The translations under genes and the position numbers were made by a program. A stretch of DNA of 64,000 nt, taken from the NCBI GenBank assembly GCA_000091205.1, contig AP006485.2; one strand, given 5' to 3'. Positions 1 through 64,000 of this stretch are shown here, one piece after another; within the stretch, counting starts at the first letter, position 1; the number at the start of each line of letters is the position of its first letter. Under the pieces are notes generated by a model. The model was given only the letters and a program-made list of their open reading frames with translations. It did not search any database and was not told the origin of the DNA. Source of the stretch: Cyanidioschyzon merolae. Taxonomy: Eukaryota.

Positions 1-427
1 TGTACACGAACAGCGTACCGCGCAGCTGCTGGCGTGGTGTGTCGCGCCAGCGCAACCACCACCATGGTTCCCGGAGGCTCTGTTGCACCTGCTCCTCTAC
101 ACAATTGGACTCTAGATGATTGGCGTCATTCGTCATGCACCTCCCGTCGAGGGAACACCCCGTTCGCTCACTTCAAGCACCACGTCCGGCGCTGGGCAGT
201 AGTGCTGTACCAGCGGCAGCGCAGAGGCGTCGAACTGGACCGCTCGCCGAACCGGGCACTTGCCCACGAAGCAACGCAGGTCAGTGGGCGTTCACAAGGC
301 CTGGTCCAACTCGTCGATACTAGGGGCCTGTTTTGCGACCTGAAAACGTTGTTTCCTCTGCGCGAAACTCACTTTGAAGCCGTTGCGTATACGTACGCGA
401 GAAACGTAGGGAGCACTGTCACGTCCG

Positions 428-1546
428 GTGCTAGCGCAGCTGGGATGCATGACGAGCGACAAGTTCGCTTTGCCCCGACGTCTTCTGGTCTACTGTGACT
501 CATTGGCCCGACGGCAGCGACTCCTGGAGACGCATTCAGCGACACTGGTGCGTTTACGGGATGCGGGCTATCTGGTGCAGTTGCCGCAAGGCTGGAAACC
601 GGAAACCACCGCTGACTCGACCTCGGGCGTTGCGAGCGGAAACGTCACCGCTTTCGCAGTGCACTCCTTCTTCGTCGAGCTGGAACGCTATCGACATCAA
701 CAGCAACCAGGTGCTGCCTGGGTCGGACATACGCTCGTCCACGCACCTCTGCTCGAGTCGACGCAAGACCTGATACGATCTTTTGCGTTTCCCGACGGCA
801 CGGTTGTCGTGGCAGATCGTCAAGTTTCGGGTCGAGGGCGGCGTGGTGCGACCTGGGACTCGCCCGGTGGAAGTCTCGCGTTTTCGTTGCAACTGGAGCT
901 GCAGAATGGGTGCGATCAACCCGTGCAGTTCATTCAGTATATCGCTGGACTTGCGTTAGCGGAAAGCATTCCCAATGAAAGTCCCGAGGCCGAGCAGGAG
1001 GCAGCGCGAGCGTTGCATATCAAGTGGCCGAATGATCTCCTTGTGGACGGTCTGAAAGTCGCCGGTATCCTGTGTGAGTCGAGCGTGTTTCGTGATCGCT
1101 TCACCGTCTACGTTGGTATTGGCGTGAACGTTGCCAATGCTGCTCCAACTGCTGCGTTGGCGCAGTTTTCATGGGCAAGTGCTTTGACGCGAGAGCGGTT
1201 GCTTGCGCGTTTTCTGGTAAGGTTTGAACGCTTCCTGACTATATTTCTTGATAAGGGCTGGGTGGCATCGGGTCTTGGGGCTCGCTATACTGCCAGGTGG
1301 TTACATCAGCGACAGCTCGTGCTGCTCGCGGAGACGAACCAGCGCGGGCGAATCATAGGTCTGAGTCAACAGGGCTGTTTGCTCGTTGAACTGGACCCGT
1401 TGTCTGGAGAACGTGGTCGCTCTGGGGCATCTGCCATCGCTGGTCAGGCACAGTGCGAAGCAGGGACATGTTCCCAGTATATTGAAGTGGAGCCAGATGT
1501 CTCCAGTTTTGACTGGCAGCGTGGAATCGTGCAACGCAAGCAATGA
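428..1546 (+). CDS. biotin--protein ligase (holocarboxylase synthetase), catalytic and C-terminal part; the 5' part of the gene is probably upstream of or outside the window
   Basis: 372-aa ORF with a BirA-type biotin-binding loop (QVSGRGRRGATWDSPGGSLAFSL) and the IKWPNDLLVDGLK motif of the BPL/LPL catalytic domain. Eukaryotic BPLs are much longer, so N-terminal exons are expected before nt 428. Confidence 0.7.
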   Translation: MLAQLGCMTSDKFALPRRLLVYCDSLARRQRLLETHSATLVRLRDAGYLVQLPQGWKPETTADSTSGVASGNVTAFAVHSFFVELERYRHQQQPGAAWVGHTLVHAPLLESTQDLIRSFAFPDGTVVVADRQVSGRGRRGATWDSPGGSLAFSLQLELQNGCDQPVQFIQYIAGLALAESIPNESPEAEQEAARALHIKWPNDLLVDGLKVAGILCESSVFRDRFTVYVGIGVNVANAAPTAALAQFSWASALTRERLLARFLVRFERFLTIFLDKGWVASGLGARYTARWLHQRQLVLLAETNQRGRIIGLSQQGCLLVELDPLSGERGRSGASAIAGQAQCEAGTCSQYIEVEPDVSSFDWQRGIVQRKQ

Positions 1547-3892
1547 ACATATCGCTATTCAGGGAGATGTACGGAATACTCGGATCGCGACATTTCGCAT
1601 CCCGCAATCACGAACGAATGTGATCAGTGAGTGGTCCGGAACCCCGCACTGGCACAATGGACGGTATCGGCATGGTATCTCGGAGCGTCCATGGATTCCA
1701 GGAAGAGTCGGACGGAACAGGCGCTGTTCAGCACCAGTCGCCGCTCTGAGCAAACATGCCTAGACCTCCTTTTGTGGAACAGAGCTTGCTATATGCGCTT
1801 CACCTTGACGTTTTGAAACGCATCGTCGAGGCGTTTGCATATCCTTTTATGCCTACGCGACAGCATTTGTGAGTGGCCTCGGGCCTGCTGCCACAGTTGC
1901 GACTGAACGCATACGCATGAAGCGCGTGCCCGAGTTGCCCGCAGCAACCTGTCTACCTGATGGACGACGAGGCGCGAACGTTCATGACGGGATTCGCATC
2001 GATTTCGTCACTCCAGGTGCTCTCGATATCGTTTCCCAGAGTCCATTTCAGGGAAATAATAGGTAAGAAAGAACTGGCTGCACTCATTTCAGATACAGAC
2101 TTTGTCCTGTTATCGACATGTGTCGTTGCGAAGCTCTGCATCCCTCGTTTATATGGGTGTTCTCTTGATACAAACGTGTATGTCATATCCGTACCGGATG
2201 AAAATGCAATACTGAACAGTGCGCTCTGTTCTTAGCTTTCGATTGTTCACCAAACTTGTTTTAGACGTAAAGTCTTGGTATCCTGGTTCCAGTACTGCGG
2301 CATTAGGGATACATACCCCGTTTTAGAGCGAGAGGTCGTTTTCTTTCAAAATGGCTCCCGCGACGCCTTGCCGGTGGATTTCGATATATCGCCGGCATCA
2401 CGACGATGCGCAACGCTCTCGACAAGGACTTGTTTACGTAACCGACATCACTATCCAGCTCAGTTGCATGAGCCCCCTGTCTTCTCCTTTGCTCGCGTTT
2501 GGCACGTTCGCGTCATACATTCTTCAAGTTTTATACATCTGTGTTGCAACGCAACCCACTGGGGCGTCCAATTGTGCCAACGGATCGATAGAGAAAAATA
2601 GGCAACGTCGTACTGTGATGACTTTTCACGGCCTCATGCCTCATGATTACCGCACTTGTCCGGTCAAATCATCGACTACTCTAGGATGACAATGCCTCCT
2701 CTGTTTCTGGCCGTCGATGCACCCGCATACGATAACTGCAAGGTACCTCTTAGGACAGGGGACCTTAGACGCATACATTCCTTCTCTTCCCAAGGAAAAG
2801 GGTCATGGACTCGAAATATATAGCCACCGGCAGCGATCGCCCTCAGAGTCAATTGCGTCAAAGCTTTGCACGAACGCAGCGTAGACGAATCGGAATGGTA
2901 CGACTTGTTCTCGAGCCTGGATCTTCGTTCCCGTATCTGTTTCATTATATACGATGTCGAATTCCACATATCCTCTATCCATTAGAACAGCATGCGCTTG
3001 CGCATGCGGCAGAATGAATACTTTCCCAAAGATCGGTTCGGAAGATGCCCGTGATCGTACAGCACGGTACTCGACGCAGGAACGGATGCAGGTGTTGAAG
3101 CGAGCTTCCTGTACCCGTCAAGCGCATGTACAGAGCGATGAAGCAAGCTTTCGAGTGCCACGGGGCAGCGCACAGAGAAAAAGGAATCGGACTAGTAGTC
3201 ATATATTAGAATACCTGACTGCCTTCATGAATAATGGCTGCGACATCTGCACCGATGCACGACACATTGAAGATGAACATGGCGAGCGAGGCGTCAACCA
3301 CGACGTCCATATCTGCTCCAAGAGCGTCGACAACAATCGAAACGAACGAAATCTTGACTTGAACGCTGCCATCATCACGATCATCATCATCATCATCCTT
3401 CGACTCCTGATCATGGAGCTCGAGGGACACCAGAGGCCAGCATCGTGAAAGCCGGAGATACGACAGAGAAGAAAGGAGGCAGTCGTCCAAAAATCCCGAT
3501 AACGCTCATGTTGACAACACTGGGAACATACGCAGAATTTCGTATGTGCATCCGAGGTATCTATCTAGAAACTCTATCCTCTCTGTCTAACTAGAATATG
3601 AAGCATCGACGTCTCATTGGAATGCAGCGCTGCCGATCCAGCGCAACCCCGAAGGACGTCGTGCGGCATACCGTCGACGCTGTTACACCGGCTTTTGCGT
3701 TGTTGCAGGCACAAGGGCACCAACACAGGCGAGCAAGCAGTTCATGATCATCATCAAGTCGTTTCTTGGGGCTTACTGCTGTCTTAAAGTGTACACACAA
3801 CGTTGATCTAGAAAAGACGGAGCTTTCAGAGAGCTGCTTCCGATTTGGACACCACGGGAAGGATCGCTTTCACCGGCTACCTCATTTAGCGA

Positions 3893-6823
3893 GTGCTCGC
3901 TTCCATAAACCGTGCGTCGCCTTTTCATCGAGCGAGCGAACACCAAGAAGCAGCTTTTATGAAACTGAATCAAGCGCATTCGTCTCAAGCTACCATGGCA
4001 AAGCGTCGGACCAAATCCACCGGGCACAGCAGCTCGGCACCGTCCGTCGTCGTTCAGGACAACGCACTACAGCAGGACATTTTGGCCGTGATGCAAGAAA
4101 TTGGCCTCGAAAATCCGGTGCAGGACATCCAAACGCCTTCAGTACCAGAAGTCTCGCCCACGAGCTCTGCTGCTGGCTCTCAGCGAAGGAAGCGCCAACG
4201 TCTCGCAGCGGAGGTCGCTGCCGGGCCCCAGAGCACCGAGGGCATGCAGCGCAGGCACCATGAACCCGCCGGAACAACCGTGGAACACGCTACATTCGAA
4301 ACGCGAATACCATCGAAACCGTTCATCGCGACGCCGCGTCTGCCAGAGCTACCCGTCCCGGTGAAAGCACTGCTCCGGGACGAAGACCTTCAAGCCGAGC
4401 ACTGGTATGAAGCTATCCCGGCTGCTGTGCCGCCGCTCAAGTCCTCGTGTCAACCCAAGGCATCTGAGGAAGTCGCAGCAGACATCATTCGTCGTCTGGA
4501 AGAAACCGGCCTGGAAACATTGCGTGCAGTGAGCCAACTCTATCATGAGCGGAAACAACGCCATGTACCGTCACGGACGCCGCTCAGTGGACCTGAGCTT
4601 GCATCCTTGCCGGCTCTGGGTGCTAAACAGCTGACCCTCATGGATCGCATTGCAACATTGGCTATGGATATCCGACGAGCACCGCTGTATTACCTGGATG
4701 AGCTGACGCAACTCATTGACGTGGCGACGACGACGTGCAAGAAACGGCGTAAGGAGCGATGGACGGCAATCGAAGCTCTGAAGGAGCTCTTCATCGAGCA
4801 GCTGCTTCCTCCGAGTCGGAAGCTGTGCGCTTTCCAGCAACGTGACTGGGCAACCTGGTATGCTGAGCAAGGCGCACAGGTGGTGGCGGTAGCGGTAACG
4901 AATGAGAGGACGTCACAGGCGCCACCATCAATGACGGCAACGGAACGTGCTCAGGTCTGCAGCGCGTTCCGAGTCCTCATGTTCAGTGCCTTCGAGTCCG
5001 CTGTGAAGGCCCAGTATGCGCGCTTTCTTGTCGAGGCACTCACGGATAGCGCTCAGGACCCGATAGAGTTCCTGGCGACGCGTGCACTCGGTGCCGCGTT
5101 GGACTTGCTGGTAGCTTGTCCCGAGCAAGAGCAAGCCCTGCTCGATCTGCTGGTTACCAAGCTGGGTTCACCCCATCGTGCGCTTTCCAGCAAAGCGTAC
5201 CATTCTTTGGAACTCTTGATCCAAAAGCACCATCCAGCAATGCGTTTGGTTGTTGCTCGGCATATTTTGCAGCTCGGTATCGAGTCGCTTCCGAACTTGA
5301 CCACGGACCGTTCCAATCGTCTGCTCTACCTCTGCGTTCGCTTCCTGGCTCATGTGATGCTCCATCGAGACCGGCCTGGTGATCGAGCGTTTGCTGCAAC
5401 GCTGCTCTCCTTTTACCTGGGCACCTTTCGAATCCTCCTGGAACGGCAGCGCTTTGACAGCCGTCTCTGCACAGCGGTGCTGGAAGGTCTCCAACGGGTG
5501 CTTCCCTTCATCTCTGAAGGCATCTCCAACAACAACAACAGGGATAACTCCGATTTTGCGCAACAGCAAGAGACACTCAAGAACCAGATCGATGGGCTGT
5601 ACCTGCTGGTGCACCGCGGGAACCTCGAGACCTCGATACGCTCACTGATGGTGCTTTATCGTCTCGGTGCAACGGATCGGTTTTATCGGGCACTATACGA
5701 GACGCTTGCATCACCCAGGTTATGGTATGCTGCTGGGTCTCGGATTACAGCGCTGTGTAATATCTGTTATTGGAGCATGAAAGCGGACACATGTGTCTCA
5801 CGTCTGCTCGCACTGGTGAAACGTCTGTTGAGTTTGGCCCTGCAGGCACCGGCAGCGACGGCAGCAGGCATCTTGCTGATGCTCAGCGAGCTGATTTTTC
5901 GCTCAGGACAGGAAGCATTCCGTTTGGACGCGCAGAAGCAACTTTTGCGGATACGACAAGCATTAGGCGAGGGCTCGTCTGAAGAGCGCGTGGTAGCACC
6001 GCATCAGCGCACAGCGCCGAGGACGTTCGAAGCAACACCAGACCAAGTGCCGTCGACGTCGCTGGTAGTTGCGCAAACCGTGGATGCACGAGCGTCTGTT
6101 GTACGGACAGCAGCTCGACAAGAAAGCGCATCGAACTGGACGACGACGACGACAACGACAACAACAACCTACGATATGAGCAAGCGTGAGCCCAAGTTCG
6201 CGGGAGCGGAGGCAGCTGCATGGTGCGAGCTTGCGCTCCTGCGATGCCACTACCAGCCCACGGTAGCCGCTTTCGCGGAAGCACTCATTCAGGGTCAAGC
6301 GATTCACTACAAAGGGGACCCGCTCGAAGATCACGCACATGCTGCGTTTCTTGATCGCTTGGTACGCAAAAAACCCAAATCATCGCCACCGATTGCCAGA
6401 ATGCATAGCGCTTTCGCGGAGCCTCGTTCATTGCCGGGAACGCCTTCTGTCTTGGATGTGGCGACGGGACGCACAAGTGCAGCACCAGCGAGCACATCGC
6501 GTGAAGGCGCTGAGGTGCGGCACTTGCACACTGCCGACGCCGAGGTCATTCCCAGCATGGACAAAGCACCTAACTTGCATGCGCTCTCTGTGCCCGCAGC
6601 TGAACGGTCGCCTCGCGGGCGAACGTCCATAATGGCGAATGGGATGCAAGGAGCTCCTCAAGAGGTCGCACATCATCTCCGTATCGATAGCCTCGAGGCG
6701 AGTCATCGAAGCACAAGCGCCGACGAGTCCTCCTTAGCGCATAGCAGTGAAGATGAAGAAGAGCAAGCCATATGGGCAGCGATGGAGGATTCACTCGCCA
6801 AACAGGGTATGCTGCTTTCGGAT

Positions 6824-6858
<35 letters not shown>

Positions 6859-7135
6859 ACTGTCATCTTCCGAGTCCGAGTCCGAGTCCGAGTCAGCGAT
6901 ACCACCAAGGCGTGCCGCTGCAACGCGTCCGCAGCGCACGTCACCGCATGCTGCTGCTCAAGGCACGCGAGCGCTGGGCGTTGTACCGACTACACGCAAC
7001 GGGCCTCGAGGCGCCTCTGTTGCAAGCAGGAGCAAAAAGCCCAGCACCCAGCGGAAGCGTATTCGAGAGCCGGGGCGAGCCAGTCGGCGTGTTCCGGATC
7101 GATCCAAGGTACCACGTGCACGGCTGCTCTCATGA
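3893..7135 (+). CDS. CBF/Mak21-family nucleolar ribosome-biogenesis protein (NOC1/CEBPZ-like); the probable start is the ATG at 3995 (MAKRRTK...)
   Basis: 1080-aa ORF. It has a basic N-terminus and helical-repeat middle. The CBF-domain signature is present (LLRCHYQPTVAAFAEALIQGQAIHYKGDPLEDHAHAAFLDRLVRKKPK; compare HYHP...Y.GDPL.DF.L..FLDRFV.KNPK). The C-terminal tail is long, acidic and Ser-rich, with poly-Asp (D13) and (SE)n runs typical of nucleolar proteins. Confidence 0.6.
6821..6894 (+). repeat. coding microsatellites (GAC/GAT)n then (GAGTCC)n, which give the poly-Asp and SESESE runs in the nucleolar-protein tail
   Basis: Direct reading: gatgacgacgacgatgacgacgacgatgacgacgacgaa ... gagtccgagtccgagtccgagtca. 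Confidence 0.9.
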
Positions 7136-7877
7136 GGTAAAGTGAGGTAAAGCGCACCGTAAGAATCCTCGTGTTGCAGGAGTAGCGAAGATCACACGGC
7201 ATGACCAGGCCAACACGTTTCACTGCGCACTGGTCACCGTCGTACGGTATCGCTAGCAACGCTTTCCGCGACACTTGTTTACATTCCAGAGCAGGAAAGC
7301 GTCATCGCGTTCGATGCTGGGTGCCATGACCCATCATCATCATCATGACGAGACAGCTTCCGAACAGAGAGAGCAGTCCACCAGCGGGCGCAGCCGTTGT
7401 ATGCACACAGGCTTCGTCGCCAAGGCATCATAGGTAACATCGTTCGACTACGATGGTGTGTCTGCTGGTCTTGGTGCAGGTCGAGAAAGTACCGGCCCCC
7501 CGGACGGAAACACAGCGGCGCCTCTTGCGATAACCTGGTTCATTGAAAGCGTCAGCTGCGCACAAGGAATCACCAAAGGCGAGCTTGCGCGTGAGCAAGC
7601 ATCCGCTGCCTGGCTTTCAAGGCCGTACTGGTGATTTCATCCACGAAAGAGTATTCCTGGTACGGAAATGCCCAGGTACAGATCGATTTCGCGATTCGAC
7701 GTATGCGGGAAAGCGCAGCAGCGGTCTACGGGAATACGTCCAGTGCGCACACAAGTAGCTTCTAGGAAAGCGCTCCACGTGGGTACGTCTACCCAGAGCA
7801 TATGTCAACGAAGGATCGCGAAAGGTCACCGCTTACCGCAACGATGCGCTTTGCTCGGATACTTTGGCTTGTTCATG

Positions 7878-7938
7878 CACACACACACACACAAACGCAG
7901 AGAAACACATCCATCTATCTATCCATCTATCTATCCAT
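7878..7938. repeat. compound microsatellite (AC)n ... (ATCT/ATCC)n in the convergent 3' intergenic region
   Basis: cacacacacacacacaaac followed by catctatctatccatctatctatccat. Confidence 0.9.
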
Positions 7939-8059
7939 ATAGCGAACACTGCATTGGGCATCCCAGCGCCCTTTCGCAGTCGACAGACCTGTCTTGGATG
8001 CGGTTCGTTACCGCAGCTGCATTCCGCGAAACTTGCACGACTTGAACAACACGCTGTGT

Positions 8060-10474
8060 CTAATTGCCGAGGCCGTTGCGTTGCTGAACTTGTGGCTGCT
8101 CCGTTCGTCCATCTGGAATCTCGATAAACTGCATCACATCGCCTTCACGCAGCCACATTTGGTCACAGCGGTAGTAGCCGCGGCGTTCAAACTGAATCAC
8201 CGAACCCACCGAGAGCAAACGAGTATTGATATCGGCCCAGACGGGAGTGATTCGTTTGGAAACCTCGTTGGGAACGGCGTACGTGGCAAGTTCGTCGCCT
8301 TCTTCGAGTTTTTCCTTGTTCAATACGTACCCGTAACGAACGAGCTCTGCGAGAACGAGCTCCGGATCCATCGTTAACCATGTCAGTTTCTTGGTCTTCT
8401 TGAAATCCCTATCTTCGGGCATGAAACGTAGCGATAGCCGCCTAGCTGGGCGATCCACTTCCTCAACGCGAGCGTTGCCAAGATCCATGAGCGTCACGAT
8501 CTCACCGATGGTGAGCGATTCAGCATCGTCGGGTTCCAGAATGATGCTAGTTCCAAGTACCAGCACCTTGGTGCCCAGCTCGGGGTTCTTCTTGTGACGT
8601 GGAACACTCCGCAGGAGTGGCTCCGAATCAGCGCGCTGGTGCCAGTCCGGCAACGACTCCAGTCCCGTGAGCGTCGCAGCCCAGTGCTCGTGACGTGCAA
8701 TCGCTGTATGCCGAGGGGCTATCGGATCGATTACCCGCTTATTTGTTGTCCATATCTTGTCCCACTGCTGGAAGGTGATGTTGCGGCTGGGGCCCTGCGA
8801 AAGGATGAATGCACGGAGCGCATTGACGTGCATGCCACGCCTCAGGATGCCGCGCACCGTTGGCATACGTGGATCATCCCAACCGTCCACATAGCCGTGA
8901 TCGACTAGCCAGGTTAACTTGCGTTTGCTCAATACCGTATACACGAAGCTGAGACGTGAATAGGTCCAGACTCGAGGGCAGCGTAGACCTGCCGCTTGGC
9001 ACATCCAGATATATTGGGCCTCACGATCCTGGTATTCGCTGGTACGCAAGGCATGTGTGACACCCTCGAGAGAGTCCACAATCGGACATGCAAAGTCGTA
9101 TGACGGATATACCCGGTACCGGGTGCCGGTCCGGTGGTGTGAAACTGCTGTTCCAGCACCGGTTTGAGCGTCGGCAGGCGCTCCGGCAATACGATAGATG
9201 ACCGGGTCACGGAGTGAAGCGTTCTTTGATTGCATATCAATCTTAGCCCGGACACAACAACCGGATGCCTCTGGCAGACCCTCTTTCATAGCCTTCCACA
9301 AACGGAGGTTTTCCTCAACGCTCTGATTGCGATAGGCGCTCTCAATGCAATGCAGACGCTGTTCGCGCATGACAGCAACCTCTGTACGGTCTACGTAGGC
9401 GTTGCCGTCTCGAATAAACTTTTCGCACCACTCCAGGAGCACATCGAAGTAGTCACTCGTCCATTCGATGCGATCAGGCCGAACGTCGAGTGCTGCGCAA
9501 TCAGCCAGGATGCTCTCCTCGTACTCCATTTTCTCTTTCGAGGGATTGGTATCATCGAATCGCAGGATGAGCTCACCACCGTAGATCCGTGCAAAATAGT
9601 CGTTCAGGAGCAGCGCTTTGGCATGGCCGATGTGCAGGTAACCAGATGGCTCTGGCGGAAAGCGCGTCACCACACGGCCAAACTGAGCGTCCGGCAACTG
9701 GATATCAAAAGAGGCAGCTGCTCCAACCAAACGCATCACCTGATCCCACCCGCCTACCGTCTGGGAGAGTGCATCTGCCGCTCGTTCCAGCGCAGATGCT
9801 ATAAATGGCTGATTCTCCATGAAGTTCATCCATCGGGCCAGGTGAACAAACTTGGTGCGCGCTTTCCCGAGAGTGTCGGCAGGCAGAACACAGAGTTCCG
9901 CCTCTACCAGATCCATCAGGTGACCTTTGGGGTTCCCCGCTTGCTGCTCGAGCTTTGCGCGCTGCCCAGCGGTGAGCCCTCGGCGATTTCGAAGCCGTGC
10001 GAACAGGTAGAGATCAGCAACCGTTGGCTCGTAGTCTACGAGAAAACTGCGCAACACGAACCTTTCATCGAGTGCTGCTAGATACGCCTCTAGCGCAGCG
10101 CCAGCCAACGAGCCTGTGCGAGCGAGTTCCTTGATCGTACTGCGTGTTTCATCCATGCACGCTTTTACCAGTGACTCGATGACCGGTGTCCAGCCAAGCA
10201 GTGCGCGCATTGACCCGTCCATGTGAAGGATCCTGGCCAATTCCAGAGACACCTCATAGTCACCGGTAATAAAGTTTGCGTTTTGAAGCTCCGGCAGCGA
10301 CACGTCTCTGGACAACGACACCGTTATGTCCACAGGCCACGCTAATTGCGCGTTTTCAACATAAGCGACGATAAGGCTTGCAGCGTGCAGCTCTCCGTTA
10401 GCCGGTAGACGCAACGACCAGTGGTCGCGTGACGTGTCATCAGTACTGGGCACCATGAATGATCTCAGCTGCAA
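8060..10474 (-). CDS. glutamate--tRNA ligase, cytosolic type (class I aaRS with an N-terminal GST-like domain)
   Basis: 804-aa ORF. The HIGH motif is in the GluRS context (TRFPPEPSGYLHIGHAKALLLNDYFA), followed by ILRFDDTNPSKEK and a VLSKRKL (KMSKS-type) motif. The N-terminal ~170 aa resemble the GST-C-like appendix of eukaryotic cytosolic GluRS. HAKALLLN (not HAKSICLN) favours GluRS over GlnRS. Confidence 0.8.
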   Translation of the reverse strand: MQLRSFMVPSTDDTSRDHWSLRLPANGELHAASLIVAYVENAQLAWPVDITVSLSRDVSLPELQNANFITGDYEVSLELARILHMDGSMRALLGWTPVIESLVKACMDETRSTIKELARTGSLAGAALEAYLAALDERFVLRSFLVDYEPTVADLYLFARLRNRRGLTAGQRAKLEQQAGNPKGHLMDLVEAELCVLPADTLGKARTKFVHLARWMNFMENQPFIASALERAADALSQTVGGWDQVMRLVGAAASFDIQLPDAQFGRVVTRFPPEPSGYLHIGHAKALLLNDYFARIYGGELILRFDDTNPSKEKMEYEESILADCAALDVRPDRIEWTSDYFDVLLEWCEKFIRDGNAYVDRTEVAVMREQRLHCIESAYRNQSVEENLRLWKAMKEGLPEASGCCVRAKIDMQSKNASLRDPVIYRIAGAPADAQTGAGTAVSHHRTGTRYRVYPSYDFACPIVDSLEGVTHALRTSEYQDREAQYIWMCQAAGLRCPRVWTYSRLSFVYTVLSKRKLTWLVDHGYVDGWDDPRMPTVRGILRRGMHVNALRAFILSQGPSRNITFQQWDKIWTTNKRVIDPIAPRHTAIARHEHWAATLTGLESLPDWHQRADSEPLLRSVPRHKKNPELGTKVLVLGTSIILEPDDAESLTIGEIVTLMDLGNARVEEVDRPARRLSLRFMPEDRDFKKTKKLTWLTMDPELVLAELVRYGYVLNKEKLEEGDELATYAVPNEVSKRITPVWADINTRLLSVGSVIQFERRGYYRCDQMWLREGDVMQFIEIPDGRTEQPQVQQRNGLGN

Positions 10475-10930
10475 AGCCCAGCTGAGAACGTCACCGGTTG
10501 TGGTATGGAAGCCAAGAGCTAGCGAGTTTTTCGACGCGCCGCAGCGTCGATGCTACGATCGGGATTCAAGCAGCAGTGGGCGCTTTTCGAGGAGGAGTCA
10601 GCTGATTCGTTGGTAGGAATAACGAGGATTTCTTTTGTTCTTTTTGACGGAAAGATTGTTTATAGGAATCCTTGGGAGCCCATACTGATCAGCGCACGTT
10701 AGCTTCTAGGGAAGCGCGTGGCACAGAGCTTCGTGGATACGGCACGAGACCGCTCGGGAGTAGATTTCGAAGGTTGCGTTTCATTATCAGGAATCGCAAT
10801 CTAATGGAAGACAGCGCACTTTATGTATGCATGAAATAAGTTCAGTATGCAACGAATCATTGTCTTGCAACAGAGTGAGCACTGGAGGCGCCTCCCAAAG
10901 AGACCCTGGGTGCTCTGAAAGCGCTTCGAC

Positions 10931-11498
10931 AATACGTCAGCGTTGGAAAAGACCTGATTTCGGAAACAGATAAGAGAAGCAGAACCTTCGCATATGTTTC
11001 GCAGGCCGATGATGTATCAGCGTTGGCAAAAAGACCTGATTTCGGAAACAGATAAGAGAAGCAGAACCTTCGCATATGTTTCGCAGGCCGATGATGTATC
11101 AGCGTTGGCAAAAAGACCTGATTTCGGAAACAGATAAGAGAAGCAGAACCTTCGCATATGTTTCGCAGGCCGATGATGTATCAGCGTTGGCAAAAAGACC
11201 TGATTTCGGAAACAGATAAGAGAAGCAGAACCTTCGCATATGTTTCGCAGGCCGATGATGTATCAGCGTTGGCAAAAAGACCTGATTTCGGAAACAGATA
11301 AGAGAAGCAGAACCTTCGCATATGTTTCGCAGGCCGATGATGTATCAGCGTTGGCAAAAAGACCTGATTTCGGAAACAGATAAGAGAAGCAGAACCTTCG
11401 CATATGTTTCGCAGGCCGATGATGTATCAGCGTTGGCAAAAAGACCTGATTTCGGAAACAGATAAGAGAAGCAGAACCTTCGCATATGTTTCGCAGGC
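10931..11498. repeat. minisatellite: 82-bp unit x ~6.9, head-to-tail, ~450 bp upstream of the GluRS start
   Basis: Unit atgatgtatcagcgttggcaaaaagacctgatttcggaaacagataagagaagcagaaccttcgcatatgtttcgcaggccg recurs with a period of 82 (e.g. agaaccttcg at 10981 and 11063). Only the first copy is degenerate. The ORFs called inside it on the minus strand are periodic artefacts. Confidence 0.95.
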
Positions 11499-13063
11499 GT
11501 ATTGCGGTGAGCCGTTCTAGTGAGTCCACGAGCGATCATGTCTTCCAACCCGAGAATCATCTCTAGAGTCCGGATGGCTTTCTGGTGTGTGTCCTGGGTT
11601 CTCCAGTGGCACCGGAGAGCTCCCGTTCCGTCGAGGTGTCATCGTCTGGCGGTGATCACCAGCGCCCCTTGAACGTTTTCTCGCCATTAACCGACGCTCA
11701 CCAGCATGTGGCTGCATTATTCGAGCTCCATGTCATACGTGAACCATGAGGTTACCTGAAAGAGCGTCTTGAAATCAGCCAGAGCTTCGTTATCAAGAAA
11801 GAGGGATACATCGACATGACCTGATGGAATGTGACAAGGTCCCGTGGGTAAACTAGGGTTTTTTATAGTTACCGAATGGTATTTGCGCATCCAAAACGCC
11901 TGGATCAGTCGCATCAGTCCTGCTGTCTCAAAGAGAGAATCGTGCCCTCGTAAAGTGCATACCTTGCACAGCCGCTGACACATGCATCAAAAGTCGCCAA
12001 GTTCTAGTCTCTGACACCGTGGTCATTGCTCTGGAAACCCCGCTACGCCCCGTGTTCCTGAGTTCAAGTCGTTCCAATAGATGCTGAGGCAGCATTGCGG
12101 ACAAATCGCTTTACATGGCTATGCAGGTATGTTTATCCTGGTGTACCTTTTCCAAGAGGTGCTGAACGCGCATTTCCGAAAAATCCCTTTACACGACTCT
12201 CCAGTCATATTTATCCTGATCGTCGCCATGCATGATTGGAAGCACAGCACTCAGAGCCACATCGACATGGAAGGACGCGTAATGCTTCAGAGTAACAGCA
12301 ATGCGATGCGGGGGCATGAACCAGTGCTTTGAAAAACACCCAACCTTAACACCTCTCTCAGATGAGTTGTATTTCTCCATTCCAAGGATAACCGAGAGCT
12401 TTGGGTCGCGATATGATCCCCACACTGGTGCGAGGTAGCCATACCGTTCTCGCTCTGCGAAGAAACCGGTCGTTCATGGATACAGAAATAGTATCCAATG
12501 TGTTGAAACGTGTGTCGCATGATGTTCGTCATCGCACAGCGTCTTTGATGCTAAACTACACTGAAGCGAACAGAAGCGTTTAAAGACAAGTTCCAGGATA
12601 AATGAGCTCCACCAGTTGGGTAACTTGTATGCCGAGCCGACCCCATTCGAACGTGTCTCTCTCTGAGGATAGAGGCAGAGATCCGCTCCTTCGGACCTGA
12701 GTGACGTTCGATTCCGCTGGTAGAAGCGGCTCAGGCGGTACTGCGTTGGCCTTGGCGACACCGTCTCCACCTTTGAGTATACGTAGCGCTTTGCGGGGCG
12801 TCTTACAGTTTCGCGCTTCGCGAACAAGACTCCTTTCGGTTCCGTTTCGTGCTACTGGCGAGTGCTGCTGCGTTCGCTTCAGCTGGTGCAACAGCGCGTC
12901 GGCACGAGTTTCGGGAACGAAAATGCTACGCTTGGGTTTCCTGCTGGGGCCGTTCGCTCCTAGTCACCGAACCTGCCCCTTTTCGAACTTTCAACGAGTC
13001 TACAGGGCAACGAGCAACGCTGAACGTGTTTTTCTGTTTCGCACCGGGAGGGCAAGTCTATCC

Positions 13064-13342
13064 ATGAGTGGCTGGGCACGAGGCTCCGTCGTGGACGTGG
13101 TTGAACAGCGAATCAGAGACGCGCTTAAACCGCAGAGCATTCGCGTGGAACCGACCTACGGTGACCCGAACGGCACGCACGTGAGCATCCGGGTTGTTGG
13201 GGACTGTTTTCGAGGCAAGCGACCTGTAGCTCGGCACCAGCTGGTGTACCGTGCCATCTGGAAGGAGATGGACGCAGGTCTCATTCACGCTGTTGATTCT
13301 TTGGAGACGTTGACCCCGGAAGAGGAGGGAGAAGGCAAGTGA
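13064..13342 (+). CDS. BolA-like protein
   Basis: 92-aa segment MSGWARGSVVDVVEQRIRDALKPQSIRVEPTYGDPNGTHVSIRVVGDCFRGKRPVARHQLVYRAIWKEMDAGLIHAVDSLETLTPEE matches the BolA fold pattern (H..v.v.S..F.GK..v.RHrlVY..l..e...giHAl...T.TPEE). The longer 213-aa ORF (12701-13342) is an in-frame upstream read-through. Confidence 0.7.
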   Translation: MSGWARGSVVDVVEQRIRDALKPQSIRVEPTYGDPNGTHVSIRVVGDCFRGKRPVARHQLVYRAIWKEMDAGLIHAVDSLETLTPEEEGEGK

Positions 13343-14780
13343 TGAACGAGCGCATTATTGGAACCATGGTACAGCAAAAGAGATCCAGAAACAGGTAAAG
13401 TCTCGAGGACGGGCGTCACCATGACCTTTGTCCATGAATGGGTCGCTTCTTCCACGGAGAAAAGTGGGCGGCATTGGAGCATGCCCATCCATACGCCTTC
13501 TAAACAAACGATCACGTATTCAGGATGTGTCGGGTCACTCGCTCCCACAGAGCATAGTACAGCATTCGTCCGGACATGGAAGGCACAGGCGTTGGAAGAC
13601 GCCAATGCCTAAAGCGACCTAGTGCTGCCTGGTGGTACCCCTGACGACGCTGTGCGAGTCGGCGCTCTGGACCTGTTCGCGAACGCTCATGTTCGGCAGT
13701 GGCTGTCGTACCCTCTGTTGTCGCTGCATCTGAAGGTTTAGGTTCTAGAGATTTTGTTCTCGTGCTCTAGAGTCGCGCTCACGAACCGGGCACTGTGCAG
13801 CGACCATCTCAGCGGCAAGCCTTGCTCGTACGGCCAAGTCCTAGATTCCCTAGTCATCATGGCGCTCTTGCGATGGTTCATGGTAAAAACTGCAAGAATA
13901 TTTCGGCAATATTTCTCCGCGAAAGCTAGGTTTAAACTGTAAACATAAGCATGAACGGCATCTCACGCTGAACGCGGTTTCCTGACAACTTGACGACCAC
14001 CAGTGTCTGGCGAAGCGCAGCAAGCACATGCAAAGCGTCATCCATGGAAAGCACTGCTTTCCACGTCGGGTGACCAGAGCTAGGAGCGCCCCAAACATTA
14101 CTCCATGCGTCCTCGCAAATCACACACAAGCACTTGAACGTATTAGGTCAAGGGTCTTCTCTACATCATTTAGTTTCAAAGGACGATGTCATCCGTACAC
14201 CAGGACGCTTACTGGGTTTCCAGCTCACTATCTAGCTTGCGTACATCCGCAGATGACGTGAAACGTTCACAGTGCTCTGCGTCGACTACGGCGTTCACGC
14301 CCGTTCAGGGAGACTATCTGACCGCTCTGTGCAAGTGACGTCCGAACAAAAACGTGCCAGCTTGGTGTAAGAATTCTCTCAGACAAAGAGAATCGCACGG
14401 GTACCGATGTCGAGCGACAAACCCAGCGGTACCTGCGCTCACAGGAAACAATGCTCAGGTGCGTTTCTTTGGAAAAGCGCAGCGCGGTGGACCAGTGGGG
14501 AGCCAGTCCTCAGGAGTCTCGTTAGCGTCACCATCAGTAGTGAGAGCGCTTGCCATTGCTTGACAACGCACGCTTGGAGTCTGCATCGGGGACACACCGC
14601 CAGCCTTGCGTAATATGGCCGTTTTCATAGTGCTCCCCGGAAATCGTGTCAAGACGGCTACCATGGAACCATTTATCTCTGGTGATCACAGTACCTTGCT
14701 GCTTGCGCACTGCAGCCACACTGCGCACTCGATAATTGTATTTGCACACATACACATTGTATGCTAGTCTGTGCATATCG

Positions 14781-14784
<4 letters not shown>

Positions 14785-14811
<27 letters not shown>

Positions 14812-14932
14812 CCAAAGCCATCAAGTGGATCATGGAACAAGAGGGCAGCGCGAGCAACACTGGACGTCGAGCATTGCGAACCTGCCACGCGATCCATCCC
14901 GTGCGTTGCTGCTGCTGCTGCTGCTGCTGCTG
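14785..14932. repeat. compound microsatellite: (TATG)7 at 14785-14811 and (GCT)9 at 14905-14932
   Basis: gtatgtatgtatgtatgtatgtatg ... gttgctgctgctgctgctgctgctgctgag. Confidence 0.9.
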
Positions 14933-15000
14933 AGTTTCCCCTGGTATCGTTCAACGTTGTTTCAAGGTGTTTTGCCTAGTTCCCTGTCGACACTGACTGA

Positions 15001-15666
15001 TTGAGATGTCTCATGCCTCGTTCGCAGGCACGCGAGCTGCTACAACGCATCGGAGACTGGCTCCTGTCTCGGCGTCTGGTCGGCACGGACGAAGCCGGGA
15101 ATCGCTACTATGAAGCATACCGAGGTGCCGGTTTGCCGCTGCGACGCTACCGCGAGCGGCCTAGTCGCAGCAACTGGTTTTCGGCAGCTTCAGGTACAGA
15201 CTATGCTGGTGAGGGTGCAGACTCTGTGAACATCCTCTGGTGGCAATGGTTGATTGGTGCGCGCACGCAGCCGCCAAGCGCGGAGGAGTTGGTACACCTC
15301 GAGCGCCAGCAGGCACAGGTACGTGAACGAGTTGCAGCTCTGGCCGAGAAAGAACGTAGTGCTTTGGAAACAGAGCAGCTGAACGTGCTGAGTGTTCACG
15401 AGCGGGTGGCAGTGCTGTCGAAAAATTCGCGGAAGAGTTACGGGCGGGCGCAGGTCACCCCAGTGAGTGCAGAGGCGCTACTGGCGACGGGCACTGTTTA
15501 CCGTGAATGGACGAGTGCGTACGCGGAAAAGCCGGTTACGAGTGACGGCGGCGTGGACGGAGTTTCATCCCGGGAGCAAGCTAGTTCAGGTAAAACAAGC
15601 GTCGAGGCGACGTCGACGCAGGAACCTCCTATCTGGATCTCGAATCGTCGACGGCCTCGAACGTGA
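15001..15666 (+). CDS. NDUFA12-family protein, most like complex I assembly factor NDUFAF2 (mimitin)
   Basis: The N-terminus ELLQRIGDWLLSRRLVGTDEAGNRYYE...RRYRERPSRSNW...NILWWQWLIGARTQPPSAEE follows the NDUFA12/NDUFAF2 signature (vGtD.fGNkYYe ... W..Wl..t...PPt.eE). The long coiled C-terminal extension is as in NDUFAF2. Confidence 0.6.
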   Translation: MRCLMPRSQARELLQRIGDWLLSRRLVGTDEAGNRYYEAYRGAGLPLRRYRERPSRSNWFSAASGTDYAGEGADSVNILWWQWLIGARTQPPSAEELVHLERQQAQVRERVAALAEKERSALETEQLNVLSVHERVAVLSKNSRKSYGRAQVTPVSAEALLATGTVYREWTSAYAEKPVTSDGGVDGVSSREQASSGKTSVEATSTQEPPIWISNRRRPRT

Positions 15667-16526
15667 AGTGCTCAGCGTGAAGCTATGAGGTAGTCGCAGG
15701 TGACCCAGGAGCGTGCCTTTTTCCCTGCACCATGGACACTGTGCAATATGGAAATAGTCGCTGGAGCGCGCCCTCGTTATGTTTTGCGGCCATGACGTGC
15801 TCGTCTACGCTACAATGCCGCTGGCAAGCCATGCTGGCGCGCTTGTCCCAGTCAGTCTACACGGGAGCGCTCCAGGGCGTCAAAGGTACCATGACCAAGG
15901 CCAATGGACATCAAACGGAAACGAGAATCCCCCGCCGAACCACGCATCGCTTGTCGGAAACCTGTGTAGCGAAAGGCCTCGGTGGTGGACACCTCCATAC
16001 AAAGCGCATGTTTCCAGAAGCCGCTGCGTAACAGCTCGGGTTTGTCGCGTGCTCTGCGTTCGGGAAAGCGATTGTATGATGCCCAGGGTACCTGTATTGG
16101 GAGGTGCATCGTCCTGCACACATCGCACAGGTCATATATTCGTACGCATCCCCGTTGCGTATGGTCAATGTGCGGAGCAATATGTAGAGCGAAAGCCATT
16201 GTCCAGAACAAATCCACAACCTGCATGAACGGAACAACATACACGTGCATCCCTTTACGAGGAATACGACGTGAATGCTGAATACATTGCGGATCGAGCT
16301 CGTGGAGCGACCGTCTCGCAACGCTCCTGCGATACTTTAAGGTACGCAAGGAATCGCCTGTGGACGTGACCTAGGCATGCGAGAAACGGTCTTGCGCAAG
16401 CGGCCTCAGTCAGCCTGCTTTCGCGTTATCGGAAACCTCTCTGATTCGCATGTCGCGTTTCGATCATTTGTACATGGTAAACAAAAACAGTGCTTGCGGA
16501 AAGCACTCCATACCTTGCGTTCGAGT

Positions 16527-19100
16527 TCATTGTTTCTGTGCCATTGGCGTTGCACCTGGTGCCGCGGGGCTCCCCGGAGAGGCGCGCTTGCTCCGGTCTG
16601 GTTTGTTTCTCCATGCCAGGTTCTTCGGTTCTACGTACGTACCAGCTTCAAAATCGTACTCCAAATCCGTCTCGGCCTCTGAGTCGCTGTCACATGCAGG
16701 TTCTGCTGGCGGGACACCTGTCGTTGGCTGACTGGATGTTTCAGGACGAGGCTGCTGGGAGCTGTCGGACTCGGAGGATGAAGAGGTTGCCCCAGGCACT
16801 AACGGTGGTTCGGTTCCTTGCAGTTGGTCCGGATCCTGAACACGAAGCTGCCCATGTGGAGCTCGAGTGTTCCCCTCAGAATCGGCACGAGTTTCGTCCT
16901 GTTCCCGTGTCTGCACCGAAGCATTTCCGTGTTCAGCGTGTGCGGATGCGTCTCGTCTGACGTCTCGCTCTGGTAATGTTTCTGAGAAGGAGGAGGAGGA
17001 GGAGGAGGCCATCGTTGCCTCGGCCGCCCCTGTGCGCAACTGCAGTGTCTCCGTTTCTGGCAGCGCATGCGGCGAACCTGGGGGCGTCGCGTTCGTGACT
17101 GCCTGCTCCGTGCACCACGAGGACGGTCTGGGGCTAGTCGCGGAGCGTGCCTCGTCTACTTTGGAGGTACCGGTCACGTTCGCTGCACGCTGCTGACCAG
17201 AAGCAGCGACGGACGCAGATTTGGTTATCGCTCCACCGGTGAAGACGACTGCATCGGCATACGCAGACTCGTCAATGTCGCGGTACTGGATGAGATGGGG
17301 ATTCCGTTTGCGGCTCGCGAGCAGTTCCGGCGGGATCGAGTAGTGCCACTTCTTGTCCTGGCCACGTATGAGCAGCGGTTGGCGGTGCTCGTTATCCACA
17401 AACACATCTGTCTCATCCAAAACCTCCTCTTTGATCATCTCTTCAACGATATCTTCCAAGGTGACAATGCCCAGAAATCGCCTGGTGCCGTGATCCGCTG
17501 GAGGTTCCAGACTCTCCACCACAATCGCCATGTGAGATCGCCCAACCTGAAACTCGTTCAAAAGATCCAGCAAATTGCACTGCTTGGATACGTATACGGG
17601 GCTCACAACCTTTTTCTTGTGGCTGCGTTTTTTTCGACGAATAATCGCTCGAATAGGCAGTGCTTTGTTCGGATCGACGAGAAGCAACTGTTTCACCAAC
17701 AGGATAGCAATGATGTTATCGCGACAGCCGTCATAGATGGGGATTCGTGAATGACCCAGCCGCAGGATGCGTTTCAGTAATCGACGATCGAGACAATCAT
17801 CAACCGAGAGACAGAACACGTCATCGGCCTTGGTCATGATCTGAAACACAGTCTTCGATGATAATTCTAGAATACCGACCAGCATGGATGCCTCATCGGC
17901 GGAAAGCACGCTAAATCCAGAAGGGCGTCCTCCGTCTGAGGCAACAGCCGGTGCTCGCTCGGTACCAGTAGACGCAGCACGCTCCCAGCTGGTACCGAAC
18001 GACTTGTCGGCAACGGCATTTGAACCCACGTTCGGACTGTCTCTTCGAACTGCCTGTGTCGAAGACGCTCTGGGCATCGTCGATGACGTTGACGCGTAGC
18101 CAGGCGAAGGCTCCTGGATCCGCAGCTCGGTGCGTTCAGCTCCAGCTGCAACGACAGGAGCCCACTCCAGGTCCGGAGCATCCGGAGATGCCACTGTGCC
18201 TGAACCTGCTGCTGCTGCTGCTCCTGGTGCTGGTGTTGCGGCTCTGGTGACGCCCGCTGGTCCGTGCATCTGGATCAGAGCCTTGAGTCGATCGCGATCG
18301 TAACCCGTACGCAGCTCCTTGCCCAGCATTTTGTCAAGCATCCAAGCAGCTGGGGCAGCCACTGGCCAAAAAATCGTCATCAGGGTTCTTGTGAAGCCAG
18401 CGGTGGCAGCGCCCACCTTCAGTCCATATCGACTGCAGACTGCCTGTGGCAGGACTTCTCCGAAAACAACCACGCTCACTACAGAGAGCACCAGGGCGGC
18501 GTATCCGCCAGGAAATAGGGTATCGAGCACGAGAGGCAGTAGCTCATTCGCAAGCGTGTTGGTCAGCAGCAACGTTACCAACAGTTGGTTTCCCTTCGCC
18601 CGCAACGGGGCAATAGCCCGAGCTGCGGATTTTTCCTCCGGATTCGCCCCAGAAACCGCCAGGAGTTCCAATTGAAACAAGTCAAGAGACATGAGGCCCA
18701 GAGTAAGGCCCGCCATGAGTGCACCCAGCAAGATGCAACTCAGCGCCAAAACGAATAGAAGCGGACGCGGAACCGCCTCCAACCATGAAGCCGCTTGCGC
18801 TAACTCATCATCCGGCGTGCGCTGAAGCTTGGACGCCCAGCACACCCACAACAGGTACTTAGCCCCGCTGCAGGTAAGCAGCGGTAGTGGCATGCTGGCA
18901 AGGCGCGCGTCCAGCACCGTTCCCCGGTAACGACTTCGTCTCTGGACAAGGGTCACCGCCAAAGTGACCGCTTGCCCCGTTCCACGGTGTATGGGAACGT
19001 TCCACTCAATTGGAGTGCTCTGGAAGCTGCCTCCAGCCGCAGCTGAGTAGACGCGGGTACCAACGTGCTCTCCCTGCGGACCTGTGGTCGCTCTCAGCAC
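16527..19100 (-). CDS. CNNM/Mam3-type metal transporter (DUF21 transmembrane domain + CBS pair) with long low-complexity termini
   Basis: 857-aa ORF. The DUF21 block is LMAGLTLGLMSLDLFQLELLAVSGANPEEKSAARAIAPLRAKGNQLLVTLLLTNTLANELLPLVLD. It is followed by CBS-pair sequence (TVFQIMTKADDVFCLSVDDCLDRRLLKRILRLGHSRIPIY ... IVTLEDIVEEMI). (GCT)n and (GAG)n runs are encoded as poly-A/S/E. Confidence 0.8.
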   Translation of the reverse strand: MLRATTGPQGEHVGTRVYSAAAGGSFQSTPIEWNVPIHRGTGQAVTLAVTLVQRRSRYRGTVLDARLASMPLPLLTCSGAKYLLWVCWASKLQRTPDDELAQAASWLEAVPRPLLFVLALSCILLGALMAGLTLGLMSLDLFQLELLAVSGANPEEKSAARAIAPLRAKGNQLLVTLLLTNTLANELLPLVLDTLFPGGYAALVLSVVSVVVFGEVLPQAVCSRYGLKVGAATAGFTRTLMTIFWPVAAPAAWMLDKMLGKELRTGYDRDRLKALIQMHGPAGVTRAATPAPGAAAAAGSGTVASPDAPDLEWAPVVAAGAERTELRIQEPSPGYASTSSTMPRASSTQAVRRDSPNVGSNAVADKSFGTSWERAASTGTERAPAVASDGGRPSGFSVLSADEASMLVGILELSSKTVFQIMTKADDVFCLSVDDCLDRRLLKRILRLGHSRIPIYDGCRDNIIAILLVKQLLLVDPNKALPIRAIIRRKKRSHKKKVVSPVYVSKQCNLLDLLNEFQVGRSHMAIVVESLEPPADHGTRRFLGIVTLEDIVEEMIKEEVLDETDVFVDNEHRQPLLIRGQDKKWHYSIPPELLASRKRNPHLIQYRDIDESAYADAVVFTGGAITKSASVAASGQQRAANVTGTSKVDEARSATSPRPSSWCTEQAVTNATPPGSPHALPETETLQLRTGAAEATMASSSSSSFSETLPERDVRRDASAHAEHGNASVQTREQDETRADSEGNTRAPHGQLRVQDPDQLQGTEPPLVPGATSSSSESDSSQQPRPETSSQPTTGVPPAEPACDSDSEAETDLEYDFEAGTYVEPKNLAWRNKPDRSKRASPGSPAAPGATPMAQKQ

Positions 19101-19130
19101 TTCTACAGCAAACAGGGCGCTGGCGCTTGT

Positions 19131-19160
19131 GGCTGCTGCTGCTGCTGCTGCTGCTGCTGC
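19131..19160. repeat. (GCT)10 microsatellite just upstream of the CNNM ORF
   Basis: gctgctgctgctgctgctgctgctgctgcg. Confidence 0.9.
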
Positions 19161-19306
19161 GCATCCCGACTAGTCGCGGGACCTGTACGGGTGTCGATGG
19201 TATTTCAGGCATCCTACGCACCGGAATGTGTCGTTTTCAACATGGACGCACACGCTATATTTTGGATGTCTTCTCACTGTTTTGGACATGAGCCGTTGTG
19301 GCCTCT

Positions 19307-20056
19307 TTACGACAGTGTCCTTTTCCTATCTCTCATCTGAGGCTCGGCATTCGCCAGTTTATCGCATCCCTCTACCGCTATCTTCAACAGTCGCTGGATA
19401 TTGATGGCTGCGTTAAAGTCTCGATTTCGCTGCTTGGGGCATTTCTCGAAACCTATGATGTCGAGATGGTCGTTGCGATCAACGCTTCGCGTGACATGCT
19501 CATCTTGTTTGCATACGGTATCAGAGAACGCTGAGCGACCGTGACTCAGATGTCTAGCGGGGTCTTGCTTTACGACCAGCAGGTATGCTTCTCCGAGAAT
19601 CGCATTGTGGTACGTGAACGCCTGCTTCATGATTCGTTCCTTGCTCTTGACGGGCACAGGAGGTTCCATTCGTTTTCTATTTTCGTTTCCGTTTCTGGTG
19701 CCGTACCCTAGGGTCATTTTTTGTCTAGGCGATCCCGTTTACGAGAACTCTGTTTGGTATGCACGCAAGCGGGCGTTACTCCACTCGTTTGAGGATTCTT
19801 GGAACGAGATGCTGTCCGTGATGAAACAAGTTCTGGAACTACGATCCAGAACGGAGATCAAGTTGTGAATTTTCCATTCCTCTACGCTTTCTTCGTCGAA
19901 AGCGGTAACGCATTCACCACTGGAAGCGATCGCTGCGACGGCTGATTTCCGAATGCAACAGCCTTTGCCATGCAAACAGAAGAGACGTGAGCTTCTGCGG
20001 ACATATCTCGTGAGAGCCCTCATGCCGGTGACCAGGTTGGATTCGCAGGCGGCCAC
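19307..20056 (-). mobile_element. decayed TnpB/Fanzor-like (RuvC-type transposon nuclease) gene fragment, copy A; the upstream extent is uncertain
   Basis: The minus-strand ORF 19307-19717 ends ...VCKQDEHVTRSVDRNDHLDIIGFEKCPKQRNRDFNAAINIQRLL. The RuvC-III signature RDFNAAINI is encoded at 19397-19423, with its nucleotides near-identical to copy D. The next minus-strand ORF fragment (19739-20056) has RLFCLHGKGCC..., which resembles RLVIACGAGRW... upstream of copy D. The frames are broken. Confidence 0.55.
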
Positions 20057-20173
20057 AATGGGCGTTGGATTCGCCTTTCAAACGGAAACGATCGTTTCGT
20101 TGTGACTGGTGCAGAGAGGCCTCGGCATGAGCTTACGATCAAGTCACCAACGGCTGACGTCGACTATTTTTCG

Positions 20174-20692
20174 TCATCCATCCATCCATCCAGCCGTGCG
20201 AATCGCTGCGACCACGAGTCGCCTTGGAACACACAAGATCGAGGCATTGAAAAAGGCATGATTTGAGCGTGCTCCATATAAGGGATGGGGAAGTATGGCT
20301 GCTTGTACGCATGAATTGGATAATGACAGGGGCTTTTTTACGAACGCTTCTTCGACGGCGTGGCGAATGCTCTGGATTTCAGTGACTCGACGATTCCCAG
20401 CCACGGAGCGTTGAAGTGGCCACTCAGAAAAGATGACCAAGAATCCTGTAAAAACTCGCGAATATCCGAGCCTTTGTTGCTGCACTTTGAATATCGAGGC
20501 TGGGAATCTATAATAAACTCCGGAGAATCCAAAGACGGGAACAGCGTAACCAGTGCCGTCTTCGATTTCCATCGAGATCGATGAGACTTTTTTTTCTGTC
20601 CGATAGGCCCAAACTAGCGTCGCTGGAATCTGCGGGCTGTCTGAACAACCAGCGATGAATCCCCTCTGATGACGGATACCATTCGGATCCAA
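20174..20692 (-). CDS. hypothetical protein (172 aa) diverging from MRPL53; it could instead be further 5' debris of Fanzor-like copy A
   Basis: The ORF alone; I recognise no motif. It is head-to-head with the 20929 gene. Confidence 0.25.
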   Translation of the reverse strand: MDPNGIRHQRGFIAGCSDSPQIPATLVWAYRTEKKVSSISMEIEDGTGYAVPVFGFSGVYYRFPASIFKVQQQRLGYSRVFTGFLVIFSEWPLQRSVAGNRRVTEIQSIRHAVEEAFVKKPLSLSNSCVQAAILPHPLYGARSNHAFFNASILCVPRRLVVAAIRTAGWMDG

Positions 20693-20928
20693 GCGTGACT
20701 TTGTGGATCAAATACTATCAGTCATAGATAAATCTTGTCCAGCGGCTGGATAACCACGGGCTGCGTTCTGGCCGACGTGCGCCAGTTTCGGCTGTTCAGG
20801 TCGTTTCGTACACAGCGCTGGTGCGCGCTCTCGTCAGCTGGAACAACTGACTGAGCCCGTCATTCGTGTGGCGGTAGCGCTGGACGCGTGGAGGTTAGAT
20901 CACAGCGCTTGATGCTCCAACACAGACA
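20693..20928. promoter_or_regulatory. putative bidirectional promoter interval between divergent ORFs
   Basis: 236-bp gap between the start codons of oppositely oriented ORFs. This is inference only. Confidence 0.25.
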
Positions 20929-21306
20929 ATGGGACAACTTGGTGTCGCATTGCGTACGCTCCGTTCCAACGTGAACCTCTTCCGGGCTATAGCCAAGTGC
21001 CAGGTGGCTTTCGATCCCTACGATTATCGTTCCGTGAGCGCACGCGAGTTCTTGCGGCGTGTGAATAGTCCGCGCGTTCGACGAGCGAACCCGCGTCTCG
21101 TGGTTGAGGCTACTGTTCGAGACGGCGGTGGCTCTGGAGGCGCCGAGCTCGTCATCAGCTTCCTTGACGGGAGAACGCTGACGCTTCAGCCGCTGGATGT
21201 GGATGTGAAAACGATTGAACGTGAGATTGCGCTGAATATTCCTGTTCTAACTATTTACAAGCTATTTGAAGAGGAGACCTCGGGGTCAGCGGGCTTCAAG
21301 GGATAG
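20929..21306 (+). CDS. mitochondrial ribosomal protein L53 (MRPL53/Mrpl44)-like
   Basis: 125-aa ORF. CQVAFDPYDYRSVSAREFLRRVNSPRVRRANPRLVVEATVRDGGGSGGAELVISFLDGRTLTLQPLDVDVKTIEREI parallels human MRPL53 [72 protein letters not shown]. Confidence 0.55.
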   Translation: MGQLGVALRTLRSNVNLFRAIAKCQVAFDPYDYRSVSAREFLRRVNSPRVRRANPRLVVEATVRDGGGSGGAELVISFLDGRTLTLQPLDVDVKTIEREIALNIPVLTIYKLFEEETSGSAGFKG

Positions 21307-22339
21307 TGGAGCGAGTACGCTGCTTCGTGGGCGAACTTGTTTGGGCGCGCCGCGCGATTGTCGCGTGATCACAAGGGACTGCATACGTTACTGTGCGTTT
21401 CGTGGCCAGTGACGAGCGGTTACGCATTGGGCAGAGTTCCGCTATCCGTCAGCGTGCCAGCCAAACAGGCAGCTAACATGGAAGTCAGCCTGCTTGTTCG
21501 ATTGTCAGCGGTCCGGGTAGCACGCAACCACCCCGGCGTTGTGCACCGTGGCCCACGGCATCGTTCGCAGAGCCGAACGTGACGCCCAAAGCACCATGAG
21601 CCGCATTTTGTCAGCACATGCCAAATAGCTCGCAGACCTGCGTGCAGTTCGTCGGATATGCATAGACGAAAACCCGTGGACAATGCGCCAGGTGGCAAGT
21701 TTCTCCTTTGCATAGGTGCGCAGTGCCATACAAACGCTGGCGTCTATGACGACACGCTATACGCACTTGCTCCATTGGAAACCTATTTCGATACATAAAA
21801 CAGCGAGGGCGCTTTTGTGCCGAACGCTGCGGCTCTGGTGGCGTTACCTGAGTCTATGCGGCGGTGTCGTCGGCTGCAACACTTTTGGAGCGCGCACTGC
21901 TCCGCCCGTGCAACACAGAGTTTTCTGTGCCATTTACGCTATAGCTGCGCAATCGCGTCTGACTGCTGCCTAGTAATCGTTATAGGAACTGAACACGTCT
22001 TCACGCGGGCAAGCACTGTAGCTGCAACGCAACTGACCAGCAGCGAACTCTTGTGCATGTATTCGCAATCAAAATGGACAGTGTCCGTTTCTCGAAACGA
22101 ATGCGATGATGTTTCCGCGCACTCGCAAAAAGAAAACATACCGCACTTTGCACGTGTTACCATGGCTCTCGTGCGCGGACTCTAGACTAGTGCACCAGCG
22201 TTGCATTGATCCAGAGTATACGCTCAAGATGCGTCCCATGGTACGCGATGATTTATCAGCCTGCTGACGCCTACGGCCAAGGCGACGATAACCACCTGGG
22301 ATACGCGCTCACGGACTGGATTCTGTATAAAATACGACA

Positions 22340-23638
22340 ATGATAGTCAGTGCATTCTCGTATATGAAGAAACGGACAGAAGCCGTTCCAGCGATGCACT
22401 GCGCGTGTTCGATGCGGGCCACATCGCCAGCCAAATCCGCGGTGATAGCGTCTCTCCACAGCGCGTCATGCGGTGCGGATACGGCTGCTCGCTTCGACGA
22501 AGGCAGTTCACTGTGCAAACTCCGGTTGAACGAGTATCCAGAGGTTGTCATGGCAAGTCGTCTGACTGATATTGCCGTATTTGGGGGAGGCGGCTTCATC
22601 GGAAGGCACCTGCTGCGAGCGCTCTTGCGACTCGCACCAGAGACCTCACCAGAAGCGCTTCGGATTCGCGTTATCTGTAGGAATGCTGTCAAGGTGCGCG
22701 TCCAACTGGCAGTTGACTCGGATCAGCGTCTACAGCAGGCGGTAAGATCGTCCCAAATAACGTTTGTTACCGCTGATGTTACACAGGAGGAGCAGGTTCT
22801 GCAGGCACTGCGCCCGCTGCCGCAGAGCGTTGCGAACCTGGTGGGTCTGCTGTACGAGACCCCGCCAGAGCGAACGTTTGAAAAAGTGCACGTCAAAGCC
22901 GCTGAGAATATTTCAAAGGCTTTTAAACTGAACGAGCAGGCTGAACATACGGCAAGCAGTGAACTAGAGCGACCGATCATGACGCAAGTCTCGGCGATAG
23001 GTGCGGATTTCACGGCTGTTCATTCCGCGTACGCACGTTCAAAAGGACTCGCAGAGCAGGCTTTGCTGAGCCATCTTGGAAAACAGGTCTTGATTATCAG
23101 GCCTTCGATTGTGTTCGGTCCAGGTGATCAATTCTTCACGCGCTTTCGGGACATGGCACGCTTTTCTCCCGCATTGCCGCTGATCGGAACCGGAGACACC
23201 CGTTTTCAGCCGGTCTATGTGGAGGACCTGGCGCTGGCTCTAGCTCGCAGTATCCTTCCCGCGGAGCGAAAGAAATATGTGGCCATGGAATCTAGCGCGG
23301 AATCTTCAATGGATTCCGAACACGAACAGATTTTTGAACTCGGTGGACGAGATATTCTGACGTTTCGGGAGCTTATGGCTCGGATGCTCTCTGTGATGCA
23401 AATGCGCCGTTTGCTGGTTCCGATTCCTTTGAGCGTCGCCAACATTCAGGCACAAGCATCGGAGCTGCTGCACCGGATGGTACCCAGTATACCACCCATG
23501 CTGACTCGCGATCAGATCGCGCTATTACAGCGGGACAATGTCGTCCATACGGGTTATCGAACGTTTCGTGACCTCGGCATCGATCAGCCCAGAGGAGTCG
23601 ACGCTGAAACCCTCACATATCTTGCTGAACGCCGGTGA
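22340..23638 (+). CDS. NDUFA9: NADH dehydrogenase (ubiquinone) 1 alpha subcomplex subunit 9-like (complex I 39-kDa, SDR/epimerase fold)
   Basis: Rossmann motif VFGGGGFIGRHLL. Strong co-linear match to NDUFA9: IIRPSIVFGPGDQFFTRFRDMARFSPALPLIGTGDTRFQPVYVEDLALALARSI versus [54 protein letters not shown]. The N-terminal ~70 aa look like a presequence. Confidence 0.75.
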   Translation: MIVSAFSYMKKRTEAVPAMHCACSMRATSPAKSAVIASLHSASCGADTAARFDEGSSLCKLRLNEYPEVVMASRLTDIAVFGGGGFIGRHLLRALLRLAPETSPEALRIRVICRNAVKVRVQLAVDSDQRLQQAVRSSQITFVTADVTQEEQVLQALRPLPQSVANLVGLLYETPPERTFEKVHVKAAENISKAFKLNEQAEHTASSELERPIMTQVSAIGADFTAVHSAYARSKGLAEQALLSHLGKQVLIIRPSIVFGPGDQFFTRFRDMARFSPALPLIGTGDTRFQPVYVEDLALALARSILPAERKKYVAMESSAESSMDSEHEQIFELGGRDILTFRELMARMLSVMQMRRLLVPIPLSVANIQAQASELLHRMVPSIPPMLTRDQIALLQRDNVVHTGYRTFRDLGIDQPRGVDAETLTYLAERR

Positions 23639-24230
23639 GAGCAGTCGCCGAAAGTGCACTATTCGTGTTCGCTTTCACTGAAAGCATGCTATCAATCCAG
23701 CGTAGTGCCTTTGTGAACGAGCCGAAGCCGAGAGACGCGTCGATCGGTTTCTCGCCTCCAGAATCCCTCGCTAGGTACTTGAATTGCAGTAGAATATGCC
23801 CATAGAAGCATACTCTTGTATTTACGAATCCCGAACGATGTGCTGGCCTGCGCAGATCTGAAACGAGTGCTCATGCCTCACCCAGAAGAGGTCGTACCTG
23901 CGGAGCGGCAGTGACGGCCAACGAGATTCCTTCACCCACAAGTCGCTTTCGTAGGCGAGCATGACGCTCTCCGTACACGCGGAGCACCGTATCTCTGGAG
24001 AACCTAGGGCGACCAATGAAATTCTTTTACGCGCCGCTTTCTTCGGAGATTATGAACCTTGGAATCCCACGGCTCCCGTGGACTGGACGCTGTTCGCGCC
24101 ATATCCGCATCCGCTCAACTCTTGGACCCATACGGATCAGAAGACGTGGACGCTGGGACGTGACCTGCGCATCCGCTCCGCCCCTTTCCACGGTTTATTG
24201 ACGCTTGTAGCGTATGCATTGAGCGCTCGC

Positions 24231-25055
24231 TCAGATGCTGGGATGCAGGATGTTATCCGCGGCATCTTCCAATAACGCGTGAATGTTCTGTCTCTGAAAT
24301 TCAACGACATAGTTCTGATGATCAAAGGTTTCCCCTGTGATCCGCAGCGTCCATGTGGTCGCTGCGCCCTCCTTGGAGACTGCGTTGGCCTCTTCAACGA
24401 GCATGCGCAGCTCATCTTCCTCGAATAGATGATAGAACCGGAAGTATGTTTGAGATGGACTGTCCGATTTTTTCTGTGGTAAAGCGTCGGCGCCTGTTGA
24501 CCGCTTGTGATGCCACGGTAGCAGGTACCCGTCCATGGTTGATTGTGCACGTGATCGTAGCTTCAGCGGTATCGCTCTCAAAGCCCAGACGTACACCAGG
24601 GCATGCCCAGTAGGGCGAAGTACTCGCCCCAGCTCCACCACAGCACCAACGCGGCGTCGTGCCGTTGCCACATGGTGGATCACCGCAATGCTCAGGGCAA
24701 CATCGAACACCCCAGAGCGGAACGGCAAAAATAGGCAATCCGCTTGTACGCATTCAACGGGTAGCAGCGCCGTCTCTTGAGCCTCCAAAGCATCAGACTG
24801 CCAACGAGCGCGGAGCAGGAGTCTACGGCAACGATCCGCAGCGATGTAGTAACCGTGTTGGCGCAGAACAGGCAGCGCATACTTGCCATTGCCGGCACCA
24901 CTGTCCAGGACGAGCGCCTCATGTGCGAGTTGTTCCAGAAACGCTTGAACTCTTGGCCATGTGCGATATCGAGTGGCACTGAAATGGTCTCCGATAGCCT
25001 CGTAAACGGCATGCACGTATCGGTTTTCGTGCTCAAACGCGTCCATGCGGAACAA
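24231..25055 (-). CDS. TRM9: tRNA (mcm5U34) methyltransferase Trm9 / ALKBH8 methyltransferase-domain homolog
   Basis: 274-aa ORF. YVHAVYEAIGDHFSATRYRTWPRVQAFL...LDSGAGNGKY...FDVALSIAVIHHVAT...RFYHLFEEDEL is co-linear with yeast Trm9 (VHKVYNEIAPHFSQTRYKPWPIV...GCGNGKY...ISIAVVHH...RYYHLYREGEL). Confidence 0.85.
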   Translation of the reverse strand: MFRMDAFEHENRYVHAVYEAIGDHFSATRYRTWPRVQAFLEQLAHEALVLDSGAGNGKYALPVLRQHGYYIAADRCRRLLLRARWQSDALEAQETALLPVECVQADCLFLPFRSGVFDVALSIAVIHHVATARRRVGAVVELGRVLRPTGHALVYVWALRAIPLKLRSRAQSTMDGYLLPWHHKRSTGADALPQKKSDSPSQTYFRFYHLFEEDELRMLVEEANAVSKEGAATTWTLRITGETFDHQNYVVEFQRQNIHALLEDAADNILHPSI

Positions 25056-26431
25056 TACGATACCAGTCCGCGCTGCCAGCGTAGGAAGCGGGTACCTTCA
25101 AGCGAGCCAAAGTGCCCGCAGTGTGGGTCTAGTGCGCCAAACCTGGGGTTTTGCCACCACTCAACCGGGTTCAGAGCAAGCGGTTCGCTTGATGCGTGTA
25201 CCCTGCGAAACAGCCGTCAGTCTCTCGTTTGTGGCTCAGTGTGGGGACGCAGCTTCGGCTTTGCAAACGTGTACCAGAATCCGGATAGCGCTGAAAAACT
25301 GAGCGAGTGGGTAGCACTTCGCTTCTTCTGAACAGCAGCTCGTCAGCGCCCAGGAGAGGGGGCGCACCGCCCGCCGTGGACCGCACCAACGTCCCAGCGG
25401 GCGTACGGCGAGAGCGTTGTTCTCTCGCCGTTCCTAACTCGACGCAAGCTCGCTTCGGGGCTAGTGTGGAACCTGAACTCCAGCCCCTCCCCCGCTCCAG
25501 GACAAACTCGCGCCCCGCACGCAAACGACGTTCAAAGACGTTGCCTCGTTCCCCACAGCGGCTCGGAGCTAGAACCCGAAGCACATCGATGAGTTTCGGC
25601 AAATTGCTACGCAGATACTCTTTAGTCTTCAGGGACTGACTTGGACTCGCGAGACACGTAACAGCTTTGCTATCGACATAAATGTTCTACTTGACAAGTG
25701 TCAAGCGCAACAATCGAATATGATTCTTCTGTGGTAGATGGTGCATTGATCGGCACTGAGGATAACCATCTTCATGCTTGTACTAGCTGGACGCTTTACA
25801 ACCTCTGGGTACATGCTACTGCTGCTCGTGGATGCTCATCGCGAAGCAGCTTCAGTGATGCGGTGCCTTGATTGCTTCGCACCAAGACCCCGTCACGAAC
25901 ACACTCCGGTACCACCGTCGAGGTCACCCAGCGAAACTCGCACGTTTGTACGCTCACAGATAACCAAAGTGCATGATGGATACGAAGCCTGTGACTGTCG
26001 CTGTTACGGCGAAGAGACAGTTCAAGCGCTCGCTGTGCGCTTGTGCAGAATACGCGTGAACCATGTTTCTAGCGAACCCGCAACTTGCGTGTCTTGTGTA
26101 GTTTCGTGATAGCTGTACGCACTGCGCACCATGGTACGTCCGGAGAACAAGTCTCCAGCACCGAAGCAGTACACTAGTCCATCGCCGAGCGCTCTCCGTT
26201 CGGGTGCGGATCACATCAACCGCAACGCTTCATAAAATCGTCTATGTACCTGGTGCAAGTAGGTGCAGTTGAAGAATCAATAGAAGCCAACACGACGATA
26301 TTCATAGGTTACTCTGTCACTGCACGCGACTTGAGGCCGGTGAGAGCGCACCAAGGCAACGGTTCCGCTGGGGCCGCTTTCGTTCCAGCAGGCAAGCATC
26401 TGATCAGCGGTTCGTCGACTTGTTCGCTACG

Positions 26432-26779
26432 TCATCTTGCCTTACGCTGCGCGCCTTCTTGGGTATAGAGACGCCTGCTGCACCCCCGTGCCAGGGCCAT
26501 ATGGAACGCTCGTAATTGCGTTACGCGGGCGTACACCATCAAGTTTCGGTTTCTGGCTACGCTCATCAACACCAGCATTTGCGGGTTCTTTTTCTCATTC
26601 TGCTTCCCTCTCCTTCCTCTAGTCGCCGGCTTGGAATACGCCGACGTCTTCGGTTCCTGTAAAATCGTCGCCAGCAGTCGACAGATGTTGATGGCAGTGT
26701 TCGTGTCTCGATGTCGCAGCCTTCTGCTGCTGTTCACGCATTTCATGCACAGGCTGGAGTTGCGATAGAGGCATTGCAT
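26432..26779 (-). mobile_element. decayed TnpB/Fanzor-like gene fragment, copy E (Zn-finger half + RuvC-III)
   Basis: Minus-strand ORF MQCLYRNSSLCMKCVNSSRRLRHRDTNTAINICRLLATI... A CxxC (CMKC) lies 10 aa before RDTNTAINI, which is encoded at 26684-26710 (rc cgagacacgaacactgccatcaacatc). This is the canonical C-terminal architecture of TnpB/Cas12/Fanzor RuvC-III. Confidence 0.55.
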
Positions 26780-27973
26780 GGCATTTTCATTTTAGTTGTG
26801 CTCAGACTTGGAGCGCTCTTGGCATCAGTGGCACTTGACGTGGCTAAAGTGTTTCCCCATGCCCAGCCAAAATTCTTCATCCGTGGACTTCGCTCGGGCC
26901 TGCTTGATCGCTGCATACATACCCGTTCAGGGGTACAGTGGGGCCCCGCCTCAATACCCCGTTCCGTTTTCGAGTCCGCTGCAGTACCGCACCGTTTCGT
27001 AAGATCACTGGCTTCCTCTGACAAATACCCGCGTTGAATACGCTGTACGCTGCAAACGCAAACGCACGCTGTTCCATTCGATAGCGCATTTGTGGAATGC
27101 GGTGTTCTTCACGCGGAAGCAATGCCCCGAAGCAGAATCTAGGCTGGAGATCAGGTCTTGGAATTTCGATTCGTCAACGCTCCCGTCGTGCAAAGGAGTG
27201 ATGCACGCTCGATTGGAAGCGATTGCTGGGATGAATCTAGTCCGATTCCGTTACTCCTTTCGATGTGAACAGAAGATACGGGGGCCCCTGTGAGCGTGCT
27301 CCATGAGCGCTGTTATGCTGGTAGCGCATGCCGTTTCGTCAACGGCCACAACCACAGGAGGATTTTTCATTCGAACGGATTCGATTATTTGGAGTGAGGA
27401 TTTCAGTCAGCTTTTGGGGCTCGGCCTGTGAACATTTCGTCAACGGACCAAGTCGTGTATTTTTCCTCGACAAGACAACAGCTCGAATGGCTGTTCGCAT
27501 GAGTTGCCTCGAAGTAGAACGATCGAAAACTTGGAGGTTGCTTGATTTGAGCATACTGCACGAAAGAAAACGAGAACACAAAACACTTGTACACAGGCAT
27601 TGGATAATGTCATCGGTTATTTTAGAAACCCTTGTTCGCCGGCGTCGCGATTCATCTTGATTCCGGTGGCGTACCGAATGCCATCGGCACACCGTGGAAG
27701 GCACCAATCAGGAAAAACGACCGAGAATCCTAGAACTACACATGAATCCGTGATCCCTACTTGCTGCGCTTCGAATGTTGAGTCTGCTTATCTAACAAGT
27801 TCAGAAAAATAATCCAAAGGCGGTAACGGAGCGAGCACTTCAGGGTCCCATTTTCATCTGACACAGGCGTAGAGCGTCCCCGGCAATCAACATTCCCATC
27901 AGAGCGCTTACGCGAAGCCCTCTCGTCGTTTCACATTCAGCTGTATCAGACAAAAGCGCTCGTGCGACGACCG

Positions 27974-28828
27974 CTAGACTCGTGGCCAGCCACCGGGTGA
28001 AATCCGTCGCTCGAGTAATGGCTTGGTTGGTTTCTGGTGTTGCCCCAGAAGCTTTGATACGCCAGGAAAGCTCCAACCTGTCGGCGCAGCAGCACTCGGA
28101 TCCAGCATCCTCTTGACACGACTCACTTTCCACCAGCTGATCGCCATAAAAGCGAGCGTTTTCAACAGAGCTGTCCACGCGAGCGCCGTGGATGATCCAT
28201 AAAGTGCCTCGAGCATGAGCCCAAGGCGATGGTTGAAGTAGTAGGCTGCGCCACCTACTTGCGCAACCCTATCTTGAAGATGATCGACCGCCGCTTCCAG
28301 GTCCTGTATGTGGCCGACTTTGATGGGCTCCTTCTTGTCAGCGTGCACGCCCGATACGACCTCGTCAACGACACCACCCTGCCACTCGAAGAGGATCTTC
28401 CGTGGTGGCCCATACGCACCAGCAAAGCAGATTCGATATAGGGGAAACCCGTCTTCCGTCACCTCAAAAGAGAAAGACTCTCCGGCGTGTGCGGGTAACG
28501 CGAGCACCGGCACGGAGCGCGACTCGTCGTCGATAGCGTCACGCGGCAGCTTCGAGACAATCATTTCTACCGCTGCACCTTTTGGTGGCTCTACCACCAA
28601 GTAGTGACCGCTTATGAGATCCCCTTTTGCTCCAGTCGTAAAGAAGCAGTTCGGATTACGGTTGTGGTCACGGGCGTCTCTAAGACCTACCCGCGGAACC
28701 GGCACGTAGTCGAACGTTAGCGCTTCTGCAGGAACGGCTGCGAGTTGTATCCCGAGTACCATAGCAACGATAACGAACACGAGGCAGACACAGGTAAGGG
28801 TCCAAACATATCGAGTACAGCGAGACAT
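27974..28828 (-). CDS. p24/emp24 (TMED) GOLD-domain cargo receptor; start at the internal Met (MSRCTRYVWTLTCVCLVFVIVAMVLG = signal peptide)
   Basis: Signal peptide, a GOLD-like beta region (..YRICFAGAYG..), a coiled segment and a C-terminal TM (ALAWTALLKTLAFMAISWWKV) in the p24 order. The ORF continues 5' to 29032 without a signal sequence, so the 28828 start is preferred. The tail after the TM is longer than in classical p24. Confidence 0.6.
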   Translation of the reverse strand: MSRCTRYVWTLTCVCLVFVIVAMVLGIQLAAVPAEALTFDYVPVPRVGLRDARDHNRNPNCFFTTGAKGDLISGHYLVVEPPKGAAVEMIVSKLPRDAIDDESRSVPVLALPAHAGESFSFEVTEDGFPLYRICFAGAYGPPRKILFEWQGGVVDEVVSGVHADKKEPIKVGHIQDLEAAVDHLQDRVAQVGGAAYYFNHRLGLMLEALYGSSTALAWTALLKTLAFMAISWWKVSRVKRMLDPSAAAPTGWSFPGVSKLLGQHQKPTKPLLERRISPGGWPRV

Positions 28829-29691
28829 TATGAATATACACTGCACAAGTTTCCGAGGAACAACACTAGGGCCCCGAACGACGTTGAGGAGGCGGCTCGC
28901 GTTGAAGCCAAAAATGGTTTTTGTACCGTGCCCCGCAAGTGCAGGGCACGTCCATCGCCAGTCCTCGCGGCTGGCGGCGAGCGCGTCGCAGTTGTCTGCA
29001 ACAGTCGCGCTGCGATCGGGCAAGCGCTGCATCGCGTCAGCACATCGGGAGAGACGTGTGCGGACGCCTTTGGAAAAGAAAAATTGTAATTAATGGTATA
29101 ACACTGCATGTTTATGTACTTTTTGGATAGGAACTAGATATACGGGGAGCGAGAGAGGTACCAAATTGGATATTTATAGACTTTTTGGACACAAACTCGA
29201 CAGTCGTAATGACGAGATCATTCCAGACGGCGTATTGAGTTTCTTTGATCTAAAGCGGATGCATGCAGGCCTGGTGCCCCCGCCCCTAACCCCGCCCCCC
29301 GGTTATCCCCAGGGCGCTCCACTGTCTTTATTCCGGGTTCGTTCGATGGTGTATGCAGGGCCCTGGTACGGCGTTCTTTGGGACTTGAGCGAAACGAGCT
29401 GTTGTGAACATATGCGCACCGAATAAGCGTGACCGTGCCGGACATCAGAGCGAGCATTCGCGTGGAGGCGCATGAATGCGGACTCCGTTCCGCGACCGGC
29501 ACTCGCTGAGGAACGAAAGCTATAGCGCTAGATGCGATCGCGAGCGCGTCCACACGCGGTACCCCAGAGTGGTCAAAAAACCTCGCGCAGCTCGCAGAAA
29601 GCGCCACCAGCCAGGGAATGCACCTCGCTGGCGCACCCGCGCCCAGGAAACATTCCGACACGTGTGCTAGGGTATGCGCTACAAACGCTAT

Positions 29692-30633
29692 TCAGCGGCT
29701 GCCGCGACGACGCTGTCGGTTACGGCGCTCGTTTCGTGACCCGGTCCGAGCTAGCTTCTCAGGTTGGCGCCCTGTTGTGAAGAGCTGTAGATCCCCGGTT
29801 ACCGCGTCGATGCGACCCGTTGCGGCTGGCCCGATCGCGATACAGGTGCATGTACGTGGTGGTACTTCAGTGTGACCTGCGTCCACCACTTGAAAGAGCG
29901 GGAGACCCAAAGCGCGCGCCTCACGCGCGAGCGCCTCTAGCATCCGAGCGCCGCTGCCGCTCTCGGCAACAGATGGTGCAGCAGTTGATGCGCGGTCCGA
30001 AGCAGGGCGCTTGAACGTCGACAACACAACAATTTTCTCACCTTCACGCTTCCAACGATTGCATACGAGAGCTTGCTCAGTATCGCCCGTCGATTCGACG
30101 CAGTGCCGGCGATAGGCACCAACAGCGGCGTGTGCAGCCTGCGCAGCCAACTTGCCTGCACTCATGGGTATGTCGTTTCGACATACGATCACAAGCTTTG
30201 GGGCATCTAAATCTTCGGGACGCAAGACGACACCGGCGCTGTGGGCAACCACATGATGATTACGCGGATTTTCATTGGAGGCACTGATCTGCAGGCTCGG
30301 GTCTGCTGTATGCAACAGAGGCCTAGCAGAACAGACCGCGGAAAATTGCAGGTGCATAGGTGCTGCGGACCGCAGCTCCGCGGGCGGTTCCTGTGGAGTC
30401 CACACGAGCTCCGATACACCTTCATCTTGCAAACGAGATCGCAAAACACTGCCAACTGCAGCGTCGAGCGCATAGACGTACCCGTGGAGTCCGCTCTTAC
30501 CGAGGCTGCTCGCAAGCGCCACTCGCTGCGGTAGCAGCTGCTGATGCTGATGCTGCCGCCGGCCCGACTGCTGAGTCATGTGTTTCGGTCCCAGCGGGCA
30601 AAGAGCGCAACCGTTCCCCGAAAAAAGAACCAA
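29692..30633 (-). CDS. PTH2: peptidyl-tRNA hydrolase 2 (PTH2) with a ~150-aa N-terminal extension
   Basis: KLVIVCRNDIPMSAGKLAAQAAHAAVGAY ... KIVVLS ... GLPLFQVVDAGHTEVPPRTCTCIAIGPAATGRIDAVTGDLQLF is co-linear with the PTH2 domain (KMVLVVRTDL.MGKGKIAAQCSHAA ... I.DAGRTQIAPGS.TVLAIGPGP...D.VTGHLKLY). Confidence 0.75.
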   Translation of the reverse strand: MVLFSGNGCALCPLGPKHMTQQSGRRQHQHQQLLPQRVALASSLGKSGLHGYVYALDAAVGSVLRSRLQDEGVSELVWTPQEPPAELRSAAPMHLQFSAVCSARPLLHTADPSLQISASNENPRNHHVVAHSAGVVLRPEDLDAPKLVIVCRNDIPMSAGKLAAQAAHAAVGAYRRHCVESTGDTEQALVCNRWKREGEKIVVLSTFKRPASDRASTAAPSVAESGSGARMLEALAREARALGLPLFQVVDAGHTEVPPRTCTCIAIGPAATGRIDAVTGDLQLFTTGRQPEKLARTGSRNERRNRQRRRGSR

Positions 30634-33600
30634 GCTGCTTACAGCGGCACGCCTCGCGGTTTCCTATGCCTCTCGCGGTACTCTCGAGGCAGCGGCTGCA
30701 GCGCAACGAACCCGCACCCTGCAACCTACGTGTACGCTGGTGAGTACGGCACACCGGTGCTTCACCAGAACCTATCGCTTTTGGCGTGCTAGCATGCAGT
30801 CCGACAGCCGACGAGCGTTCTACGCCGAGCGGTGTTTCCCGGAACACTAGTATTAGCACGCTCTTTTCTGTTTCTGTTTGTTGGTGTTCGCAGGTACACC
30901 GCGAACAGATTGTACGCCACGAACCGGCAAAAAGTTCCGTAAAAATTTAACGATATCATTGGAAGTTGGCCGTTGCCGCATTACTTGTACAAGGCAGTTA
31001 TTCTGCGGTCAGTAGATAGGTGGAATACCCAACTTGTCGTGACCCGTGGAGAATTTCGTCCACCAAAGCCAGAACATATCGAGTTCTATTGTCACGAATG
31101 TCGCCTCGTCCATTGATTCCACTCCATACGTTCTTGAAGAACTATCAGCAAAGAGGCCACAGGATGTGAAGCCTCCGTACCAACAGTACGAACTGAATTG
31201 AAGAGACAAGGCTGGGCACAGGAAACCAGATGCTTCAGTGTGAGTCCGTCACGCTCGGAACCGTACACCGTCGAGTGCGTACTTCATTGTGAACCCTAAC
31301 GACAGAAGCGACAGCTGATGATCTCATCGCAAGAACATGCATCCAGTGGAAACGGTAGAACAGTGTATGGGTTGTCGAAGAGGGCCAAACCGCCGTTTTG
31401 CAACAGAGGGACGAGGAAGTGTTCCGAAAACATCAGCGTTTGGAGCGAGTTTTTCGTGTGCTCTCCCATGATTCGCCAGAAGAGGTGAATCGTTCAGCAC
31501 CACAGCCTTTGTCGACAAAGTACGCATCGTGGCTCTATCGTCACCGATTTCTCGGACCTGCTGATTGGCAACATCGCTTTCCATCGCCTAAAACCGATCA
31601 AAGCGTGCCCGACTGAGACTGGTGCTAAGCTGCTCACCGGTCTAGCCTGTTCTGCTTATGTCAACCCAGTCAAATGCGTCTCCTCTATTGTCGAGCGCAT
31701 TTTTCACCCGCACCTAACAGTGAACGAGTCGTTTGCATGCGTGAAACCGGAAGCTACAGGACGACATTAAAAGTCGCGTTGCTTCTTCTTCGAATAAGGC
31801 TCGCTCAGCTTCTTTCGCCTTGACGCATCTTGCCCAGCAATTATTCGTTTAAATTACGGGCGCACGGTTGCAAGCTGGGTACATCCCTCTAAAATTTTCG
31901 ACCAAATCCACGTGAGGCAACTGATGATCTGGAGAGGAAATCCAACACTGCCTGATTGAAGGATCCTGGATTTGCGCAAACGACAACCCGAGTTTCCTGA
32001 TGGATCGCTGCGACCCGTCGGCGATGGTAACATCTACATCCCCAACGCCTACGAGTACCAAACCATCCTCAAAAAGCATCTATGCGTCAAACAAGGGCGC
32101 TGCATGGGCACTGTATCCGTAGTGGCCTCAACGCATCGACCAAGAGGCTTGTGCGTCAATAAAAAGGAATTTCTGGTGAGTCGCTGAAGGCGAGCGGCGG
32201 GCTGGTGATGGAAGCGCTCGACGTGCTAGCGAGTCCCGATGAGATATTGCAACGAGAGCGGCATTCACCTCGTATCGTCTAGGCTCGTGGTGTTGCTGTG
32301 GGCTTGGCATCGACGCGTGTCGTACACATGGGATATTTGAAACGTAGTGCCTGAATTCCTCGCATCTTGCGCCTCTCTGTTTCCCTGAACAGAGGTCTGC
32401 AGAACGATGCATATGATTTCCCCAAACCCGGGCGTCCAAGTCTGCTCAAACGCTGATTCGATGTGCTTCCCACGTATCGTAACAAGTCCTATGGTGTAAA
32501 CGAATACATTGGTGTACTGGAATGTATGGCCTGTTCAGTGAGCGACGGCTGATCGCTGAAGGCAAATCCGAAGTACTCGAACGGCTTCACGAAGCGCATT
32601 GTCCGAGGCCGGTAAAGATTTCTCGTTTACAAGGAGAAAACGGATAGAAATCTGCATAGAGCATGCACGCCTACAGCATATGCATCTATGTGTACTTTGC
32701 GAGACCTAGGCATGAGTTGCGCGGAATGGACTAATTTGCAATCGTTCAAAGCAAATGAGAAGAAGGATTTTGTGGTGAGCATGGCTCTCGTGCCGACAAA
32801 CATCATGGCCGACGTCGTCCAGCTAAATCAAGGCTCGGGTGACCAAGGCCTGAATGGAAAGCACATGAAGCAGTTCAAAGATTCTGAAGCTCGTTATCAT
32901 TCGAAATCGAGCACGGTGGAAGCCACGAGACTTTCCAGCAAGTGGAGCAATGGCACCAGGACCCATCTCGAAGCCCAGAGTATCATATCGCACAGAGACG
33001 GATGCTTCGTACTCGTCATTCAGAGCGTGCACGGGTGCTCAAGTGGCTCATACACACAATGTTTGGCGGGAGTACATGCGCTCGCTCTTCGGTCGCCAAC
33101 TGTTTCGACTATACCAAGACGACAATCGCGCTTTCGCCAGGTTTCTTAACGATTTCTAAAGAAGATACAGCTGAATATTCGGGTCGTTTAATGATGCCCT
33201 AGGGCGTTGAACGGGCTAGGTCGCGCAAACCCTGAACCCCTGCTCCTTCGACGAAATCGAGCACCGAGCGCAGGAAGCGGTTCTGCAGGATTCTCGTCGA
33301 TGAAGTCCGGATGACGTTCACGGAACACGTGCACAAGTACATCTTGAAGCTGGCTCAGAAAGAGATCCTGAAGCAGAGCCCCATGCACGTATTATTGTAC
33401 GGTACGCTCATCAAACGTCTGACGGGGCGTCGATCGAAGGCACGCGTGTTGCCATGGATTCATATTATCAGCAGAAATGCGCAGAAGCACTTTCAGCACA
33501 GAGACGAGAACATCTCGATCAGCACTTGGGAATATCTCGGTCTTGCACAGCGCCAACCAGTTTCGTCGAGCGAATTTCCATGGGAATCGAATAGGACACC

Positions 33601-34420
33601 ATGTGAGGATGAACGCGAACGCTGACGGCTTCCAGTAAAAATATTCACTGGCGAGCATCGAGGGCATGTGATTCCCGCCTGGAGCAACGCCCCGGCGTGC
33701 CATAGCTCGGCATTCTCGCAAGACCAGAGCACCGATTCTACGCATCGGACACCAGCCTCTGGACAATTCCTGAACGAGTTCTGTGCTCCATTGTTCGGTG
33801 TTCTTGTGTATTGCCATGACATCTCCTGTGGAGTCGAATGCAGCAGCGCCACGGATGTGATCACTGTGAAGATCAACCTGCTTTTCCGCGCACAATCCTT
33901 CTCATTATTGCAAGAATAGAATCCTACTGCAACCGGCCTAGAGCAAGGATCACTAGTCCGTCAGCGGTGCCTGTTGCAAGCGTTGCACGAAACCCCGGCA
34001 GCAGCTGCAGCAGCGCCTGGGACACTCGAACTGCACGAACTTTTGCACCACCGCCGCCCCTATCAACGTACCTTACCGACTACTACGGAACTCTCTGTGG
34101 CGCACCTGAGACACGATCCTGGTCGCGTGGACGCCCTTCTAGAAGCATTCGATACCAGGACGACTCGCAAAACTCGGCGTATGGACCACAAAATGCCAGC
34201 GCCTCGAAATTACAGACTAGCGCATTGAGCTGAATCCGGTGCAGCGGCAGCATCAACGTCATATTGGTCCAGGCGTTGCTGCCCGCGCGACCTTGGTGTG
34301 AACGCGCGCTCCCAGTGCCCAAGTTTGCTGTGGACGCTTGACACTGCAGTTGTCTGCTGGGATTCAGTCGTATTGCACAGGTTGAACGGTTGAGAAGCAC
34401 ACACACTCGTCGAAACTGTT

Positions 34421-36379
34421 ATGTCTTTGGAACGCTCTAGCGCACAACGGGTTGATGCTTTGCGCAAACTCCTAGCCGCTCGCGGACTCGATGCATACCT
34501 GGTCCCTTCGGAGGACGCGCATGCCTCTGAGTACGTTGCAGCTTGTTTCCAGCGGCGGGCATTTCTGACCGGATTCACGGGCTCCGCTGGTACTGCAGTC
34601 GTTACGCGCGACCGAGCTTTTCTCTATACTGACGGGCGCTACTTTGTGCAGGCGGAACGGGAGCTCGACCCCAACGTGTGGGAACTGAAGAAACATCTCA
34701 TAGATCCACCGATGGAAGAGTTTTTGGGCACTGTGCTGGCTTCCGGATCGCGCTTGGGGTTTGATCCCGAGACGCTTTCCATCAGTGCCTTCAACAGGCT
34801 GCGCAAAGCGCTGCAGCAGCACGGCATTCACCTGGTTCCTGTTACGAACGAACAGGACGGCACGGAGAGCGCTAGCACGCGCTGCAATTTAGTGGACCTT
34901 GTATGGGGAGCCGCCCGACCAGCGGAACCTCGCTCCGTCGTTTTTCCGCATGCGCTCTGTTTTGCTGGTGAGACGGCAGCGAGCAAGGTGAGCAGGGTCC
35001 TCAACGACATGGCGAAAAACCGGGTGGACTGGCTTGTTGTTTGCGCACTTGATGAAATCACCTGGCTCTTGAACTTGCGCGGAAATGACATCGAATACAA
35101 TCCGGTTTTTCTGGCGTATGTGCTCTTACATCGACGCGCTGTCTCTGAGGCCGAAAACGAGCCCGCTGGTGACTTGTACCTGTATACCGAGCAGGAGCGC
35201 CTCAACGCTGAGGCACGCGAGGCCCTCAAGGCCCTGAAAGCTCATCTAAGGCCGTATGAGGCTATCGCCACCGACCTGGAACAGCTCATCGCTCTGGGGG
35301 ATTGTGTCTGGTATGATCCGAGTCATACGAACTGTCTTATTGGACAAAAGCTCCATCTCGCGGAGTTCAGCGAAGCAACCCTGGACAGCAACCCTGCATC
35401 CGCCAAGCATGCAAGGCATTCAATTTTGGCAAAGGCAACCCCTATCGGCCTGTTCAAAGCTCGCAAGAACGAGACGGAGCTGGCTGGTATGCGCGCTGCA
35501 CACCTGCGGGACGCCGTGGCGCTCTGTCGCTTCCTGGCGTTGCTCGAGCACAAGCTCGTCGAACAGGGCACCACAATAAATGAGATGGAGGCTGCCCAGC
35601 TCCTGGACGAGTTTCGATCGCAACAGGAGCATTTTGTTTCACCGAGCTTTCCAACGATTTCGAGTGCTGGTCCGAACGCTGCGGTTATTCATTACAGGCC
35701 GTGTGCGGAGAGCGCTCGACCGATCACGAGGGATGCGATCTATCTGGTCGATTCAGGAGGTCAGTATCTGGACGGCACTACCGATGTGACACGAACGCTG
35801 CACTTTGGCACGCCTACCGCATTGGAGCGCGAGTGCTTTACGCGCGTGCTCAAAGGCTACATCCAGCTGGAGCAGGCATGCTTTCCTCCGGGTACTACTG
35901 GTCAACAGTTGGACGTTCTGGCGAGGTTGCCGCTCTGGCTCATCGGCCGCGACTATCGGCACGGTACTGGACACGGCGTCGGATGCTTCCTGAATGTGCA
36001 CGAGGGCCCGCAAATGATAAGTCCACGGTCTTCTGCCGGTGAGACGCCCCTGGAACCCGGCATGACTGTAACGAATGAACCAGGCTACTATGAGAACGGA
36101 CGGTTTGGCATGCGATTCGAGAATGTTCTGCTGGTTGTCCCGAAGCTTCATCCCGATCACTGCATGGACCGGAAAGCATTCCTGGGGTTTGAAAACATCA
36201 CGCTGGTTCCAGTAGAGCGCAAGTTGCTGGATACCAAACTTTTGACAGAACAAGAGATCGCTTGGATCGATTCTTATCATCAGAGCGTATGGAAAGCTGT
36301 GGCGCCGCTTGTTGCGGATGACCCGTTAGCAACAAAATGGTTGCATCAACAATGTCGATCATTGCGGGCGACATGTTAA
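34421..36379 (+). CDS. Xaa-Pro aminopeptidase (M24B, APP1/XPNPEP1-like)
   Basis: 652-aa ORF with a creatinase-like N-domain and the M24 pita-bread C-domain. Metal-ligand motifs include HGTGHGVGCFLNVHEGP and ...NEPGYY... ENV. Confidence 0.85.
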   Translation: MSLERSSAQRVDALRKLLAARGLDAYLVPSEDAHASEYVAACFQRRAFLTGFTGSAGTAVVTRDRAFLYTDGRYFVQAERELDPNVWELKKHLIDPPMEEFLGTVLASGSRLGFDPETLSISAFNRLRKALQQHGIHLVPVTNEQDGTESASTRCNLVDLVWGAARPAEPRSVVFPHALCFAGETAASKVSRVLNDMAKNRVDWLVVCALDEITWLLNLRGNDIEYNPVFLAYVLLHRRAVSEAENEPAGDLYLYTEQERLNAEAREALKALKAHLRPYEAIATDLEQLIALGDCVWYDPSHTNCLIGQKLHLAEFSEATLDSNPASAKHARHSILAKATPIGLFKARKNETELAGMRAAHLRDAVALCRFLALLEHKLVEQGTTINEMEAAQLLDEFRSQQEHFVSPSFPTISSAGPNAAVIHYRPCAESARPITRDAIYLVDSGGQYLDGTTDVTRTLHFGTPTALERECFTRVLKGYIQLEQACFPPGTTGQQLDVLARLPLWLIGRDYRHGTGHGVGCFLNVHEGPQMISPRSSAGETPLEPGMTVTNEPGYYENGRFGMRFENVLLVVPKLHPDHCMDRKAFLGFENITLVPVERKLLDTKLLTEQEIAWIDSYHQSVWKAVAPLVADDPLATKWLHQQCRSLRATC

Positions 36380-37842
36380 CATGAGCGACACTATAAATGT
36401 ATTGGTGCTGTGGATCGTACCTGCTCTGCAGACCTAGATGGTATGGGTGTATAGAGGTGTCGTTGCAACGTCCAAAACTTCGAAGCGCACGCAGACTCGT
36501 TACGGGATGCTGGAGCTCTGAACTATGTTATACATTTTCGCAGGCATCGATTCCTCTTTGAAGGCCCGCTTATGGCCACGGACGCACAGAGCGCTCCTAG
36601 TCGGGCTTTCCAGAACCAGACCACTTGCAGTTCCGAACGGCTCTGTGCACCACATAGAGACGATGCACCATCGGCCTCCAGATTCTTGTTCTTTTTCGAA
36701 AGACGACATGGTCTGCTCCGGGAATCGAATATACCGCTACCGCCCAGTGGTGTTTAGGTATGCGCTGCTTTCGAGACTCCTTCGAGAACGATACGATCCC
36801 ATACACTGCGAAGCTTTTGGAATGCCTTGTCACCTACCATAGAACATCGTTCCAGTTTGCCACTGAGCGGTGCACAGGGAGCCTGCTCATCGTTTCACCG
36901 TATGCCGCAGAAGCTAGCTCCAGCCGCAGTCAAGACGCAGCGCCTGTCCGCACCAGGGCAAGCGTTGTCCAGTACGCGGAAGCGCTTCTGCCTTTCCAAC
37001 CGGCAATACAACGCCAGTCGCTACCTGTCGAGCCAGTTCAGCAACGAAAACGTCGCTCAATCGTAGCTGCAAGCGCAGTGCAACGTACACGCCGACGCTC
37101 GCTGAAAGCATAGTAGACGGGGCTACGTGAGAGGCTCGCGAACCTCCGCTGCTCCCCAGCGCTTGACTGCTGCTTGGAGAGCGCCCGCTGGACTCATGTG
37201 CTCTCTTCCGCTTGAATCCAAAGCGTAACAATAGGTTAATCAGTTTCTATACGCTATTGATACCGGATCAGAGCCTCCAAACTGCTTTAGTTCGTCAATA
37301 GTATGCCGAGCTCCGCGTCAAATCGTCTGCCTCCAGCTTGAAGCAGAGACACCTGTGCCCGTTTTCGACCGCATAGCCCCGCAGCCACAAGGCACCTGGC
37401 GAGACCCCGACTTGAGGAGGCACTCGAGTGTCAACGCTGCGCCCCCGATACACAGCGTTATCTGTTCACCTGCTCGTGCACCACCTGCTTTCTTCCGAAT
37501 GAGCTGTCACGAACTGACGAAGACCCTCGTGCCTCAAAACCTGTGCTGCATGGAGACTCGTCAGCAACTACAATTCGCGCGTGAAGTGGCAACCTCCAGA
37601 GTTTCCCCACTCATCATAGTTCTCGATCTCTTCTTCATCCCCATACTTCTCCGTTTCAACGAAATAGAGCCTGTGGGGCACAACGAGAAACAGCCGATGA
37701 TGCCCCTGCTTCAATACCGGACCCCGGCCGACGGTCGCAGCGCACCGCTTCTCCGCAGGCTGTCTTCTAGGCAGGCTGCTTTCGTGCACAGCGGCTTGGT
37801 GCTGCGCATACGCATAGGTGTGCTGGACTGTAGAAGGCTACG

Positions 37843-39240
37843 ATGCAGGGCACACGGTCATTAGAGCCATGGGACAGTGATAAGCTCGCTTTTCTGCACC
37901 GACCTTTCCTGTCGGCTCGGCGGCGGCTGCGTTTGCAGTGCGCTCTGAACGAAACCGTACGTGTTCAGGTTCCTCGCGGAAACGGCACACTTGGTGTTAC
38001 AACTCATAGCGCTAAGTTTGCGCTGCAGACGGCTACTGGACCGGTCGAGATCAGTCCAGGGTCTAGAGGTCGAGACGGTTTTCCGGTCTGGGGGTTCAGT
38101 GCTGCAGTTGTCGCTGCAGGACTCGCTTCGACCTGGCTCTATCGCTACGTTGGCGAACGCTATAGCTTTCCGCTGCTCACAGGCACCCTGCAGGAACTTC
38201 CTGCAGCGGGCGATCGTCTTCTGCGTCTGGTCGAGCGCTTGATAGCTGCCGAGCATGAACTCTCTTTCGATGAAGCAGCGGATGCGATGCACTGCATGCT
38301 GGAAACGGTTGGTGAACATCCAGCTCGCGTCGCTGCGTTTCTGGTGCTACTACGACGAAATGGTGCTGAAACTGGCCAAGTACTCGCCGGTATGGCGGCA
38401 GCGCTTCTGGAAAGAGCGGTCCTCGTGTCGACGGGCGATCTAGCCACTTTGGACATCGTCGGCACCGGTGGTGACGGGTCCAATACTGTGAATATATCGA
38501 CTGCAGCAGCGATCGTTGCGGCTGCTTGCGGAGCACGTGTTGCCAAGCACGGTAATCGCTCTGCCTCTTCAAAATGCGGTTCAGCTGACGTACTCGAAGC
38601 GCTTGGCGTTGCAATCGATCTGGGACCTGAGCAAGTTGCTCGCTGCATCGCCGAGACTGGTATTAGCTTTCTGATGGCGCCGCGTTTTCATCCACAGTTG
38701 GCAACAGTGGCACCACTACGGCGATCGCTGCGAGTGCGCACAGTTTTCAACAACCTAGGGCCACTGCTAAACCCGGCCCGAAGCCGCTATCAAGTCATTG
38801 GGGTTGCAGCACCGGAGCTCATGGAGCCCATGGCTGAGGCTGTGGCTCGCCTCGGAACCGAGCGCTCCTGGATTGTGCACTGTGCAGGTCTGGATGAAAT
38901 GGCGCCGATCGGTGCGACAGAGGTCATCGAAGTACGAAAAGACGTGCCTCCATGCCGGTTCCGAGTCGAGCCCGAAACACTAGGCATGCCTCTGTGTACC
39001 GTAGAGGATCTCGTTGGTGACGATTGTGCAGCCAATGCGGCGACGATCACGAGTATTTTGCAAGGCGCACCAGGCCCCATTAGCAATGCGATCATTATGA
39101 ATGCCGGAGCAGGGCTTGTCGTGTACGGTCTCGCGGAGACGCTACAGGATGCCTGTGACATGGCAGCGAACGCGCTGATGAGTGGCGCGGCGTGGGAGAC
39201 ACTGGAAAAGTGGAAGTCCTTGAGCCGGCAGCTTCAATAA
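37843..39240 (+). CDS. anthranilate phosphoribosyltransferase (TrpD / Trp4)
   Basis: DIVGTGGDGSNTVNISTAAAIVAAACGARVAKHGNRSASSKCGSADVLEALG is the classic TrpD glycine-rich PRPP loop and KHGN..(S)S..GSAD motif. The N-terminal ~100 aa are extra (targeting?). Confidence 0.85.
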   Translation: MQGTRSLEPWDSDKLAFLHRPFLSARRRLRLQCALNETVRVQVPRGNGTLGVTTHSAKFALQTATGPVEISPGSRGRDGFPVWGFSAAVVAAGLASTWLYRYVGERYSFPLLTGTLQELPAAGDRLLRLVERLIAAEHELSFDEAADAMHCMLETVGEHPARVAAFLVLLRRNGAETGQVLAGMAAALLERAVLVSTGDLATLDIVGTGGDGSNTVNISTAAAIVAAACGARVAKHGNRSASSKCGSADVLEALGVAIDLGPEQVARCIAETGISFLMAPRFHPQLATVAPLRRSLRVRTVFNNLGPLLNPARSRYQVIGVAAPELMEPMAEAVARLGTERSWIVHCAGLDEMAPIGATEVIEVRKDVPPCRFRVEPETLGMPLCTVEDLVGDDCAANAATITSILQGAPGPISNAIIMNAGAGLVVYGLAETLQDACDMAANALMSGAAWETLEKWKSLSRQLQ

Positions 39241-40366
39241 TTAGACCGCGGAATGACGATTCGTCGGGAATGGCGAATACGCGGCGATACGCTTTGGACA
39301 CACGCTGGTACCAGCACACGAATCCTGTGCAGCGATGCGAAAAAACGCTCATCTGGAAGCGTACGAGTCGCTGGCACCGTCTGCCTGGAGGCGTATGCGA
39401 ATCCGACCTTGCGTGACCTACAGATGGTTTATAAACCGCTGATTCAAAGCTTTTTGATGAATACGCATTTCATCCTGTTGGGCGCTCCTATCGGAAACGA
39501 AGAATGCCTTGTCGTTGGCTGCATCCACAAGTCTAATGCGGCAGCAGTTGCAGCCAGAACCAATTGTCTGCTCCTTGAGCGCTCGCTCTTCGCTTGACCG
39601 ACTAGGGAACCTTCGACGGATCCGAGGCACAAGATGCACCTTCTGAAACCATACAAGCTACTGTCTTCGGTCTGTGACTGGTCCCAGGACTGATGATTCA
39701 GAAAACGCCTCTTATTGGAGCGTTCCGAGATACGTATCAAGCGCGAAGGCACCTGTCAATAAGCAATTGGCATCGACAGATAGACTCGTGCGCAAGTTGG
39801 AAAACACTGTGAAGCGACGCTACAAGCCCAATGTTGCATCTTGCCACCGATATTTAGAATGATGCACCAGCAGCAGCAACAGCAGCAGCCGGCCGTCTCA
39901 GCTCCAGCACACCCTAGTGGCGAAACGCGACGCTCGTCCGAACACGCGCAAGTCAGTGGGCGGAAGAGCCCTCGAGTCTCTCCGACATTTGCTGCGCTTC
40001 CCGTTTCCTGCGGATGTAGTCCTTCTGCTGGCAAACTTCGTAAGCGTGCCTCAGTTCGGTGCAGTGCCAAGGAAGATAAAAGTGTTCGCGGCGACAGCGG
40101 TTCAGTGGCACGAGAAGGTGCGCGCACCCGTCGCGCCACTCCAAAGGAACCTTATTCGCGATGCAGAAAGCCTCATCAACAGGTTTCGGATCGGTATCGA
40201 CGGATTCGACGTGTCTCCCCGTCATGGAAACCAGTAACGGGGTGCAAACAACTGCAACGCTAACGAGACGTTACCTCGTCGAAGCACTTCTACGGCGTTT
40301 CCCGCGCACCCGCGACGCAGTTGTGTGATGGAACGGCAGCGGCGATGCGTGCCGTCTCGCTGGCAC

Positions 40367-41059
40367 GCATCCGAGCACATGAACTTGGAAGTCGGAGGTT
40401 TGATGGATCGTTTACCGCGCACTGAAAAAAAAAGTAAGAAGAGAAAAAGCGCACAATCGGATAACGCTGGACAAAGTAAACGTTTATTCAGTGAACGTAA
40501 AAGCATCCGTGCGCATGAACTTGGAAGTCGGAGGTTTGATGGATCGTTTACCGCGCACTGAAAAAAAAGTAAGAAGAGAAAAAGCGCACAATCGGATAAC
40601 GCTGGACAAAGTAAACGATTATTCAGTGAACGTAAAAGCATCCGAGCACATGAACTTGGAAGTCGGAGGTTTGATGGATCGTTTACCGCGCACTGAAAAA
40701 AAAAGTAAGAAGAGAAAAAGCGCACAATCGGATAACGCTGGACAAAGTAAACGATTATTCAGTGAACGTAAAAGCATCCGAGCACATGAACTTGGAAGTC
40801 GGAGGTTTGATGGATCGTTTACCGCGCACTGAAAAAAAGTAAGAAGAGAAAAAGCGCACAGTCGGATAACGCTGGACAAAGTAAACGTTTATTCAGTGAA
40901 AGTAAAAGCATCCGTGTGCATGAACTTGGAAGTCGGAGGTTTGATGGATCGTTTACCGCGCACTGAAAAAAAAAGTAAGAAGAGAAAAAGCGCACAATCG
41001 GATAACGCTGGACAAAGTAAACGATTATTCAGTGAACGTAAAAGCATCCGTGTGCATGC
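40367..41059. repeat. minisatellite: ~135-bp unit x ~5.1, head-to-tail. It sits immediately 5' of, and co-oriented with, Fanzor-like relic copy B.
   Basis: Unit ...gcatccgagcacatgaacttggaagtcggaggtttgatggatcgtttaccgcgcactgaaaaaaaaagtaagaagagaaaaagcgcacaatcggataacgctggacaaagtaaacgattattcagtgaacgtaaaa recurs with period 135-136 (gaacttgg at 40381, 40517, 40652, 40787, 40922). Each unit has an A8-9 tract and an imperfect inverted repeat (cagtgaacgtaaa / tttaccgcgcactg). The ORFs on both strands across it are periodicity artefacts (135 = 45 codons). Confidence 0.95.
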
Positions 41060-41271
41060 GTGAGCCATAACATCATGTTTCACGTGAACCATGTTCCATA
41101 CGCAGATGCGTGGCATCATATGCTTTTTCGCGGTTTATTGCTGCTGTGTTCGATACCTGTGCTCATTCGAAGGAATAGAGAATCCACAGGAACAGGATAG
41201 AGATGGAACAAGGGGATTCTTGGAGTTTGCCATCCCTGGTATAAACAAAAAACGAAAGAATCCTCTTCTCC

Positions 41272-41547
41272 GTGATCATCGAGCGAAGAAGGGCACCTGA
41301 CGCAGACGAACGCGAGGAACAGGTGCGTTCAACCAGCGACAACGAACGTGTGGAGCTCGTGATCCGACACTTTAACGTCGTCATCAATAGCAGGAGATGT
41401 ATGGCGTTGAAGACAAGACCCGAGGAGCTGTGGCCAGCGAAATCTGTGGGGCAATCTTTCGGGCTTGACGTGTGTAGCGAGAAACCAAAGCCGATAGCAG
41501 TCGATCGGTCAAAAAAGACTGGTAGGCGTCTGTGCCTGGGTATCTAG
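41272..41547 (+). mobile_element. decayed TnpB/Fanzor-like gene fragment, copy B (RuvC-III region; catalytic Asp mutated)
   Basis: ORF ...VELVIRHFNVVINSRRCMALKTRPEEL...KTGRRLCLGI. RHFNVVINS (41365-41391) aligns to RDFNAAINT of copy D, and 41330-41420 is ~75% nt identical to 61270-61360 and to 52770-52860. The D->H change means it is inactive. Confidence 0.5.
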
Positions 41548-43709
41548 TTACACTCCCGCGTTGCGGAACATGTTCGGTACTAGTGAACTGCGTAGATGCA
41601 GAGGAAGGAAACACGTCGATTCATGCCAGATGGTCCGCAGGGCACGAGGCGCCTCAGCGAGCGACGGAGCACACTCCTTTCAAATACGTATCGCTTTTGC
41701 CGTGGATGTCAATTGTCTTTCCATGGACTTTTCGCAAACCAATCAGCCATGCACGTGCGCTGTGCTCGTTTCCAATTAAAATGAGAGACTGGACATCGCG
41801 CCCTGTTCCTGGTTTGAGCGTTTGCCGGACTTTTTGTTCAGAAGTGCAGACTCGACATTCGAAGTTGAACAACAGGAAATGATGGATTCATATCCGGTGT
41901 TACGATTCTCGGTCGTGTTGTCGACGTTGCTCGACTGTCTCTCTCTCTCTCTCCATCTCTCTCGCTGGAATTCTTCACGTCACCGGTATCAGGATGATTT
42001 CCGACGATCTCGAAAGGCGGTTTCGCAAGATAACCGCTCTCATGATGCAATGCGCATGCCCATGCATCCATACTCGTCCTTTCCTTACATGTACTGCAGC
42101 AAAATCGCGCATGCCTCAAGTTTCCAATCCTTGTTTCTCAAGATATCTCGGGTGCGTAGCCGTGCGAGCGCCTGGATTGAGGACCAAAACTACTCCGTGT
42201 TGTCCCTTGACGACCTGTTCACAAGCTCATGCCAAAACTTTGTTGAACTCGTTATCTCAAATAATCAATTCTGTTCCAAAGACAAACCCTCGATGCCTTT
42301 ACGTCATCCCAGGACCATCATTCTGCAGCAGCACGATACCTCTACCAGGTAATGCTCCCAGAGAGACCTATCTCTTGTGTTTGCCTGGGAAAGCTACTTG
42401 GACTCGAATCTGCGTCATCGCATCGATCGCTTCCAAAGGAACGCTTGTCACCGCTGTGCACGAAGCGAACGTACATGGATCGAAAGTCCCCGACTTTGCT
42501 TTCCAGTCTGGATTTAGCTTCCCATAGATGCTTCATCATGGACAACATCACGTGCCGCAAATTATCCATCGCATGCGAAAGCGAGCACTCGCGTGTGCAG
42601 CTGACGAAGTACACTCCCGGCGGATCGCTCGGGCCAGGCCCATGATCACAGGGCATGGTGCTGGACACGGAAACATAGGAGAGCATCGAGGTGAGCTTTC
42701 TGTACCTGTCAAGAGCGTCTGCGTTGTTCTGCAGAAAGCGTGCACACGCAGCAGACCGGCGTTCGGAGTAGGATGAGGTGCTGTGGACCTCACGAGATAT
42801 TTGACCACAATTGATAGTCTCCGCTGCGAACAGCGCACTGCGGATGTACATACAAAGTAGATCAATGTGGCAAGCGAACCGTATATCGCAACTGCTATCC
42901 GTGCATGAACGACGCTGCCAAGAAAAGCAAGATAGCAAATCATGACGTGAACGCTCCCACGAGCATCCTACAACTGCTGAAACCAGAGGCGACGGAAAAA
43001 GTAGAGAGCCGCGCATTTAAGGCTGGAAACAAGAGATAAGCAGGGGAAGCAGTCACAGAAAAATTCCGCAAAGCCCGGTACTGATGACTGCGAAAAGCGA
43101 CCAGCGTTTCTCTAGATACGCCCGAGTCAGGCAAGTGCACCCGTTCCGGTGTATTCTCCTGACACGGGTGCAATTGCCGACCCGCGGCGGTGAACCTCGC
43201 AAACACATTCCTCCGTCGGACACGTTCACGCAGTCGAGGGGCTCTCGCTCGCCAGCCATCACTCTGCGAAAGTTTTGGTGATGCAGAAAGCGCTCCCAGT
43301 TACGAAACACTGCAACCACCGCGCAGACTCTGGTAACTGTGCGTCGGTCTGTTCCCGCTTATGACGCGCAAATGGCAAGGCCGTGCTCCTCCGAAACGCA
43401 ACTCGTCGTCGTGTCTCCACCTGCACGTTGGACCTCGTTTCCCAATGTTTTTCTCTGCAATTTCGGGGATGCTCACCAACCTGTCCCGGTCTGCGTCACC
43501 CTGCCGGGCTACCACGAGATACTAGGGCACATTCCGTTGGCCATTGACGTCCGCACAACCACCGGGAAGGTGCGATCGGTTCCCGCCTTGTCGTCTACGC
43601 TTCCGCTCTTTGATAGGCTCTTTTCGCCGTGCATCCTTGCAAATCGTCTTTCAGGCTTTCTATGCGGTCACACTGACGAGCGCGCCTGCCGACGTTCGGT
43701 AATCCTCGT

Positions 43710-43712
<3 letters not shown>

Positions 43713-43740
<28 letters not shown>

Positions 43741-43742
43741 CC
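43713..43742. repeat. (CAG)10 microsatellite
   Basis: agcagcagcagcagcagcagcagcagcag. Confidence 0.9.
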
Positions 43743-44372
43743 TCGTGCGTGGACACGCGTCGAAGGACTCACGTCCACGCAGATGTCCACGGTATCTAGC
43801 TACTGCATCACACTCCGACGGATCCAAACTGGGCACCATGAGAACCCACGACAACATGCGCGACAGCCGGACGCAAGGACTTGACGCTAGCGAAGGCAAT
43901 TCGATCACGGAACATCGTGCACACTTTGGATGTTTGGTCTCAGCCCGAGCAGGGTTCCAGCTGGTGCCTGGTGCTCCACCAGCACTGCGGTCGCCCGCAG
44001 TACACGCCCGACGGATTGAACTACTTGCGACCTCGCCGAGTCGCCACCAGGGCATCCTCGGGAAAGCGAGCCCTGAAAGACAATGAACGCCCGCTGCCAT
44101 CGGCAACCAAATCATGCCCCGTTTTTCGGCTGAAACGCGTCTTCAGACGCCTCCGTCGCACGTCACACTCCGATTCCTTGTTCAAATGCGTCCTGAGACG
44201 TCTTCACCACCTGGTATCTGATGTGACGACGGCAAATAAAACTTCTGATCTTGAGTCGGTTGCCAGATGCCACGACAAGTGCCGTCGAGTCCCTGTGCTC
44301 GCATTCGCACGTGCGTATCTGCCTCTCAGTCGATAACCGCAAAGTAGTTTGCCCGGAATCGAGACGATCAAG

Positions 44373-47354
44373 TTAACCAGTGCGAGCGTAGAGTCCGCGT
44401 TCGTAACGAACGCAACCAGCGTCCAGCAATCTATTCAAACATGCCGCAACATCGCCGAGCGTCCCACGAAACGGTGGATCCGTACAGAACATGGTCAGCA
44501 TTTGGTGCATGCGCTCCAATGTCAGAGATTCGAAGTTGGCAAGCATGCCGAGAATATAGTTGCCAATCACCTCCTCGGTATTATCGTCCTTGTCTTGGAT
44601 CTTTTCGGTCGCAGGGCCAGGTACAGCGCTCAGCGCGTCTGCAATGGGATCTATCTGGGTAGCATCGATAGGAGACGCTTGCCATTCCCGCGTATTTGGC
44701 TCGGTTCCTCCGTGCTCAACGATTTCATAGAAATCACCTTCGTCGACGAGACGCAGGATTCCATGGCGAGACCAGAAACGGAGCGCGCCTTGGAGAAGCG
44801 CGTCATACGGCGGCAACGAAGATGCCGCATCAGGCGTAGCATCTCCGCCGGGTTCAAGCAGGAAAAGCTTCTGCCTGAGCGCATTCCGACTCCAGCGTGG
44901 TTGTTCAGCGAAAAGCTCCAAGAGCATTGCATTCAGAAGCGGGACGTTCGTAAACTCCACATGGCGGCCATCAGCAAATTCGAGCTCCAGATCGCAAACT
45001 CCTGCTACTGGAATCCAGTGCAGGACTCGGGGCGCTCGCTGGCGCGCGAAACTCTCCTGGCATAAGCGGATGAACTGCTCGAGATCCGCATTCAAGTGAT
45101 GGGCATAACTTTTGAGGGTTGCAAAGTACTCCGATCCGGTCAGATTCGGAGCAAGCAGCGACTGAGTGCGTTCAGGTGGCCCAAAGTGAGTCCCCGCCTC
45201 GGGGCACAGCAAAGGCCAATAGAGGTATGAGATGAACACTAGTTCTGTTTGCTGCTTGGAGTCTAGTTCCATGTGTTTTTCTTGGCGAATAAAATTCATG
45301 AAACGTCGGGAATCCGAGATATCCTTGAGCATAATGTCTGCATCGTTCAGGCTGGTCTCTCCGAGGCGGACCTTGAGCACCTCCAGGTTACGTACGAGAA
45401 GCTCAAACTCATAATCCATGACGGTGGTCAGTTTTCGTGCAAGGTAAAACTGAAACTCAGCTATGAAACGCTCCCGTCCTCCACACACACCCATGAGGAT
45501 GTGCAGGATATCGTGTTGGGCAAAACGATGCGCAATCTGTCCGCGGGTCTCCAGACCAGAGACGGAGAACATGCCATCGGACGAAGCTGGGTCGGCGTCC
45601 GTCTCTGACCTGCTATCGTCGGTATCGTCGGAGGAGGCATCCTCGAGGTGGGTATATGCATGGAACCTTGGGCCCGGACAATGATCTATTTGCTGTTGCT
45701 GTTGCTGTTGCTGCCCATTCAGGGCGAAAAGTTCCGCGTACTCGGGACTCGTGAACAGCTCCACCAGGCGCGTCATGGCTTCGGGGCACTGTCTACGCAA
45801 ATACTGTCGCACCAGGGTCGTAGCTCGCGCAAGCAGATATCCATGAGGATCAACCAGGAGCAAAGACTGTATCGTATTCACAAAATGGTGCAAGATATCA
45901 CTCGTAGAGGCACCAGGATGCAGGAGTCGTCGTTCCAGTTGGCTACACAAACTCTGGGTTGTTTCCTGGAGTGCATCTGTGCTCTCAAGGCACCGCCGTA
46001 TATCCAAAAGCGGTGCTTTTGAGGCTGGATATTCAACGATAAGATCAAAAAGCTGCGATAAGCGCGCATGGAGCAGCGTCTCATGGGTGAAATAACCTAC
46101 CTTGCGCTCAAACGCTGAACCACTGGTGGACTGCACGCCTTCTCTCATAGATATTTCAGCATCTGGAGGATCGAGCGGCATCACAGCTACCCATGGTTGT
46201 AGAAGCTTCTGGACCCATGCGAGCAGGTCGTCGAGAACGCCTTCGTGAAGCTCATCCCGCGCAAGCCGGTAAGCTCGCTCTTCAATAGACTCGTAGATCT
46301 GAACTACAACGAGGTCTCTCCATTGATCTAGGAGCCCCAGCACAGCAAGCTGCCTCTCGAGGTCCGCTAGCAGTAGTGGAACTGCTTGGGCGCAATCTCC
46401 TTCAGAGCGTAGGTGGCGCTGCTGTGCTCTCAGCGAGTCATACTGGCTGGGTACATGCCCGAGTTCGTCCGAGTTTCCTGTAACCACTTGTTCTTCAGCG
46501 TCCTGGAGCGCCCAAACAAACATACTGCGTACAAGGCGTCGCATCGCCGTTTGCGTCACTTGCTGTAGGATGACGGCCTGTGCATCGACGGAGAGCGCAC
46601 CCCGCCAGTAGAGCCGCCTAGATGGATCTAGACGCTCAGCCACGACGTCCATGACTTGAAGTGCTTGTTCGAGCAGTTCTGCAGCCTCCGCGATACACGC
46701 TCTCGTAGCCGCTGGGTCGAAGCTCGTCGGGGTGTCGCAGTCCGCAGTCCCGGTTAGACGCTTCCTCGAGTCGTTCCAGGGAGCGCAGGTGCTATGGGTG
46801 CACCCAAGCACCGGCTCCAGAAGCGCTTCCCAAACTTGTTCTCGCACGAATTCCTTCAAAAATAATACCGCATAGCGACAAAAAGGAACTGAGGCGCGTT
46901 GCGATGTAGACACGAGCCACCGGAGTGCATCCTTGAGCTGCTGCCTCTCCACAGTCGAGTGCTGCGTTGGGTGTCTTCGCTCCAGCAGTGCTTCCTGGAG
47001 ATGGTGCACTGCGGTCTCCCAAGCGTCAGGCAGTGATCGTGAGGTTTCTGGCAACTCCTGACTTGACTGCATCGCAGTCAGCGTCTCGTCAACGTTGCTC
47101 AGCGCAAGCGAACCGCCCGCAGCCGGCACCCGGAGCGACGCTCGTACCGGCTTGTGCTCAACGAGACCGCCTCCAGCGTGACTTTCTGACTTCCAGCGGT
47201 GTCGTTCCGGTGCTCTCACGGAAGGTGTCGGACAACAGTTCACCGTTTGGAACCAAGTTGCTCCGTTGACGCTCGAGCCGGTGCTCGATAACGTCCTCAC
47301 CTGAACCAAAGCGTGCAAACGAGTCGTTACGTTCCGGCTCGGCCGGGCAGGCAC
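44373..47354 (-). CDS. anaphase-promoting complex subunit 2 (APC2; cullin-homology + C-terminal winged-helix)
   Basis: 993-aa ORF. The cullin-homology segment is FIAEFQFYLARKLTTVMDYEFELLVRNLEVLKVRLGETSLNDADIMLKDISDSRRFM (cullin pattern F..fY...LAkRLL....s.d.E..ml.kLK..cG). The APC2-type C-terminus is LANFESLTLERMHQMLTMFCTDPPFRGTLGDVAACLNRLLDAGCVRYERGLY. There is an internal poly-Q. Confidence 0.65.
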   Translation of the reverse strand: MPARPSRNVTTRLHALVQVRTLSSTGSSVNGATWFQTVNCCPTPSVRAPERHRWKSESHAGGGLVEHKPVRASLRVPAAGGSLALSNVDETLTAMQSSQELPETSRSLPDAWETAVHHLQEALLERRHPTQHSTVERQQLKDALRWLVSTSQRASVPFCRYAVLFLKEFVREQVWEALLEPVLGCTHSTCAPWNDSRKRLTGTADCDTPTSFDPAATRACIAEAAELLEQALQVMDVVAERLDPSRRLYWRGALSVDAQAVILQQVTQTAMRRLVRSMFVWALQDAEEQVVTGNSDELGHVPSQYDSLRAQQRHLRSEGDCAQAVPLLLADLERQLAVLGLLDQWRDLVVVQIYESIEERAYRLARDELHEGVLDDLLAWVQKLLQPWVAVMPLDPPDAEISMREGVQSTSGSAFERKVGYFTHETLLHARLSQLFDLIVEYPASKAPLLDIRRCLESTDALQETTQSLCSQLERRLLHPGASTSDILHHFVNTIQSLLLVDPHGYLLARATTLVRQYLRRQCPEAMTRLVELFTSPEYAELFALNGQQQQQQQQIDHCPGPRFHAYTHLEDASSDDTDDSRSETDADPASSDGMFSVSGLETRGQIAHRFAQHDILHILMGVCGGRERFIAEFQFYLARKLTTVMDYEFELLVRNLEVLKVRLGETSLNDADIMLKDISDSRRFMNFIRQEKHMELDSKQQTELVFISYLYWPLLCPEAGTHFGPPERTQSLLAPNLTGSEYFATLKSYAHHLNADLEQFIRLCQESFARQRAPRVLHWIPVAGVCDLELEFADGRHVEFTNVPLLNAMLLELFAEQPRWSRNALRQKLFLLEPGGDATPDAASSLPPYDALLQGALRFWSRHGILRLVDEGDFYEIVEHGGTEPNTREWQASPIDATQIDPIADALSAVPGPATEKIQDKDDNTEEVIGNYILGMLANFESLTLERMHQMLTMFCTDPPFRGTLGDVAACLNRLLDAGCVRYERGLYARTG

Positions 47355-47747
47355 GCCGGAGCAGCGTTTCGGGCGCTATACCAAGCAGCGTGCCTTGCCT
47401 GTAGCGATCCTTCGATCTGATAGTTCATCTGCTTTTACTACCTATATAGAGGTGGTTACTCGTCACGTGCGTGAAGCAGCGCACAGTGCCGCTCATTAGC
47501 AACGCTGGACAGCGGCTCGGCTGAACGTTCCGGGTTCCTGGTACCCGACACGAGGTCGGTTGTTCGCACCCAGCTGTGGGGAACCGCCCGCTAACCGCTG
47601 ACGTTCGAGTCTCGTTGTGTACAGTTTCCTTAAGTAAGATTGTTGAATCTTGCTCGCACTCGTTAGAACGGCGTGCTCAACGCTGAAGCGTTTGGACGGG
47701 TTTCGCTTTTGCGGTACGTAGGTCAGCGATTGCTTTACCGTTGCCCT
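47355..47747. promoter_or_regulatory. putative bidirectional promoter interval (APC2 <-> alpha/beta hydrolase)
   Basis: Divergent start codons ~320-390 bp apart. Inference only. Confidence 0.25.
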
Positions 47748-48494
47748 ATGGAAGAAGCTACCGACGACCACGTGGAGCGTGTGGTACACATACCTGTCAG
47801 TCCAAGTGTCACTTTGCAGGCATGGTTGTTCCAGAGCAGAAGCGCTGGTGCTTCCGAACGAGGAGTCGTACTGATGCATCCCCATCCGAAACTCGGCGGT
47901 GACGCTCGTTCGAACAACGTCATGAGTGTGCTGTGTACGAGCCTGGCCAGCTCGAAAAACTATGCCCTTACTGTGCTTTCTTTCAACTCACGCGGGCATG
48001 GCGGATCAACAGGTACCGCAACCTGGCGAGGTGAAGCGGAGCGGGAGGATGTTCTCGGCGCGGCACGTTGGCTTCACGCGCGTCTTGGTGACTCGTCGGC
48101 GATCATCATCATCGGCTACTCGTTTGGTGCAGCGGTCTGTAGTTCCGCCATAGGGCAGCTGTGCAAGAATGCTGGCGGCGTACCGCCCTGGCTAGCTGCA
48201 CTGGTGGTGATCTCGTATCCGGCAGGCTTTCTCTCCCGACTCGTTTTGGGTTGTCACCTGGAGCCCACAAAATATGTCACTGTGCCCAAACTCTTCATTC
48301 ACGGTGGTAGGGATCAGTTTTGCTCCTCCGGAACGTTTGAGTGGTTGTTTGCGCAGGTTCAAGAACCCAAAGATCGTGTGTTTTTCCCTGAGGCAGATCA
48401 TTTTTGGGTTGGCATGGAGGATGAGTTGGCGCACACGGTGTGTATGTGGCTGCAAAGTTGTCTCGCTCGTCGAAATTTACGTAACTCTCAATGA
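47673..48494 (+). CDS. alpha/beta-hydrolase fold protein (serine esterase type); possible start at the Met at 47748 (MEEATDD...)
   Basis: 273-aa ORF with nucleophile elbow IIGYSFGAAV (GxSxG) and downstream conserved D and H in ...GGRDQFC... / ...ADHFWVGME... Confidence 0.6.
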   Translation: MLNAEAFGRVSLLRYVGQRLLYRCPMEEATDDHVERVVHIPVSPSVTLQAWLFQSRSAGASERGVVLMHPHPKLGGDARSNNVMSVLCTSLASSKNYALTVLSFNSRGHGGSTGTATWRGEAEREDVLGAARWLHARLGDSSAIIIIGYSFGAAVCSSAIGQLCKNAGGVPPWLAALVVISYPAGFLSRLVLGCHLEPTKYVTVPKLFIHGGRDQFCSSGTFEWLFAQVQEPKDRVFFPEADHFWVGMEDELAHTVCMWLQSCLARRNLRNSQ

Positions 48495-51400
48495 AAAGCA
48501 CCGCTCATCATGCTATTGCATCACGATTCTGCTTCTTTGAATCCGGTGGAATCGGGGCTTTTTAGTAGCTCGTGCATCCTGTTTTGGTGTTGCTGTTGCT
48601 GTTGCTCCTGGGATTCTAGCTATGTCTTCGGCGCTGTAATGACTGGTTCGTGAACGGAGAACAAATGGAGTGAGCATTCGAATGACCCGAGCACATTCCC
48701 TTTCCGACAATTGGCATTGCAGGTCCTGTGAAATTTTCCACATGTGCCACTGGTCTGAAGCTATCACGTGATGCGTGAAGGCGGGACCTCGTCAACGACA
48801 TGCGAGCGTCCTTTGGGTGAATACCCGCTGATACCGCTCAGGCGTTTGCGTGTCGTGCGACTGCCAGTTATGCGGTATTCCCTGCAGCCGTGACTGCTTC
48901 TGGTACAACGCCAACAGCTGGTTCTGCCTGCGCTGTCGTTGGTCACGTCTACCATGAATGCTTGTTCACTAACTGCCCGTTCATATGCGCGTCATGCTGG
49001 AGCAACCGCCAGAGCTAGCCCTAACGTTGCTCGCGTTCGCCATGAATACTGCTTAATCACCGTTGCGTTCACTAGGACATACTGCACTAGTTACCAGCAG
49101 TGCTGCGTTGGCTGTCGCTTGCTTCCACCGCTACTTCTGCTTCAGCTTCTTCGCAATCGAGTTTGCATAGTACAGCAGCGACCGCGGGCGCTGCCCCTGC
49201 TCTCGCGAGCGTCGAGCGTGGCTGCGCTATGGGCATGTTCGCGTTCGGATGCGCGTAGTATAGCTACATCTTCTGTTGCATGCCAAACGTCGCACGGCGT
49301 CCCAGCTTCCAAAGCAACTGATACGTGATGTTTAGGAAGCATCTGGTTGGGGTACGCGTCGAACTTCGATTGCCGTATCCGTACGCTTCGTCGGCGCAGA
49401 CACAATGCGCTCCCACGGCGTCTCCGTTTTCATGGACTTCTTCTCGTTCGCCCGGGTAATGCTGCATCCTGCATAAATATGCTTGTGCCTCTGAAACTCC
49501 TAGTGCAGTCGTAGAAAATCCGGGTCAGCATGGTGTAGCATCCCCGACATCCTACAGACAACAACGAAGCACTTCATGGAGGTCTTTCTGAACCACGAAT
49601 AACGGAGTAAATGCGTCTCATGCATCCTCAGAGGATCAAGAGCATCTCCAAACAAACGTCTGGCGCTGCGCGACGTCCATCGAAGAACTCCTGCCATACG
49701 GCAAACTACACAAAAGTATGCCGATCACATCCTTCGTATTACTTTCCAGGAATCATATTCGAACGAACCCTCTAATATCTGTCGTACGATATCGGGGCTT
49801 GATGCCCGCATCGCGAGATTCTGAAGAGAAGCGAGCGCGTTGCGAGCGCACCACGGAAACAGCGCGACGGGACACGTCACCGGACAGATTATTCCATTTA
49901 TGTCGCATATCTGATATTTGCAGCACGATGCATGACGCCTGCACGCAGCGCGATTCCCGCCTGAGACACGTGTCTGGATATCCCTTCTGGCGGCAGATCG
50001 ATTTCTCTAACAGGATTCTCACCGATGCGTCGTTGCTTTCACTTACCTGGAAAATAAGCCAACGATCTTATGCATCCGGCAACACAGATCACTTCATGTA
50101 CAGAAGTTCCATCAGTGATAGAGGTTGGATTGAGATCCACGATCCTGTCTGGGTGCGGGTACCCAGCGCAGGTGCTTGTTACGACACTGGATGCGCAATC
50201 ATCGCCCCCGTCATTGCCGGTTGGAAACCGTTCGACGAGCTATTGCCTTGGCGGGAGGCGGCTCATGGTACGTGCGTTGAATGCGCTGGTGCCTCATCTA
50301 CTCCATGTCAGAATAAATTGGAACAGGTCCCCTATCTCGGGCGTACGCGCCCATGTTCAGATCTCTCCCAATTGTCATGAATACCCAGCTTTGGAAGCAT
50401 TTTCGGCGCCTGCTCCCTCATCCACGCTCTTGTCTCTGGCCTTGCATATGCCGGTCTTCCATGTCGACAGTGCTGTTGCAAGCAGTCAAGGGATGTAGGT
50501 GAAAGCGTACGAGGCCCAATTTCGCCGCCTTAGGTTGTTGTCCGAGCATACCTTGGAGAGGCGGAGGTTGCAATGTACGGATCCTTTGTGTATATACGGC
50601 ATCTGTGCGCCCTTCGCACCAGTGACACTTGGCCGTGGTCATGCGTTCGTGACTCTCGACCGCATGTTCTTCTCTGAAGCACGCCCTGTTGCGTGGTACG
50701 GCTCCAGAAGGCTCCCTTGGATGCAGTCCTGCGTTTGGGCACTTGGCTTGGCACCCCGTGATCCTAGGCTTTCACCGGGATCTCCATCCGGCGAGCTCAC
50801 TGTCCGCTGCACGCGCAAGCGCACGCTGTTCCATTTATGATGGGTTTTCGGACCTCGATTTTGTCCATAATGGCACCAGTACCGTAGGGAATATCCAGGT
50901 AGGAGAACAAGTCGAGCACTGTCGAACGGTATACGCTCTGTTCTTGCAACGCGATACTGCACCCTGCACTGGGTGAGATCGCTGTGATGACACAAGTCCG
51001 AGTCCAGGATGCTTTTCGACATTAACGGACTAGACGACAGCATCTGGGACATGTCCCGCGAGAAGCATCATGCTGGTGCTGTCGAAAGCCATGTTGTGGA
51101 TAGCCAAAAATGTAGAGGTGGATACGCCATTCGAACAATGCCTTGAAAAAAAGGTAACTTGAAGAATGCGTGATTTGAGCGATCTACAAGTTAGTAAAGA
51201 AGAGTACTGGGTGCTTGTATGTATGGATTCGATCATGATTTGGGTCATTTGGAGAACTCTTGTTCGAGGATGTCACGAATCGTCTTCATTCCGGTTTCAT
51301 CATTAATCCTAGAGGCAGGACTTCGATATGGCTTCTCTAAAAACTCCAACGCGAATCCTGAACCAACGTGCAAATCCGTAGGCTCTTTTAGCAGCACGTC

Positions 51401-51934
51401 GAGAATCGAGATTGCATACAGAGAAAGTTCGGATATCGCCAAAAAACCAGGAAAGGAGCAAGTGTTCAAGCGCTCTCTCATATTCTGACTGATGTATTGC
51501 ATGTCTCCCGAGGCGCACTCAACGCCTGTCGGTTCACCGTCGAAATGGAATGTGTTTGTAGAGTTATGCAAGCTCTCCCGGTGATGCACATGATTTGGCC
51601 CTCATGCCCGCCTCTGGTCTTTCAACTCAGTATTGTTTCACCCCTGCTGTGGTGTATGGCAGGCGATCGAAATCCCGATGCAAAGCACTGGAGAGATCGT
51701 GGACGAACTGCCTGTAGGATATGTATTCTTCATTGAACAGTTCAAGGAGGAATGCATTCCTGCTTCCAGTCGGTCATACCGTAGTTCTCAGATAGTTGGC
51801 GAGCGACGACAGAAATAAGCTTAGAGGATCCGCCCCAAAACTGGTATTGACAAAGACTGCCTGCAGTCGATGGTAGATAACGACCCGTTGATCACGTTAC
51901 GGAAAGCAAAAGCGACTCTAGCAGACACATCGGC

Positions 51935-53028
51935 ATGTCTGTGTGTCAACAGCTAGTTGGTGCCGTCCTGAAATCGCTCGGATACCGTCGCAAAAACAGA
52001 GTCCTAGTTCATTCACGGCCATCTTCCATTGAAGTCGCAACGACAGCCTTCTTCCTGGAACGTCGCGATCGGTATGATCCAAAAAGACGTCGGTTCGTTT
52101 TTCCACTCGATGAGACATGTTACGGAAGAAACGGTCAGAGCGTATATGTGTGTTCGCAGAAATGTCCCGTAGTGTGCACTATCGAGCTCGAAGAGATCTA
52201 TGACATCATCATCTGATCTAGCTGCAGTGGATTCCATTTGCGGCCTCAGTTCTTTTCTCTCGTAGAGAAGGCTCATACAACAGCACCCTCTTTTTGTCGA
52301 GTCATCGAAGACTGTTCCCCTGGTGTCTGGCGACGTCCTCCTATTAAAGGACATGTTATTTCACTATTCGCGTTACGGTCGAGCTGTTGCAGACTGTATT
52401 GGTTAGAGCTGGTTTCATTCCTCCGTACTCTGCGTCGTTCAATTCCGTCGAAGGAGCGTTTTCCATCGTGAGACGTAATGATCGTTTCACTGAGCGAATT
52501 GATGAAGCATTCAGCACACGGTGACATACCGGGGCTTTTTTTCTTTCTGCCTCAATTGCTGCTCGATGCGGGAAGGTCCTTATCTCTGGCTATAAACAAG
52601 TGCGTTCATTTTCGAAAACCACTAAGAGATGAGCTTGGATATATACTCTAGGACGTCGAGTTGTAGAGAGAGGGATGCGCAGGGCTTCTGCGATAGACTA
52701 ATACGGAGAGCTGGCAGAGCACCAAGTTCCAATGAGGACGCGAGTTCGAGGAATCCCTGCACTGGTGAGAACAACAAGACGCATCAAACGCATGGAGGTT
52801 ATGAAGCGAAACTTCGATGCCACCGTCAACGTCAGACGATGCTTGGTGCTGAAGACGATACCCGAGGAGCTGACGCGATCTACCCCTGTGGGATGGCGTC
52901 TCAGGCTCGAAATTTGCAAGGAGAAACTGAAACAGATAGCAGACGGCGGGTCAATCAAAACCGGGAGGCGTCTGCGGGCCGGTATCAATTTACCTTCCAT
53001 GCTCGTGGGACATTTTTTGTTTCACTGA
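51935..53028 (+). mobile_element. decayed TnpB/Fanzor-like gene, copy C (degenerate RuvC-I-like and RuvC-III segments ~800 nt apart)
   Basis: ORF 51935-52216 has RVLVHSRPSSIEVATTAF (51998-52051), which aligns to the RuvC-I-like DFVVGADPTNTNIVTVAV of copy D with the Asp lost. ORF 52732-53028 has IKRMEVMKRNFDATVNVRRCLVLKTIPEELTR (motif at 52804-52833), which aligns to GKQRMEFVNRDFNAAINTRRCAVMERRPPELTR of copy D. The 3' 200 nt are ~75% identical to copy B. Confidence 0.5.
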
Positions 53029-53569
53029 CATGCAAAGTCACCGTTAGCTAGCAGGCGCTATGCATCAGTAGCTATAGACATGCAGGGGCTACTCCTAAGA
53101 AAGTTCTGGCGCCGAAGATCCAACTTGCAGTCTATTGCGTACCAGTGCAGAGGCCACACGATGACCAGAGTCTTCTGTTACGCCGAGGCTGACGATCATC
53201 GTGTTTTATATTGCAAATACCTTTGAGCCGGTTCCAACGGACGAACTTGACACAAACTCGATAGGCGCCGCTGCATACACTGATTCGTCGAGAGCCCCGT
53301 GAGGCGCGTTCCTCACGAGCCAGCATTGCGGCAGGTTTCGTCCAGAGCGTCCACCATCAAACTCTATCACTGACCATGAAGACGGGCTTACATAAGTTCA
53401 TCGATACCTCGTTTTCTCAAGCTACGGAAGGAACAAGCTGGAAACGAAAGCGTAACGGTTCGAGGTCAGCGCATGCCCGGCAGTGAACACTTCCCAGCAA
53501 GCAGCGAACACAGCGACGCGTTCAGGCAACGTCTGCGACAGGTCTTGAAGAAAACGGTACCGATCGATG

Positions 53570-55819
53570 CTATGCATCATCATAGCGACAGATTTCGAGC
53601 TCAGGGTCAAAATAAGCGAGCCCAGCTGCCTCCAGGCGTTCTTGCTTCGCAGCAAGCCCCTTGATCCAGTTGTTGTGCAGGATCGCAGCCGCAGGGGCGC
53701 CCTGGTCCGCCCTGTTCTGCACCCAATACGTCCAGTTTGCTCCATTGCGAAAGACTCGCGGATCCAGAAAATGCGTATAGAGATCTCCATTGAAACATGT
53801 TTTGTTGTCAAGCCGATATTCACCGTGTTCTCCGCAGAGCACATCGTAGAATGATGGCTGCTCTGAGAGCTGCGAAGAAGCGGCATGCTCCAGGATGCGA
53901 CTCAAACCTGTCACCGTTGACGCAGAGCTTACCGCGTAATAGAAACCAGAATTCAGGCGACGTATACCGTTCCACGCCTGGTCCGGATCCGGCTCATTAC
54001 TCTGGAACCACACGCTCCGACCGCTGATGTTCGGTGGCGCAGCGTCGCGTGCCCGCAGCAGCTCTGGACGAACGTCACGAAACCAGGTAATATCGACATC
54101 ACTCCAGAGGACGTCATGCCCCCGTCGTAATATCTCATACACGTGTCGGGACTTGAGCTTCGAGCGGTGCCGAAAACAGGCGCTACCGAAAGCGCACTGT
54201 AGCGAATGTCGATATTGCGAATCGATTAGGGCTGGTTCCAGGTACACAGCCAAGCCTCGTGCATATGCGTATCGATAGAGGTCTTCGTCTAGCGCAGCGA
54301 CAAGCAATTTGTGAATGCGTAAACGACGCAAATTACAGACAAAGTTCATGAGCAGGAAGCGATACTCGTAGGTTGCGGCAGTCATGATCACAAGATTGGT
54401 CATCGGATCCACGACCTCCTTCAGCAATGCATCCAGCTGATGAGCAAGCTTGCCCTGAAGCGGCAGGCGGTAATCGCCAGCCTCTTCGAGGCTGCGCGAG
54501 CCACACTGCCACCATTTGTTCTCGCGGAGCACTGGATCCGTTTGTGTTCGAGGTGCAGTATTGCTGTACTCGCAGAGGCAACGCGCTGGGAAACGACGCT
54601 GTATCACACAGTACTCGTGTTCCAGGCACGGAACCAGTTTGAAGGGCGCGTGCAGCGGTGTGCCCAGTTGGCTTTCATAGGATCCGTATGCCAGCGCCAA
54701 ATGAACATTCAGAAAAGCCTCCCACGAGTGACGTTTGTTGTTCGTCCAAAAATTCCCACTCGTCGACGCATCCTCAACTTGAAGATGTGGATATGCGTGG
54801 CGAACGTGAACCAGTGTGGCGGCCTCCGTGATGTCCACAGTGAGGTTCCAGCGACGCGTCTGCAAGATTTCATGAAAGAGCCAATTATCGTACTTACCTC
54901 GGCCGAAAACGAAGCTCGGAATCCGCACTCCGATCACAGACCGATTTCCGGAGCTTGAAGCGTCGCTATCCAGCAAGTCCTGATACGAGCGCAGCGACCA
55001 TGCGAACAGATCAATGCCTCCGTAGCTGTGCAGTGTGCCGTGTTCCTGTGCGAAGGCCTCTCGGCTGTTGCCCGGGTGCAGGACGTCGACGTCCCATCGT
55101 GCGGCAACAGCGAAAAATTCCGGTGACAAAGCCAAGAGTTTTGCGAATATTTGCGGCAGATTCCGCGGCAGGTGCACGTCGGCGTTCACCAGAAGCCCAA
55201 CTACCAGCCTTGCCGATGCACCGAGACCTCGTAGTGCCAGTCGCGGTTGCAGCGCGAATGCACGATGTACCATTGCGTTGAAAAGCGGAACACCCCGGAA
55301 GTTCACGTCAATGTTGCAATCGACTGTCGCATTCCAATGGTGTGCAAGCTGCTCCAGACCTGGATCGCAGCCCTGAAAGACGATTTTGGGTGTTGGTTCC
55401 AGGTCCATCCAGGATGCAATGGCCTGTGCCTGACGCGATATCTCCGAAACTTGCGCATCCGGCCTCATGGTGGTGAAGATGACGAGTTGCGGCAGGAGCT
55501 GTGCCTCCTGCGCATGCTCGTCGCCTACACTGGTCCTATTCCGCGTCCTGGCTTGTTCGAGGAAGTTTTCCGTGGTCTCCTTGGGTGACTCCTTGCCATC
55601 CAGAGATAGGAGAGCGTTTCGCTCCGCTAGTTTTTGTCGTTGTCGCGGCATAGTTATCCAAAGGCAACCCCAAAGCACTAAACCTAGCATAATAATACCA
55701 GTAAGACGACGCGGGCACAGCCTATACCGTGCAGAACGGAACCACTTGTGCTCGGAGTGCTCACGGCAGGTGAGCAAACCCCTCAAAGCCGCTTCCCGAG
55801 CACGCGAACTCTTCGACAT
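53570..55819 (-). CDS. type II membrane glycosyltransferase with a C-terminal Nucleotid_trans (nucleotide-diphospho-sugar transferase, PF03407-like) domain; start at the internal Met (MSKSSRAREA...)
   Basis: After a short basic N-terminus there is a TM (IIMLGLVLWGCLWITM). The C-terminal half reads LVIMTAATYEYRFLLMNFVCNLRRLRIHKLLVAALDEDLYRYA...HDVLWSDVDITWFRDV...LNSGFYYA, i.e. the DxD-containing Nucleotid_trans pattern. The full ORF runs to 56233 but that part overlaps the divergent WD40 gene, so 55819 is the preferred start. Confidence 0.6.
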   Translation of the reverse strand: MSKSSRAREAALRGLLTCREHSEHKWFRSARYRLCPRRLTGIIMLGLVLWGCLWITMPRQRQKLAERNALLSLDGKESPKETTENFLEQARTRNRTSVGDEHAQEAQLLPQLVIFTTMRPDAQVSEISRQAQAIASWMDLEPTPKIVFQGCDPGLEQLAHHWNATVDCNIDVNFRGVPLFNAMVHRAFALQPRLALRGLGASARLVVGLLVNADVHLPRNLPQIFAKLLALSPEFFAVAARWDVDVLHPGNSREAFAQEHGTLHSYGGIDLFAWSLRSYQDLLDSDASSSGNRSVIGVRIPSFVFGRGKYDNWLFHEILQTRRWNLTVDITEAATLVHVRHAYPHLQVEDASTSGNFWTNNKRHSWEAFLNVHLALAYGSYESQLGTPLHAPFKLVPCLEHEYCVIQRRFPARCLCEYSNTAPRTQTDPVLRENKWWQCGSRSLEEAGDYRLPLQGKLAHQLDALLKEVVDPMTNLVIMTAATYEYRFLLMNFVCNLRRLRIHKLLVAALDEDLYRYAYARGLAVYLEPALIDSQYRHSLQCAFGSACFRHRSKLKSRHVYEILRRGHDVLWSDVDITWFRDVRPELLRARDAAPPNISGRSVWFQSNEPDPDQAWNGIRRLNSGFYYAVSSASTVTGLSRILEHAASSQLSEQPSFYDVLCGEHGEYRLDNKTCFNGDLYTHFLDPRVFRNGANWTYWVQNRADQGAPAAAILHNNWIKGLAAKQERLEAAGLAYFDPELEICRYDDA

Positions 55820-56121
55820 AACCCTTCGGTGGGAGCTGCTCTTCTGCACCACCGAAGCCTGTGTTGTCGCTTTTGAGCGCAAGTCCACAGAGGGCTCATC
55901 GACAAAGCGTCCCCTACCATACTCTCCGAAACGAAGCCGAAGCATACAAACAGCAACGTTGCGCCCATGACAGCTGGCCCCCCGAACATTTGAACGGGAA
56001 ACCGCAAGATTATCTGCGGTACAACACGAGCCAAGCTGCTGGCTCTGTGGGTATAGGACGCGTACCAGAGACTCCCATCGAACGCGAATTTGTAGCTGAT
56101 GCCCCGACACTTCTACGGAGG
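55820..56121. promoter_or_regulatory. putative bidirectional promoter between the glycosyltransferase and AAMP-like genes
   Basis: Using the internal Met starts, the two divergent CDSs are separated by ~300 bp. The upstream in-frame ORF extensions of the two genes overlap each other here, which argues they are not both coding. Confidence 0.3.
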
Positions 56122-57288
56122 ATGGACTCACACCCCCAAAATACCAGCGATGACGATGATGACGTTGAACATGTTTACATTGTGAGTAGCCCGGAAGCGT
56201 CCAGTGAAGAAGAGGGCTGGAACTTGCCAGCACCTGACGCCAACGCTGACGACGCTGTCGCGGTGCTACGAGGGCACTCCAGTGCAGTATACGCTGTAGC
56301 GATCACAGGTCAGGATGAGGTGGTGATTTCTGGAGGAGGCGATGATCGAGCGCTGGTCTGGGTGCAGCCCTTTTCAGAGGCACCGCGGCTCCTCGGCGAC
56401 TTTCATGACAGCGTCAGCGCTGTGGCGCTTACAGGATCGCGCTTAGCGCTCGGCACACTGGCGGGCGAACTACAAGTACACTGCACCCAGCAGCTGACCG
56501 AGCGCACCGAAGGAGAACAACTCGCACCGCCGCTGGCTCAGGTGGAAACTGATGTTGGCATCGAGTGCCTTCGAGGAAACAGCGAATTCTTCGCTGCCGG
56601 AACAGCGGATGGAGCACTCTGGGTCCTCGATGCGCTCTCTGGAGACTGCCTTGGGGTTGCTTACAATCACCAAGGCGCCATTAATTCGCTCGCTTTCGTC
56701 CAAGATGATACGAATGTGTCTACGACGAGCCTATTGGTGACGGCCTCGACGGATGGCACCGTGCGTTTATGGGGACCTCCGTCGCACGGCACCGTCCCGT
56801 GCCTATACGCAATGGATGGGGTATTTCACGACGCTCCTGTACTTTCGTTGGCAAGTTTTCGGGACGTGGTGCTCAGCGGCGATGAGGCAGGTCGATCGTT
56901 TCTAGCGAACTGGCGAACTGGACGTGTCTTGTGTCCGTTGAGCCAGCAGCACCAGGGGAGCGTGGAGAGTGTCGTCGCTAGTTCCGAGTTTCTGGTTACG
57001 GGCGGATCAGATGGATTTCTTCATGTGTATACACCAGATGCACGATACAGAATGAGCTTTCAGCATCGCGATGTCGTCGTTGTGGTTCGGGAAACGAAAC
57101 GATGGTCCCAGTGCTTTGTTTCTGCGTCCGTCGATCAGACAGTGTGCCTTTGGGATTTACGTTCTGGTGCCGAGCCAGTGCGATGTTGGCGTGGTCACTG
57201 CGACGCGATTCTGACCATGGATATCGGAACGGAGCTGATCGTTACCGGGAGCGACGATGCTACGGTACGATGCTTTCCTCTGCAGTAG
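56122..57288 (+). CDS. AAMP/Sqt1-like WD40-repeat protein (acidic N-terminus + 7 WD repeats)
   Basis: ...DDDDDVEHVYIVSSPEASSEEEGWNLPAPD...AVLRGHSSAVYAVAITGQDEVVISGGGDDRALVWVQPFSEAPRLLGDFHDSVSAVAL parallels human AAMP (EEEEGNEEGWVLEPQ...[56 protein letters not shown]). The ORF extends 5' to 55861, but that part overlaps the glycosyltransferase. Confidence 0.6.
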   Translation: MDSHPQNTSDDDDDVEHVYIVSSPEASSEEEGWNLPAPDANADDAVAVLRGHSSAVYAVAITGQDEVVISGGGDDRALVWVQPFSEAPRLLGDFHDSVSAVALTGSRLALGTLAGELQVHCTQQLTERTEGEQLAPPLAQVETDVGIECLRGNSEFFAAGTADGALWVLDALSGDCLGVAYNHQGAINSLAFVQDDTNVSTTSLLVTASTDGTVRLWGPPSHGTVPCLYAMDGVFHDAPVLSLASFRDVVLSGDEAGRSFLANWRTGRVLCPLSQQHQGSVESVVASSEFLVTGGSDGFLHVYTPDARYRMSFQHRDVVVVVRETKRWSQCFVSASVDQTVCLWDLRSGAEPVRCWRGHCDAILTMDIGTELIVTGSDDATVRCFPLQ

Positions 57289-57521
57289 AATGTCTGTCCT
57301 CCGGGGATTCCATAACTGGCTGCATGAATGTTTTATGACTTGAGCGCTGCCTATCTTGGACATGTACCTATAACTTCATGCTGCTTCGAATGCTGTTGGA
57401 CGCTATGCATGGATACATGGATGCATCGGTGCATCCAGGGATGTATATCTGTGCCCGTGTTTACACTGGTGCACGTTCACAGTTGAACATCAACATCCAC
57501 ATGCTTGCTTCCATCTGCTTA

Positions 57522-58304
57522 TCATGATCGTTGGTCAGCATTTTTTCTCGGAGCATGCTGGTGGCGTCGACGTGCCCGAGGGCGCTCTGTCTCTCGAGCG
57601 AGACGCGAGAACATGAGCATGAGGCGCTCTGTGGGAACGCTCCGCTCCGCGCCGATGGACTGTGATCTTAACATGTCTCGAGGCACCGGCTTCACCAGTA
57701 CAATATCGTCGCCATCATCTTGGTTGACCACTTTCCATTCAGAGGGAACATCCGTTGAGTTGAGTAGTTTTGCAAGCTCTGCTTTTCTTATTTTTTGAAA
57801 AGCCATTTCAACGATACTGCAGATAAAGTTTCGGACGCCGAGGTCAAAGTCTACAATGGAATCGAGCAGTTGGCCCAGTGGCGTTCCATGGGCAGCTTCT
57901 TGGCTTCTCAACCTCCAAAACTGATGGAACTGACCAGTCTCAAGGAGATCCGCTAGTTCCACAAGTTTCCGAACCAGCTCTGACTGCTCGGTCGTCTGCT
58001 CGGTGGTTCGGGTGTCAAGCGGTTTCAGCAGGAAACGACAGCAAGTGGTAGCCTCTGAAGGCAGCACCATTAACGACTTGGCGAGGATGATGCCTTTTAT
58101 GTCGTCCTTGGCTCTATCGGGGTACAGCTGATACAGTTTTAAAGTAAGCAGGTGTGTTGCAACGTCGTGCACTGCGAGGCCACCGGCCGCGTCTAACCGT
58201 ACCCGGGCTTCCAGCTCCTCGAGGCGTTGTGGGTCGTAGCGGCTGCCCCAGGGATACGTGCTCTGGGATTTCTCGATGAAAGTCACGTCCATGTGTACAG
58301 CCAC
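57522..58304 (-). CDS. EIF3K: eukaryotic translation initiation factor 3 subunit K
   Basis: YDPQRLEELEARV...LTLKLYQLYP...LADLLETGQFHQFW...FDLGVRNFICSIV is co-linear with eIF3k (YNPENLATLERYVE...VLKLYQFNP...LGDLLETCHFQAFW...FEDSVRKFICHVV). Confidence 0.8.
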   Translation of the reverse strand: MAVHMDVTFIEKSQSTYPWGSRYDPQRLEELEARVRLDAAGGLAVHDVATHLLTLKLYQLYPDRAKDDIKGIILAKSLMVLPSEATTCCRFLLKPLDTRTTEQTTEQSELVRKLVELADLLETGQFHQFWRLRSQEAAHGTPLGQLLDSIVDFDLGVRNFICSIVEMAFQKIRKAELAKLLNSTDVPSEWKVVNQDDGDDIVLVKPVPRDMLRSQSIGAERSVPTERLMLMFSRLARETERPRARRRHQHAPRKNADQRS

Positions 58305-59504
58305 AGAAAGGCAAGAAGAGCGTTGTTTCTAGGCAAACGTAGTGCTGAACGTCGACGGCAGACCGGATTGGTTTGGCGATTTCTCACACAATCACGAAAC
58401 GTTTCCATGAACCGTAGACCCCAGAATGCGGGATGGATGGGTATTGGTAATCGAAAAAAAGTGCACATCATGCTACTGCACCAAGTTCTATTATTCATAC
58501 TTGCTTTCGAATGTGCTGGTCGTTTCGTATGTTCTATCGCGCGCCGAGTGCCTGCTGTGAGCAGCCGCCTTAGCGCCTAGACCGCTGGAACAGATGCATC
58601 ATGGAGACAAGACGGCTTTGCCGTACCAGTGAGGGCGTCGGATCGAGGAACGCTTCACCTGATACGGAGCCGGAGTACATGGTCATTCTGGGCGCTTGCA
58701 AGCTGCGCAGACAGAACGACTGCCTGCAGAAGCTCGAAGCGATATGCTAGGAGTCTACTGCGACCAGCGCGATGCTCAGAAGCAGCCGAACCGCCGCTAG
58801 TCCCAGAATGAAGTGTGTTGCGGACGAGCTGCTCAGATCTCATTACAACATCCTCCACTTTAGAGGCACACGGAGCATGAGCCACGCAGACTCGTCCGGC
58901 TTGCGGGACCTTCCGCCTGTATGGTAAAATTTTCGAAATGCGGATAGCGCTCCCCCATGCAACGTTTACCATATAGAGGAGAAGAACCTGTCCTATCGTT
59001 GTTATTTAATGGTTCGTTTCTGTTCATGGTTCTGTATAGCATATTCGATACGCGCACCTCCATGTCTGGCAGGCATGAGATGCGGCGCGCGTTTCGCAGT
59101 GGAAGAGAAACGCGATCCTCATCGTTATCATGTTGCTCTAAAGTACAAGGTGTCTTTGCGTTGCAGTCGTACCGAACCATAGATTTCAATTCAGTTGTTT
59201 TTCAACCCTCAAGCAAGTATATTCAAGTGATTTCTCGCGGTTTATAGCTGAAGCGTTCAACGTGTGTTCATTTTCAAAAAATAAAAAAGGGAAGTTAGCG
59301 AAAAGCAAGTTGAGGATCCCGAAGGGCTTGTGCCGCCGGCTGCCAGAAGAATAAAAAGCATGGCGGAGCAAAGAGCAACAGGAAAAGACGAAGAAGCAAG
59401 AGAAGGAGGCCCTACGCCAAAGGCTGCAAGAAAGACGACACTGCGACGGAATGGTGCTGGAAGCCTGTCTTCTTGGACATATTAATGATCCATACTAGGA
59501 AAAG

Positions 59505-61410
59505 TTGCGAGAGGCCATCAGAAACCGGACCGAGTCGTTCTCCAGGAGGATTATAAAGTCTTCGTCAGGGCTAATGCATTTGGTGAAGGATATGTACGAA
59601 GACGTGACGGACATCAAAAAAGTCGAGATTGCAGAAGAATTTTGCGACCAGGCCTTTATTCCTCACCTGATGCTTGGCACCGGGGAAACGTCGACGAAAA
59701 ATGAGCGAGTGTATGCCTTCCATGAAAATCACTCCGAATTCCGCTTCGACGGTACTCGACACATGCCTGACTCGAATATTTACACGTACGGAGCAATGGA
59801 GGGCCTCACGAACCTGAAGAACCATATGATCGTGAACCTCGAACGTTTCATGATACGCACCATGTTTGCGCTGAACCCCGGCCTTTCTCGCCAGTGGATA
59901 CGGGCCATCATCAATGGCATCAAGAACGCTCGCCAGAATGGACAGGAGATCGAATTCGTCGACAAAAAGACATCACACAGGAGCATGAATAATGCTTCTG
60001 TAATTCGTGCGGCTATTCAAGAGCATCGTGCGGTCTTGGGGCTTGTCAAATCCAGCTTAAACGGTATCAGATATGAAAAGAAAATGAAGAGAAACGGTAT
60101 ACCCTCGTACTGTAGTATTCCGTGTTTCTGAACAGAGACCTCGAACGCAAGGCGGAGATCGAGCAGAGTGTGAGGAGAAAAATGAAGAGTCAGCGAAACG
60201 GAACGCTGCCCTAATGGGTAAGCGCTTCAATGTCGTTCCGCTATGCAACATCGAGTCAAATGTTGTGACAGTTGGCCCGCTACGTACTTTACAGCAAAAT
60301 GAAGGAGATCTATCCGGACTTCGATGTAAGCAGCAACGAGTTTACGGGCGAAAACCGGGAGACGTACTGGGTGAATATGTTCGATTTCAAACGTCTGAAA
60401 ACGAGCAAACAAAAGTTATTTACTGAGGTGATCGAAGCCGATGGAGCAGCCGTGTGTGTACACGATCGGCGCTTGAAAGTGGATCGTCCCATTGCATCTT
60501 CATGCTTCGCCGTCGGCGAGGCATAAAGAAAAAGAGGAGGCGGATCCTGCGACGCATGCGGTGCAGGATAAAGACTTTGTTGTTGGCGCGGACCCTACGA
60601 ACACGAATATTGTTACCGTCGCTGTACCCAAACATGCGGAAGATGGTATCAACGGCAACTTCAGAAACACATGCGTCTGTTGAGGCTCTCAAGAGCTAGA
60701 GGTTACCGAGAATGCGGTATAATGAATGCGAGGAAAAAAATTGAGAAGTGGAATGCAGGAATGAAGGATCGCCTGGAAGCTATGAGGGAGGTGACGAGCC
60801 GAGAAGCGGGCTTTGAAGCTTTTATGAAATTCATGGAAGTTCGCGTGGCTCACTGGGAGGCGCTGTGGAAAGAGAATACAAAGCCCCAGTGGGCTCGTCT
60901 ACGTATGAACCTGTACCGTAACAAGTAGCATGCATTCGCGAATTTTTTCAATGAGTTGAGTGCCCTGAAGGAGGACGAGAGACAGAGGCTCGTAATAGCA
61001 TGCGGAGCAGGGCGCTGGAAGACCCAAAAAAGCGAGTGGACCAGCTCCAACGACGATGGTGTACAAGTAGTGCGCAACGCGTTTCATTACGATACCTGTA
61101 GATGAGTTTCGAGCATCGTATACGCACCATGAACTGGGATGCACACTTCAGAGAGTGGAGATGGAAAAGTGTCAGAGAAGACCTTGGGATACAGAGAAGT
61201 GCGGAGAGCTGACAGAGCAGCAAACGTAAAGAACGGCGAAAGTTCGTGGACTCCATGCATTAGTAAGTACAACCAACGGCAAGCAACGTATGGAGTTTGT
61301 GAATCGCGACTTTAACGCAGCAATCAATACCAGGAGATGTGCGGTGATGGAAAGAAGACCTCCGGAGTTGACAAGAGAGAATTTTATGGACAACCTTCTA
61401 CGATGGAATT
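59505..61410 (+). mobile_element. most complete decayed TnpB/Fanzor-like gene, copy D (RuvC-I-like, Cys-rich, RuvC-III segments in order, interrupted by stops and frameshifts); the 5' boundary is uncertain
   Basis: An AT-richer block carries + strand fragments. DFVVGADPTNTNIVTVAV (60573-60626) is a RuvC-I-type G-x-D-P/L-G/T...A motif. ...RLVIACGAGRWKTQKSEW... follows. HHELGCTLQRVEMEKCQRRPWDTEKCGEL (about 61125-61211) runs to the stop at 61227. Then comes GKQRMEFVNRDFNAAINTRRCAVMERRPPELTR with RDFNAAINT at 61305-61331. The RuvC-I to RuvC-III spacing of ~730 nt is as expected for TnpB-like nucleases. Confidence 0.55.
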
Positions 61411-61584
61411 AGATGAGGAAAGTTGAAACCAGTAGTAGGTGGCCGGTCGAGAAAAACCGACAAGGCGTCTGCACGTCGCCCTAAAGGCTTCCACGCTATC
61501 GGCGTGACGTATGTGCGTTCGTATACCCGTTTTCCGGGTGGCAGTTCCCGCGCACAACGTTTCGCTTGTAGCGCCGCGACTCGA

Positions 61585-62247
61585 ATGCCGCGGTACACGA
61601 TACGGAGTCTACTCGTGTTGGGTTGTGCTTCTTTTGCTATTTACCAAACATCGGCTTCGAAGTATGAGCCTGATGGTCGCGAAAGTATAAGATCGACTCG
61701 ACAAGCGCCCGAAAGAGGGCACAGGACGCGAGCGTCACCTGAACCAGCGAACCACAGAACCGGACAGGGAGCGATCTTGTCTGCTTTGCTGAGCACTAGT
61801 ACTGAGGGCACGTTATCGAGTGCAACGAACAGTGTAGAAGGACTGCGTATTGGTCTTACGAATCAAACGGAGGCTGCTCTTGCCAGCGTTACGCCCGTGC
61901 TGCAGCCTGATGCTGCGGAACTCGAGAACGCGTGCACTTTTCAAGCACCAGAGTTGAGCGCCTTGTCCGGAACGTCAAGTCTCATGGAAGACCTGAGCAC
62001 TGGAGCGGACTCAGTTGCCGGCACTGACAATGACAGTGATCGTTCAGAACAGATGACGCGAAACAAAATTAGAGACCGCTCGTGGTCGTTGTATCGTCAC
62101 CTGATGGATCCACCAGTTGCATCGGAGGTAGGCGTTGCAACTCCCCGTTTGCGTCGCCGCATTGGGCCGAATCCGCAGGCAGTAGGAGTCAACCCCCTTG
62201 ACTCAAGCGGCGAACGTAACGAATGCAGGGCGATGGCTCCGTCCTGA
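61585..62247 (+). CDS. hypothetical secreted Ser/Thr-rich protein (signal peptide MPRYTIRSLLVLGCASFAIYQTSAS); the ORF opens at 61423
   Basis: The ORF alone. It has a hydrophobic N-terminal signal-like segment and then a low-complexity S/T/A-rich sequence. I recognise no domain. Confidence 0.25.
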   Translation: MPRYTIRSLLVLGCASFAIYQTSASKYEPDGRESIRSTRQAPERGHRTRASPEPANHRTGQGAILSALLSTSTEGTLSSATNSVEGLRIGLTNQTEAALASVTPVLQPDAAELENACTFQAPELSALSGTSSLMEDLSTGADSVAGTDNDSDRSEQMTRNKIRDRSWSLYRHLMDPPVASEVGVATPRLRRRIGPNPQAVGVNPLDSSGERNECRAMAPS

Positions 62248-63331
62248 ATCGAGGCTCGGGATGGATACGGCTTTGGGAGTTGAGCACTTCTGCCTCCGCA
62301 AGCTGCCGTTCACGCGCGACTTGACATGGTTCGACGGCGCTGCTTGCTCACGCGTTCAACGAAGCGCGACTCGAATGATCGTGCAGGTCGCGGTCATGGT
62401 CTGTCGCGTTCCCTAAACATTTAAAAGGACGTGACGCATTGCCCTGTCGTGAATATGCTGTCCCAATGGTCTGCTCTAGGTCTATCTGTCGGCATGTCTC
62501 TCTTGCTACGAATACGGATTCGTCCTTGAGGCATCGCACGTGCGTCGCTTGAGACCCGAAGCCATTGAATGCAAGAGCAATATCCCTATCTTTTCAGTAG
62601 GCTTCTAGAACTGCAGAAAAAACTCGCGTCCGATACGATGGATTGGGCGGAGCGGTTGCAAATCCTCGAAAGCGGAAGACTTTCGTGTCCAGTGCAACAA
62701 TCCTGTGATGGTGGACGCGTTCATCCCAGGCCGCTGCTTTCACACCATTGTCCTGAATTTTCCATGTTCATGTTCAACTCCTGTTCAACTTAAAATCTCT
62801 TTGAAACTCCCCAATCAACGCTGAACCCTTGATGCTCCGTGATGGAGACCACGGATTCGCTCTACTCAAGGCAGCAACGACCGACATGGAAGTGAGCGCA
62901 GCCAGCGCAGTCGCCACTGCACCAGAATGTCGGATAGCGTTCACAAATCGCCAGGCTGTCGCTCTGCCCGAAACCGATACGGCACTTGCGCGTGCACCAG
63001 GTCCGCGACGCCTGGAATCGATTTTTTTTTCATTGACAAAACGTTTCCATTGGCCAGCGTTCTCCGATTATGCGCATTTTCCTTTTCTTACTTTTTTGTG
63101 TTATTTTTTCAGTGCACTGTGAAGTATCTATCAAACACCCTACCTCCATGTTCCATTACCTATACTTCGTCTCGGATATTCTGGACGTTTCATACGTCCT
63201 ATCGTGCGTGGGATCGATGCTGTGCATCCGCGGCTCGCCCGCGAATGAAGCGCGATCACGACGCGCGCATCTCATGTCCGTTTTGATCAAACGGCTATAT
63301 ATATCAGATTTGACGAATTTTCGGTGGCATT

Positions 63332-63424
63332 GCGGACGTGTCCGAGTGGTTAAGGAGAACGATTAGAAAGCGCCTAGATATCGTTTGGGCTCTGCCCGCA
63401 CAGGTTCGAATCCTGTCGTCCGCG
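63332..63424 (+). tRNA. tRNA-Ser (anticodon AGA at 63365-63367) with an 11-nt intron (63369-63379) one nt 3' of the anticodon; long variable arm
   Basis: GCGGACG-TG-TCC-GAGTGGTTAA-GGA-G-AACGA-TTAGAA[agcgcctagat]A-TCGTT-TGGGCTCTGCCCGC-ACAGG-TTCGAAT-CCTGT-CGTCCGC-G. The 7-bp acceptor stem pairs perfectly. The type-II D-loop AGTGGTTAAGG and the T-loop GGTTCGAATCC are identical to eukaryotic tRNA-Ser. The discriminator is G, and no CCA is encoded. Confidence 0.85.
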
Positions 63425-63432
63425 CATCATTG

Positions 63433-63437
63433 TTTTT
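63433..63437 (+). terminator. RNA polymerase III oligo-T terminator for the tRNA-Ser gene
   Basis: T5 run (tgtttttatt) 9 nt after the discriminator base. A TATA-like ctatatatatca lies ~30 bp upstream at 63293-63306. Confidence 0.5.
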
Positions 63438-64000
63438 ATTCGATACGTGTATCTGCCCTTCTTGTACAAAACAAATCAGCGGATGAAACGCGTATGGCAG
63501 GCATGCACCAATCGGGGTACCGCCCGGCGCTAGGCATCAAAAAGGACTCGAGCGGGGCCTCGCGGCGGACGAGCTCGCCGAGCGCGACACCCGCTGCTGG
63601 ATGCAGCGCTCCGAAGCTGCAGCAGCGCACGAATACGCTGTCTGTATTCGGTAGGCATGGAATATTGTACCGCTCAGATGGTTTCTGCTTTTCGACTTTT
63701 TCCGCTCTTTGCCACAGATGCACAGCGTCGACGTTGAACGCGCTGCTCTTCTGGCTTACGGATTCATTCATTGTTTGGGATTCTCGGTCGTTTATTTTCT
63801 CGGAGTCGCTCTGCTGCCCTTGGCTGGAGGGATTCCTTACGTTACCGGAACCGAGATGAATCGTTACGTCCTCGAACAAGGATCTGGATACATAACCGAT
63901 ATCATGATGCAGTCCATGAGTACGATTGCGGACTCTTCTGCTTGACTCGTGTAGAGCACGTCCAAATCACGAATGCTTCAGCATTTCTATCTCTCTGGCT

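What the first reader, a model, noticed from the sequence alone, without database searches (positions are those of the whole stretch)
19307..20056. Fanzor/TnpB-like relic copy A next to the MRPL53 divergent promoter
The minus-strand fragment ends ...FEKCPKQRNRDFNAAINIQRLLKIA. The motif nucleotides (cgagactttaacgcagccatcaatatc) are 24/27 identical to copy D. The adjacent upstream minus-strand ORF piece (RLFCLHGKGCC...) resembles RLVIACGAGRW... of copy D, so at least ~750 nt of the element survive. The catalytic Asp is retained. It sits between the CNNM gene and a divergent gene pair, so it may contribute regulatory sequence.
Basis: seen in the sequence. Interest (0 to 1): 0.6.

Follow-up and report, generated by a model that had tools for sequence, protein, structure and literature searches.

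The report
Dead transposase–Fanzor transposon copy

Summary
The motif is real. NRDFNAAINI lies at 19397-19426 (-) and its 27 nt match "copy D" at 24/27. That short motif is the only similarity to copy D.

Copy D is the published CMe-1A Fanzor1 element of C. merolae (73% identity to the CMe-1 consensus). Copy A belongs to a different, only distantly related Fanzor1 lineage.

Copy A is a near-full-length member (about 19200-20585, minus strand) of a roughly 1.4 kb dispersed repeat. The window holds at least six copies. A DNA profile built without A finds it at E=3e-190.

A 7-copy consensus shows the structure:
- The 5' half is residues 1-227 of a DDE_3 (Tc1/mariner/IS630-like) transposase.
- The 3' third is the last ~200 residues of a Fanzor (RuvC-II to RuvC-III).

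So the repeat is an internal-deletion, non-autonomous derivative of a transposase-plus-Fanzor transposon. Intact 3.5 kb versions exist in metagenomes.

In A the RuvC-III Asp survives. The RuvC-II Glu is Gln, the zinc-finger cysteines are lost, and RuvC-I is absent from the whole repeat family.

A evolves about 2.6 times faster than the neighbouring gene and is not annotated. Verdict: an ordinary pseudogenised transposon copy. A regulatory role is untested.

The parts
19200..20585 (-). Whole relic: copy A of a ~1.4 kb dispersed non-autonomous repeat (5' end at 20585, 3' end at 19200)
   Evidence: A DNA profile built from five other copies, without A, hits 20574-19240 at E=3.1e-190 and covers model positions 10-1343 of about 1375. 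The ends were refined by aligning the termini of the copies. A is 70% identical to a leave-one-out consensus, K2P about 0.39.
19793..20507 (-). Decayed DDE_3 (Tc1/mariner/IS630-like) transposase remnant, corresponding to residues ~1-227 of a 317-aa transposase
   Evidence: Consensus nt 88-792 matches the DDE_3 protein of L007 by tblastn at E=4.4e-43. The consensus translation reaches Pfam PF13358 at 30.3 bits, above the 28.6 cutoff. A's own translation matches that protein at residues 139-227 by BLASTP, E=3e-7. Coordinates were mapped.
19739..20056 (-). It is the transposase catalytic-core remnant: the first DDE Asp is now Cys (IVAACES versus IVAIDET) and the second Asp is kept (ITDSISF versus LMDNIAF).
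19303..19799 (-). Decayed Fanzor1-type C-terminal remnant (profile positions 539-745 of 752: RuvC-II strand, zinc-finger region, RuvC-III, C-terminal tail). A 1-nt frameshift lies near 19725.
   Evidence: The segment 19310-19738 matches the profile of intact family-2 Fanzors at E=1.3e-11. The 7-copy consensus matches at E=9.8e-47. phmmer finds 14 relatives covering nearly the whole ORF. tblastn alignments are and the mapping.
19307..19717 (-). 136-aa ORF, open by chance within the relic. Not annotated in the C. merolae 10D reference.
   Evidence: Sub-threshold Pfam hit to PF07282, E=0.0053.
19397..19426 (-). RuvC-III motif NRDFNAAINI. The Asp codon is at 19418-19420.
19565..19567 (-). Position of the RuvC-II catalytic Glu, now Gln (VVKQDP versus consensus VVKEHLTT and intact VWEHLTT)
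19132..19160 (.). (GCT)n microsatellite in the 307-nt gap between the relic's 3' end and the first ATG of CNNM (18893). Flank, not part of the element.
20929..21306 (+). Flanking gene MRPL53 = CYME_CMC090C, 344 nt from the relic's 5' end
16527..19100 (-). Flanking gene encoding a CNNM-domain protein

Best explanation
Copy A (about 19200-20585, minus strand) is an ancient, pseudogenised copy of a ~1.4 kb non-autonomous DNA transposon.

Proposed history:
1. The parent was a Tc1/mariner/IS630-like cut-and-paste element. It carried a DDE_3 transposase gene followed by a Fanzor1 gene, the RNA-guided RuvC nuclease.
2. An internal deletion fused transposase residue ~227 to Fanzor residue ~539. This removed the third catalytic residue of the transposase, the spacer, and the N-terminal two-thirds of Fanzor including RuvC-I.
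3. The deletion derivative kept both ends. It was presumably mobilised in trans by a full-length relative, spread through the C. merolae genome, and then decayed by point mutation.
4. Copy A landed in the spacer between the divergently transcribed CNNM and MRPL53 (CMC090C) genes and now fills 68% of it.

It has no nuclease or transposase capacity today. The 136-aa and 105-aa ORFs are accidental open stretches.

Shown: family membership, the chimeric anatomy, loss of catalytic residues, lack of constraint. Inferred: mobilisation in trans, the deletion origin, and the absence of any present function.
For: - A leave-A-out DNA profile hits 20574-19240 at E=3e-190. Five further copies lie in the window (2189-3588, 26491-27867, 41765-43157, 50303-51492, 63657 to the end) and one in metagenome locus L005, which has unrelated flanks.
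- The consensus splits cleanly: nt 88-792 = DDE_3 residues 1-227 (E=4e-43; Pfam above cutoff); nt 786-1289 = Fanzor profile positions 539-745 (E=1e-46).
- Every copy's Fanzor homology starts at profile position 534-544, which indicates one shared deletion.
- Intact 3478-bp elements with DDE_3, a 72-nt spacer and a 765-aa Fanzor, about 30-bp terminal inverted repeats and TA flanks occur in five different insertion contexts.
- A predicted model of an intact relative (P0090) folds like SpuFz1, PpFz and GtFz. 10 of 13 intact proteins match PF07282.
- In A, E is replaced by Q at RuvC-II, the Cys are lost, and there is a frameshift plus four in-frame stops.
- Variant density among ~99%-identical strains is 14 per kb in the relic against 5.4 per kb in CNNM and 0 in MRPL53. 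A 1-bp indel falls inside the 172-aa ORF. The 136-aa ORF has 3 nonsynonymous and 2 synonymous variants.
- The ORF is absent from the NCBI annotation of strain 10D.
Against: - Only seven copies at 52-62% pairwise identity were available, so the consensus and the exact termini are rough.
- Terminal inverted repeats and TA duplications in the C. merolae copies are only suggestive: 5 of 7 termini are TA-flanked and A's 5' end is degenerate.
- No autonomous partner was found in C. merolae itself.
- The strains compared are about 99% identical, so the test for constraint has little power.
- Nozaki 2007 reports that the Fanzor-type interspersed repeats of C. merolae are transcribed, so transcription of A cannot be excluded.
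Confidence: 0.9

Rival explanations
1. Copy A is a decayed copy of the same element as copy D, that is CMe-1A, the known ~3.2 kb Fanzor1 repeat of C. merolae.
For: 24/27 nt identity over the RuvC-III motif. CMe-1A has about 150 copies in this genome (PMC3627910), and several lie in this window.
Against: - The CMe-1-family profile aligns only 17 aa of A at -2.3 bits. blastn finds 33 nt.
- There is no BLASTP similarity to the published CMe-1 consensus, whereas D is 73% identical to it.
- A matches the other family at E=1e-11 (protein) and 3e-190 (DNA).
- Six of eight synonymous sites in the motif agree. My rough estimate is that this is not remarkable given shared codon bias.
Confidence: 0.02
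2. The 136-aa ORF, or a longer spliced product, is a domesticated and expressed Fanzor-derived protein.
For: The ORF is intact in the window and in all four metagenome strains read in detail (L001-L004). Most other members of its 90% cluster are also 136 aa; two are shorter at 107 and 120 aa. The RuvC-III motif is perfectly preserved. Related repeats are reported to be transcribed (PMC1955436).
Against: - The strains are about 99% identical, so ORF survival is uninformative.
- RuvC-I is absent, RuvC-II is Gln, and the zinc-finger Cys are lost.
- Paralogous copies carry independent stops and frameshifts.
- Variants are 3 nonsynonymous to 2 synonymous, and the relic changes faster than neighbouring genes.
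- It is not annotated in strain 10D.
Confidence: 0.03
3. The relic has been co-opted as cis-regulatory sequence (promoter, 5'UTR or insulator) for CNNM and/or MRPL53. This could be true in addition to the main explanation.
For: It occupies 1386 of the 2035 nt between the two start codons. Its ends lie 307 nt and 344 nt from the ATGs.
Against: There is no evidence of conservation above neutral. The same repeat sits in many other contexts in the window. No expression data are available here. The bacterial-type promoter scan offered by the tools does not apply to a eukaryote and was not run.
Confidence: 0.1
4. The motif is a chance match in non-coding DNA.
For: Only 12-17 aa align to copy D.
Against: 0 of 100 shuffles gave the nucleotide pair. 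The ORF scores E=1.3e-11 against intact Fanzors among 1900 window segments and E down to 2e-9 against 1.8 billion proteins.
Confidence: 0

Closest known systems
Fanzor1 carried by Tc1/mariner elements (for example PGv-1, PUl-1 and PUl-4; Bao & Jurka 2013, PMC3627910)
   Same: A mariner-type transposase gene is followed by a Fanzor1 gene inside one element bounded by terminal inverted repeats and flanked by TA. The intact relatives found here (L007-L011) have exactly this layout. Non-autonomous derivatives that share the ends are also known from that paper.
   Different: Copy A's family is a specific internal-deletion chimera: transposase residues 1-227 fused to Fanzor residues ~539 to the end. 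It is far more decayed, at about 30% amino-acid identity between copies. That paper did not list such a family for C. merolae.
CMe-1A / CMe-1 Fanzor1 repeat of C. merolae (Bao & Jurka 2013), most likely the same as the 'WSV486-like' interspersed element of Nozaki 2007 (PMC1955436)
   Same: Same genome and the same protein superfamily (the RuvC cores align by hhalign at 97.9%). Both are old dispersed repeats with truncated ORFs. Copy D in this window is a member.
   Different: A shares only the RuvC-III motif with CMe-1 at sequence level. A's family is 1.4 kb rather than 3.2 kb, carries a DDE_3 remnant, and keeps a zinc finger immediately before RuvC-III in its consensus, which CMe-1 lacks.
Spizellomyces punctatus Fanzor1 (SpuFz1, PDB 8GKH) and other solved Fanzor1 structures
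   Same: The AlphaFold model of the intact relative P0090 matches SpuFz1, PpFz and GtFz best (Foldseek E=2e-12 to 3e-7, TM 0.45-0.59). It has the D...E...D RuvC triad (D446, E630, D721).
   Different: No similarity is detectable by sequence search against PDB. Copy A keeps only the last quarter of such a protein.
IS630 / Tc1-mariner DDE_3 transposases (Pfam PF13358)
   Same: The 5' half of the repeat consensus passes the Pfam gathering threshold. It has an N-terminal HTH and a DDE core.
   Different: It is truncated after the second catalytic Asp, and the first Asp is mutated in A.

Membership tests
Fanzor/TnpB (RuvC-type RNA-guided nuclease) | RuvC-III motif (R-D-x-N-A-A-x-N-I) | tested here: met
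   NRDFNAAINI at 19397-19426. Sub-threshold PF07282 hit, E=0.0053.
Fanzor/TnpB (RuvC-type RNA-guided nuclease) | Significant extended similarity to intact family members | tested here: met
   The profile of 14 intact proteins matches 19310-19738 at E=1.3e-11 in two collinear stretches. The 7-copy consensus matches at E=1e-46.
Fanzor/TnpB (RuvC-type RNA-guided nuclease) | RuvC-II catalytic Glu followed by [TS][TS] | tested here: not met
   A has VVKQDPAR. The consensus of the copies has VVKEHLTT and intact proteins have VWEHLTT.
Fanzor/TnpB (RuvC-type RNA-guided nuclease) | RuvC-I catalytic Asp | tested here: not met
   No copy of the repeat aligns to profile positions below 534. The region holding D446 is deleted from the whole family.
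Fanzor/TnpB (RuvC-type RNA-guided nuclease) | C4 zinc finger between RuvC-II and RuvC-III | tested here: not met
   A has HLSHGRS and HLDIIGF where the consensus has SHGCE and HLCMKC and intact proteins have CxxC...CxxC.
Fanzor/TnpB (RuvC-type RNA-guided nuclease) | Fanzor1 fold of intact relatives | tested here: met
   The P0090 model (pLDDT 72.9) matches SpuFz1 9cez/8gkh at E=2e-12, then PpFz and GtFz.
Fanzor/TnpB (RuvC-type RNA-guided nuclease) | Associated omega RNA at the 3' end of the element | not tested
   The 3' ~100 nt after the ORF is shared by the copies, but no structure or covariation analysis was run. No Rfam family matches there.
CMe-1A repeat (the family of copy D) | Alignment to the CMe-1 protein or element beyond the RuvC-III motif | tested here: not met
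   D itself passes at 73% identity, E=1e-92.
Tc1/mariner/IS630-like DDE_3 transposon | DDE_3 transposase domain | tested here: met
   The family consensus reaches PF13358 at 30.3 bits against a 28.6 cutoff. tblastn E=4e-43. A's own remnant gives BLASTP E=3e-7, but A alone gives no Pfam hit.
Tc1/mariner/IS630-like DDE_3 transposon | Intact DDE/D catalytic triad | tested here: not met
   The first Asp is Cys in A (IVAACES). The second Asp is kept (ITDSISF). The third residue lies beyond residue 227 and is deleted from the family.
Tc1/mariner/IS630-like DDE_3 transposon | Terminal inverted repeats and TA target-site duplication | tested here: inconclusive
   Both are clear in the intact metagenome elements. 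In the C. merolae copies there is a shared ~CCnGTGTCAG terminus at both ends, with TA next to 5 of 7 termini. A's 5' end is degenerate.

The most novel reading that the evidence does not exclude
The ~1.4 kb transposase-Fanzor chimera may be a second, so far undescribed Fanzor1-bearing repeat family of C. merolae. Bao & Jurka 2013 list only CMe-1.

This window holds six copies of it and four CMe-1-type relics. Together they make up about 19% of 64 kb. If that density is typical, Fanzor-transposon debris would account for far more of this 'simplest' eukaryotic genome than the published 0.7% (transposons) plus 5% (interspersed repeat).

The DDE_3 remnants next to CMe-1-type copies would also give the unclassified CMe-1A family a mariner/IS630 origin.
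Probability: 0.3. Interest if true: 0.35.

Novelty: new member of a known kind. Interest (0 to 1): 0.18.

Why it matters
It matters little for biology at large. Fanzor1 genes riding in mariner-type transposons, and decayed Fanzor repeats in C. merolae, have been described since 2007 and 2013.

The analysis has three modest uses:
- It shows that the C. merolae intergenic spacers in this window are largely built from two distinct Fanzor-transposon lineages. That qualifies the textbook picture of a nearly transposon-free genome.
- It supplies a consensus, and intact relatives from metagenomes, for a lineage that could be screened as a source of new Fanzor nucleases.

Tried and rejected
- Direct A-versus-D comparison by blastn, tblastx and tblastn, and a CMe-1-family profile: only the motif aligns.
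- My own early guesses were all overturned by the family alignments:
  - that 'FEKCPKQ' is a decayed CPxC zinc knuckle;
  - that 'RRLVVAAIRTAGW' (about 20200) or 'EIEDG' (about 20560) were Fanzor RuvC motifs.
  These stretches fall in a non-ancestral Cys position and in the transposase HTH region.
- A weak match of 20279-20350 to the Fanzor N-terminus (E=0.07-0.6) was not reproduced in other copies or in the consensus. That stretch belongs to the transposase.
- L005 as an orthologous locus: rejected, because its flanks are unrelated.
- The search for homologous proteins with a stop-spliced 457-aa translation returned nothing, although the identical ORF is in the collection. This looks like a word-index limitation.
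- The IMG/VR scan with the intact family found nothing, so a giant-virus source is not supported there. One intact member (P0100) does sit on a contig that looks like a giant virus.
- Sequence searches against PDB found nothing. Only the fold search did.
- The phage collection gave no match.
- More divergent orthologous loci could not be obtained. All metagenome contigs are about 99% identical and tend to break at the repeat.

Full report
**Source and setting**

The window is Cyanidioschyzon merolae 10D chromosome 3. The 125-aa ORF at 20929-21306 (+) is identical to CYME_CMC090C (XP_005535310.1, mL53). Its longest contig is 481,791 bp, which is the published length of chromosome 3 (PMC1955436). 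Hot-spring metagenome contigs L001-L004 and L013-L016 are about 99% identical to the window.

The finding lies in the spacer between a CNNM-domain gene (16527-19100, minus strand; first ATG at 18893) and the divergently oriented MRPL53 gene.

**The observation**

Both minus-strand ORFs exist: 19307-19717 (136 aa) and 19739-20056 (105 aa). The 27-nt motif encoding RDFNAAINI matches 61305-61331 at 24/27, and no shuffle produced such a pair.

Nothing else aligns between A and 'copy D':
- blastn finds 33 nt and tblastx finds 12 aa.
- tblastn of D's conceptual protein finds 12 aa.
- A profile of 77 homologues of D aligns 17 aa at -2.3 bits.

**What copy D is**

D's conceptual protein has 77 strong homologues. 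It is 73% identical (E=1e-92) to the CMe-1 consensus protein printed in the supplement of Bao & Jurka 2013.

D is therefore a CMe-1A copy. CMe-1A is the known ~3.2 kb Fanzor1 repeat, with about 150 copies (PMC3627910). It is most likely the same as the 253-copy 'WSV486-like' interspersed element of Nozaki 2007 (PMC1955436).

Other CMe-1-type relics in the window lie at 31736-33559, 41326-41499 and 52609-52944.

**What copy A is: the protein evidence**

phmmer of the 136-aa ORF against 1.8 billion representative proteins gave 14 hits at E<1e-3, nearly all covering the whole ORF at 31-35% identity.
- Most are short ORFs, which I interpret as other relics.
- One, P0090 (756 aa), is an intact protein.

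Searching with P0090 returned 16 hits at E<1e-3, including P0090 itself. Fourteen of them, mostly 680-860 aa, were used to build the family-2 profile. Features of this family:
- 10 of 13 members match PF07282.
- Its RuvC core aligns to the CMe-1 family at hhalign probability 97.9%, at only about 21% identity.
- It has a D446 / E630 / D721 triad and two CxxC pairs.
- Its AlphaFold model (pLDDT 72.9) matches SpuFz1, PpFz and GtFz best in the PDB (E=2e-12 to 3e-7).

It is thus a second Fanzor1-type lineage. Its profile hits window segment 19310-19738 at E=1.3e-11, in two collinear stretches: positions 564-604 and 696-731.

The true counterpart of D's RLVIAYGAGRW is KMTLGYGTRNG at about 19700, not RLFCLHGKGCC.

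**What copy A is: the DNA evidence**

Metagenome locus L005 carries relic ORF P0081. It is collinear with A over about 1.2 kb, but its flanks are unrelated. It also matches four other places in the window.

A DNA profile built from five copies, without A, finds:
- 20574-19240 (-) at E=3.1e-190, spanning essentially the whole model;
- copies at 2189-3588 (+), 26491-27867 (-), 41765-43157 (+) and 50303-51492 (-);
- a truncated copy at 63657 to the window end (+).

Terminus alignments place A at about 19200-20585. The copies are 52-62% identical to each other and about 70% identical to a leave-one-out consensus (K2P about 0.4), so the family is old.

**Anatomy**

The 7-copy consensus restores much of the ancestral coding sequence.
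- Nt 786-1289, in one frame, match Fanzor profile positions 539-629 and 673-744 (E=9.8e-47). The match includes VVKEHLTT (RuvC-II), HLCMKC (zinc finger) and NRDLNAAINI (RuvC-III).
- In every copy the Fanzor homology starts at profile position 534-544.
- The 5' part gave no Fanzor signal.

The explanation came from the intact relatives. In five different insertion contexts, the 765-aa Fanzor P0098 is preceded by a 317-aa DDE_3 (PF13358) transposase gene 72 nt upstream. Both sit inside a 3478-bp element with ~30-bp terminal inverted repeats and TA flanks.

That transposase aligns to consensus nt 88-792:
- residues 1-227, 35% identity, E=4.4e-43;
- the consensus translation passes the Pfam DDE_3 threshold;
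- A's own 105-aa ORF region aligns to residues 139-227 (E=3e-7).

The repeat is therefore an internal-deletion derivative: transposase residues 1-227 fused to Fanzor residues ~539 to the end.

In A, the transposase part maps to 20507-19793 and the Fanzor part to 19799-19303.

**State of copy A**

| Feature | State in A |
|---|---|
| RuvC-III Asp | retained (19418-19420) |
| RuvC-II Glu | now Gln (19565-19567) |
| Ancestral zinc-finger Cys | replaced |
| RuvC-I | absent from the whole family |
| First transposase Asp | now Cys |
| Third transposase catalytic residue | deleted |

Four stops interrupt the long frame, and a frameshift lies near 19725.

Evidence on constraint among the ~99%-identical strains:
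- The relic carries 20 variant sites in 1.4 kb (14 per kb), against 5.4 per kb in CNNM and none in MRPL53.
- A 1-bp indel falls inside the 172-aa ORF.
- The 136-aa ORF has 3 nonsynonymous and 2 synonymous variants.
- The ORF is not in the NCBI annotation.

All of this fits neutral decay, although the strains are too close for a strong test.

**Mechanism**

Shown:
- A belongs to the repeat family.
- The structure is a chimera of two gene remnants.
- The catalytic residues are lost.

Inferred:
- A mariner/IS630-type element carrying Fanzor1 as cargo suffered an internal deletion.
- The product kept both ends and was mobilised in trans by cut-and-paste into TA sites. Five of seven family termini are TA-flanked.
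- It multiplied and then decayed.

Copy A now fills 1386 of the 2035 nt between the two start codons. Its ends lie 307 nt and 344 nt from the ATGs. Whether it contributes promoter sequence is untested.

**Comparison with the known, and novelty**

Fanzor1 captured by mariner-type transposons, and non-autonomous derivatives of them, are described in Bao & Jurka 2013. Decayed Fanzor repeats in C. merolae are also described there and in Nozaki 2007. Copy A is thus a new member of a known kind.

The only mildly new points are these:
- This is a second Fanzor1 lineage in C. merolae, not listed in the 2013 survey. Whether it is named in Repbase could not be checked.
- Its deletion-chimera form.
- Fanzor-transposon debris makes up roughly 19% of this window.

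Interest is low.

Noticed in passing
window 31558-31716 (+) and 52414-52485 (+): Remnants of the C-terminal core of a DDE_3 transposase ('LLIGNIAFHRLKPIK...VNPVKCVSSIV', 'FIPPYSASFNSVEGAFSIV') lie directly upstream of the CMe-1A-type Fanzor relics at 31736-33559 and 52609-52944. tblastn E=0.001 and 0.059. This hints that the CMe-1 lineage, left unclassified by Bao & Jurka 2013, also once rode a mariner/IS630-like element.
   Followed up: partly
window 2189-3588 (+), 26491-27867 (-), 41765-43157 (+), 50303-51492 (-), 63657-64000 (+): Five further copies of the same ~1.4 kb transposase-Fanzor chimera. Together with four CMe-1-type relics, about 12 kb (about 19%) of the 64 kb window is Fanzor-transposon debris. 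The published figure for transposons in this genome is 0.7%.
   Followed up: partly
window 10937-11498: A tandem array of an 82-bp unit, 6.9 copies, 99% identical. Metagenome contigs begin or end inside it.
   Followed up: no
window 19132-19160: A (GCT)9.7 microsatellite between the relic and the CNNM start codon. Its length differs among the metagenome strains: a 9-bp deletion in L001 and L004, and a 1-bp difference in L002 and L003.
   Followed up: no
window 63332-63424 (+): An Rfam tRNA hit (48 bits) spans 93 nt for a 71-position model. ARAGORN does not call it, so it is probably an intron-containing tRNA gene. It lies about 230 nt upstream of repeat copy c5.
   Followed up: no
L007-L011 (metagenome contigs, GC 43%); L006 (GC 55%): An intact 3478-bp mariner-like element: a 317-aa DDE_3 transposase, a 72-nt spacer and a 765-aa Fanzor1, with termini CTACAATCTTGTTATG... 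and ...CATAGGTGTAG and TA flanks. It sits in five different contexts at 99.5-100% identity, so it was probably active recently. Another intact family member (P0100) sits on a 32.7 kb contig with Peptidase_S74, 2OG-Fe(II) oxygenase, ATG8 and UvrD genes, which looks like a giant virus. An IMG/VR scan found no relatives.
   Followed up: partly
window 41326-41499 (+): A short CMe-1-type Fanzor C-terminal fragment (profile positions 668-726) lies about 270 nt upstream of the 5' end of repeat copy c3. The two relic families sit close together here.
   Followed up: no
L013-L016: Metagenome contigs carrying the MRPL53 gene stop 170-500 nt upstream of it, at or just inside the 5' end of relic A. L013 ends inside copy c2. 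These are assembly breaks of the kind expected at dispersed repeats.
   Followed up: no

What the first reader, a model, noticed from the sequence alone, without database searches (positions are those of the whole stretch)
26432..26779. Fanzor/TnpB-like relic copy E with an intact CxxC-(10 aa)-RDxNxAINI arrangement
...SSLCMKCVNSSRRLRHRDTNTAINICRLL shows the second zinc-finger CxxC placed 10 residues before the RuvC-III Asp, exactly as in TnpB/Fanzor C-termini. This fragment alone would be diagnostic. It lies in a 2.8-kb gene-free spacer that may hold the rest of the element.
Basis: seen in the sequence. Interest (0 to 1): 0.55.

Follow-up and report, generated by a model that had tools for sequence, protein, structure and literature searches.

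The report
Dead Mariner–Fanzor transposon deletion remnant

Summary
The window is Cyanidioschyzon merolae 10D chromosome 3. The 115-aa ORF at 26432-26779(-) with ...CMKC-(10 aa)-RDTNTAINI is there exactly as described.

It is the 3' part of one decayed copy, 27869-26481(-), of a ~1.4-kb dispersed repeat with six copies in the window (~68-70% pairwise identity).

A majority consensus of the copies shows two pieces:
- Consensus nt 217-909 encode the first ~229 aa of a Tc1/mariner-IS630 type transposase (Pfam DDE_3 above its cut-off; E=8e-41 to an intact relative).
- From nt 909, in another frame, lie the last ~150 aa of a Fanzor1 (63 bits, E=1e-20 against a Fanzor1 C-terminal profile).

Metagenome contigs hold intact two-gene relatives (transposase followed by a ~800-aa Fanzor1). 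These are the closest match to both halves and have homologous terminal inverted repeats next to TA.

So copy E is a pseudogenised, internally deleted, non-autonomous Mariner-Fanzor1 element. About 2.1 kb is missing, including RuvC-I and the whole Fanzor N-terminus.

It is wrong that the rest of a Fanzor lies upstream. This family is distinct from the published CMe-1A Fanzor1 family, which is also in the window.

Low interest; a new member of a known kind.

The parts
26481..27869 (-). Whole decayed element, copy E (about 1.39 kb). It is an internally deleted Mariner-Fanzor1 transposon relic.
   Evidence: nhmmer with sister copies places the shared homology at 27875-26477. The termini were set by comparison with the TIRs of intact relatives L009/L011. 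Identity to the family consensus is 80%.
27870..27871 (-). TA dinucleotide abutting the 5' end (candidate target-site duplication).
   Evidence: E reads 'GCTC TA CGCCTGTGTCAG...'. L009 and L011 also have TA at the equivalent position.
27845..27869 (-). 5' terminal inverted repeat, CGCCTGTGTCAGATGAAAATGGGAC.
   Evidence: It is inverted with respect to the 3' end and homologous to the L009/L011 TIR CAACCGTGAAAATTAAAATGGAAC.
27089..27776 (-). Relic of the N-terminal ~229 aa of a Tc1/mariner-IS630 (DDE_3) transposase: HTH region plus the first two catalytic Asp motifs. The first D is kept (VVAVDETA, 27329-27352). The second D is mutated to K (CFRVKNTAFHK, 27089-27121).
   Evidence: tblastn of intact transposases hits 27776-27360 at E=3e-10 and 27352-27089 at E=2e-7. 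The consensus matches Pfam DDE_3 at 34.9 and 30.5 bits, cut-off 28.6. The consensus matches the intact L005 transposase at E=8e-41. There are 3 in-register stops.
27086..27089 (-). Deletion junction. Transposase homology ends and Fanzor1 homology begins, in a different reading frame.
   Evidence: Transposase alignments end at consensus nt 909. The Fanzor HMM alignment starts at consensus nt 909. The same junction is present in all complete copies.
26636..27086 (-). Relic of the last ~150 aa of a Fanzor1. It includes RYRMEQRAF (27060-27086), KPVILRNGA (26988-27014; consensus IIGYGAG), MYAAIKQA (26897-26920), the first CxxC with a stop SHVKCH*CQ (26819-26845), the second CxxC LCMKC (26738-26752), and the RuvC-III motif HRDTNTAINI (26684-26713).
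   Evidence: Consensus against the Fanzor1 C-terminal HMM: 63.1 bits, E=1e-20. Consensus against L009 Fanzor1 residues 575-775: 39.5% identity, E=5e-23. Copy E alone: E=0.004.
26432..26779 (-). The reported 115-aa ORF. It is an accidental open frame that starts inside the zinc-finger region and runs 49 nt past the element's 3' end.
   Evidence: The exact sequence is absent from the 15-billion-protein collection, so no source calls it as a gene.
26481..26507 (-). 3' terminal inverted repeat, GTTCCATATGGCCCTGGCACGGGGGTG. It is followed by CA (26479-26480), where most other copies have TA.
19240..20581 (-). Sister copy A (carries NRDFNAAINI at 19397-19426).
   Evidence: 18.8 bits to the Fanzor HMM.
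2181..3556 (+). Sister copy B.
41757..43175 (+). Sister copy C. It is 99% identical in related strains' contigs L002-L004.
50277..51522 (-). Sister copy D. It has internal deletions and keeps the first zinc knuckle as CHWC.
63620..64000 (+). Sister copy F, 5' part only, cut by the end of the window.

Best explanation
Copy E is a long-dead, non-autonomous DNA transposon. It is an internal-deletion derivative of a two-gene Mariner-type element that carried a DDE_3 transposase gene followed, on the same strand, by a Fanzor1 (TnpB-like RNA-guided nuclease) gene, between ~25-bp terminal inverted repeats flanked by TA.

A single deletion of about 2.1 kb removed transposase residues ~230-320, the intergenic spacer and Fanzor1 residues 1 to ~575. 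The lost part includes WED/REC and the RuvC-I Asp. The deletion joined the two remnants out of frame.

The shortened element kept both ends, so it could still be mobilised in trans by full-length relatives. It spread to several sites and has since decayed by point mutation and small indels.

The 'CxxC-10-RDxNxAINI' string is simply the best-preserved piece of the Fanzor1 zinc finger and RuvC-III region. It encodes nothing functional today.

Shown: the repeat family and its shared junction; the transposase and Fanzor1 homologies; the existence of intact two-gene relatives; the homologous TIRs; and the stops and frameshifts.

Inferred: that the deletion happened within one parental element (for example by abortive gap repair), and that the copies were mobilised in trans.
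For: - Organism: the window is C. merolae 10D, on a 481,791-bp chromosome. Neighbouring genes are BAM79027/29/30, including CMC093C.
- Repeat family: six copies share common 5' and 3' limits. They are 70-80% identical to the consensus.
- Transposase half: the consensus matches Pfam DDE_3 at 34.9 and 30.5 bits against a cut-off of 28.6. The intact 320-aa transposase of L005 aligns to consensus nt 217-909 in one frame, 36% identity, E=8e-41.
- Fanzor half: the consensus from nt 909 matches a Fanzor1 C-terminal HMM (13 Fanzor1 sequences from PMC3627910) at 63.1 bits, E=1e-20.
- Intact relatives: contigs L009, L011, L006, L019 and L027 carry a transposase ORF followed by a 700-800-aa Fanzor1 ORF on the same strand. 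The L009 transposase matches DDE_3 at E=4e-28 and also HTH_33. The L009 Fanzor1 has RuvC-I GLDPG, KCHRC...CEHC and NRDFNAAINI.
- Same nearest relatives for both halves: the transposase half matches L006/L009/L011 at E=1e-40 to 1e-43. The Fanzor half matches residues ~575-775 of their Fanzor1 proteins at E=5e-23 to 9e-21.
- Termini: the family TIR TA|CRCCCGTGTCAGATGAAAATGGAAC is homologous to the L009/L011 TIR TA|CAACCGTGAAAATTAAAATGGAAC. TA abuts most well-aligned ends.
- Same junction elsewhere: it is present in all complete window copies and in paralogous copies from related strains, L010 and L012-L018, L020 and L021.
- No coding capacity: copy E has 7 in-register stops and 5 indels, and the other copies are similar. 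The ORF is called by no source.
- Precedent: Mariner elements encoding a transposase plus Fanzor1 (PUl-1, PGv-1) are described in PMC3627910.
Against: - No full-length parent of this exact family was found in the window or in C. merolae-like contigs. The intact relatives are only 33-40% identical in protein and come from unidentified organisms.
- The outer limits of the element are blurred by decay. In copies D and E some similarity extends 10-30 bp beyond the TA, so the ends and the TSD are not proven.
- The consensus rests on only five or six window copies.
- Trans-mobilisation is inferred, not shown.
Confidence: 0.85

Rival explanations
1. One reading: a stand-alone Fanzor/TnpB element relic whose remaining domains (RuvC-I, RuvC-II, N-terminus) lie decayed in the upstream part of the 2.8-kb spacer.
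For: The C-terminal ~150 aa are genuinely Fanzor1-like. Remnants of the RuvC-II-equivalent strand and of the first CxxC are upstream.
Against: Immediately upstream of 27086 the sequence is a DDE_3 transposase N-terminus, not Fanzor. A full-length Fanzor1 HMM matches the family consensus only at its positions 518-661 of 689. The N-terminal 555 aa of the closest intact Fanzor1 has no hit in the window at E<=0.1. The element ends at a TIR about 100 bp upstream of the transposase relic, so there is no room for more.
Confidence: 0.04
2. Two unrelated fragments joined by chance or by capture. For example, a Mariner element picked up only the 3' end of a Fanzor gene, or inserted next to a Fanzor fragment, and the composite was then amplified. 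On this view there was no deletion within a two-gene parent.
For: No full-length parent of this family was recovered from C. merolae. The window holds other Mariner-Fanzor composites with different break points, at 51610-53014 and 31558-33584, so rearrangement is common here.
Against: Both halves have the same intact two-gene elements as nearest relatives. They have the same orientation and order as in those elements. Both TIRs resemble the TIRs of L009/L011, including the 3' TIR that lies downstream of the Fanzor part. One deletion explains everything.
Confidence: 0.08
3. Chance motif: CxxC...RDxNxAINI arose by accident in non-coding DNA.
For: Copy E alone scores weakly: no Pfam TnpB/Fanzor hit, 8.1 bits. 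A loose [RHK]D.[ND].[AGS].N[ILMV] pattern matches only two places in the six frames of the window, so one such match could in principle be luck.
Against: The family consensus matches Fanzor1 over 150 aa at E=1e-20 and E=5e-23. The motif is shared by sister copies.
Confidence: 0.01
4. A domesticated or still-coding fusion protein: a transposase DNA-binding domain joined to a Fanzor zinc-finger tail, or a small 115-aa zinc-finger protein.
For: An ATG-initiated 115-aa ORF exists.
Against: The two halves are out of frame even in the consensus. Every copy has several stops and frameshifts. The ORF starts in the middle of the zinc finger and runs past the element end. It is in no protein collection. 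Copies differ by about 30% with no sign of frame conservation.
Confidence: 0.02

Closest known systems
Mariner/Tc1 elements that encode both a Mariner-like transposase and a Fanzor1 protein (PUl-1 of Pythium ultimum, PGv-1; Bao & Jurka 2013, PMC3627910)
   Same: Same layout in the reconstructed parent and in the intact relatives L006/L009/L011/L019/L027: TA-flanked TIRs, a DDE_3 transposase gene, then Fanzor1 on the same strand, about 3.5 kb in all.
   Different: Copy E and its family lack about 2.1 kb of the middle, are non-coding, and are only distantly related to PUl-1 (transposase 24% identity, E=1.5e-5; Fanzor C-terminus E=0.004).
CMe-1A, the published Fanzor1 family of C. merolae (about 150 copies, 3169-bp consensus, TE class 'unknown'; PMC3627910)
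   Same: Same genome. Both end in ...NRDFNAAINI-type RuvC-III motifs. Both are old, with copies ~80% identical to their consensus.
   Different: It is a different family. The CMe-1A consensus matches the window at 58391-61478, 52628-52983, 41322-41537 and 31740-33584, but not copy E. It matches copy A over only 29 bp. CMe-1 lacks the C4 zinc finger that this family has. CMe-1A has no transposase part.
Bacterial TnpB (IS200/IS605, IS607) and Cas12f (Pfam PF07282, Cas12f1-like TNB domain)
   Different: Pfam similarity is below threshold: 13-15 bits against a cut-off of 26.3. The relic is of the eukaryotic Fanzor1 type (IIGYGxG, PVK, [ST][ST]xxC4) and sits in a DDE transposon, not an IS605/IS607 element.
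Internally deleted non-autonomous DNA transposons (Ds-type elements, deleted mariner/P elements)
   Same: It retains both termini, lacks a complete transposase, and has multiple copies sharing one deletion junction.
   Different: At 1.4 kb it is larger than typical MITEs. It carries remnants of two different genes.

Membership tests
Fanzor1 / TnpB-like RuvC nuclease (motif D-X(125,275)-[TS][TS]-X-X-[C4]-X(5,50)-RD, PMC3627910) | RuvC-I aspartate (GxDPG strand) and the N-terminal WED/REC part. | tested here: not met
   The full-length Fanzor1 HMM matches the family consensus only at positions 518-661 of 689. The L009 Fanzor1 N-terminal 555 aa has no hit in the window. The upstream sequence is a transposase.
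Fanzor1 / TnpB-like RuvC nuclease | [TS][TS]-x-x followed by a C4 zinc finger. | tested here: inconclusive
   Remnants only. Copy E has S-H-V-K-C-H-*-C...C-M-K-C, with a stop inside the first knuckle and two more between the two knuckles. Copies D (CHWC) and B (CDIC) support an ancestral first CxxC.
Fanzor1 / TnpB-like RuvC nuclease | RuvC-III 'RD' motif (RDxNAAxNI) 5-50 aa after the zinc finger. | tested here: met
   HRDTNTAINI at 26684-26713, 10 aa after CMKC. The consensus reads NRDLNAAINI.
Fanzor1 / TnpB-like RuvC nuclease | Conserved Fanzor1 Glu in the 'DE[FY]xTS' segment and the IIGYGxG strand (RuvC-II region). | tested here: not met
   The strand is recognisable (KPVILRNGA; consensus IIGYGAG). 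The Glu position is Lys both in copy E (GKHFSH) and in the consensus (KKHLTT), where intact L009 has WEHLTT.
Fanzor1 / TnpB-like RuvC nuclease | Statistically significant sequence similarity to Fanzor1 proteins. | tested here: met
   Consensus: 63.1 bits, E=1e-20 against the Fanzor1 C-terminal HMM, and E=5e-23 against L009 Fanzor1. Copy E alone is marginal: i-E 0.001 and E=0.004.
Fanzor1 / TnpB-like RuvC nuclease | Associated guide (omega/fRNA) scaffold at the 3' end of the element. | tested here: inconclusive
   RNAalifold on the 3' regions of five copies gave only -5.4 kcal/mol, with a positive (unfavourable) covariation term. Rfam found nothing there.
Tc1/mariner-IS630 (Pfam DDE_3) DNA transposon | DDE_3 catalytic domain. 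| tested here: inconclusive
   The first and second Asp regions are present in the consensus (FVAVDETAF, IMDNIAFH). DDE_3 scores 34.9 and 30.5 bits against a cut-off of 28.6, but covers only profile positions 3-101 of 146. The third acidic residue (YSPxxNPIE) is deleted. In copy E the second D is K.
Tc1/mariner-IS630 (Pfam DDE_3) DNA transposon | N-terminal helix-turn-helix DNA-binding region. | tested here: met
   Copy E 27776-27360 aligns to residues 6-138 of the intact L006 transposase, E=3e-10. The intact relative L009 has HTH_33 in that region.
Tc1/mariner-IS630 (Pfam DDE_3) DNA transposon | Terminal inverted repeats. | tested here: met
   There are ~25-bp decayed TIRs at both ends, homologous to the TIRs of intact L009/L011.
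Tc1/mariner-IS630 (Pfam DDE_3) DNA transposon | TA target-site duplication. | tested here: inconclusive
   Copy E has TA at the 5' end but CA at the 3' end. TA follows the 3' end in copies D, G, H and J and in L009/L011. Other ends are too decayed, and in D and E similarity extends beyond the TA.
CMe-1A Fanzor1 family of C. merolae (Repbase / PMC3627910) | Nucleotide similarity to the 3169-bp CMe-1A consensus. | tested here: not met
   nhmmer and blastn of the published consensus hit 58391-61478 and fragments, but not 26400-27900. Copy A matches over 29 bp only.
Non-autonomous internal-deletion derivative | Several copies share one internal break point and both termini of an autonomous element type. 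| tested here: met
   The same junction at consensus nt ~909 is in the window copies and in four independent loci from related strains. The termini resemble those of intact two-gene elements. A conspecific autonomous parent was not found.

The most novel reading that the evidence does not exclude
The C. merolae Fanzor relics may all descend from one lineage of Mariner/ITm transposons that carried Fanzor1 as a passenger. That lineage survives intact (transposase + ~800-aa Fanzor1 + defined TA-flanked TIRs) in uncultured organisms (L006, L009, L011, L019, L027). L019 pairs such a transposase with a CMe-1-clade Fanzor1. If this holds, it would settle the 'unknown' transposon class of CMe-1A. It would also offer compact natural transposase-Fanzor1 pairs for testing how an RNA-guided nuclease cooperates with a DDE cut-and-paste transposase.
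Probability: 0.4. Interest if true: 0.3.

Novelty: new member of a known kind. Interest (0 to 1): 0.15.

Why it matters
It matters little for biology at large. This is a pseudogenised transposon fragment with no sign of function.

For transposon and genome annotators it has three uses:
- It shows that a diagnostic-looking TnpB/Fanzor C-terminal motif can sit in an element whose bulk is a DDE transposase remnant. Motif-based Fanzor counts therefore need whole-element context.
- It adds a second, zinc-finger-bearing Fanzor1 lineage to C. merolae, beside CMe-1A.
- Together with the neighbouring composites and the intact metagenomic relatives, it ties red-algal Fanzor1 genes to a specific Mariner-type carrier.

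Tried and rejected
- Pfam on stop-masked raw frames of copies E and A gave only a sub-threshold PF07282 hit for A. Single decayed copies are too broken, so I moved to a family consensus.
- My first frame assignment for the 5' half of the consensus was wrong. The resulting pseudo-protein found nothing among 5.8 billion proteins. The correct frame (frame 0, nt 217-909) came from alignment to intact transposases.
- I considered that 'PVPVKS...' was the third DDE motif (NPxE), and that 'YSP' in frame 0 continued the transposase. Both were rejected. Intact Fanzor1 proteins have the same PVK and QRALARAADR motifs, and transposase alignments stop at consensus nt 909.
- A 45-bp inverted repeat seen in copy D suggested longer TIRs. 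Comparison with more copies and with L009/L011 puts the likely ends further in, next to TA. The outer similarity remains unexplained.
- A conserved RNA (omega RNA) in the 3' region: alifold was weak.
A single consensus protein worked.
- phmmer of the L009 Fanzor1 against PDB sequences found no match.
- Orthologous contigs from related strains (L002-L004) are 99% identical and cover copy C only, so they give no test of selection on copy E.

Full report
**Where we are.** Two window ORFs are identical to C. merolae 10D proteins: BAM79029.1 (aminopeptidase P, 34421-36379) and BAM79030.1 (37843-39240), both on a 481,791-bp chromosome. The gene just upstream of the finding, 27974-29032(-), is CMC093C, a GOLD-domain protein. 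The window is therefore nuclear chromosome 3 of the red alga Cyanidioschyzon merolae, a compact genome that is almost free of introns.

**The observation.** The ORF 26432-26779(-) exists and reads MQCLYRNSSLCMKCVNSSRRLRHRDTNTAINICRLL.... CMKC is followed by ten residues and then the Asp of RDTNTAINI. Taken alone it is weak evidence:
- Pfam shows no TnpB/Fanzor match for it.
- A Fanzor1 C-terminal HMM gives 8.1 bits.
- An intact Fanzor1 C-terminus gives tblastn E=0.004.

**It is one copy of a repeat.** Self-comparison shows that 26477-27875 is one of six copies of a ~1.4-kb dispersed repeat. The copies share 5' and 3' limits:
- A: 20581-19240(-)
- B: 2181-3556(+)
- C: 41757-43175(+)
- D: 51522-50277(-)
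- E: 27875-26477(-)
- F: 63620-64000(+), cut by the window end

Pairwise identity is about 68-70%. Identity to a majority consensus is 70-80%.

**What the consensus encodes.** I built the consensus without reference to any protein. It has two parts.
- The transposase part. Frame 0 residues 216-311 match Pfam DDE_3 (the IS630/Tc1-mariner transposase core) at 34.9 bits as an isolated segment and 30.5 bits in the whole frame. Both exceed the curated cut-off of 28.6. The match covers profile positions 3-101 of 146. An intact 320-aa transposase recovered from a metagenome contig (L005) aligns to consensus nt 217-909 in a single frame, over its residues 6-229, at 36% identity and E=8e-41. That alignment ends right after the second catalytic Asp motif (IMDNIAFHKSS).
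- The Fanzor part. I built an HMM from the C-terminal regions of 13 Fanzor1 proteins. These were CRe-1 to -5, CVu-1, CMe-1 and PUl-1 from the supplements of Bao & Jurka 2013 (PMC3627910), plus five relatives. From nt 909, in frame 2, 150 residues match this HMM at 63.1 bits, E=1e-20. The match spans LY..QRAL, IIGYGAG, PVK, TT..C, C..C and NRDLNAAINI.
- A full-length Fanzor1 HMM matches the consensus only at its positions 518-661 of 689.

So the family is the first ~229 aa of a Mariner-type transposase joined, out of frame, to the last ~150 aa of a Fanzor1.

**Intact relatives.** I scanned metagenome contigs with the consensus transposase segment and recovered 30 loci.
- Thirteen loci are C. 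merolae-like contigs that carry this short element. L002-L004 are 99%-identical orthologues of copy C. The other ten (L010, L012-L018, L020, L021) are paralogous copies with the same short spacing between transposase and Fanzor parts.
- Others come from different, unidentified organisms and are intact two-gene elements. L009 has a 328-aa transposase (DDE_3 E=4e-28, plus HTH_33) followed on the same strand by a 796-aa ORF. L011, L006, L019 and L027 have the same layout.
- The L009 ORF2 is a complete Fanzor1. It has RuvC-I (RGLDPGRV, D467), TTRKCHRC...CEHC and NRDFNAAINI, and scores 75 bits to the C-terminal HMM.

Both halves of the C. merolae consensus have the same nearest relatives. The transposase half is 33-36% identical to the L006/L009/L011 transposases (E=1e-40 to 1e-43). 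The Fanzor half is 35-40% identical to residues ~575-775 of the Fanzor1 proteins of those same elements (E=5e-23 to 9e-21). Motifs I had first suspected of being transposase-derived (PVPVK, QRALACAADR) are in fact shared with these Fanzor1 proteins.

**Ends.** The family's 5' end and the reverse complement of its 3' end share TA|CRCCCGTGTCAGATGAAAATGGAAC. L009 and L011 diverge from each other exactly outside TA|CAACCGTGAAAATTAAAATGGAAC (5') and ...GTTCCATTTCTACTTTCTCTGGTG|TA (3'). The TIRs are therefore homologous, and the intact elements are flanked by TA as Tc1/mariner elements are.

For copy E this gives the following map:
- TA at 27871-27870
- 5' TIR from 27869
- 3' TIR ending at 26481
- then CA where most other copies have TA

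In copies D and E some similarity runs 10-30 bp further out. I cannot explain that, so the exact ends are not proven.

**Copy E in detail.**
- Transposase relic, 27776-27089. The first Asp is kept (VVAVDETA, 27329-27352). The second is mutated (RVKNTAFHK, 27089-27121).
- Junction at about 27089/27086.
- Fanzor relic, 27086-26636. It contains RYRMEQRAF, KPVILRNGA, MYAAIKQA, SHVKCH*CQ (26819-26845), LCMKC (26738-26752) and HRDTNTAINI (26684-26713).
- There are seven in-register stops and five indels. The conserved Fanzor1 Glu (WEHLTT in L009) is Lys.
- The 115-aa ORF starts inside the zinc finger and runs 49 nt beyond the element. It is absent from a 15-billion-protein collection.

**Mechanism.** The simplest account is a single internal deletion of ~2.1 kb in a ~3.5-kb Mariner-Fanzor1 element. 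The deletion removed the transposase C-terminus, the spacer and Fanzor1 residues 1 to ~575. Both TIRs survived, the short element was amplified in trans, and it then decayed. That DNA transposons generate such derivatives is established knowledge. That it happened here in one step is inference. Nothing suggests present-day function.

**Relation to what is known.** Bao & Jurka 2013 described Fanzor1 genes carried by Mariner elements with TA duplications (PUl-1, PGv-1). They described a single C. merolae Fanzor1 family, CMe-1A: about 150 copies, ~80% identical to a 3169-bp consensus, of unknown TE class.

The CMe-1A consensus matches the window at four places:
- 58391-61478, 83% identity, a pseudogene
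- 52628-52983
- 41322-41537
- 31740-33584, distantly

It does not match copy E. CMe-1 also lacks the C4 finger that this family has. So the finding belongs to a different, apparently undescribed family of a well-known kind. A literature search found no description of it. I could not check Repbase.

**Verdict.** It is a new member of a known kind, and of low interest.

Noticed in passing
window 58391-61478 (+): Near full-length copy of the published Fanzor1 element CMe-1A. It is 83% identical to the 3169-bp consensus, and its Fanzor1 ORF is broken by stops and frameshifts.
   Followed up: partly
window 31558-33584 (+): An older, strongly diverged CMe-1-clade Fanzor1 pseudogene at 31745-33559 matches the full-length HMM over positions 72-667. 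Directly upstream, at 31558-31752, lies a relic of the C-terminal part of the Mariner-type transposase (LLIGNIAFHR...NPVK). This may be the remains of a full two-gene element.
   Followed up: partly
window 51610-53014 (+); L016 230-1615; L017 3289-4636: A second ~1.4-kb composite repeat: a transposase relic (51932-52503, including YSASFNSVEG) followed by a CMe-1A-type Fanzor 3' fragment (52628-52983). Paralogues at 68-69% identity occur in related-strain contigs. In the window and in L017 it lies head-to-head with a copy of the copy-E family.
   Followed up: partly
L019 103-1014 and 1205-3310: In this metagenome contig a DDE_3 transposase is followed by an intact 702-aa Fanzor1 of the CMe-1 clade (1126 bits to the CMe-1-clade HMM, which may include a near-identical sequence). 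This hints that CMe-1A, whose TE class was published as unknown, derives from a Mariner-type element.
   Followed up: partly
window 41322-41537 and 63034-63259: CMe-1A 3'-end and 5'-end fragments lie next to copies C and F of the 1.4-kb family. Transposon relics cluster in the same intergenic spacers.
   Followed up: no
window 10937-11498 and 40367-41050 (related sequence at 63029-63153): Two young tandem arrays: an 82-bp unit x 6.9 at 99% identity, and a 136-bp unit x 5 at 96%. The second has a ~75% identical single unit at 63029-63153.
   Followed up: no
window 63332-63424 (+): Rfam calls a tRNA (48 bits, 93 nt) that ARAGORN does not find. It is probably an intron-containing or otherwise unusual tRNA gene, as I recall is typical of C. 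merolae.
   Followed up: no
window 51511-51560 and 50230-50290; 27880-27893: In copies D and E, inverted or shared similarity (GCGTTGARTGCGC...) extends 10-30 bp outside the TA that marks the element end in intact relatives. This is unexplained. The TIRs may be longer in this family, or insertion may have been into a repeated target.
   Followed up: partly

What the first reader, a model, noticed from the sequence alone, without database searches (positions are those of the whole stretch)
40367..41547. 135-bp minisatellite embedded in or abutting Fanzor-like relic copy B
A 5-copy tandem array (unit ~135 bp, with an A8-9 tract and an internal imperfect inverted repeat) ends ~300 nt upstream of the copy-B RuvC-III segment, on the same strand. 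By the spacing seen in copies C and D, this position falls inside the former nuclease ORF. Either the element body was expanded into a satellite, or the array derives from element-internal sequence. Transposon-derived minisatellites are a known route to satellite birth. The repeat could also mark a structured RNA region, since the omega-RNA scaffolds of TnpB/Fanzor overlap the gene 3' region.
Basis: partly seen in the sequence, partly recalled or inferred. Interest (0 to 1): 0.55.

Follow-up and report, generated by a model that had tools for sequence, protein, structure and literature searches.

The report
Minisatellite from Fanzor transposon left end
A 684-bp tandem array just upstream of a red-alga NDUFB7 gene is five copies of the first ~135 bp (left end) of an old Fanzor-carrying transposon, so it is an ordinary transposon-derived minisatellite and not a remnant of the nuclease gene or its guide RNA.

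Summary
The array is real: window 40367-41050, unit 134-136 bp, 5.1 copies, units 94-99% alike. Independent assemblies of the same locus also contain it.

The genome is a Cyanidioschyzon-type red alga. The window holds relics of the published Fanzor1 transposon CMe-1A (Bao & Jurka 2013).

The array unit does not come from the nuclease ORF or the 3' guide-RNA region. Reverse-complemented, it matches the extreme 5' terminus of a CMe-1A/TE-N2-like element:
- A profile of six family 5' ends, built without the array, hits all five units on the minus strand (E 2e-11 to 7e-10).
- A two-copy variant-subfamily profile gives E about 1e-20 to 7e-22.

The array is therefore inverted relative to copy B. 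It has no significant or conserved secondary structure. It was found at this locus only and lies 141 bp upstream of NDUFB7. Its unit composition varies between populations; one spanning contig has 2.1 units.

Best reading: a transposon left end amplified by unequal exchange or slippage, probably neutral. It is a new member of a known kind, and interest is low.

The parts
40367..41050 (-). Tandem array: 5.1 copies of a 134-136-bp unit. Each unit is a T-run plus positions 1 to about 100-125 of the 5' terminus of a CMe-1A/TE-N2_CMe-like Fanzor1 transposon (variant subfamily with a T-rich insertion). The strand given is the element's orientation.
   Evidence: TRF. nhmmer profile of six family 5' ends without the array hits all five units on the minus strand, E 2e-11 to 7e-10; the variant profile gives E 7e-22 to 4e-20. 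The unit is 79.7% identical to L015 2406-2523 (E 3e-23) and 74.4% to window 63029-63153 (E 2.5e-18). Alignments.
40226..40366 (.). 141-bp spacer between the array and the NDUFB7 start codon. No detectable transposon body remains here.
   Evidence: Local alignment against family 5' regions is no better than dinucleotide shuffles (14-265 of 300 shuffles score as well).
39962..40225 (-). NDUFB7 (complex I subunit B7) gene. It is transcribed in the same direction as the element orientation of the array.
   Evidence: tblastn with the L001 orthologue gives 76% over 89 aa, E 2e-45. Pfam NDUF_B7 on the called genes.
41121..41167 (+). Marginal remnant resembling CMe-1A consensus 837-884 (just upstream of the Fanzor ATG). 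Possibly part of an internally deleted copy B.
   Evidence: blastn 77-90% identity, E 0.001-0.011 only. Weak.
41323..41544 (+). 'Copy B': a 3'-terminal relic of a CMe-1A Fanzor1 element (consensus nt 2871-3083; aa 656-726, including RuvC-III).
   Evidence: blastn 68.5%, E 1e-16; tblastn 46% over 71 aa, E 4.5e-11. Alignment.
41757..43052 (+). Relic of a second, more degraded Fanzor-like family ('Y'). ORF remnants on the + strand at 42098-43000.
   Evidence: nhmmer E 8e-89 to the 26.6-kb copy. tblastn with the reconstructed ORF, E 9e-66. Consensus ORF against the CMe-1 family profile: hhalign 94%, E 1.3e-7.
63031..63251 (+). Single, non-tandem 5'-end fragment of the same variant subfamily. It is the closest in-window relative of the array unit and bridges the unit to the canonical CMe-1A consensus.
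   Evidence: Unit-like over 63029-63153, then 90% identical to consensus 84-153 (E 5e-21). Profile hit E 9e-47.
58391..61477 (+). Near-full-length CMe-1A copy (frameshifted Fanzor1 ORF). Reference for the canonical 5' end.
   Evidence: blastn 82.9% over consensus 3-3089.

Best explanation
The array is a transposon-derived minisatellite. A CMe-1A/TE-N2_CMe-like element lay in minus orientation immediately upstream of NDUFB7. It belonged to the non-TIR Fanzor1 transposon family of Cyanidioschyzon, in a subfamily whose left end carries a T-rich insertion. Only its 5'-terminal ~135 bp survived (shown). That segment was then duplicated head-to-tail and expanded to five copies by unequal exchange or replication slippage (inferred). 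This happened long after the family's activity: units are 94-99% alike, but only 74-80% like their nearest relatives. The array encodes nothing, forms no conserved RNA structure and is most likely selectively neutral. Its unit composition, and probably its copy number, vary between populations. It merely abuts, in opposite orientation, the separate 3' relic 'copy B'.
For: - The array is real and reproducible in other assemblies.
- The published CMe-1A consensus (PMC3627910, supplementary file 2) maps to the window as one near-full copy plus fragments.
- A profile of six family 5' ends, built without the array, hits each of the five units on the minus strand at profile positions 2-104 (E 2e-11 to 7e-10). 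It hits nothing else in 64 kb except the two known 5' ends. A profile of the two variant copies gives E about 1e-20 to 7e-22.
- Two independent elements at unrelated loci carry the unit-like sequence as their true terminus, continuous with the CMe-1A body. These are window 63031 and L015, the latter with an intact 752-aa Fanzor1. Both start T7-9|CATTGAC with unrelated DNA upstream.
- The syntenic locus of a related species has TrpD-NDUFB7-APC2 but no array, and a 1.0-kb instead of a 4.15-kb NDUFB7-APC2 spacer.
- The exact 24-mer core occurs only at this locus in 241 million metagenome records. The array-encoded ORF has no homologue among 5.8 billion proteins.
- The proximal unit has at least three variants across assemblies, and one spanning contig has 2.1 units.
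- There is no structure signal.
Against: - Direct alignment of one unit to the canonical consensus is only marginal (score 26 against shuffle mean 16.9, sd 2.4, max 29). The homology rests on the profile and on two variant-subfamily copies.
- The amplification mechanism and neutrality are inferred, not shown.
- The 2.1-unit allele could be a short-read assembly collapse.
- The complete genome could not be searched, so other left-end arrays cannot be excluded.
- The unit starts at the element's very terminus and points toward NDUFB7. That could hint at a mechanism-linked or regulatory origin.
Confidence: 0.8

Rival explanations
1. One reading: the array is expanded nuclease-ORF or 3' omega-RNA-scaffold sequence of copy B, on the same strand.
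For: The array lies 314 nt upstream of copy B's RuvC-III codons. One weak tblastn extension (P0160 aa 549-682 to 41089-41430, E 3.5e-4) suggests coding remnants may reach towards the array, but not into it.
Against: - The unit has no similarity to any part of the 3.17-kb consensus except positions about 1-100, and in the opposite orientation.
- Forty-three family proteins give no tblastn hit in 40367-41050.
- Fanzor omega-RNAs derive from the right end.
- There is no thermodynamic or covariation support.
Confidence: 0.02
2. The left-end multimer is a by-product of the family's still unknown transposition mechanism. Examples would be re-initiation or one-ended events of a rolling-circle or single-strand 'peel-and-paste'-like process, rather than generic slippage.
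For: The unit begins at the element's exact 5' terminus, T-run included. CMe-1A has no TIRs, undetermined TSDs and unknown class (PMC3627910). The family is prone to internal tandem duplication: a 75-nt coding repeat occurs in 1-5 copies.
Against: - None of the five other 5' ends examined is tandem.
- No body is attached.
- Units are far younger than the family.
- The array starts with a partial unit, as expected for ordinary unequal exchange.
Confidence: 0.07
3. The array was co-opted as a cis-regulatory module (promoter or enhancer, or a nucleosome-excluding A/T tract) for NDUFB7.
For: It lies 141 bp upstream of the ATG, in the same transcriptional direction as the element. It is present in all sampled populations of this species.
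Against: - The related species lacks it.
- Unit composition, and apparently number, vary.
- The Fanzor ORF starts about 900 nt from the left end, so the terminal 135 bp is not obviously the element's promoter.
- No expression data are available.
Confidence: 0.08
4. Reverse direction: a host sequence resembling the array was captured as the 5' end of the variant subfamily.
For: Only two variant-subfamily termini are known so far.
Against: - Positions 1-45 and about 70-100 of the unit are shared with canonical CMe-1A 5' ends, a family reported at about 150 copies.
- The orthologous locus in a relative lacks the sequence.
- The unit is found at element termini at unrelated loci.
Confidence: 0.03

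Closest known systems
CMe-1A (Fanzor1 element) and its non-autonomous partner TE-N2_CMe of Cyanidioschyzon merolae (Bao & Jurka 2013, Mob DNA 4:12, PMC3627910)
   Same: The unit is homologous to the first ~100-125 nt of the element's 5' end. That 5' region is shared by CMe-1A and TE-N2_CMe (the 5' 635 bp are 95% identical). The window contains a typical 83%-identical full copy and 3' relics.
   Different: The unit belongs to a variant with a ~25-nt T-rich insertion replacing consensus positions ~46-69. It is only 74-80% identical even to that variant. It is tandemly repeated, with no element body attached. A tandem left end was not described for the family.
Transposon-derived minisatellites and satellites in general. 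Examples: TE-derived tandem repeats in the human genome (PMC3389668); retrotransposon-associated minisatellites in soybean (PMC3305785); monomeric 5' tandem repeats of mouse L1 (own knowledge).
   Same: A short internal or terminal TE segment is amplified head-to-tail into an array with inter-individual variation.
   Different: The source here is the left end of a Fanzor1-carrying, non-TIR DNA element in a 16-Mb red-alga genome. The array is tiny (5 units) and confined to one locus.
Fanzor/TnpB omega-RNA (OMEGA systems; Saito et al. 2023, PMC10432273)
   Same: The array sits next to Fanzor relics.
   Different: Omega-RNAs come from the transposon right end, at or after the stop codon, on the coding strand, and have conserved structure. 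The unit is from the left end, inverted relative to the adjacent relic, and unstructured.

Membership tests
CMe-1A / TE-N2_CMe-derived sequence | Significant sequence homology to the family consensus or copies | tested here: met
   nhmmer with family 5'-end profiles that exclude the array: E 2e-11 to 7e-10 (six copies) and about 1e-20 to 7e-22 (variant pair), minus strand. blastn to the L015 terminus: 79.7%, E 3e-23.
CMe-1A / TE-N2_CMe-derived sequence | Complete element (3.17 kb with a Fanzor1 ORF, or 635-bp TE-N2) with both termini | tested here: not met
   Only positions about 1-125 are present. No body lies in the 141-bp flank and there are no Fanzor protein hits in the array. It is a fragment, not an element.
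Fanzor/TnpB omega-RNA scaffold | Encoded at the transposon right end, overlapping or just downstream of the nuclease stop codon, on the same strand | tested here: not met
   The unit maps to the left end and lies inverted relative to copy B. The definition comes from PMC10432273.
Fanzor/TnpB omega-RNA scaffold | Stable secondary structure conserved among family members | tested here: not met
   Fold z-scores are -0.3 to -0.8 for units and +0.6 to +1.3 for the 63-kb homologue. RNAalifold finds 0 pairs on either strand. Rfam finds nothing.
Fanzor/TnpB omega-RNA scaffold | Transcribed and bound by the nuclease | not testable with these tools
   No RNA data are available.
Minisatellite / VNTR | Head-to-tail tandem copies of a unit of tens to about 100+ bp | tested here: met
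   5.1 copies of 134-136 bp.
Minisatellite / VNTR | Copy-number or structural polymorphism between individuals | tested here: inconclusive
   There are three proximal-unit variants among 11 assemblies. One spanning contig has 2.1 units against 5.1. Short-read collapse cannot be excluded.
Fanzor1 (for the neighbouring relics, not the array) | RuvC-I/II/III plus zinc-finger nuclease homologous to solved Fanzor1 | tested here: met
   The CMe-1 family profile A3 has a single PDB hit, SpuFz1 8GKH, at E 3.4e-5. The NRDFNAAINI motif is present. The family is published as Fanzor1.

The most novel reading that the evidence does not exclude
The tandem left ends are a molecular fossil of how CMe-1A-type Fanzor1 elements move. 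These elements have no TIRs, no determined TSDs and no known class. The unit starts exactly at the element terminus, which would fit repeated initiation at, or one-ended copying of, the left end by a rolling-circle or single-strand transposition machinery. If that is right, the array gives a first clue to the family's classification.
Probability: 0.06. Interest if true: 0.55.

Novelty: new member of a known kind. Interest (0 to 1): 0.2.

Why it matters
- It corrects a tempting mis-annotation: the array is not a guide-RNA scaffold or nuclease remnant.
- It gives a clean, small example of satellite birth from a transposon terminus in one of the most compact eukaryotic genomes.
- In practice, the array is a candidate strain-typing VNTR for Cyanidioschyzon. 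It is also a recurrent breakpoint for short-read assemblies beside NDUFB7.
- The wider context may matter more than the array itself. About a fifth of this window is made of relics of three Fanzor-like families.

Tried and rejected
- **Pfam on relic fragments:** scans of translated fragments around the array found no nuclease domain. Even the bona fide CMe-1 protein scores only E 0.5 on Cas12f1-like_TNB, so Pfam is insensitive for this family.
- **Unit against the canonical consensus:** direct pairwise alignment was only marginal. More family 5' ends were needed, obtained through.
- **tRNA link:** ARAGORN found no tRNA. Rfam found one tRNA at 63332-63424, next to the single 5' fragment and not next to the array. 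A relaxed Rfam scan of 39.5-44.4 kb gave nothing meaningful. A tRNA or permuted-tRNA link was considered and dropped.
- **Element body left of the array:** none was found.
- **More spanning assemblies:** exact-match look-ups of the TrpD ORF and of two right-flank ORFs returned nothing. TRF failed to report the two-unit array in L014, although the alignment and the repeat finder show it.
- **Array ORF:** a protein search found no homologue.
- **Centromere or subtelomere satellite:** rejected. The locus is a single array between conserved housekeeping genes with only a mild GC dip.
- **Assembly artefact:** rejected.

Full report
**1. Observation**

Tandem Repeats Finder reports a single array at window 40367-41050: period 136 (also 270), 5.1 copies, 96-97% matches. 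Only one other minisatellite exists in the 64-kb window.
- The five full units are 134-136 nt long and 94.1-99.3% identical pairwise.
- They contain an A7-A9 tract and a 10-bp internal inverted repeat.
- The finding's end coordinate (41547) is not the end of the array. It is the end of an ORF through a downstream relic.

The array is not an artefact.
- Ten independent short-read contigs encode exactly the same NDUFB7 protein, and all terminate 68-407 nt upstream of its ATG, just before or inside the array.
- A 61.8-kb metagenome contig (L014), 99.1% identical to the window, crosses the array with identical flanks.

**2. Genomic setting**

The array lies between eukaryotic housekeeping genes.
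- A TrpD-type anthranilate phosphoribosyltransferase is at 37843-39240 (+), NDUFB7 at 39962-40225 (-), and APC2 at 44373-47354 (-).
- The best named TrpD relative is Cyanidiococcus yangmingshanensis at 68%. Unnamed assemblies are 99% identical. The source is therefore a Cyanidioschyzon-type Cyanidiales red alga. This is an inference, supported by the transposon evidence in section 3.
- A syntenic contig of a related species (L001) has TrpD-NDUFB7-APC2 with a 1.0-kb NDUFB7-APC2 spacer and no array. The window's spacer is 4.15 kb.
- The array starts 141 bp upstream of the NDUFB7 start codon.

**3. The Fanzor premise is correct**

Bao & Jurka (2013, PMC3627910) describe one Fanzor1 family in C. 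merolae, CMe-1A.
- The consensus is 3,169 bp. About 150 copies exist, each about 80% identical to the consensus. There are no TIRs.
- Its 5' 635 bp are 95% identical to the non-autonomous TE-N2_CMe.

I took the consensus from their supplementary file 2 and mapped it to the window.

| Window position | Strand | What it is | Support |
|---|---|---|---|
| 58391-61477 | + | Near-full copy | 82.9% over consensus 3-3089 |
| 41323-41544 | + | 3' fragment, "copy B" | Consensus 2871-3083; aa 656-726 |
| 52645-52977 | + | 3' fragment | aa 616-727 |
| about 63031-63251 | + | 5' fragment | Consensus 84-153 at 90% |

- The RuvC-III codons of copy B lie at about 41364-41394, 314 nt past the array.
- A profile of family proteins has Spizellomyces Fanzor1 (8GKH) as its only PDB hit, E 3.4e-5.

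**4. What the unit is**

The unit's only other relative in the window is an inverted single copy at 63029-63153 (74.4%, E 2.5e-18). That copy runs straight into CMe-1A consensus positions 84-153 at 90% identity. Its first 45 nt match consensus positions 1-45.

A second, independent element at an unrelated locus (L015) has the same layout.
- It carries an intact 752-aa Fanzor1.
- A stretch 79.7% identical to the unit (E 3e-23) is followed by consensus positions 84-270.
- Both copies start "T7-9|CATTGAC" with unrelated DNA upstream, so this is the true element terminus.
- Relative to the canonical consensus, they and the array share a T-rich insertion of about 25 nt.

Direct unit-to-consensus alignment is only marginal. 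I therefore built profiles that exclude the array.
- Six family 5' ends hit each of the five units, on the minus strand, at E 2e-11 to 7e-10.
- The two variant copies give E 7e-22 to 4e-20.
- Nothing else in the window is hit except the two known 5' ends.

Each unit thus comprises the T-run plus positions 1 to about 100-125 of the left end of a CMe-1A/TE-N2-like element in minus orientation.
- The 141 bp between the array and NDUFB7 retains no detectable element body.
- The 270-bp spacer towards copy B holds only a marginal match to consensus 837-884 on the + strand (E about 1e-3).

The array and copy B are therefore different fragments in opposite orientations.

**5. Not a structured RNA**

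- Fanzor omega-RNAs are transcribed from the right end, at or after the stop codon (PMC10432273). The unit comes from the left end.
- Units fold no better than dinucleotide shuffles on either strand (z -0.3 to -0.8). The 63-kb homologue folds worse than shuffles.
- RNAalifold on units plus five homologous 5' ends predicts no conserved pair on either strand. The 10-bp inverted repeat is private to this array.
- A relaxed Rfam scan gives nothing.

**6. Distribution and variation**

- The 24-nt core of the unit occurs in only two of 241 million metagenome records, both at this locus.
- The ORF that stays open through the array has no homologue among 5.8 billion proteins.
- None of the five other family 5' ends examined is tandem.
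- Across assemblies, the NDUFB7-proximal unit occurs in at least three variants:
  - AGCACA/A9 in the window, L003, L005 and L011;
  - TGCGCA/A9 in L006 and L007;
  - TGCGCA/A8 in L013 and L014.
- L014 has 2.1 units against 5.1 in the window.

Structural polymorphism is shown. The copy-number difference is suggestive, but it could be a short-read assembly collapse.

**7. Explanation**

Shown: the array is a tandemly amplified transposon left end at a single locus. It is non-coding, unstructured and variable.

Inferred:
- An element, or a fragment of one, once lay upstream of NDUFB7, and its body was lost.
- The terminal ~135 bp was duplicated and expanded by unequal exchange or slippage, well after the family's activity. 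Units are 94-99% alike, but only 74-80% like their nearest relatives.
- The array is neutral.

Rivals kept at low probability:
- a by-product of the unknown transposition mechanism, since the unit begins at the exact terminus;
- co-option as an NDUFB7 regulatory module, given the shared orientation and the 141-bp distance from the ATG.

**8. Novelty**

Transposon-derived minisatellites are well known (for example PMC3389668 and PMC3305785). The source family is published. What is new is only this instance: a left-end array of a Fanzor1 element. I rate it a new member of a known kind, with low interest (0.2).

Noticed in passing
window 2189-3475(-), 19318-20573(+), 26600-27899(+), 41757-43052(-), 50411-51510(+), 63640-63995(-): Six copies of a ~1.3-kb dispersed repeat ('Y'), 66-70% identical to one another, lie in intergenic spacers. 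A majority consensus restores a 319-aa ORF on the opposite strand ending in a zinc-finger-like region plus 'NRDLNAAINI'. That ORF matches the RuvC-II to RuvC-III part of CMe-1 (blastp E 1e-5; hhalign 94%, E 1.3e-7). This looks like a further, older Fanzor-like family beyond the single family reported for C. merolae in 2013.
   Followed up: partly
window 31766-33589 (+): Relic of another, distant Fanzor family. It shows about 33-37% aa identity to P0160/P0161 (themselves 42-43% identical to CMe-1) and covers most of the ORF.
   Followed up: partly
whole window: Relics of three Fanzor-like families (CMe-1A pieces including the array ~4.6 kb, Y ~6.6 kb, third family ~1.8 kb) sum to about 13 kb. 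That is ~20% of this 64-kb window and a large share of its intergenic DNA, in a genome usually described as nearly repeat-free (my sum).
   Followed up: no
L015 5149-5449, L017 4357-4726, L018 4803-4952; consensus nt ~2117-2195: CMe-1A-family Fanzor1 ORFs carry an in-frame 75-nt (25-aa) tandem repeat just upstream of the RuvC-I 'GADPG' motif. Copy number varies: 1 in the consensus, 2, 4 and 5 in metagenome copies. L015's copy is an intact 752-aa ORF.
   Followed up: no
window 63332-63424 (+): A tRNA gene (Rfam RF00005, 48 bits, 93 nt) that ARAGORN missed, so it probably contains an intron or is otherwise atypical. It sits ~80 nt downstream of the truncated CMe-1A-like 5' fragment.
   Followed up: no
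window 10937-11498: A second minisatellite: 82-bp unit, 6.9 copies, 99% identical. Its origin was not examined.
   Followed up: no
L003-L014 versus window 26880-41356: All public assemblies of this locus (Logan runs and JGI hot-spring metagenomes) are 99.0-99.3% identical to the window and none is identical. The window's strain therefore differs slightly from every sampled population, or its own genome is absent from the collections.
   Followed up: no

Follow-up and report, generated by a model that had tools for sequence, protein, structure and literature searches.

Fanzor1 remnants in the window

Fanzors are eukaryotic RNA-guided nucleases homologous to TnpB. The window, which is the whole stretch of 64,000 nucleotides analysed here, carries remnants of such genes from at least three element families (CMe-1A, Y and X) and one older copy. 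They sit amid nuclear housekeeping genes of Cyanidioschyzon merolae on the same DNA; the ORF at 34421-36379 is identical to aminopeptidase P of strain 10D (BAM79029.1 / XP_005535315.1). These remnants are very probably relics of Fanzor1 genes: a dead CMe-1A insertion (copy D), an older copy at 31745-33565, and the stumps in families X and Y, presumably left by composite elements with internal deletions.

The original prediction was a single family of five copies (A to E), each marked by a nine-residue RuvC-III motif. All five peptides translate at the positions given, and the range for copy C (52804-52833) spans the ten codons of KRNFDATVNV, of which the nine-residue motif occupies 52807-52833. 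As predicted, the catalytic Asp is gone in B (RHF...) and C (RNF...) and kept in A, D and E. A loose pattern covering all five motifs occurred five times in the six-frame translation of the window and the strict pattern RD.N[AT]A[IV]N three times, each against none in 200 first-order Markov simulations.

The single family did not hold up. An identity of 70-90% around the motif had been claimed; it applies to the 27-nt core alone, where pairs range over 56-89% and not all of them reach it. Once the comparison was extended by 45 nt in both directions, identity was 62-68% among B, C and D, 58% between A and E, and 50-54% for A/E versus B/C/D. Upstream homology, said to reach several hundred nucleotides, is confined to members of the same group, where it spans about 230 nt (D-C), about 95-210 nt (D-B) or about 1.3 kb (A-E). 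The five loci are joined by a sixth Fanzor1 copy and by four extra copies of family X.

Copy D, a dead CMe-1A element

Copy D and its parts, with an isolated fragment of the same element, are as follows.

58391-61477, + strand: copy D, dead full-length CMe-1A Fanzor1 transposon (consensus positions 3-3089 of 3169)
59297-61477, + strand: copy D Fanzor1 ORF remnant (734-codon ORF, start codon gone)
60585-60599, + strand: copy D RuvC-I block, G-A-D-P-T, with its Asp codon at 60591-60593 (family D484)
61092-61121, + strand: I-P-V-D-E-F-R-A-S-Y of copy D with the rearranged RuvC glutamate (Glu codon 61104-61106, family E656)
61305-61331, + strand: copy D RuvC-III motif, RDFNAAINT, with its Asp codon at 61308-61310
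63139-63208, + strand: isolated CMe-1A fragment, 90% identical (consensus 84-153, TE-N2_CMe-like 5' region)

CMe-1A was described by Bao & Jurka (2013, Mobile DNA 4:12, PMC3627910) as a 3169-bp element of unclassified transposon class, without TIRs, which encodes a 734-aa Fanzor1 and is present in about 150 copies at about 80% identity to the consensus, some of them intact in the C. merolae genome. The consensus was taken from Additional file 2 of that paper. By blastn and pairwise alignment, copy D was 83.8% identical to it over 3087 bp (2573 matches, 496 mismatches), which fits the published figure. Like CMe-1A, copy D has a 734-codon single-exon ORF, no inverted repeats and the 5' region shared with TE-N2_CMe, which makes up its first ~630 bp. 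Unlike CMe-1A, it lacks the last ~80 bp, terminal hairpin included, and its ORF is dead. Within the ORF, 13 indels shift the frame and 5 stops interrupt it; with the reading frame destroyed, no protein is made. After projection it had 72% amino-acid identity to the CMe-1 consensus, and the stitched pseudo-protein found 67 homologues (best E=7e-223).

The original prediction had placed copy D at 59505-61410, which is part of the element. It had rightly called the copies broken by stops or frameshifts; decay is seen in all window copies. It had also put a RuvC-I-like G-A-D-P-T block about 730 nt upstream of the motif; the two Asp codons are indeed 717 nt apart. The family, on the other hand, is not unannotated as was thought: the Fanzor1 remnants of the window are real and already known, CMe-1A having been described in 2013, and the intact members suspected elsewhere in the genome are reported in the same paper (PMC3627910).

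No further copy was found when copy D was compared with the window by blastn at E<=1e-5; short words, tblastx or profiles were needed to bring out the other window copies. Similarity to the CMe-1A consensus was 68% over 213 bp for B and 67% over 286 bp for C, extended over 29 bp for A, and was not found for E. A and E are not members of CMe-1A. What B and C have in common with CMe-1A is limited to consensus positions ~2737/2871-3088 (67-74%); beyond these their tails differ, which excludes them too from CMe-1A in the strict sense.

One locus was missed by the original prediction.

31745-33565, + strand: decayed, nearly full-length Fanzor1 pseudogene (hmmsearch, six-frame translation)

It covers profile positions 37-636 across three frames by hmmsearch and was also recovered by tblastx and tblastn. 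It retains LVDEVRMT and HRDENISI (33500-33520) and has lost the RuvC-I Asp. Compared with copy D, this Fanzor1 insertion is older and more decayed.

Membership of the CMe-1 clade in Fanzor1

The CMe-1 protein itself belongs to the founding Fanzor1 set (Bao & Jurka 2013, PMC3627910). On its own, the stitched copy D pseudo-protein matched nothing in Pfam or the PDB; no Pfam model passed for it and its closest relatives, whose precomputed matches were to DUF8286 only, and the close intact relatives gave sub-threshold Pfam matches, weak ones to Cas12f1-like_TNB among them. Since single-sequence searches were empty, membership was shown by profiles. The family comprised 3370 cluster representatives at E<=1e-3; a second protein search with the alignment as query added little diversity, close relatives filling the candidate list. 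Profile A4, built from 49 diverse relatives, matched PpFz1 (E=2.4e-23), SpuFz1 (1.7e-21) and GtFz1 (3e-14) in the PDB, and profile A1 matched SpuFz1 at E=9e-5.

Structure matches point the same way. In Foldseek searches with a predicted model, the top seven matches were all Fanzor1 (E 6e-12 to 1e-8), the next match had E=0.33, and Fanzor1 structures were the only matches with E <= 0.001. The model had a mean pLDDT of 59 and a TM of about 0.3, and it is poor in the RuvC half, so that the fold match rests on local similarity. The prediction of decayed TnpB/Fanzor-like RuvC nuclease genes on eukaryotic transposons is therefore upheld by the profile matches, the CMe-1A identity and the Foldseek matches.

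In Fanzors the RuvC glutamate is rearranged: the canonical RuvC-II position is ~35-45 residues upstream of it (PMC10530073). Across the 49 relatives of profile A4, D484, E656 and R724-D725-N727 are invariant, and the canonical RuvC-II position reads A-Y-G. Copy D retains all three residues (RuvC-I Asp, relocated Glu and RuvC-III R-D-x-N-A-A-x-N) within its broken ORF. Like SpuFz1 (PDB 8GKH, 9CEU), PpFz1 (9CF0) and GtFz1 (9CER), with which profile homology extends from REC/WED through RuvC, the CMe-1 clade has the D...E...D set with the relocated glutamate in D-E-F-R-T-S, is ~600-750 aa long, eukaryotic and transposon-borne. It differs from them in sequence (12-16% identity) and in having no zinc ribbon between Glu and RuvC-III. 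The three are experimentally characterised nucleases; for the CMe-1 clade, nuclease activity and omega-RNA are predicted.

A C4 zinc finger between [TS][TS] and RD is held to be strictly conserved in Fanzor1 (Bao & Jurka 2013, PMC3627910). In the CMe-1 clade the CxxC...CxxC ribbon is absent, one or two non-conserved Cys being left, and no Pfam TNB match above E=0.2 was obtained. The clade departs from this rule. The Cys-rich Zn-finger that had been placed before the motif of all copies is lacking for D, B and C and holds only for the ancestor of A and E.

The RuvC-III motif is common to TnpB, Cas12 and Fanzor, and together with the weak matches to Cas12f1-like_TNB it could be taken to mean that the copies are prokaryotic TnpB (IS200/IS605 or IS607) from bacterial contamination or recent horizontal transfer. 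Bacterial TnpB does share with the copies the R/h-D-x-N-A-A-x-N-I form of RuvC-III and, with the X ancestor, the TNB zinc ribbon; its guide RNA comes from the 3' end, as also expected for CMe-1-type elements. However, CMe-1 is about twice its size, has the rearranged glutamate, a eukaryotic host and eukaryotic transposons, and no TnpA. The protein of ~730 aa is Fanzor1-sized, its structure matches are to eukaryotic Fanzor1 only, and the nearby transposase remnants are solely of the eukaryote-type DDE_3, in X and Y. The copies also lie among C. merolae nuclear genes. The aminopeptidase P identity, the Foldseek result and the profile A4 matches refute a prokaryotic origin, to which we assign practically no probability.

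Family X

Copies A and E belong to a family with six copies in the window.

2186-3595, + strand: family X copy 1, with the decayed motif NLDLNAAII
19211-20581, - strand: family X copy 2 (copy A), RDFNAAINI at 19397-19423
26486-27869, - strand: family X copy 3 (copy E), RDTNTAINI at 26684-26710
41763-43167, + strand: family X copy 4, directly downstream of copy B
50300-51596, - strand: family X copy 5, with internal deletion; 3' inverted repeat at 50306-50324
63561-64000, + strand: family X copy 6, cut by the window end

The element is about 1.37 kb long. In the window and related contigs there were 56 nhmmer matches, 29 of them near full length, and the consensus was built from 21 distinct copies. 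X is bounded by ~27-31-bp inverted repeats; the consensus ends pair over ~31 bp with 3 mismatches (CTACACCCGTGTCAGATGAAAATGGAAC), the single copies being decayed. Copy E has its 5' inverted repeat, TGTCAGATGAAAATGGGAC, at 27845-27863. TA, the candidate target-site duplication, precedes the repeat in most, not all, of the decayed copies.

The X consensus matched DDE_3 with 41.3 bits (E=1.7e-10; curated cut-off 28.6). A first consensus from 5-6 window copies gave a sub-threshold DDE_3 score and no homologues among 5.8 billion proteins, and single copies A and E gave no DDE_3 match; the DDE_3 scores of X and Y come from consensus sequences only. Downstream, the X consensus keeps the last ~130 Fanzor1 codons with a zinc ribbon (CHRC...CMKC). 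It matched Pfam Cas12f1-like_TNB with 33.6 bits, above the curated cut-off, and its C-terminus matched the Fanzor1 profile over positions 504-610 with 43 bits; phmmer of this C-terminus against the PDB found nothing. Copies A and E derive from a Fanzor1-type C-terminus of a lineage other than CMe-1, and that lineage retained the C4 zinc ribbon.

The nine-residue motifs might instead be chance peptides or parts of an unrelated protein, for instance the DDE second-Asp motif 'DNxxxH'. Outside the 27-nt core, A and E show no more than background identity (50-54%) to the other three loci, and the X repeat itself gives a DDE_3 match. The second-Asp motif of X, however, reads IMDNIAFHKS and lies about 130 codons upstream in another frame, and none of the 200 simulated sequences contained the motif. 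The X context, E-x-L-T-T-x-x-CxxC...CxxC...RDxNAAxNI, with its TNB score and its 107 matched positions of the Fanzor1 profile, refutes this explanation, which we consider very improbable.

Family Y

Copies C and B belong to family Y.

51611-53030, + strand: family Y element with copy C (nhmmer, tblastn)
about 51825-52521, + strand: DDE_3 Tc1/mariner-type transposase remnant of the copy C element
52642-52990, + strand: copy C Fanzor1 stump, CMe-1-like, last ~117 codons, with motif RNFDATVNV
41316-41595, + strand: copy B, Y-type 3' fragment with the last ~70 Fanzor codons, RHFNVVINS at 41365-41391 and a Y-type tail

In the copy C element the DDE_3 remnant is followed by a short CMe-1A-like pre-ORF piece, the Fanzor1 stump and a 3' tail of its own. 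It stands head-to-head with family X copy 5, 15 bp apart, and copy B is flanked by a 136-bp tandem array before it and X copy 4 after it. By nhmmer, five homologous ~1.4-kb copies were found in related contigs. The Y consensus matched DDE_3 with 47.4 bits (E=2.4e-12; curated cut-off 28.6), its positions 1164-1514 were 74% identical to CMe-1A 2737-3088, and no inverted repeats were found in the family.

Origin of X and Y

Composite elements carrying a Tc1/mariner transposase and a Fanzor1 would have lost their middle by internal deletion, giving rise to the C-terminal stumps of X and Y. In family Y (C and fragment B), a DDE_3 remnant would then have survived together with the ~117 C-terminal codons of a CMe-1-type Fanzor, and in family X a partial DDE_3 together with the ~130 C-terminal codons of a zinc-ribbon Fanzor1 lineage. 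As no full-length composite of transposase and Fanzor was found among 83 related loci, we infer this deletion origin from the consensus sequences only.

Fanzor1c is associated with Mariner/Tc1 (PMC10530073). Like PUl-1 of Pythium ultimum, a Mariner/Tc1-associated Fanzor1 (PMC3627910), X and Y associate a DDE_3 transposase with Fanzor1, the DDE_3 remnant lying 5' of the Fanzor1 remnant on the same strand. They differ from such elements in being about 1.4 kb long and in having only the last 117-130 Fanzor codons. The PUl-1 mariner transposase gave no real match to the window by tblastn, and the Fanzor accounts consulted report no Tc1/mariner association of C. merolae Fanzor1 (PMC3627910, PMC10530073).

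X and Y could also be fusion genes that formerly were functional, a mariner-type transposase having acquired a TnpB/Fanzor zinc-ribbon/RuvC-III tail for DNA binding or targeting. The shared strand of the two parts in both families, their amplification to many copies and the lack of a full composite among related loci would suit such genes. In both consensus sequences, however, the DDE_3 and Fanzor parts are in different frames. The X transposase ends at profile position 117/146, short of the third catalytic residue; the Fanzor part begins mid-RuvC and, lacking RuvC-I, is unable to form a nuclease fold; and family Y holds a CMe-1A pre-ORF piece between the parts, as deletion in a two-gene element would leave. 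Fusion genes are therefore very unlikely, and internal deletion of composites is preferred.

Retention of the Fanzor C-terminus as a selected omega-RNA was also considered and rejected. Conservation was about 0.71 throughout X, and 0.74-0.77 in the Fanzor segment of Y versus 0.80-0.83 elsewhere. As this segment shows no excess of conservation, internal deletion with the element ends kept is the simpler reading.

The 3' terminal hairpin and the predicted guide RNA

Fanzors are omega-RNA-guided DNA endonucleases that travel as transposon cargo (PMC10530073 and PDB entry descriptions), and their omega-RNA lies at or overlaps the ORF 3' end, reaching the transposon right end (PMC10530073). In the relatives the 3' tail is conserved and bears a terminal hairpin specific to the sense strand. 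Among 41 distinct relatives the MFE of this hairpin was -17.5 kcal/mol, versus -10.9 for the reverse complement, and the sense value was the lower in 41/41; the mean z against shuffles was -2.3, the copies being folded singly and related by descent. RNAalifold on a MAFFT alignment of the 3' ends gave no pairs; in that alignment the two hairpin variants lie three columns out of register. The CMe-1A 3'-terminal motif is absent from the whole window, no copy having it, and an Rfam search of the window at gathering thresholds found nothing but one tRNA. A Replitron- or Helitron-like nature of CMe-1A, which the 3' hairpin might recall, was rejected: the Replitron paper has none in red algae and no Rep remnant was seen. 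Intact CMe-1 members would cut DNA with a guide RNA specified by the 3' end of the element, the part in which relatives carry the terminal hairpin.

Significance

A dense, undescribed Fanzor family would matter; what is found here is CMe-1A of the founding Fanzor paper, with all window copies dead, and X and Y are minor additions to that known picture. Added are a corrected map of the window, which distinguishes three element families and an older copy and shows a mariner-like repeat present six times; the chimeric families X and Y, which tie Fanzor1 remnants to DDE_3 remnants in C. merolae; the absence of the zinc ribbon from the CMe-1 clade; and a candidate structure, specific to one strand, at the 3' ends of intact relatives. 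It is possible, though we hold it doubtful, that X and Y are the first evidence of Cyanidioschyzon Fanzor1 as Tc1/mariner (DDE_3) cargo; such cargo status would fill the transposon class that the 2013 work gave as 'unknown' for the CMe-1 lineage. With the 3' hairpin as the last stem of the omega-RNA scaffold, it would also mark out a Fanzor1 clade without zinc finger, with intact members in thermoacidophilic red algae and with a guide RNA and target open to prediction. The additions could aid in reconstituting a Fanzor1 from a thermoacidophilic alga.

RuvC-III motifs in the window

GC content is about 0.54 across the window, and the housekeeping ORFs (glutamine/glutamate-tRNA-ligase-like, aminopeptidase P, anthranilate phosphoribosyltransferase and others) are long and nearly intron-free. 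The ORF at 34421-36379 is identical at every residue to the cytoplasmic aminopeptidase P of the red alga Cyanidioschyzon merolae 10D (BAM79029.1 / XP_005535315.1), and the window is therefore C. merolae nuclear DNA. At 10937-11498, an ~82-bp unit occurs about 7 times in tandem (~99% identity).

The original prediction placed a RuvC-III motif of TnpB/Fanzor nucleases at five loci, here called copies A to E, and our translations of all five peptides agree with it. The interval given for copy C, 52804-52833, spans ten codons; its nine-residue motif is located at 52807-52833 on the plus strand. The catalytic Asp is kept in A, D and E and gone from B and C, as predicted. A loose pattern covering all five variants occurred 5 times in the six-frame translation compared with 0 in 200 first-order Markov simulations, and the strict form 3 times compared with 0, so the motif is not a chance peptide. 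Nucleotide identity near the motif, put at 70-90%, was overstated, pairs of the 27-nt core ranging from 56 to 89%. Extending the comparison by 45 nt in both directions gave 62-68% identity among B, C and D and 58% between A and E; A/E against B/C/D gave 50-54%, which is background. The predicted homology over several hundred nt upstream holds within these two groups but not between them. Instead of one family of five copies, the window contains at least three element families and one older copy.

Fanzor1-related elements in the window
2186-3595, plus strand, family X copy
19211-20581, minus strand, family X copy containing A
26486-27869, minus strand, family X copy containing E
31745-33565, plus strand, decayed, nearly full-length Fanzor1 pseudogene
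41316-41595, Y-type 3' fragment (copy B)
41763-43167, plus strand, family X copy (X4)
about 50300-51596, minus strand, family X copy
51611-53030, family Y element, a ~1.42-kb repeat with copy C
58391-61477, CMe-1A element with copy D
63561 to the window end (64000), plus strand, family X copy 6

Copy D is a CMe-1A element

In C. merolae, Bao & Jurka (2013) described a single Fanzor1 family (PMC3627910). This family, CMe-1A, numbers about 150 copies, which share about 80% identity with a consensus of 3169 bp, lack inverted repeats and have an undetermined target duplication. CMe-1A encodes a 734-aa single-exon Fanzor1, still intact in some copies, and shares its first 635 bp with the element TE-N2_CMe (PMC3627910). 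Window 58391-61477 aligned with positions 3-3089 of this consensus (Additional file 2 of PMC3627910) at 83.8% identity; the extent first assigned to copy D, 59505-61410, is only part of the ORF. The family, presented as unannotated, is already known for C. merolae from the Fanzor-founding paper.

Copy D lacks the final ~80 bp of the consensus. In its ORF (from window 59297) the start codon is gone and the frame is interrupted by 5 internal stops and 13 frameshifting indels; projected onto the consensus frame, its amino-acid identity is 72%. The predicted RuvC-I-like block, G-A-D-P-T, was found at 60585-60599, 717 nt 5' of the RuvC-III Asp codon. A stitched conceptual translation had 67 homologues among metagenome and genome proteins, the best of 752 aa (E=7e-223).

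A related unit of the ~136-bp type found upstream of copy B lies in opposite orientation at 63029-63153 and adjoins a TE-N2-like fragment (63139-63208). Between this fragment and X copy 6 there is a tRNA gene (63332-63424; Rfam RF00005, 48 bits), whose 93-nt span suggests an intron.

The CMe-1 clade belongs to Fanzor1 and lacks the zinc ribbon

Searches with single sequences found no match in Pfam or the PDB, and the precomputed annotation gave DUF8286 only. A profile of eight relatives matched SpuFz1 in the PDB (8GKH, E=9e-5). An exhaustive HMMER search returned 3370 cluster representatives at E<=1e-3, mostly 600-700 aa, and a profile of 49 diverse relatives matched the solved Fanzor1 proteins PpFz1 (2.4e-23), SpuFz1 (1.7e-21) and GtFz1 (3e-14). 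The closest intact relative was modelled with AlphaFold2 to mediocre quality (pLDDT 59); searched with Foldseek, the model gave 7 matches at E <= 0.001, all Fanzor1 (6e-12 to 1e-8), the next being at E=0.33. The observation is real and its TnpB/Fanzor reading correct.

Three elements are invariant across the 49 aligned sequences: the RuvC-I Asp, the Glu in V-D-E-F-R-T-S and the RuvC-III R-D-x-N. The canonical RuvC-II position is A-Y-G, so that the catalytic site is the rearranged one reported for Fanzors (PMC10530073). In contrast to the zinc ribbon called strictly conserved in Fanzor and TnpB (PMC3627910), no CxxC...CxxC was present between the catalytic Glu and RuvC-III in the CMe-1 clade (49 diverse members; window 61092-61331). 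The Cys-rich Zn-finger region predicted before the motif is therefore absent from D, B and C.

The family profile, run against the six-frame translation, also detected a sixth Fanzor1 copy, the strongly decayed pseudogene at 31745-33565. It spans profile positions 37-636, scattered over three frames, and keeps L-V-D-E-V-R-M-T and H-R-D-E-N-I-S-I (33500-33520); the RuvC-I Asp is gone. It is detectable at the protein level only, so it is older than CMe-1A or of another lineage.

Families X and Y combine transposase and Fanzor1 remnants

Copies A and E are not CMe-1A. They lie at corresponding places, close to the 3' end, in copies of a ~1.37-kb repeat named family X here. Six copies are in the window, and nhmmer found 56 matches, 29 near full length, in the window and related contigs. 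One frame of the consensus, built from 21 distinct copies, contains the remnant of a Tc1/mariner-type transposase that matches positions 3-117 of the 146 in the DDE_3 profile (41.3 bits, E=1.7e-10). Another frame reads ...V-V-D-I-W-E-H-L-T-T-V-K-C-H-R-C...C-M-K-C...R-N-R-D-L-N-A-A-I-N-I-L-R-L-L; this C-terminal segment scores 33.6 bits with Pfam Cas12f1-like_TNB (E=4.5e-8), which exceeds the cut-off, and aligns with Fanzor1 family profile positions 504-610 (43 bits). The element terminates in inverted repeats of some 27-31 bp (CTACACCCGTGTCAGATGAAAATGGAAC), adjoined by TA in most copies. Given these profile matches, the transposase remnant and the inverted repeats, A and E represent the C-terminal stumps of Fanzor1 genes in a mariner-like non-autonomous element. 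Judged by the consensus translation, their Fanzor1 lineage still had a C4 zinc ribbon. No description of family X was found in the literature searched, and a MITE survey reported no MITEs in C. merolae (PMC3964958).

Copies B and C match only the last 210-290 bp of the CMe-1A consensus (67-68%), diverging from it at about position 3084, and have their own tail, common to copies in related contigs. Copy C lies in a family Y element, with five homologous copies in related contigs. The Y consensus consists of a Tc1/mariner/IS630-type transposase remnant (DDE_3, 47.4 bits, E=2.4e-12; cut-off 28.6 bits), a 28-bp piece resembling the CMe-1A sequence just 5' of the ORF, and CMe-1A consensus 2737-3088 at 74%, the last ~117 Fanzor codons. 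The transposase remnant, with F-S-V-D-E-T-S-F, L-L-L-N-N-V-V-F and P-P-Y-A-P-L-F-N-S-I-E, is more complete than that of family X.

X and Y probably arose by internal deletion from two-gene elements, transposase plus Fanzor1, such as those described for oomycetes (PUl-1 of Pythium ultimum; PMC3627910). We only infer this origin, because no intact composite was present in 83 related loci, the PUl-1 transposase had no direct similarity to the window and no inverted repeats were found in family Y.

The Y element is head-to-head with the X copy at 50300-51596, 15 bp apart. X4 begins 168 bp after B, and directly upstream of B, at 40367-41058, a ~136-bp unit occurs about 5 times in tandem (96-97% identity). 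At L003:3855-7590, in a related contig, an internally deleted CMe-1A copy is followed at once by a 5'-truncated X copy, their alignments overlapping by 19 bp. The CMe-1A/X and B/X4 adjacencies may reflect nested insertion or a common target; their junctions differ.

A predicted strand-specific hairpin at the 3' end of CMe-1A-like elements

Fanzor1 proteins are omega-RNA-guided DNA endonucleases, with the guide RNA encoded at the element 3' end and reading into the flank (PMC10530073; PDB entry descriptions). By analogy, intact CMe-1 members would most likely carry out omega-RNA-guided DNA cleavage, with a guide RNA running from the element 3' end into the flank. In the 80 related loci that were retrieved using the protein alignment, only about four distinct long ORFs remain intact. 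Conservation at their 3' ends extends to the stop codon; next come GGCG...CGCC, ACTACTGTACAC and a long, imperfect terminal hairpin, which has two variants with compensating changes and beyond which the sequences diverge.

3' tail with terminal hairpin in CMe-1A-like elements
L001-L083 (related loci outside the window), e.g. L082:8100-8196

Folded copy by copy, the hairpin has 12 pairs on average, 21% of them G.U. Sense folds are far more stable, at -17.5 kcal/mol compared with -10.9 kcal/mol for the reverse complement, the sense energy being lower in 41/41 distinct copies, which are related by descent; the mean z against shuffles is -2.3. RNAalifold on a MAFFT alignment of the 3' ends gave no consensus structure, and the CMe-1A 3' terminus is absent from all window copies. 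The strand asymmetry is compatible with a hairpin that acts in RNA form or in the single-stranded DNA of the top strand, and the hairpin may be the end of an omega-RNA scaffold or a transposition signal.

Significance for the C. merolae Fanzor1 elements

Every copy in the window is a non-functional relic. The additions to the known picture are minor and in part inferential: the zinc-ribbon loss in the CMe-1 clade, the chimeric families X and Y and the strand-specific 3' hairpin. Family Y hints that a mariner-like transposon once carried the CMe-1-type Fanzor lineage as cargo.
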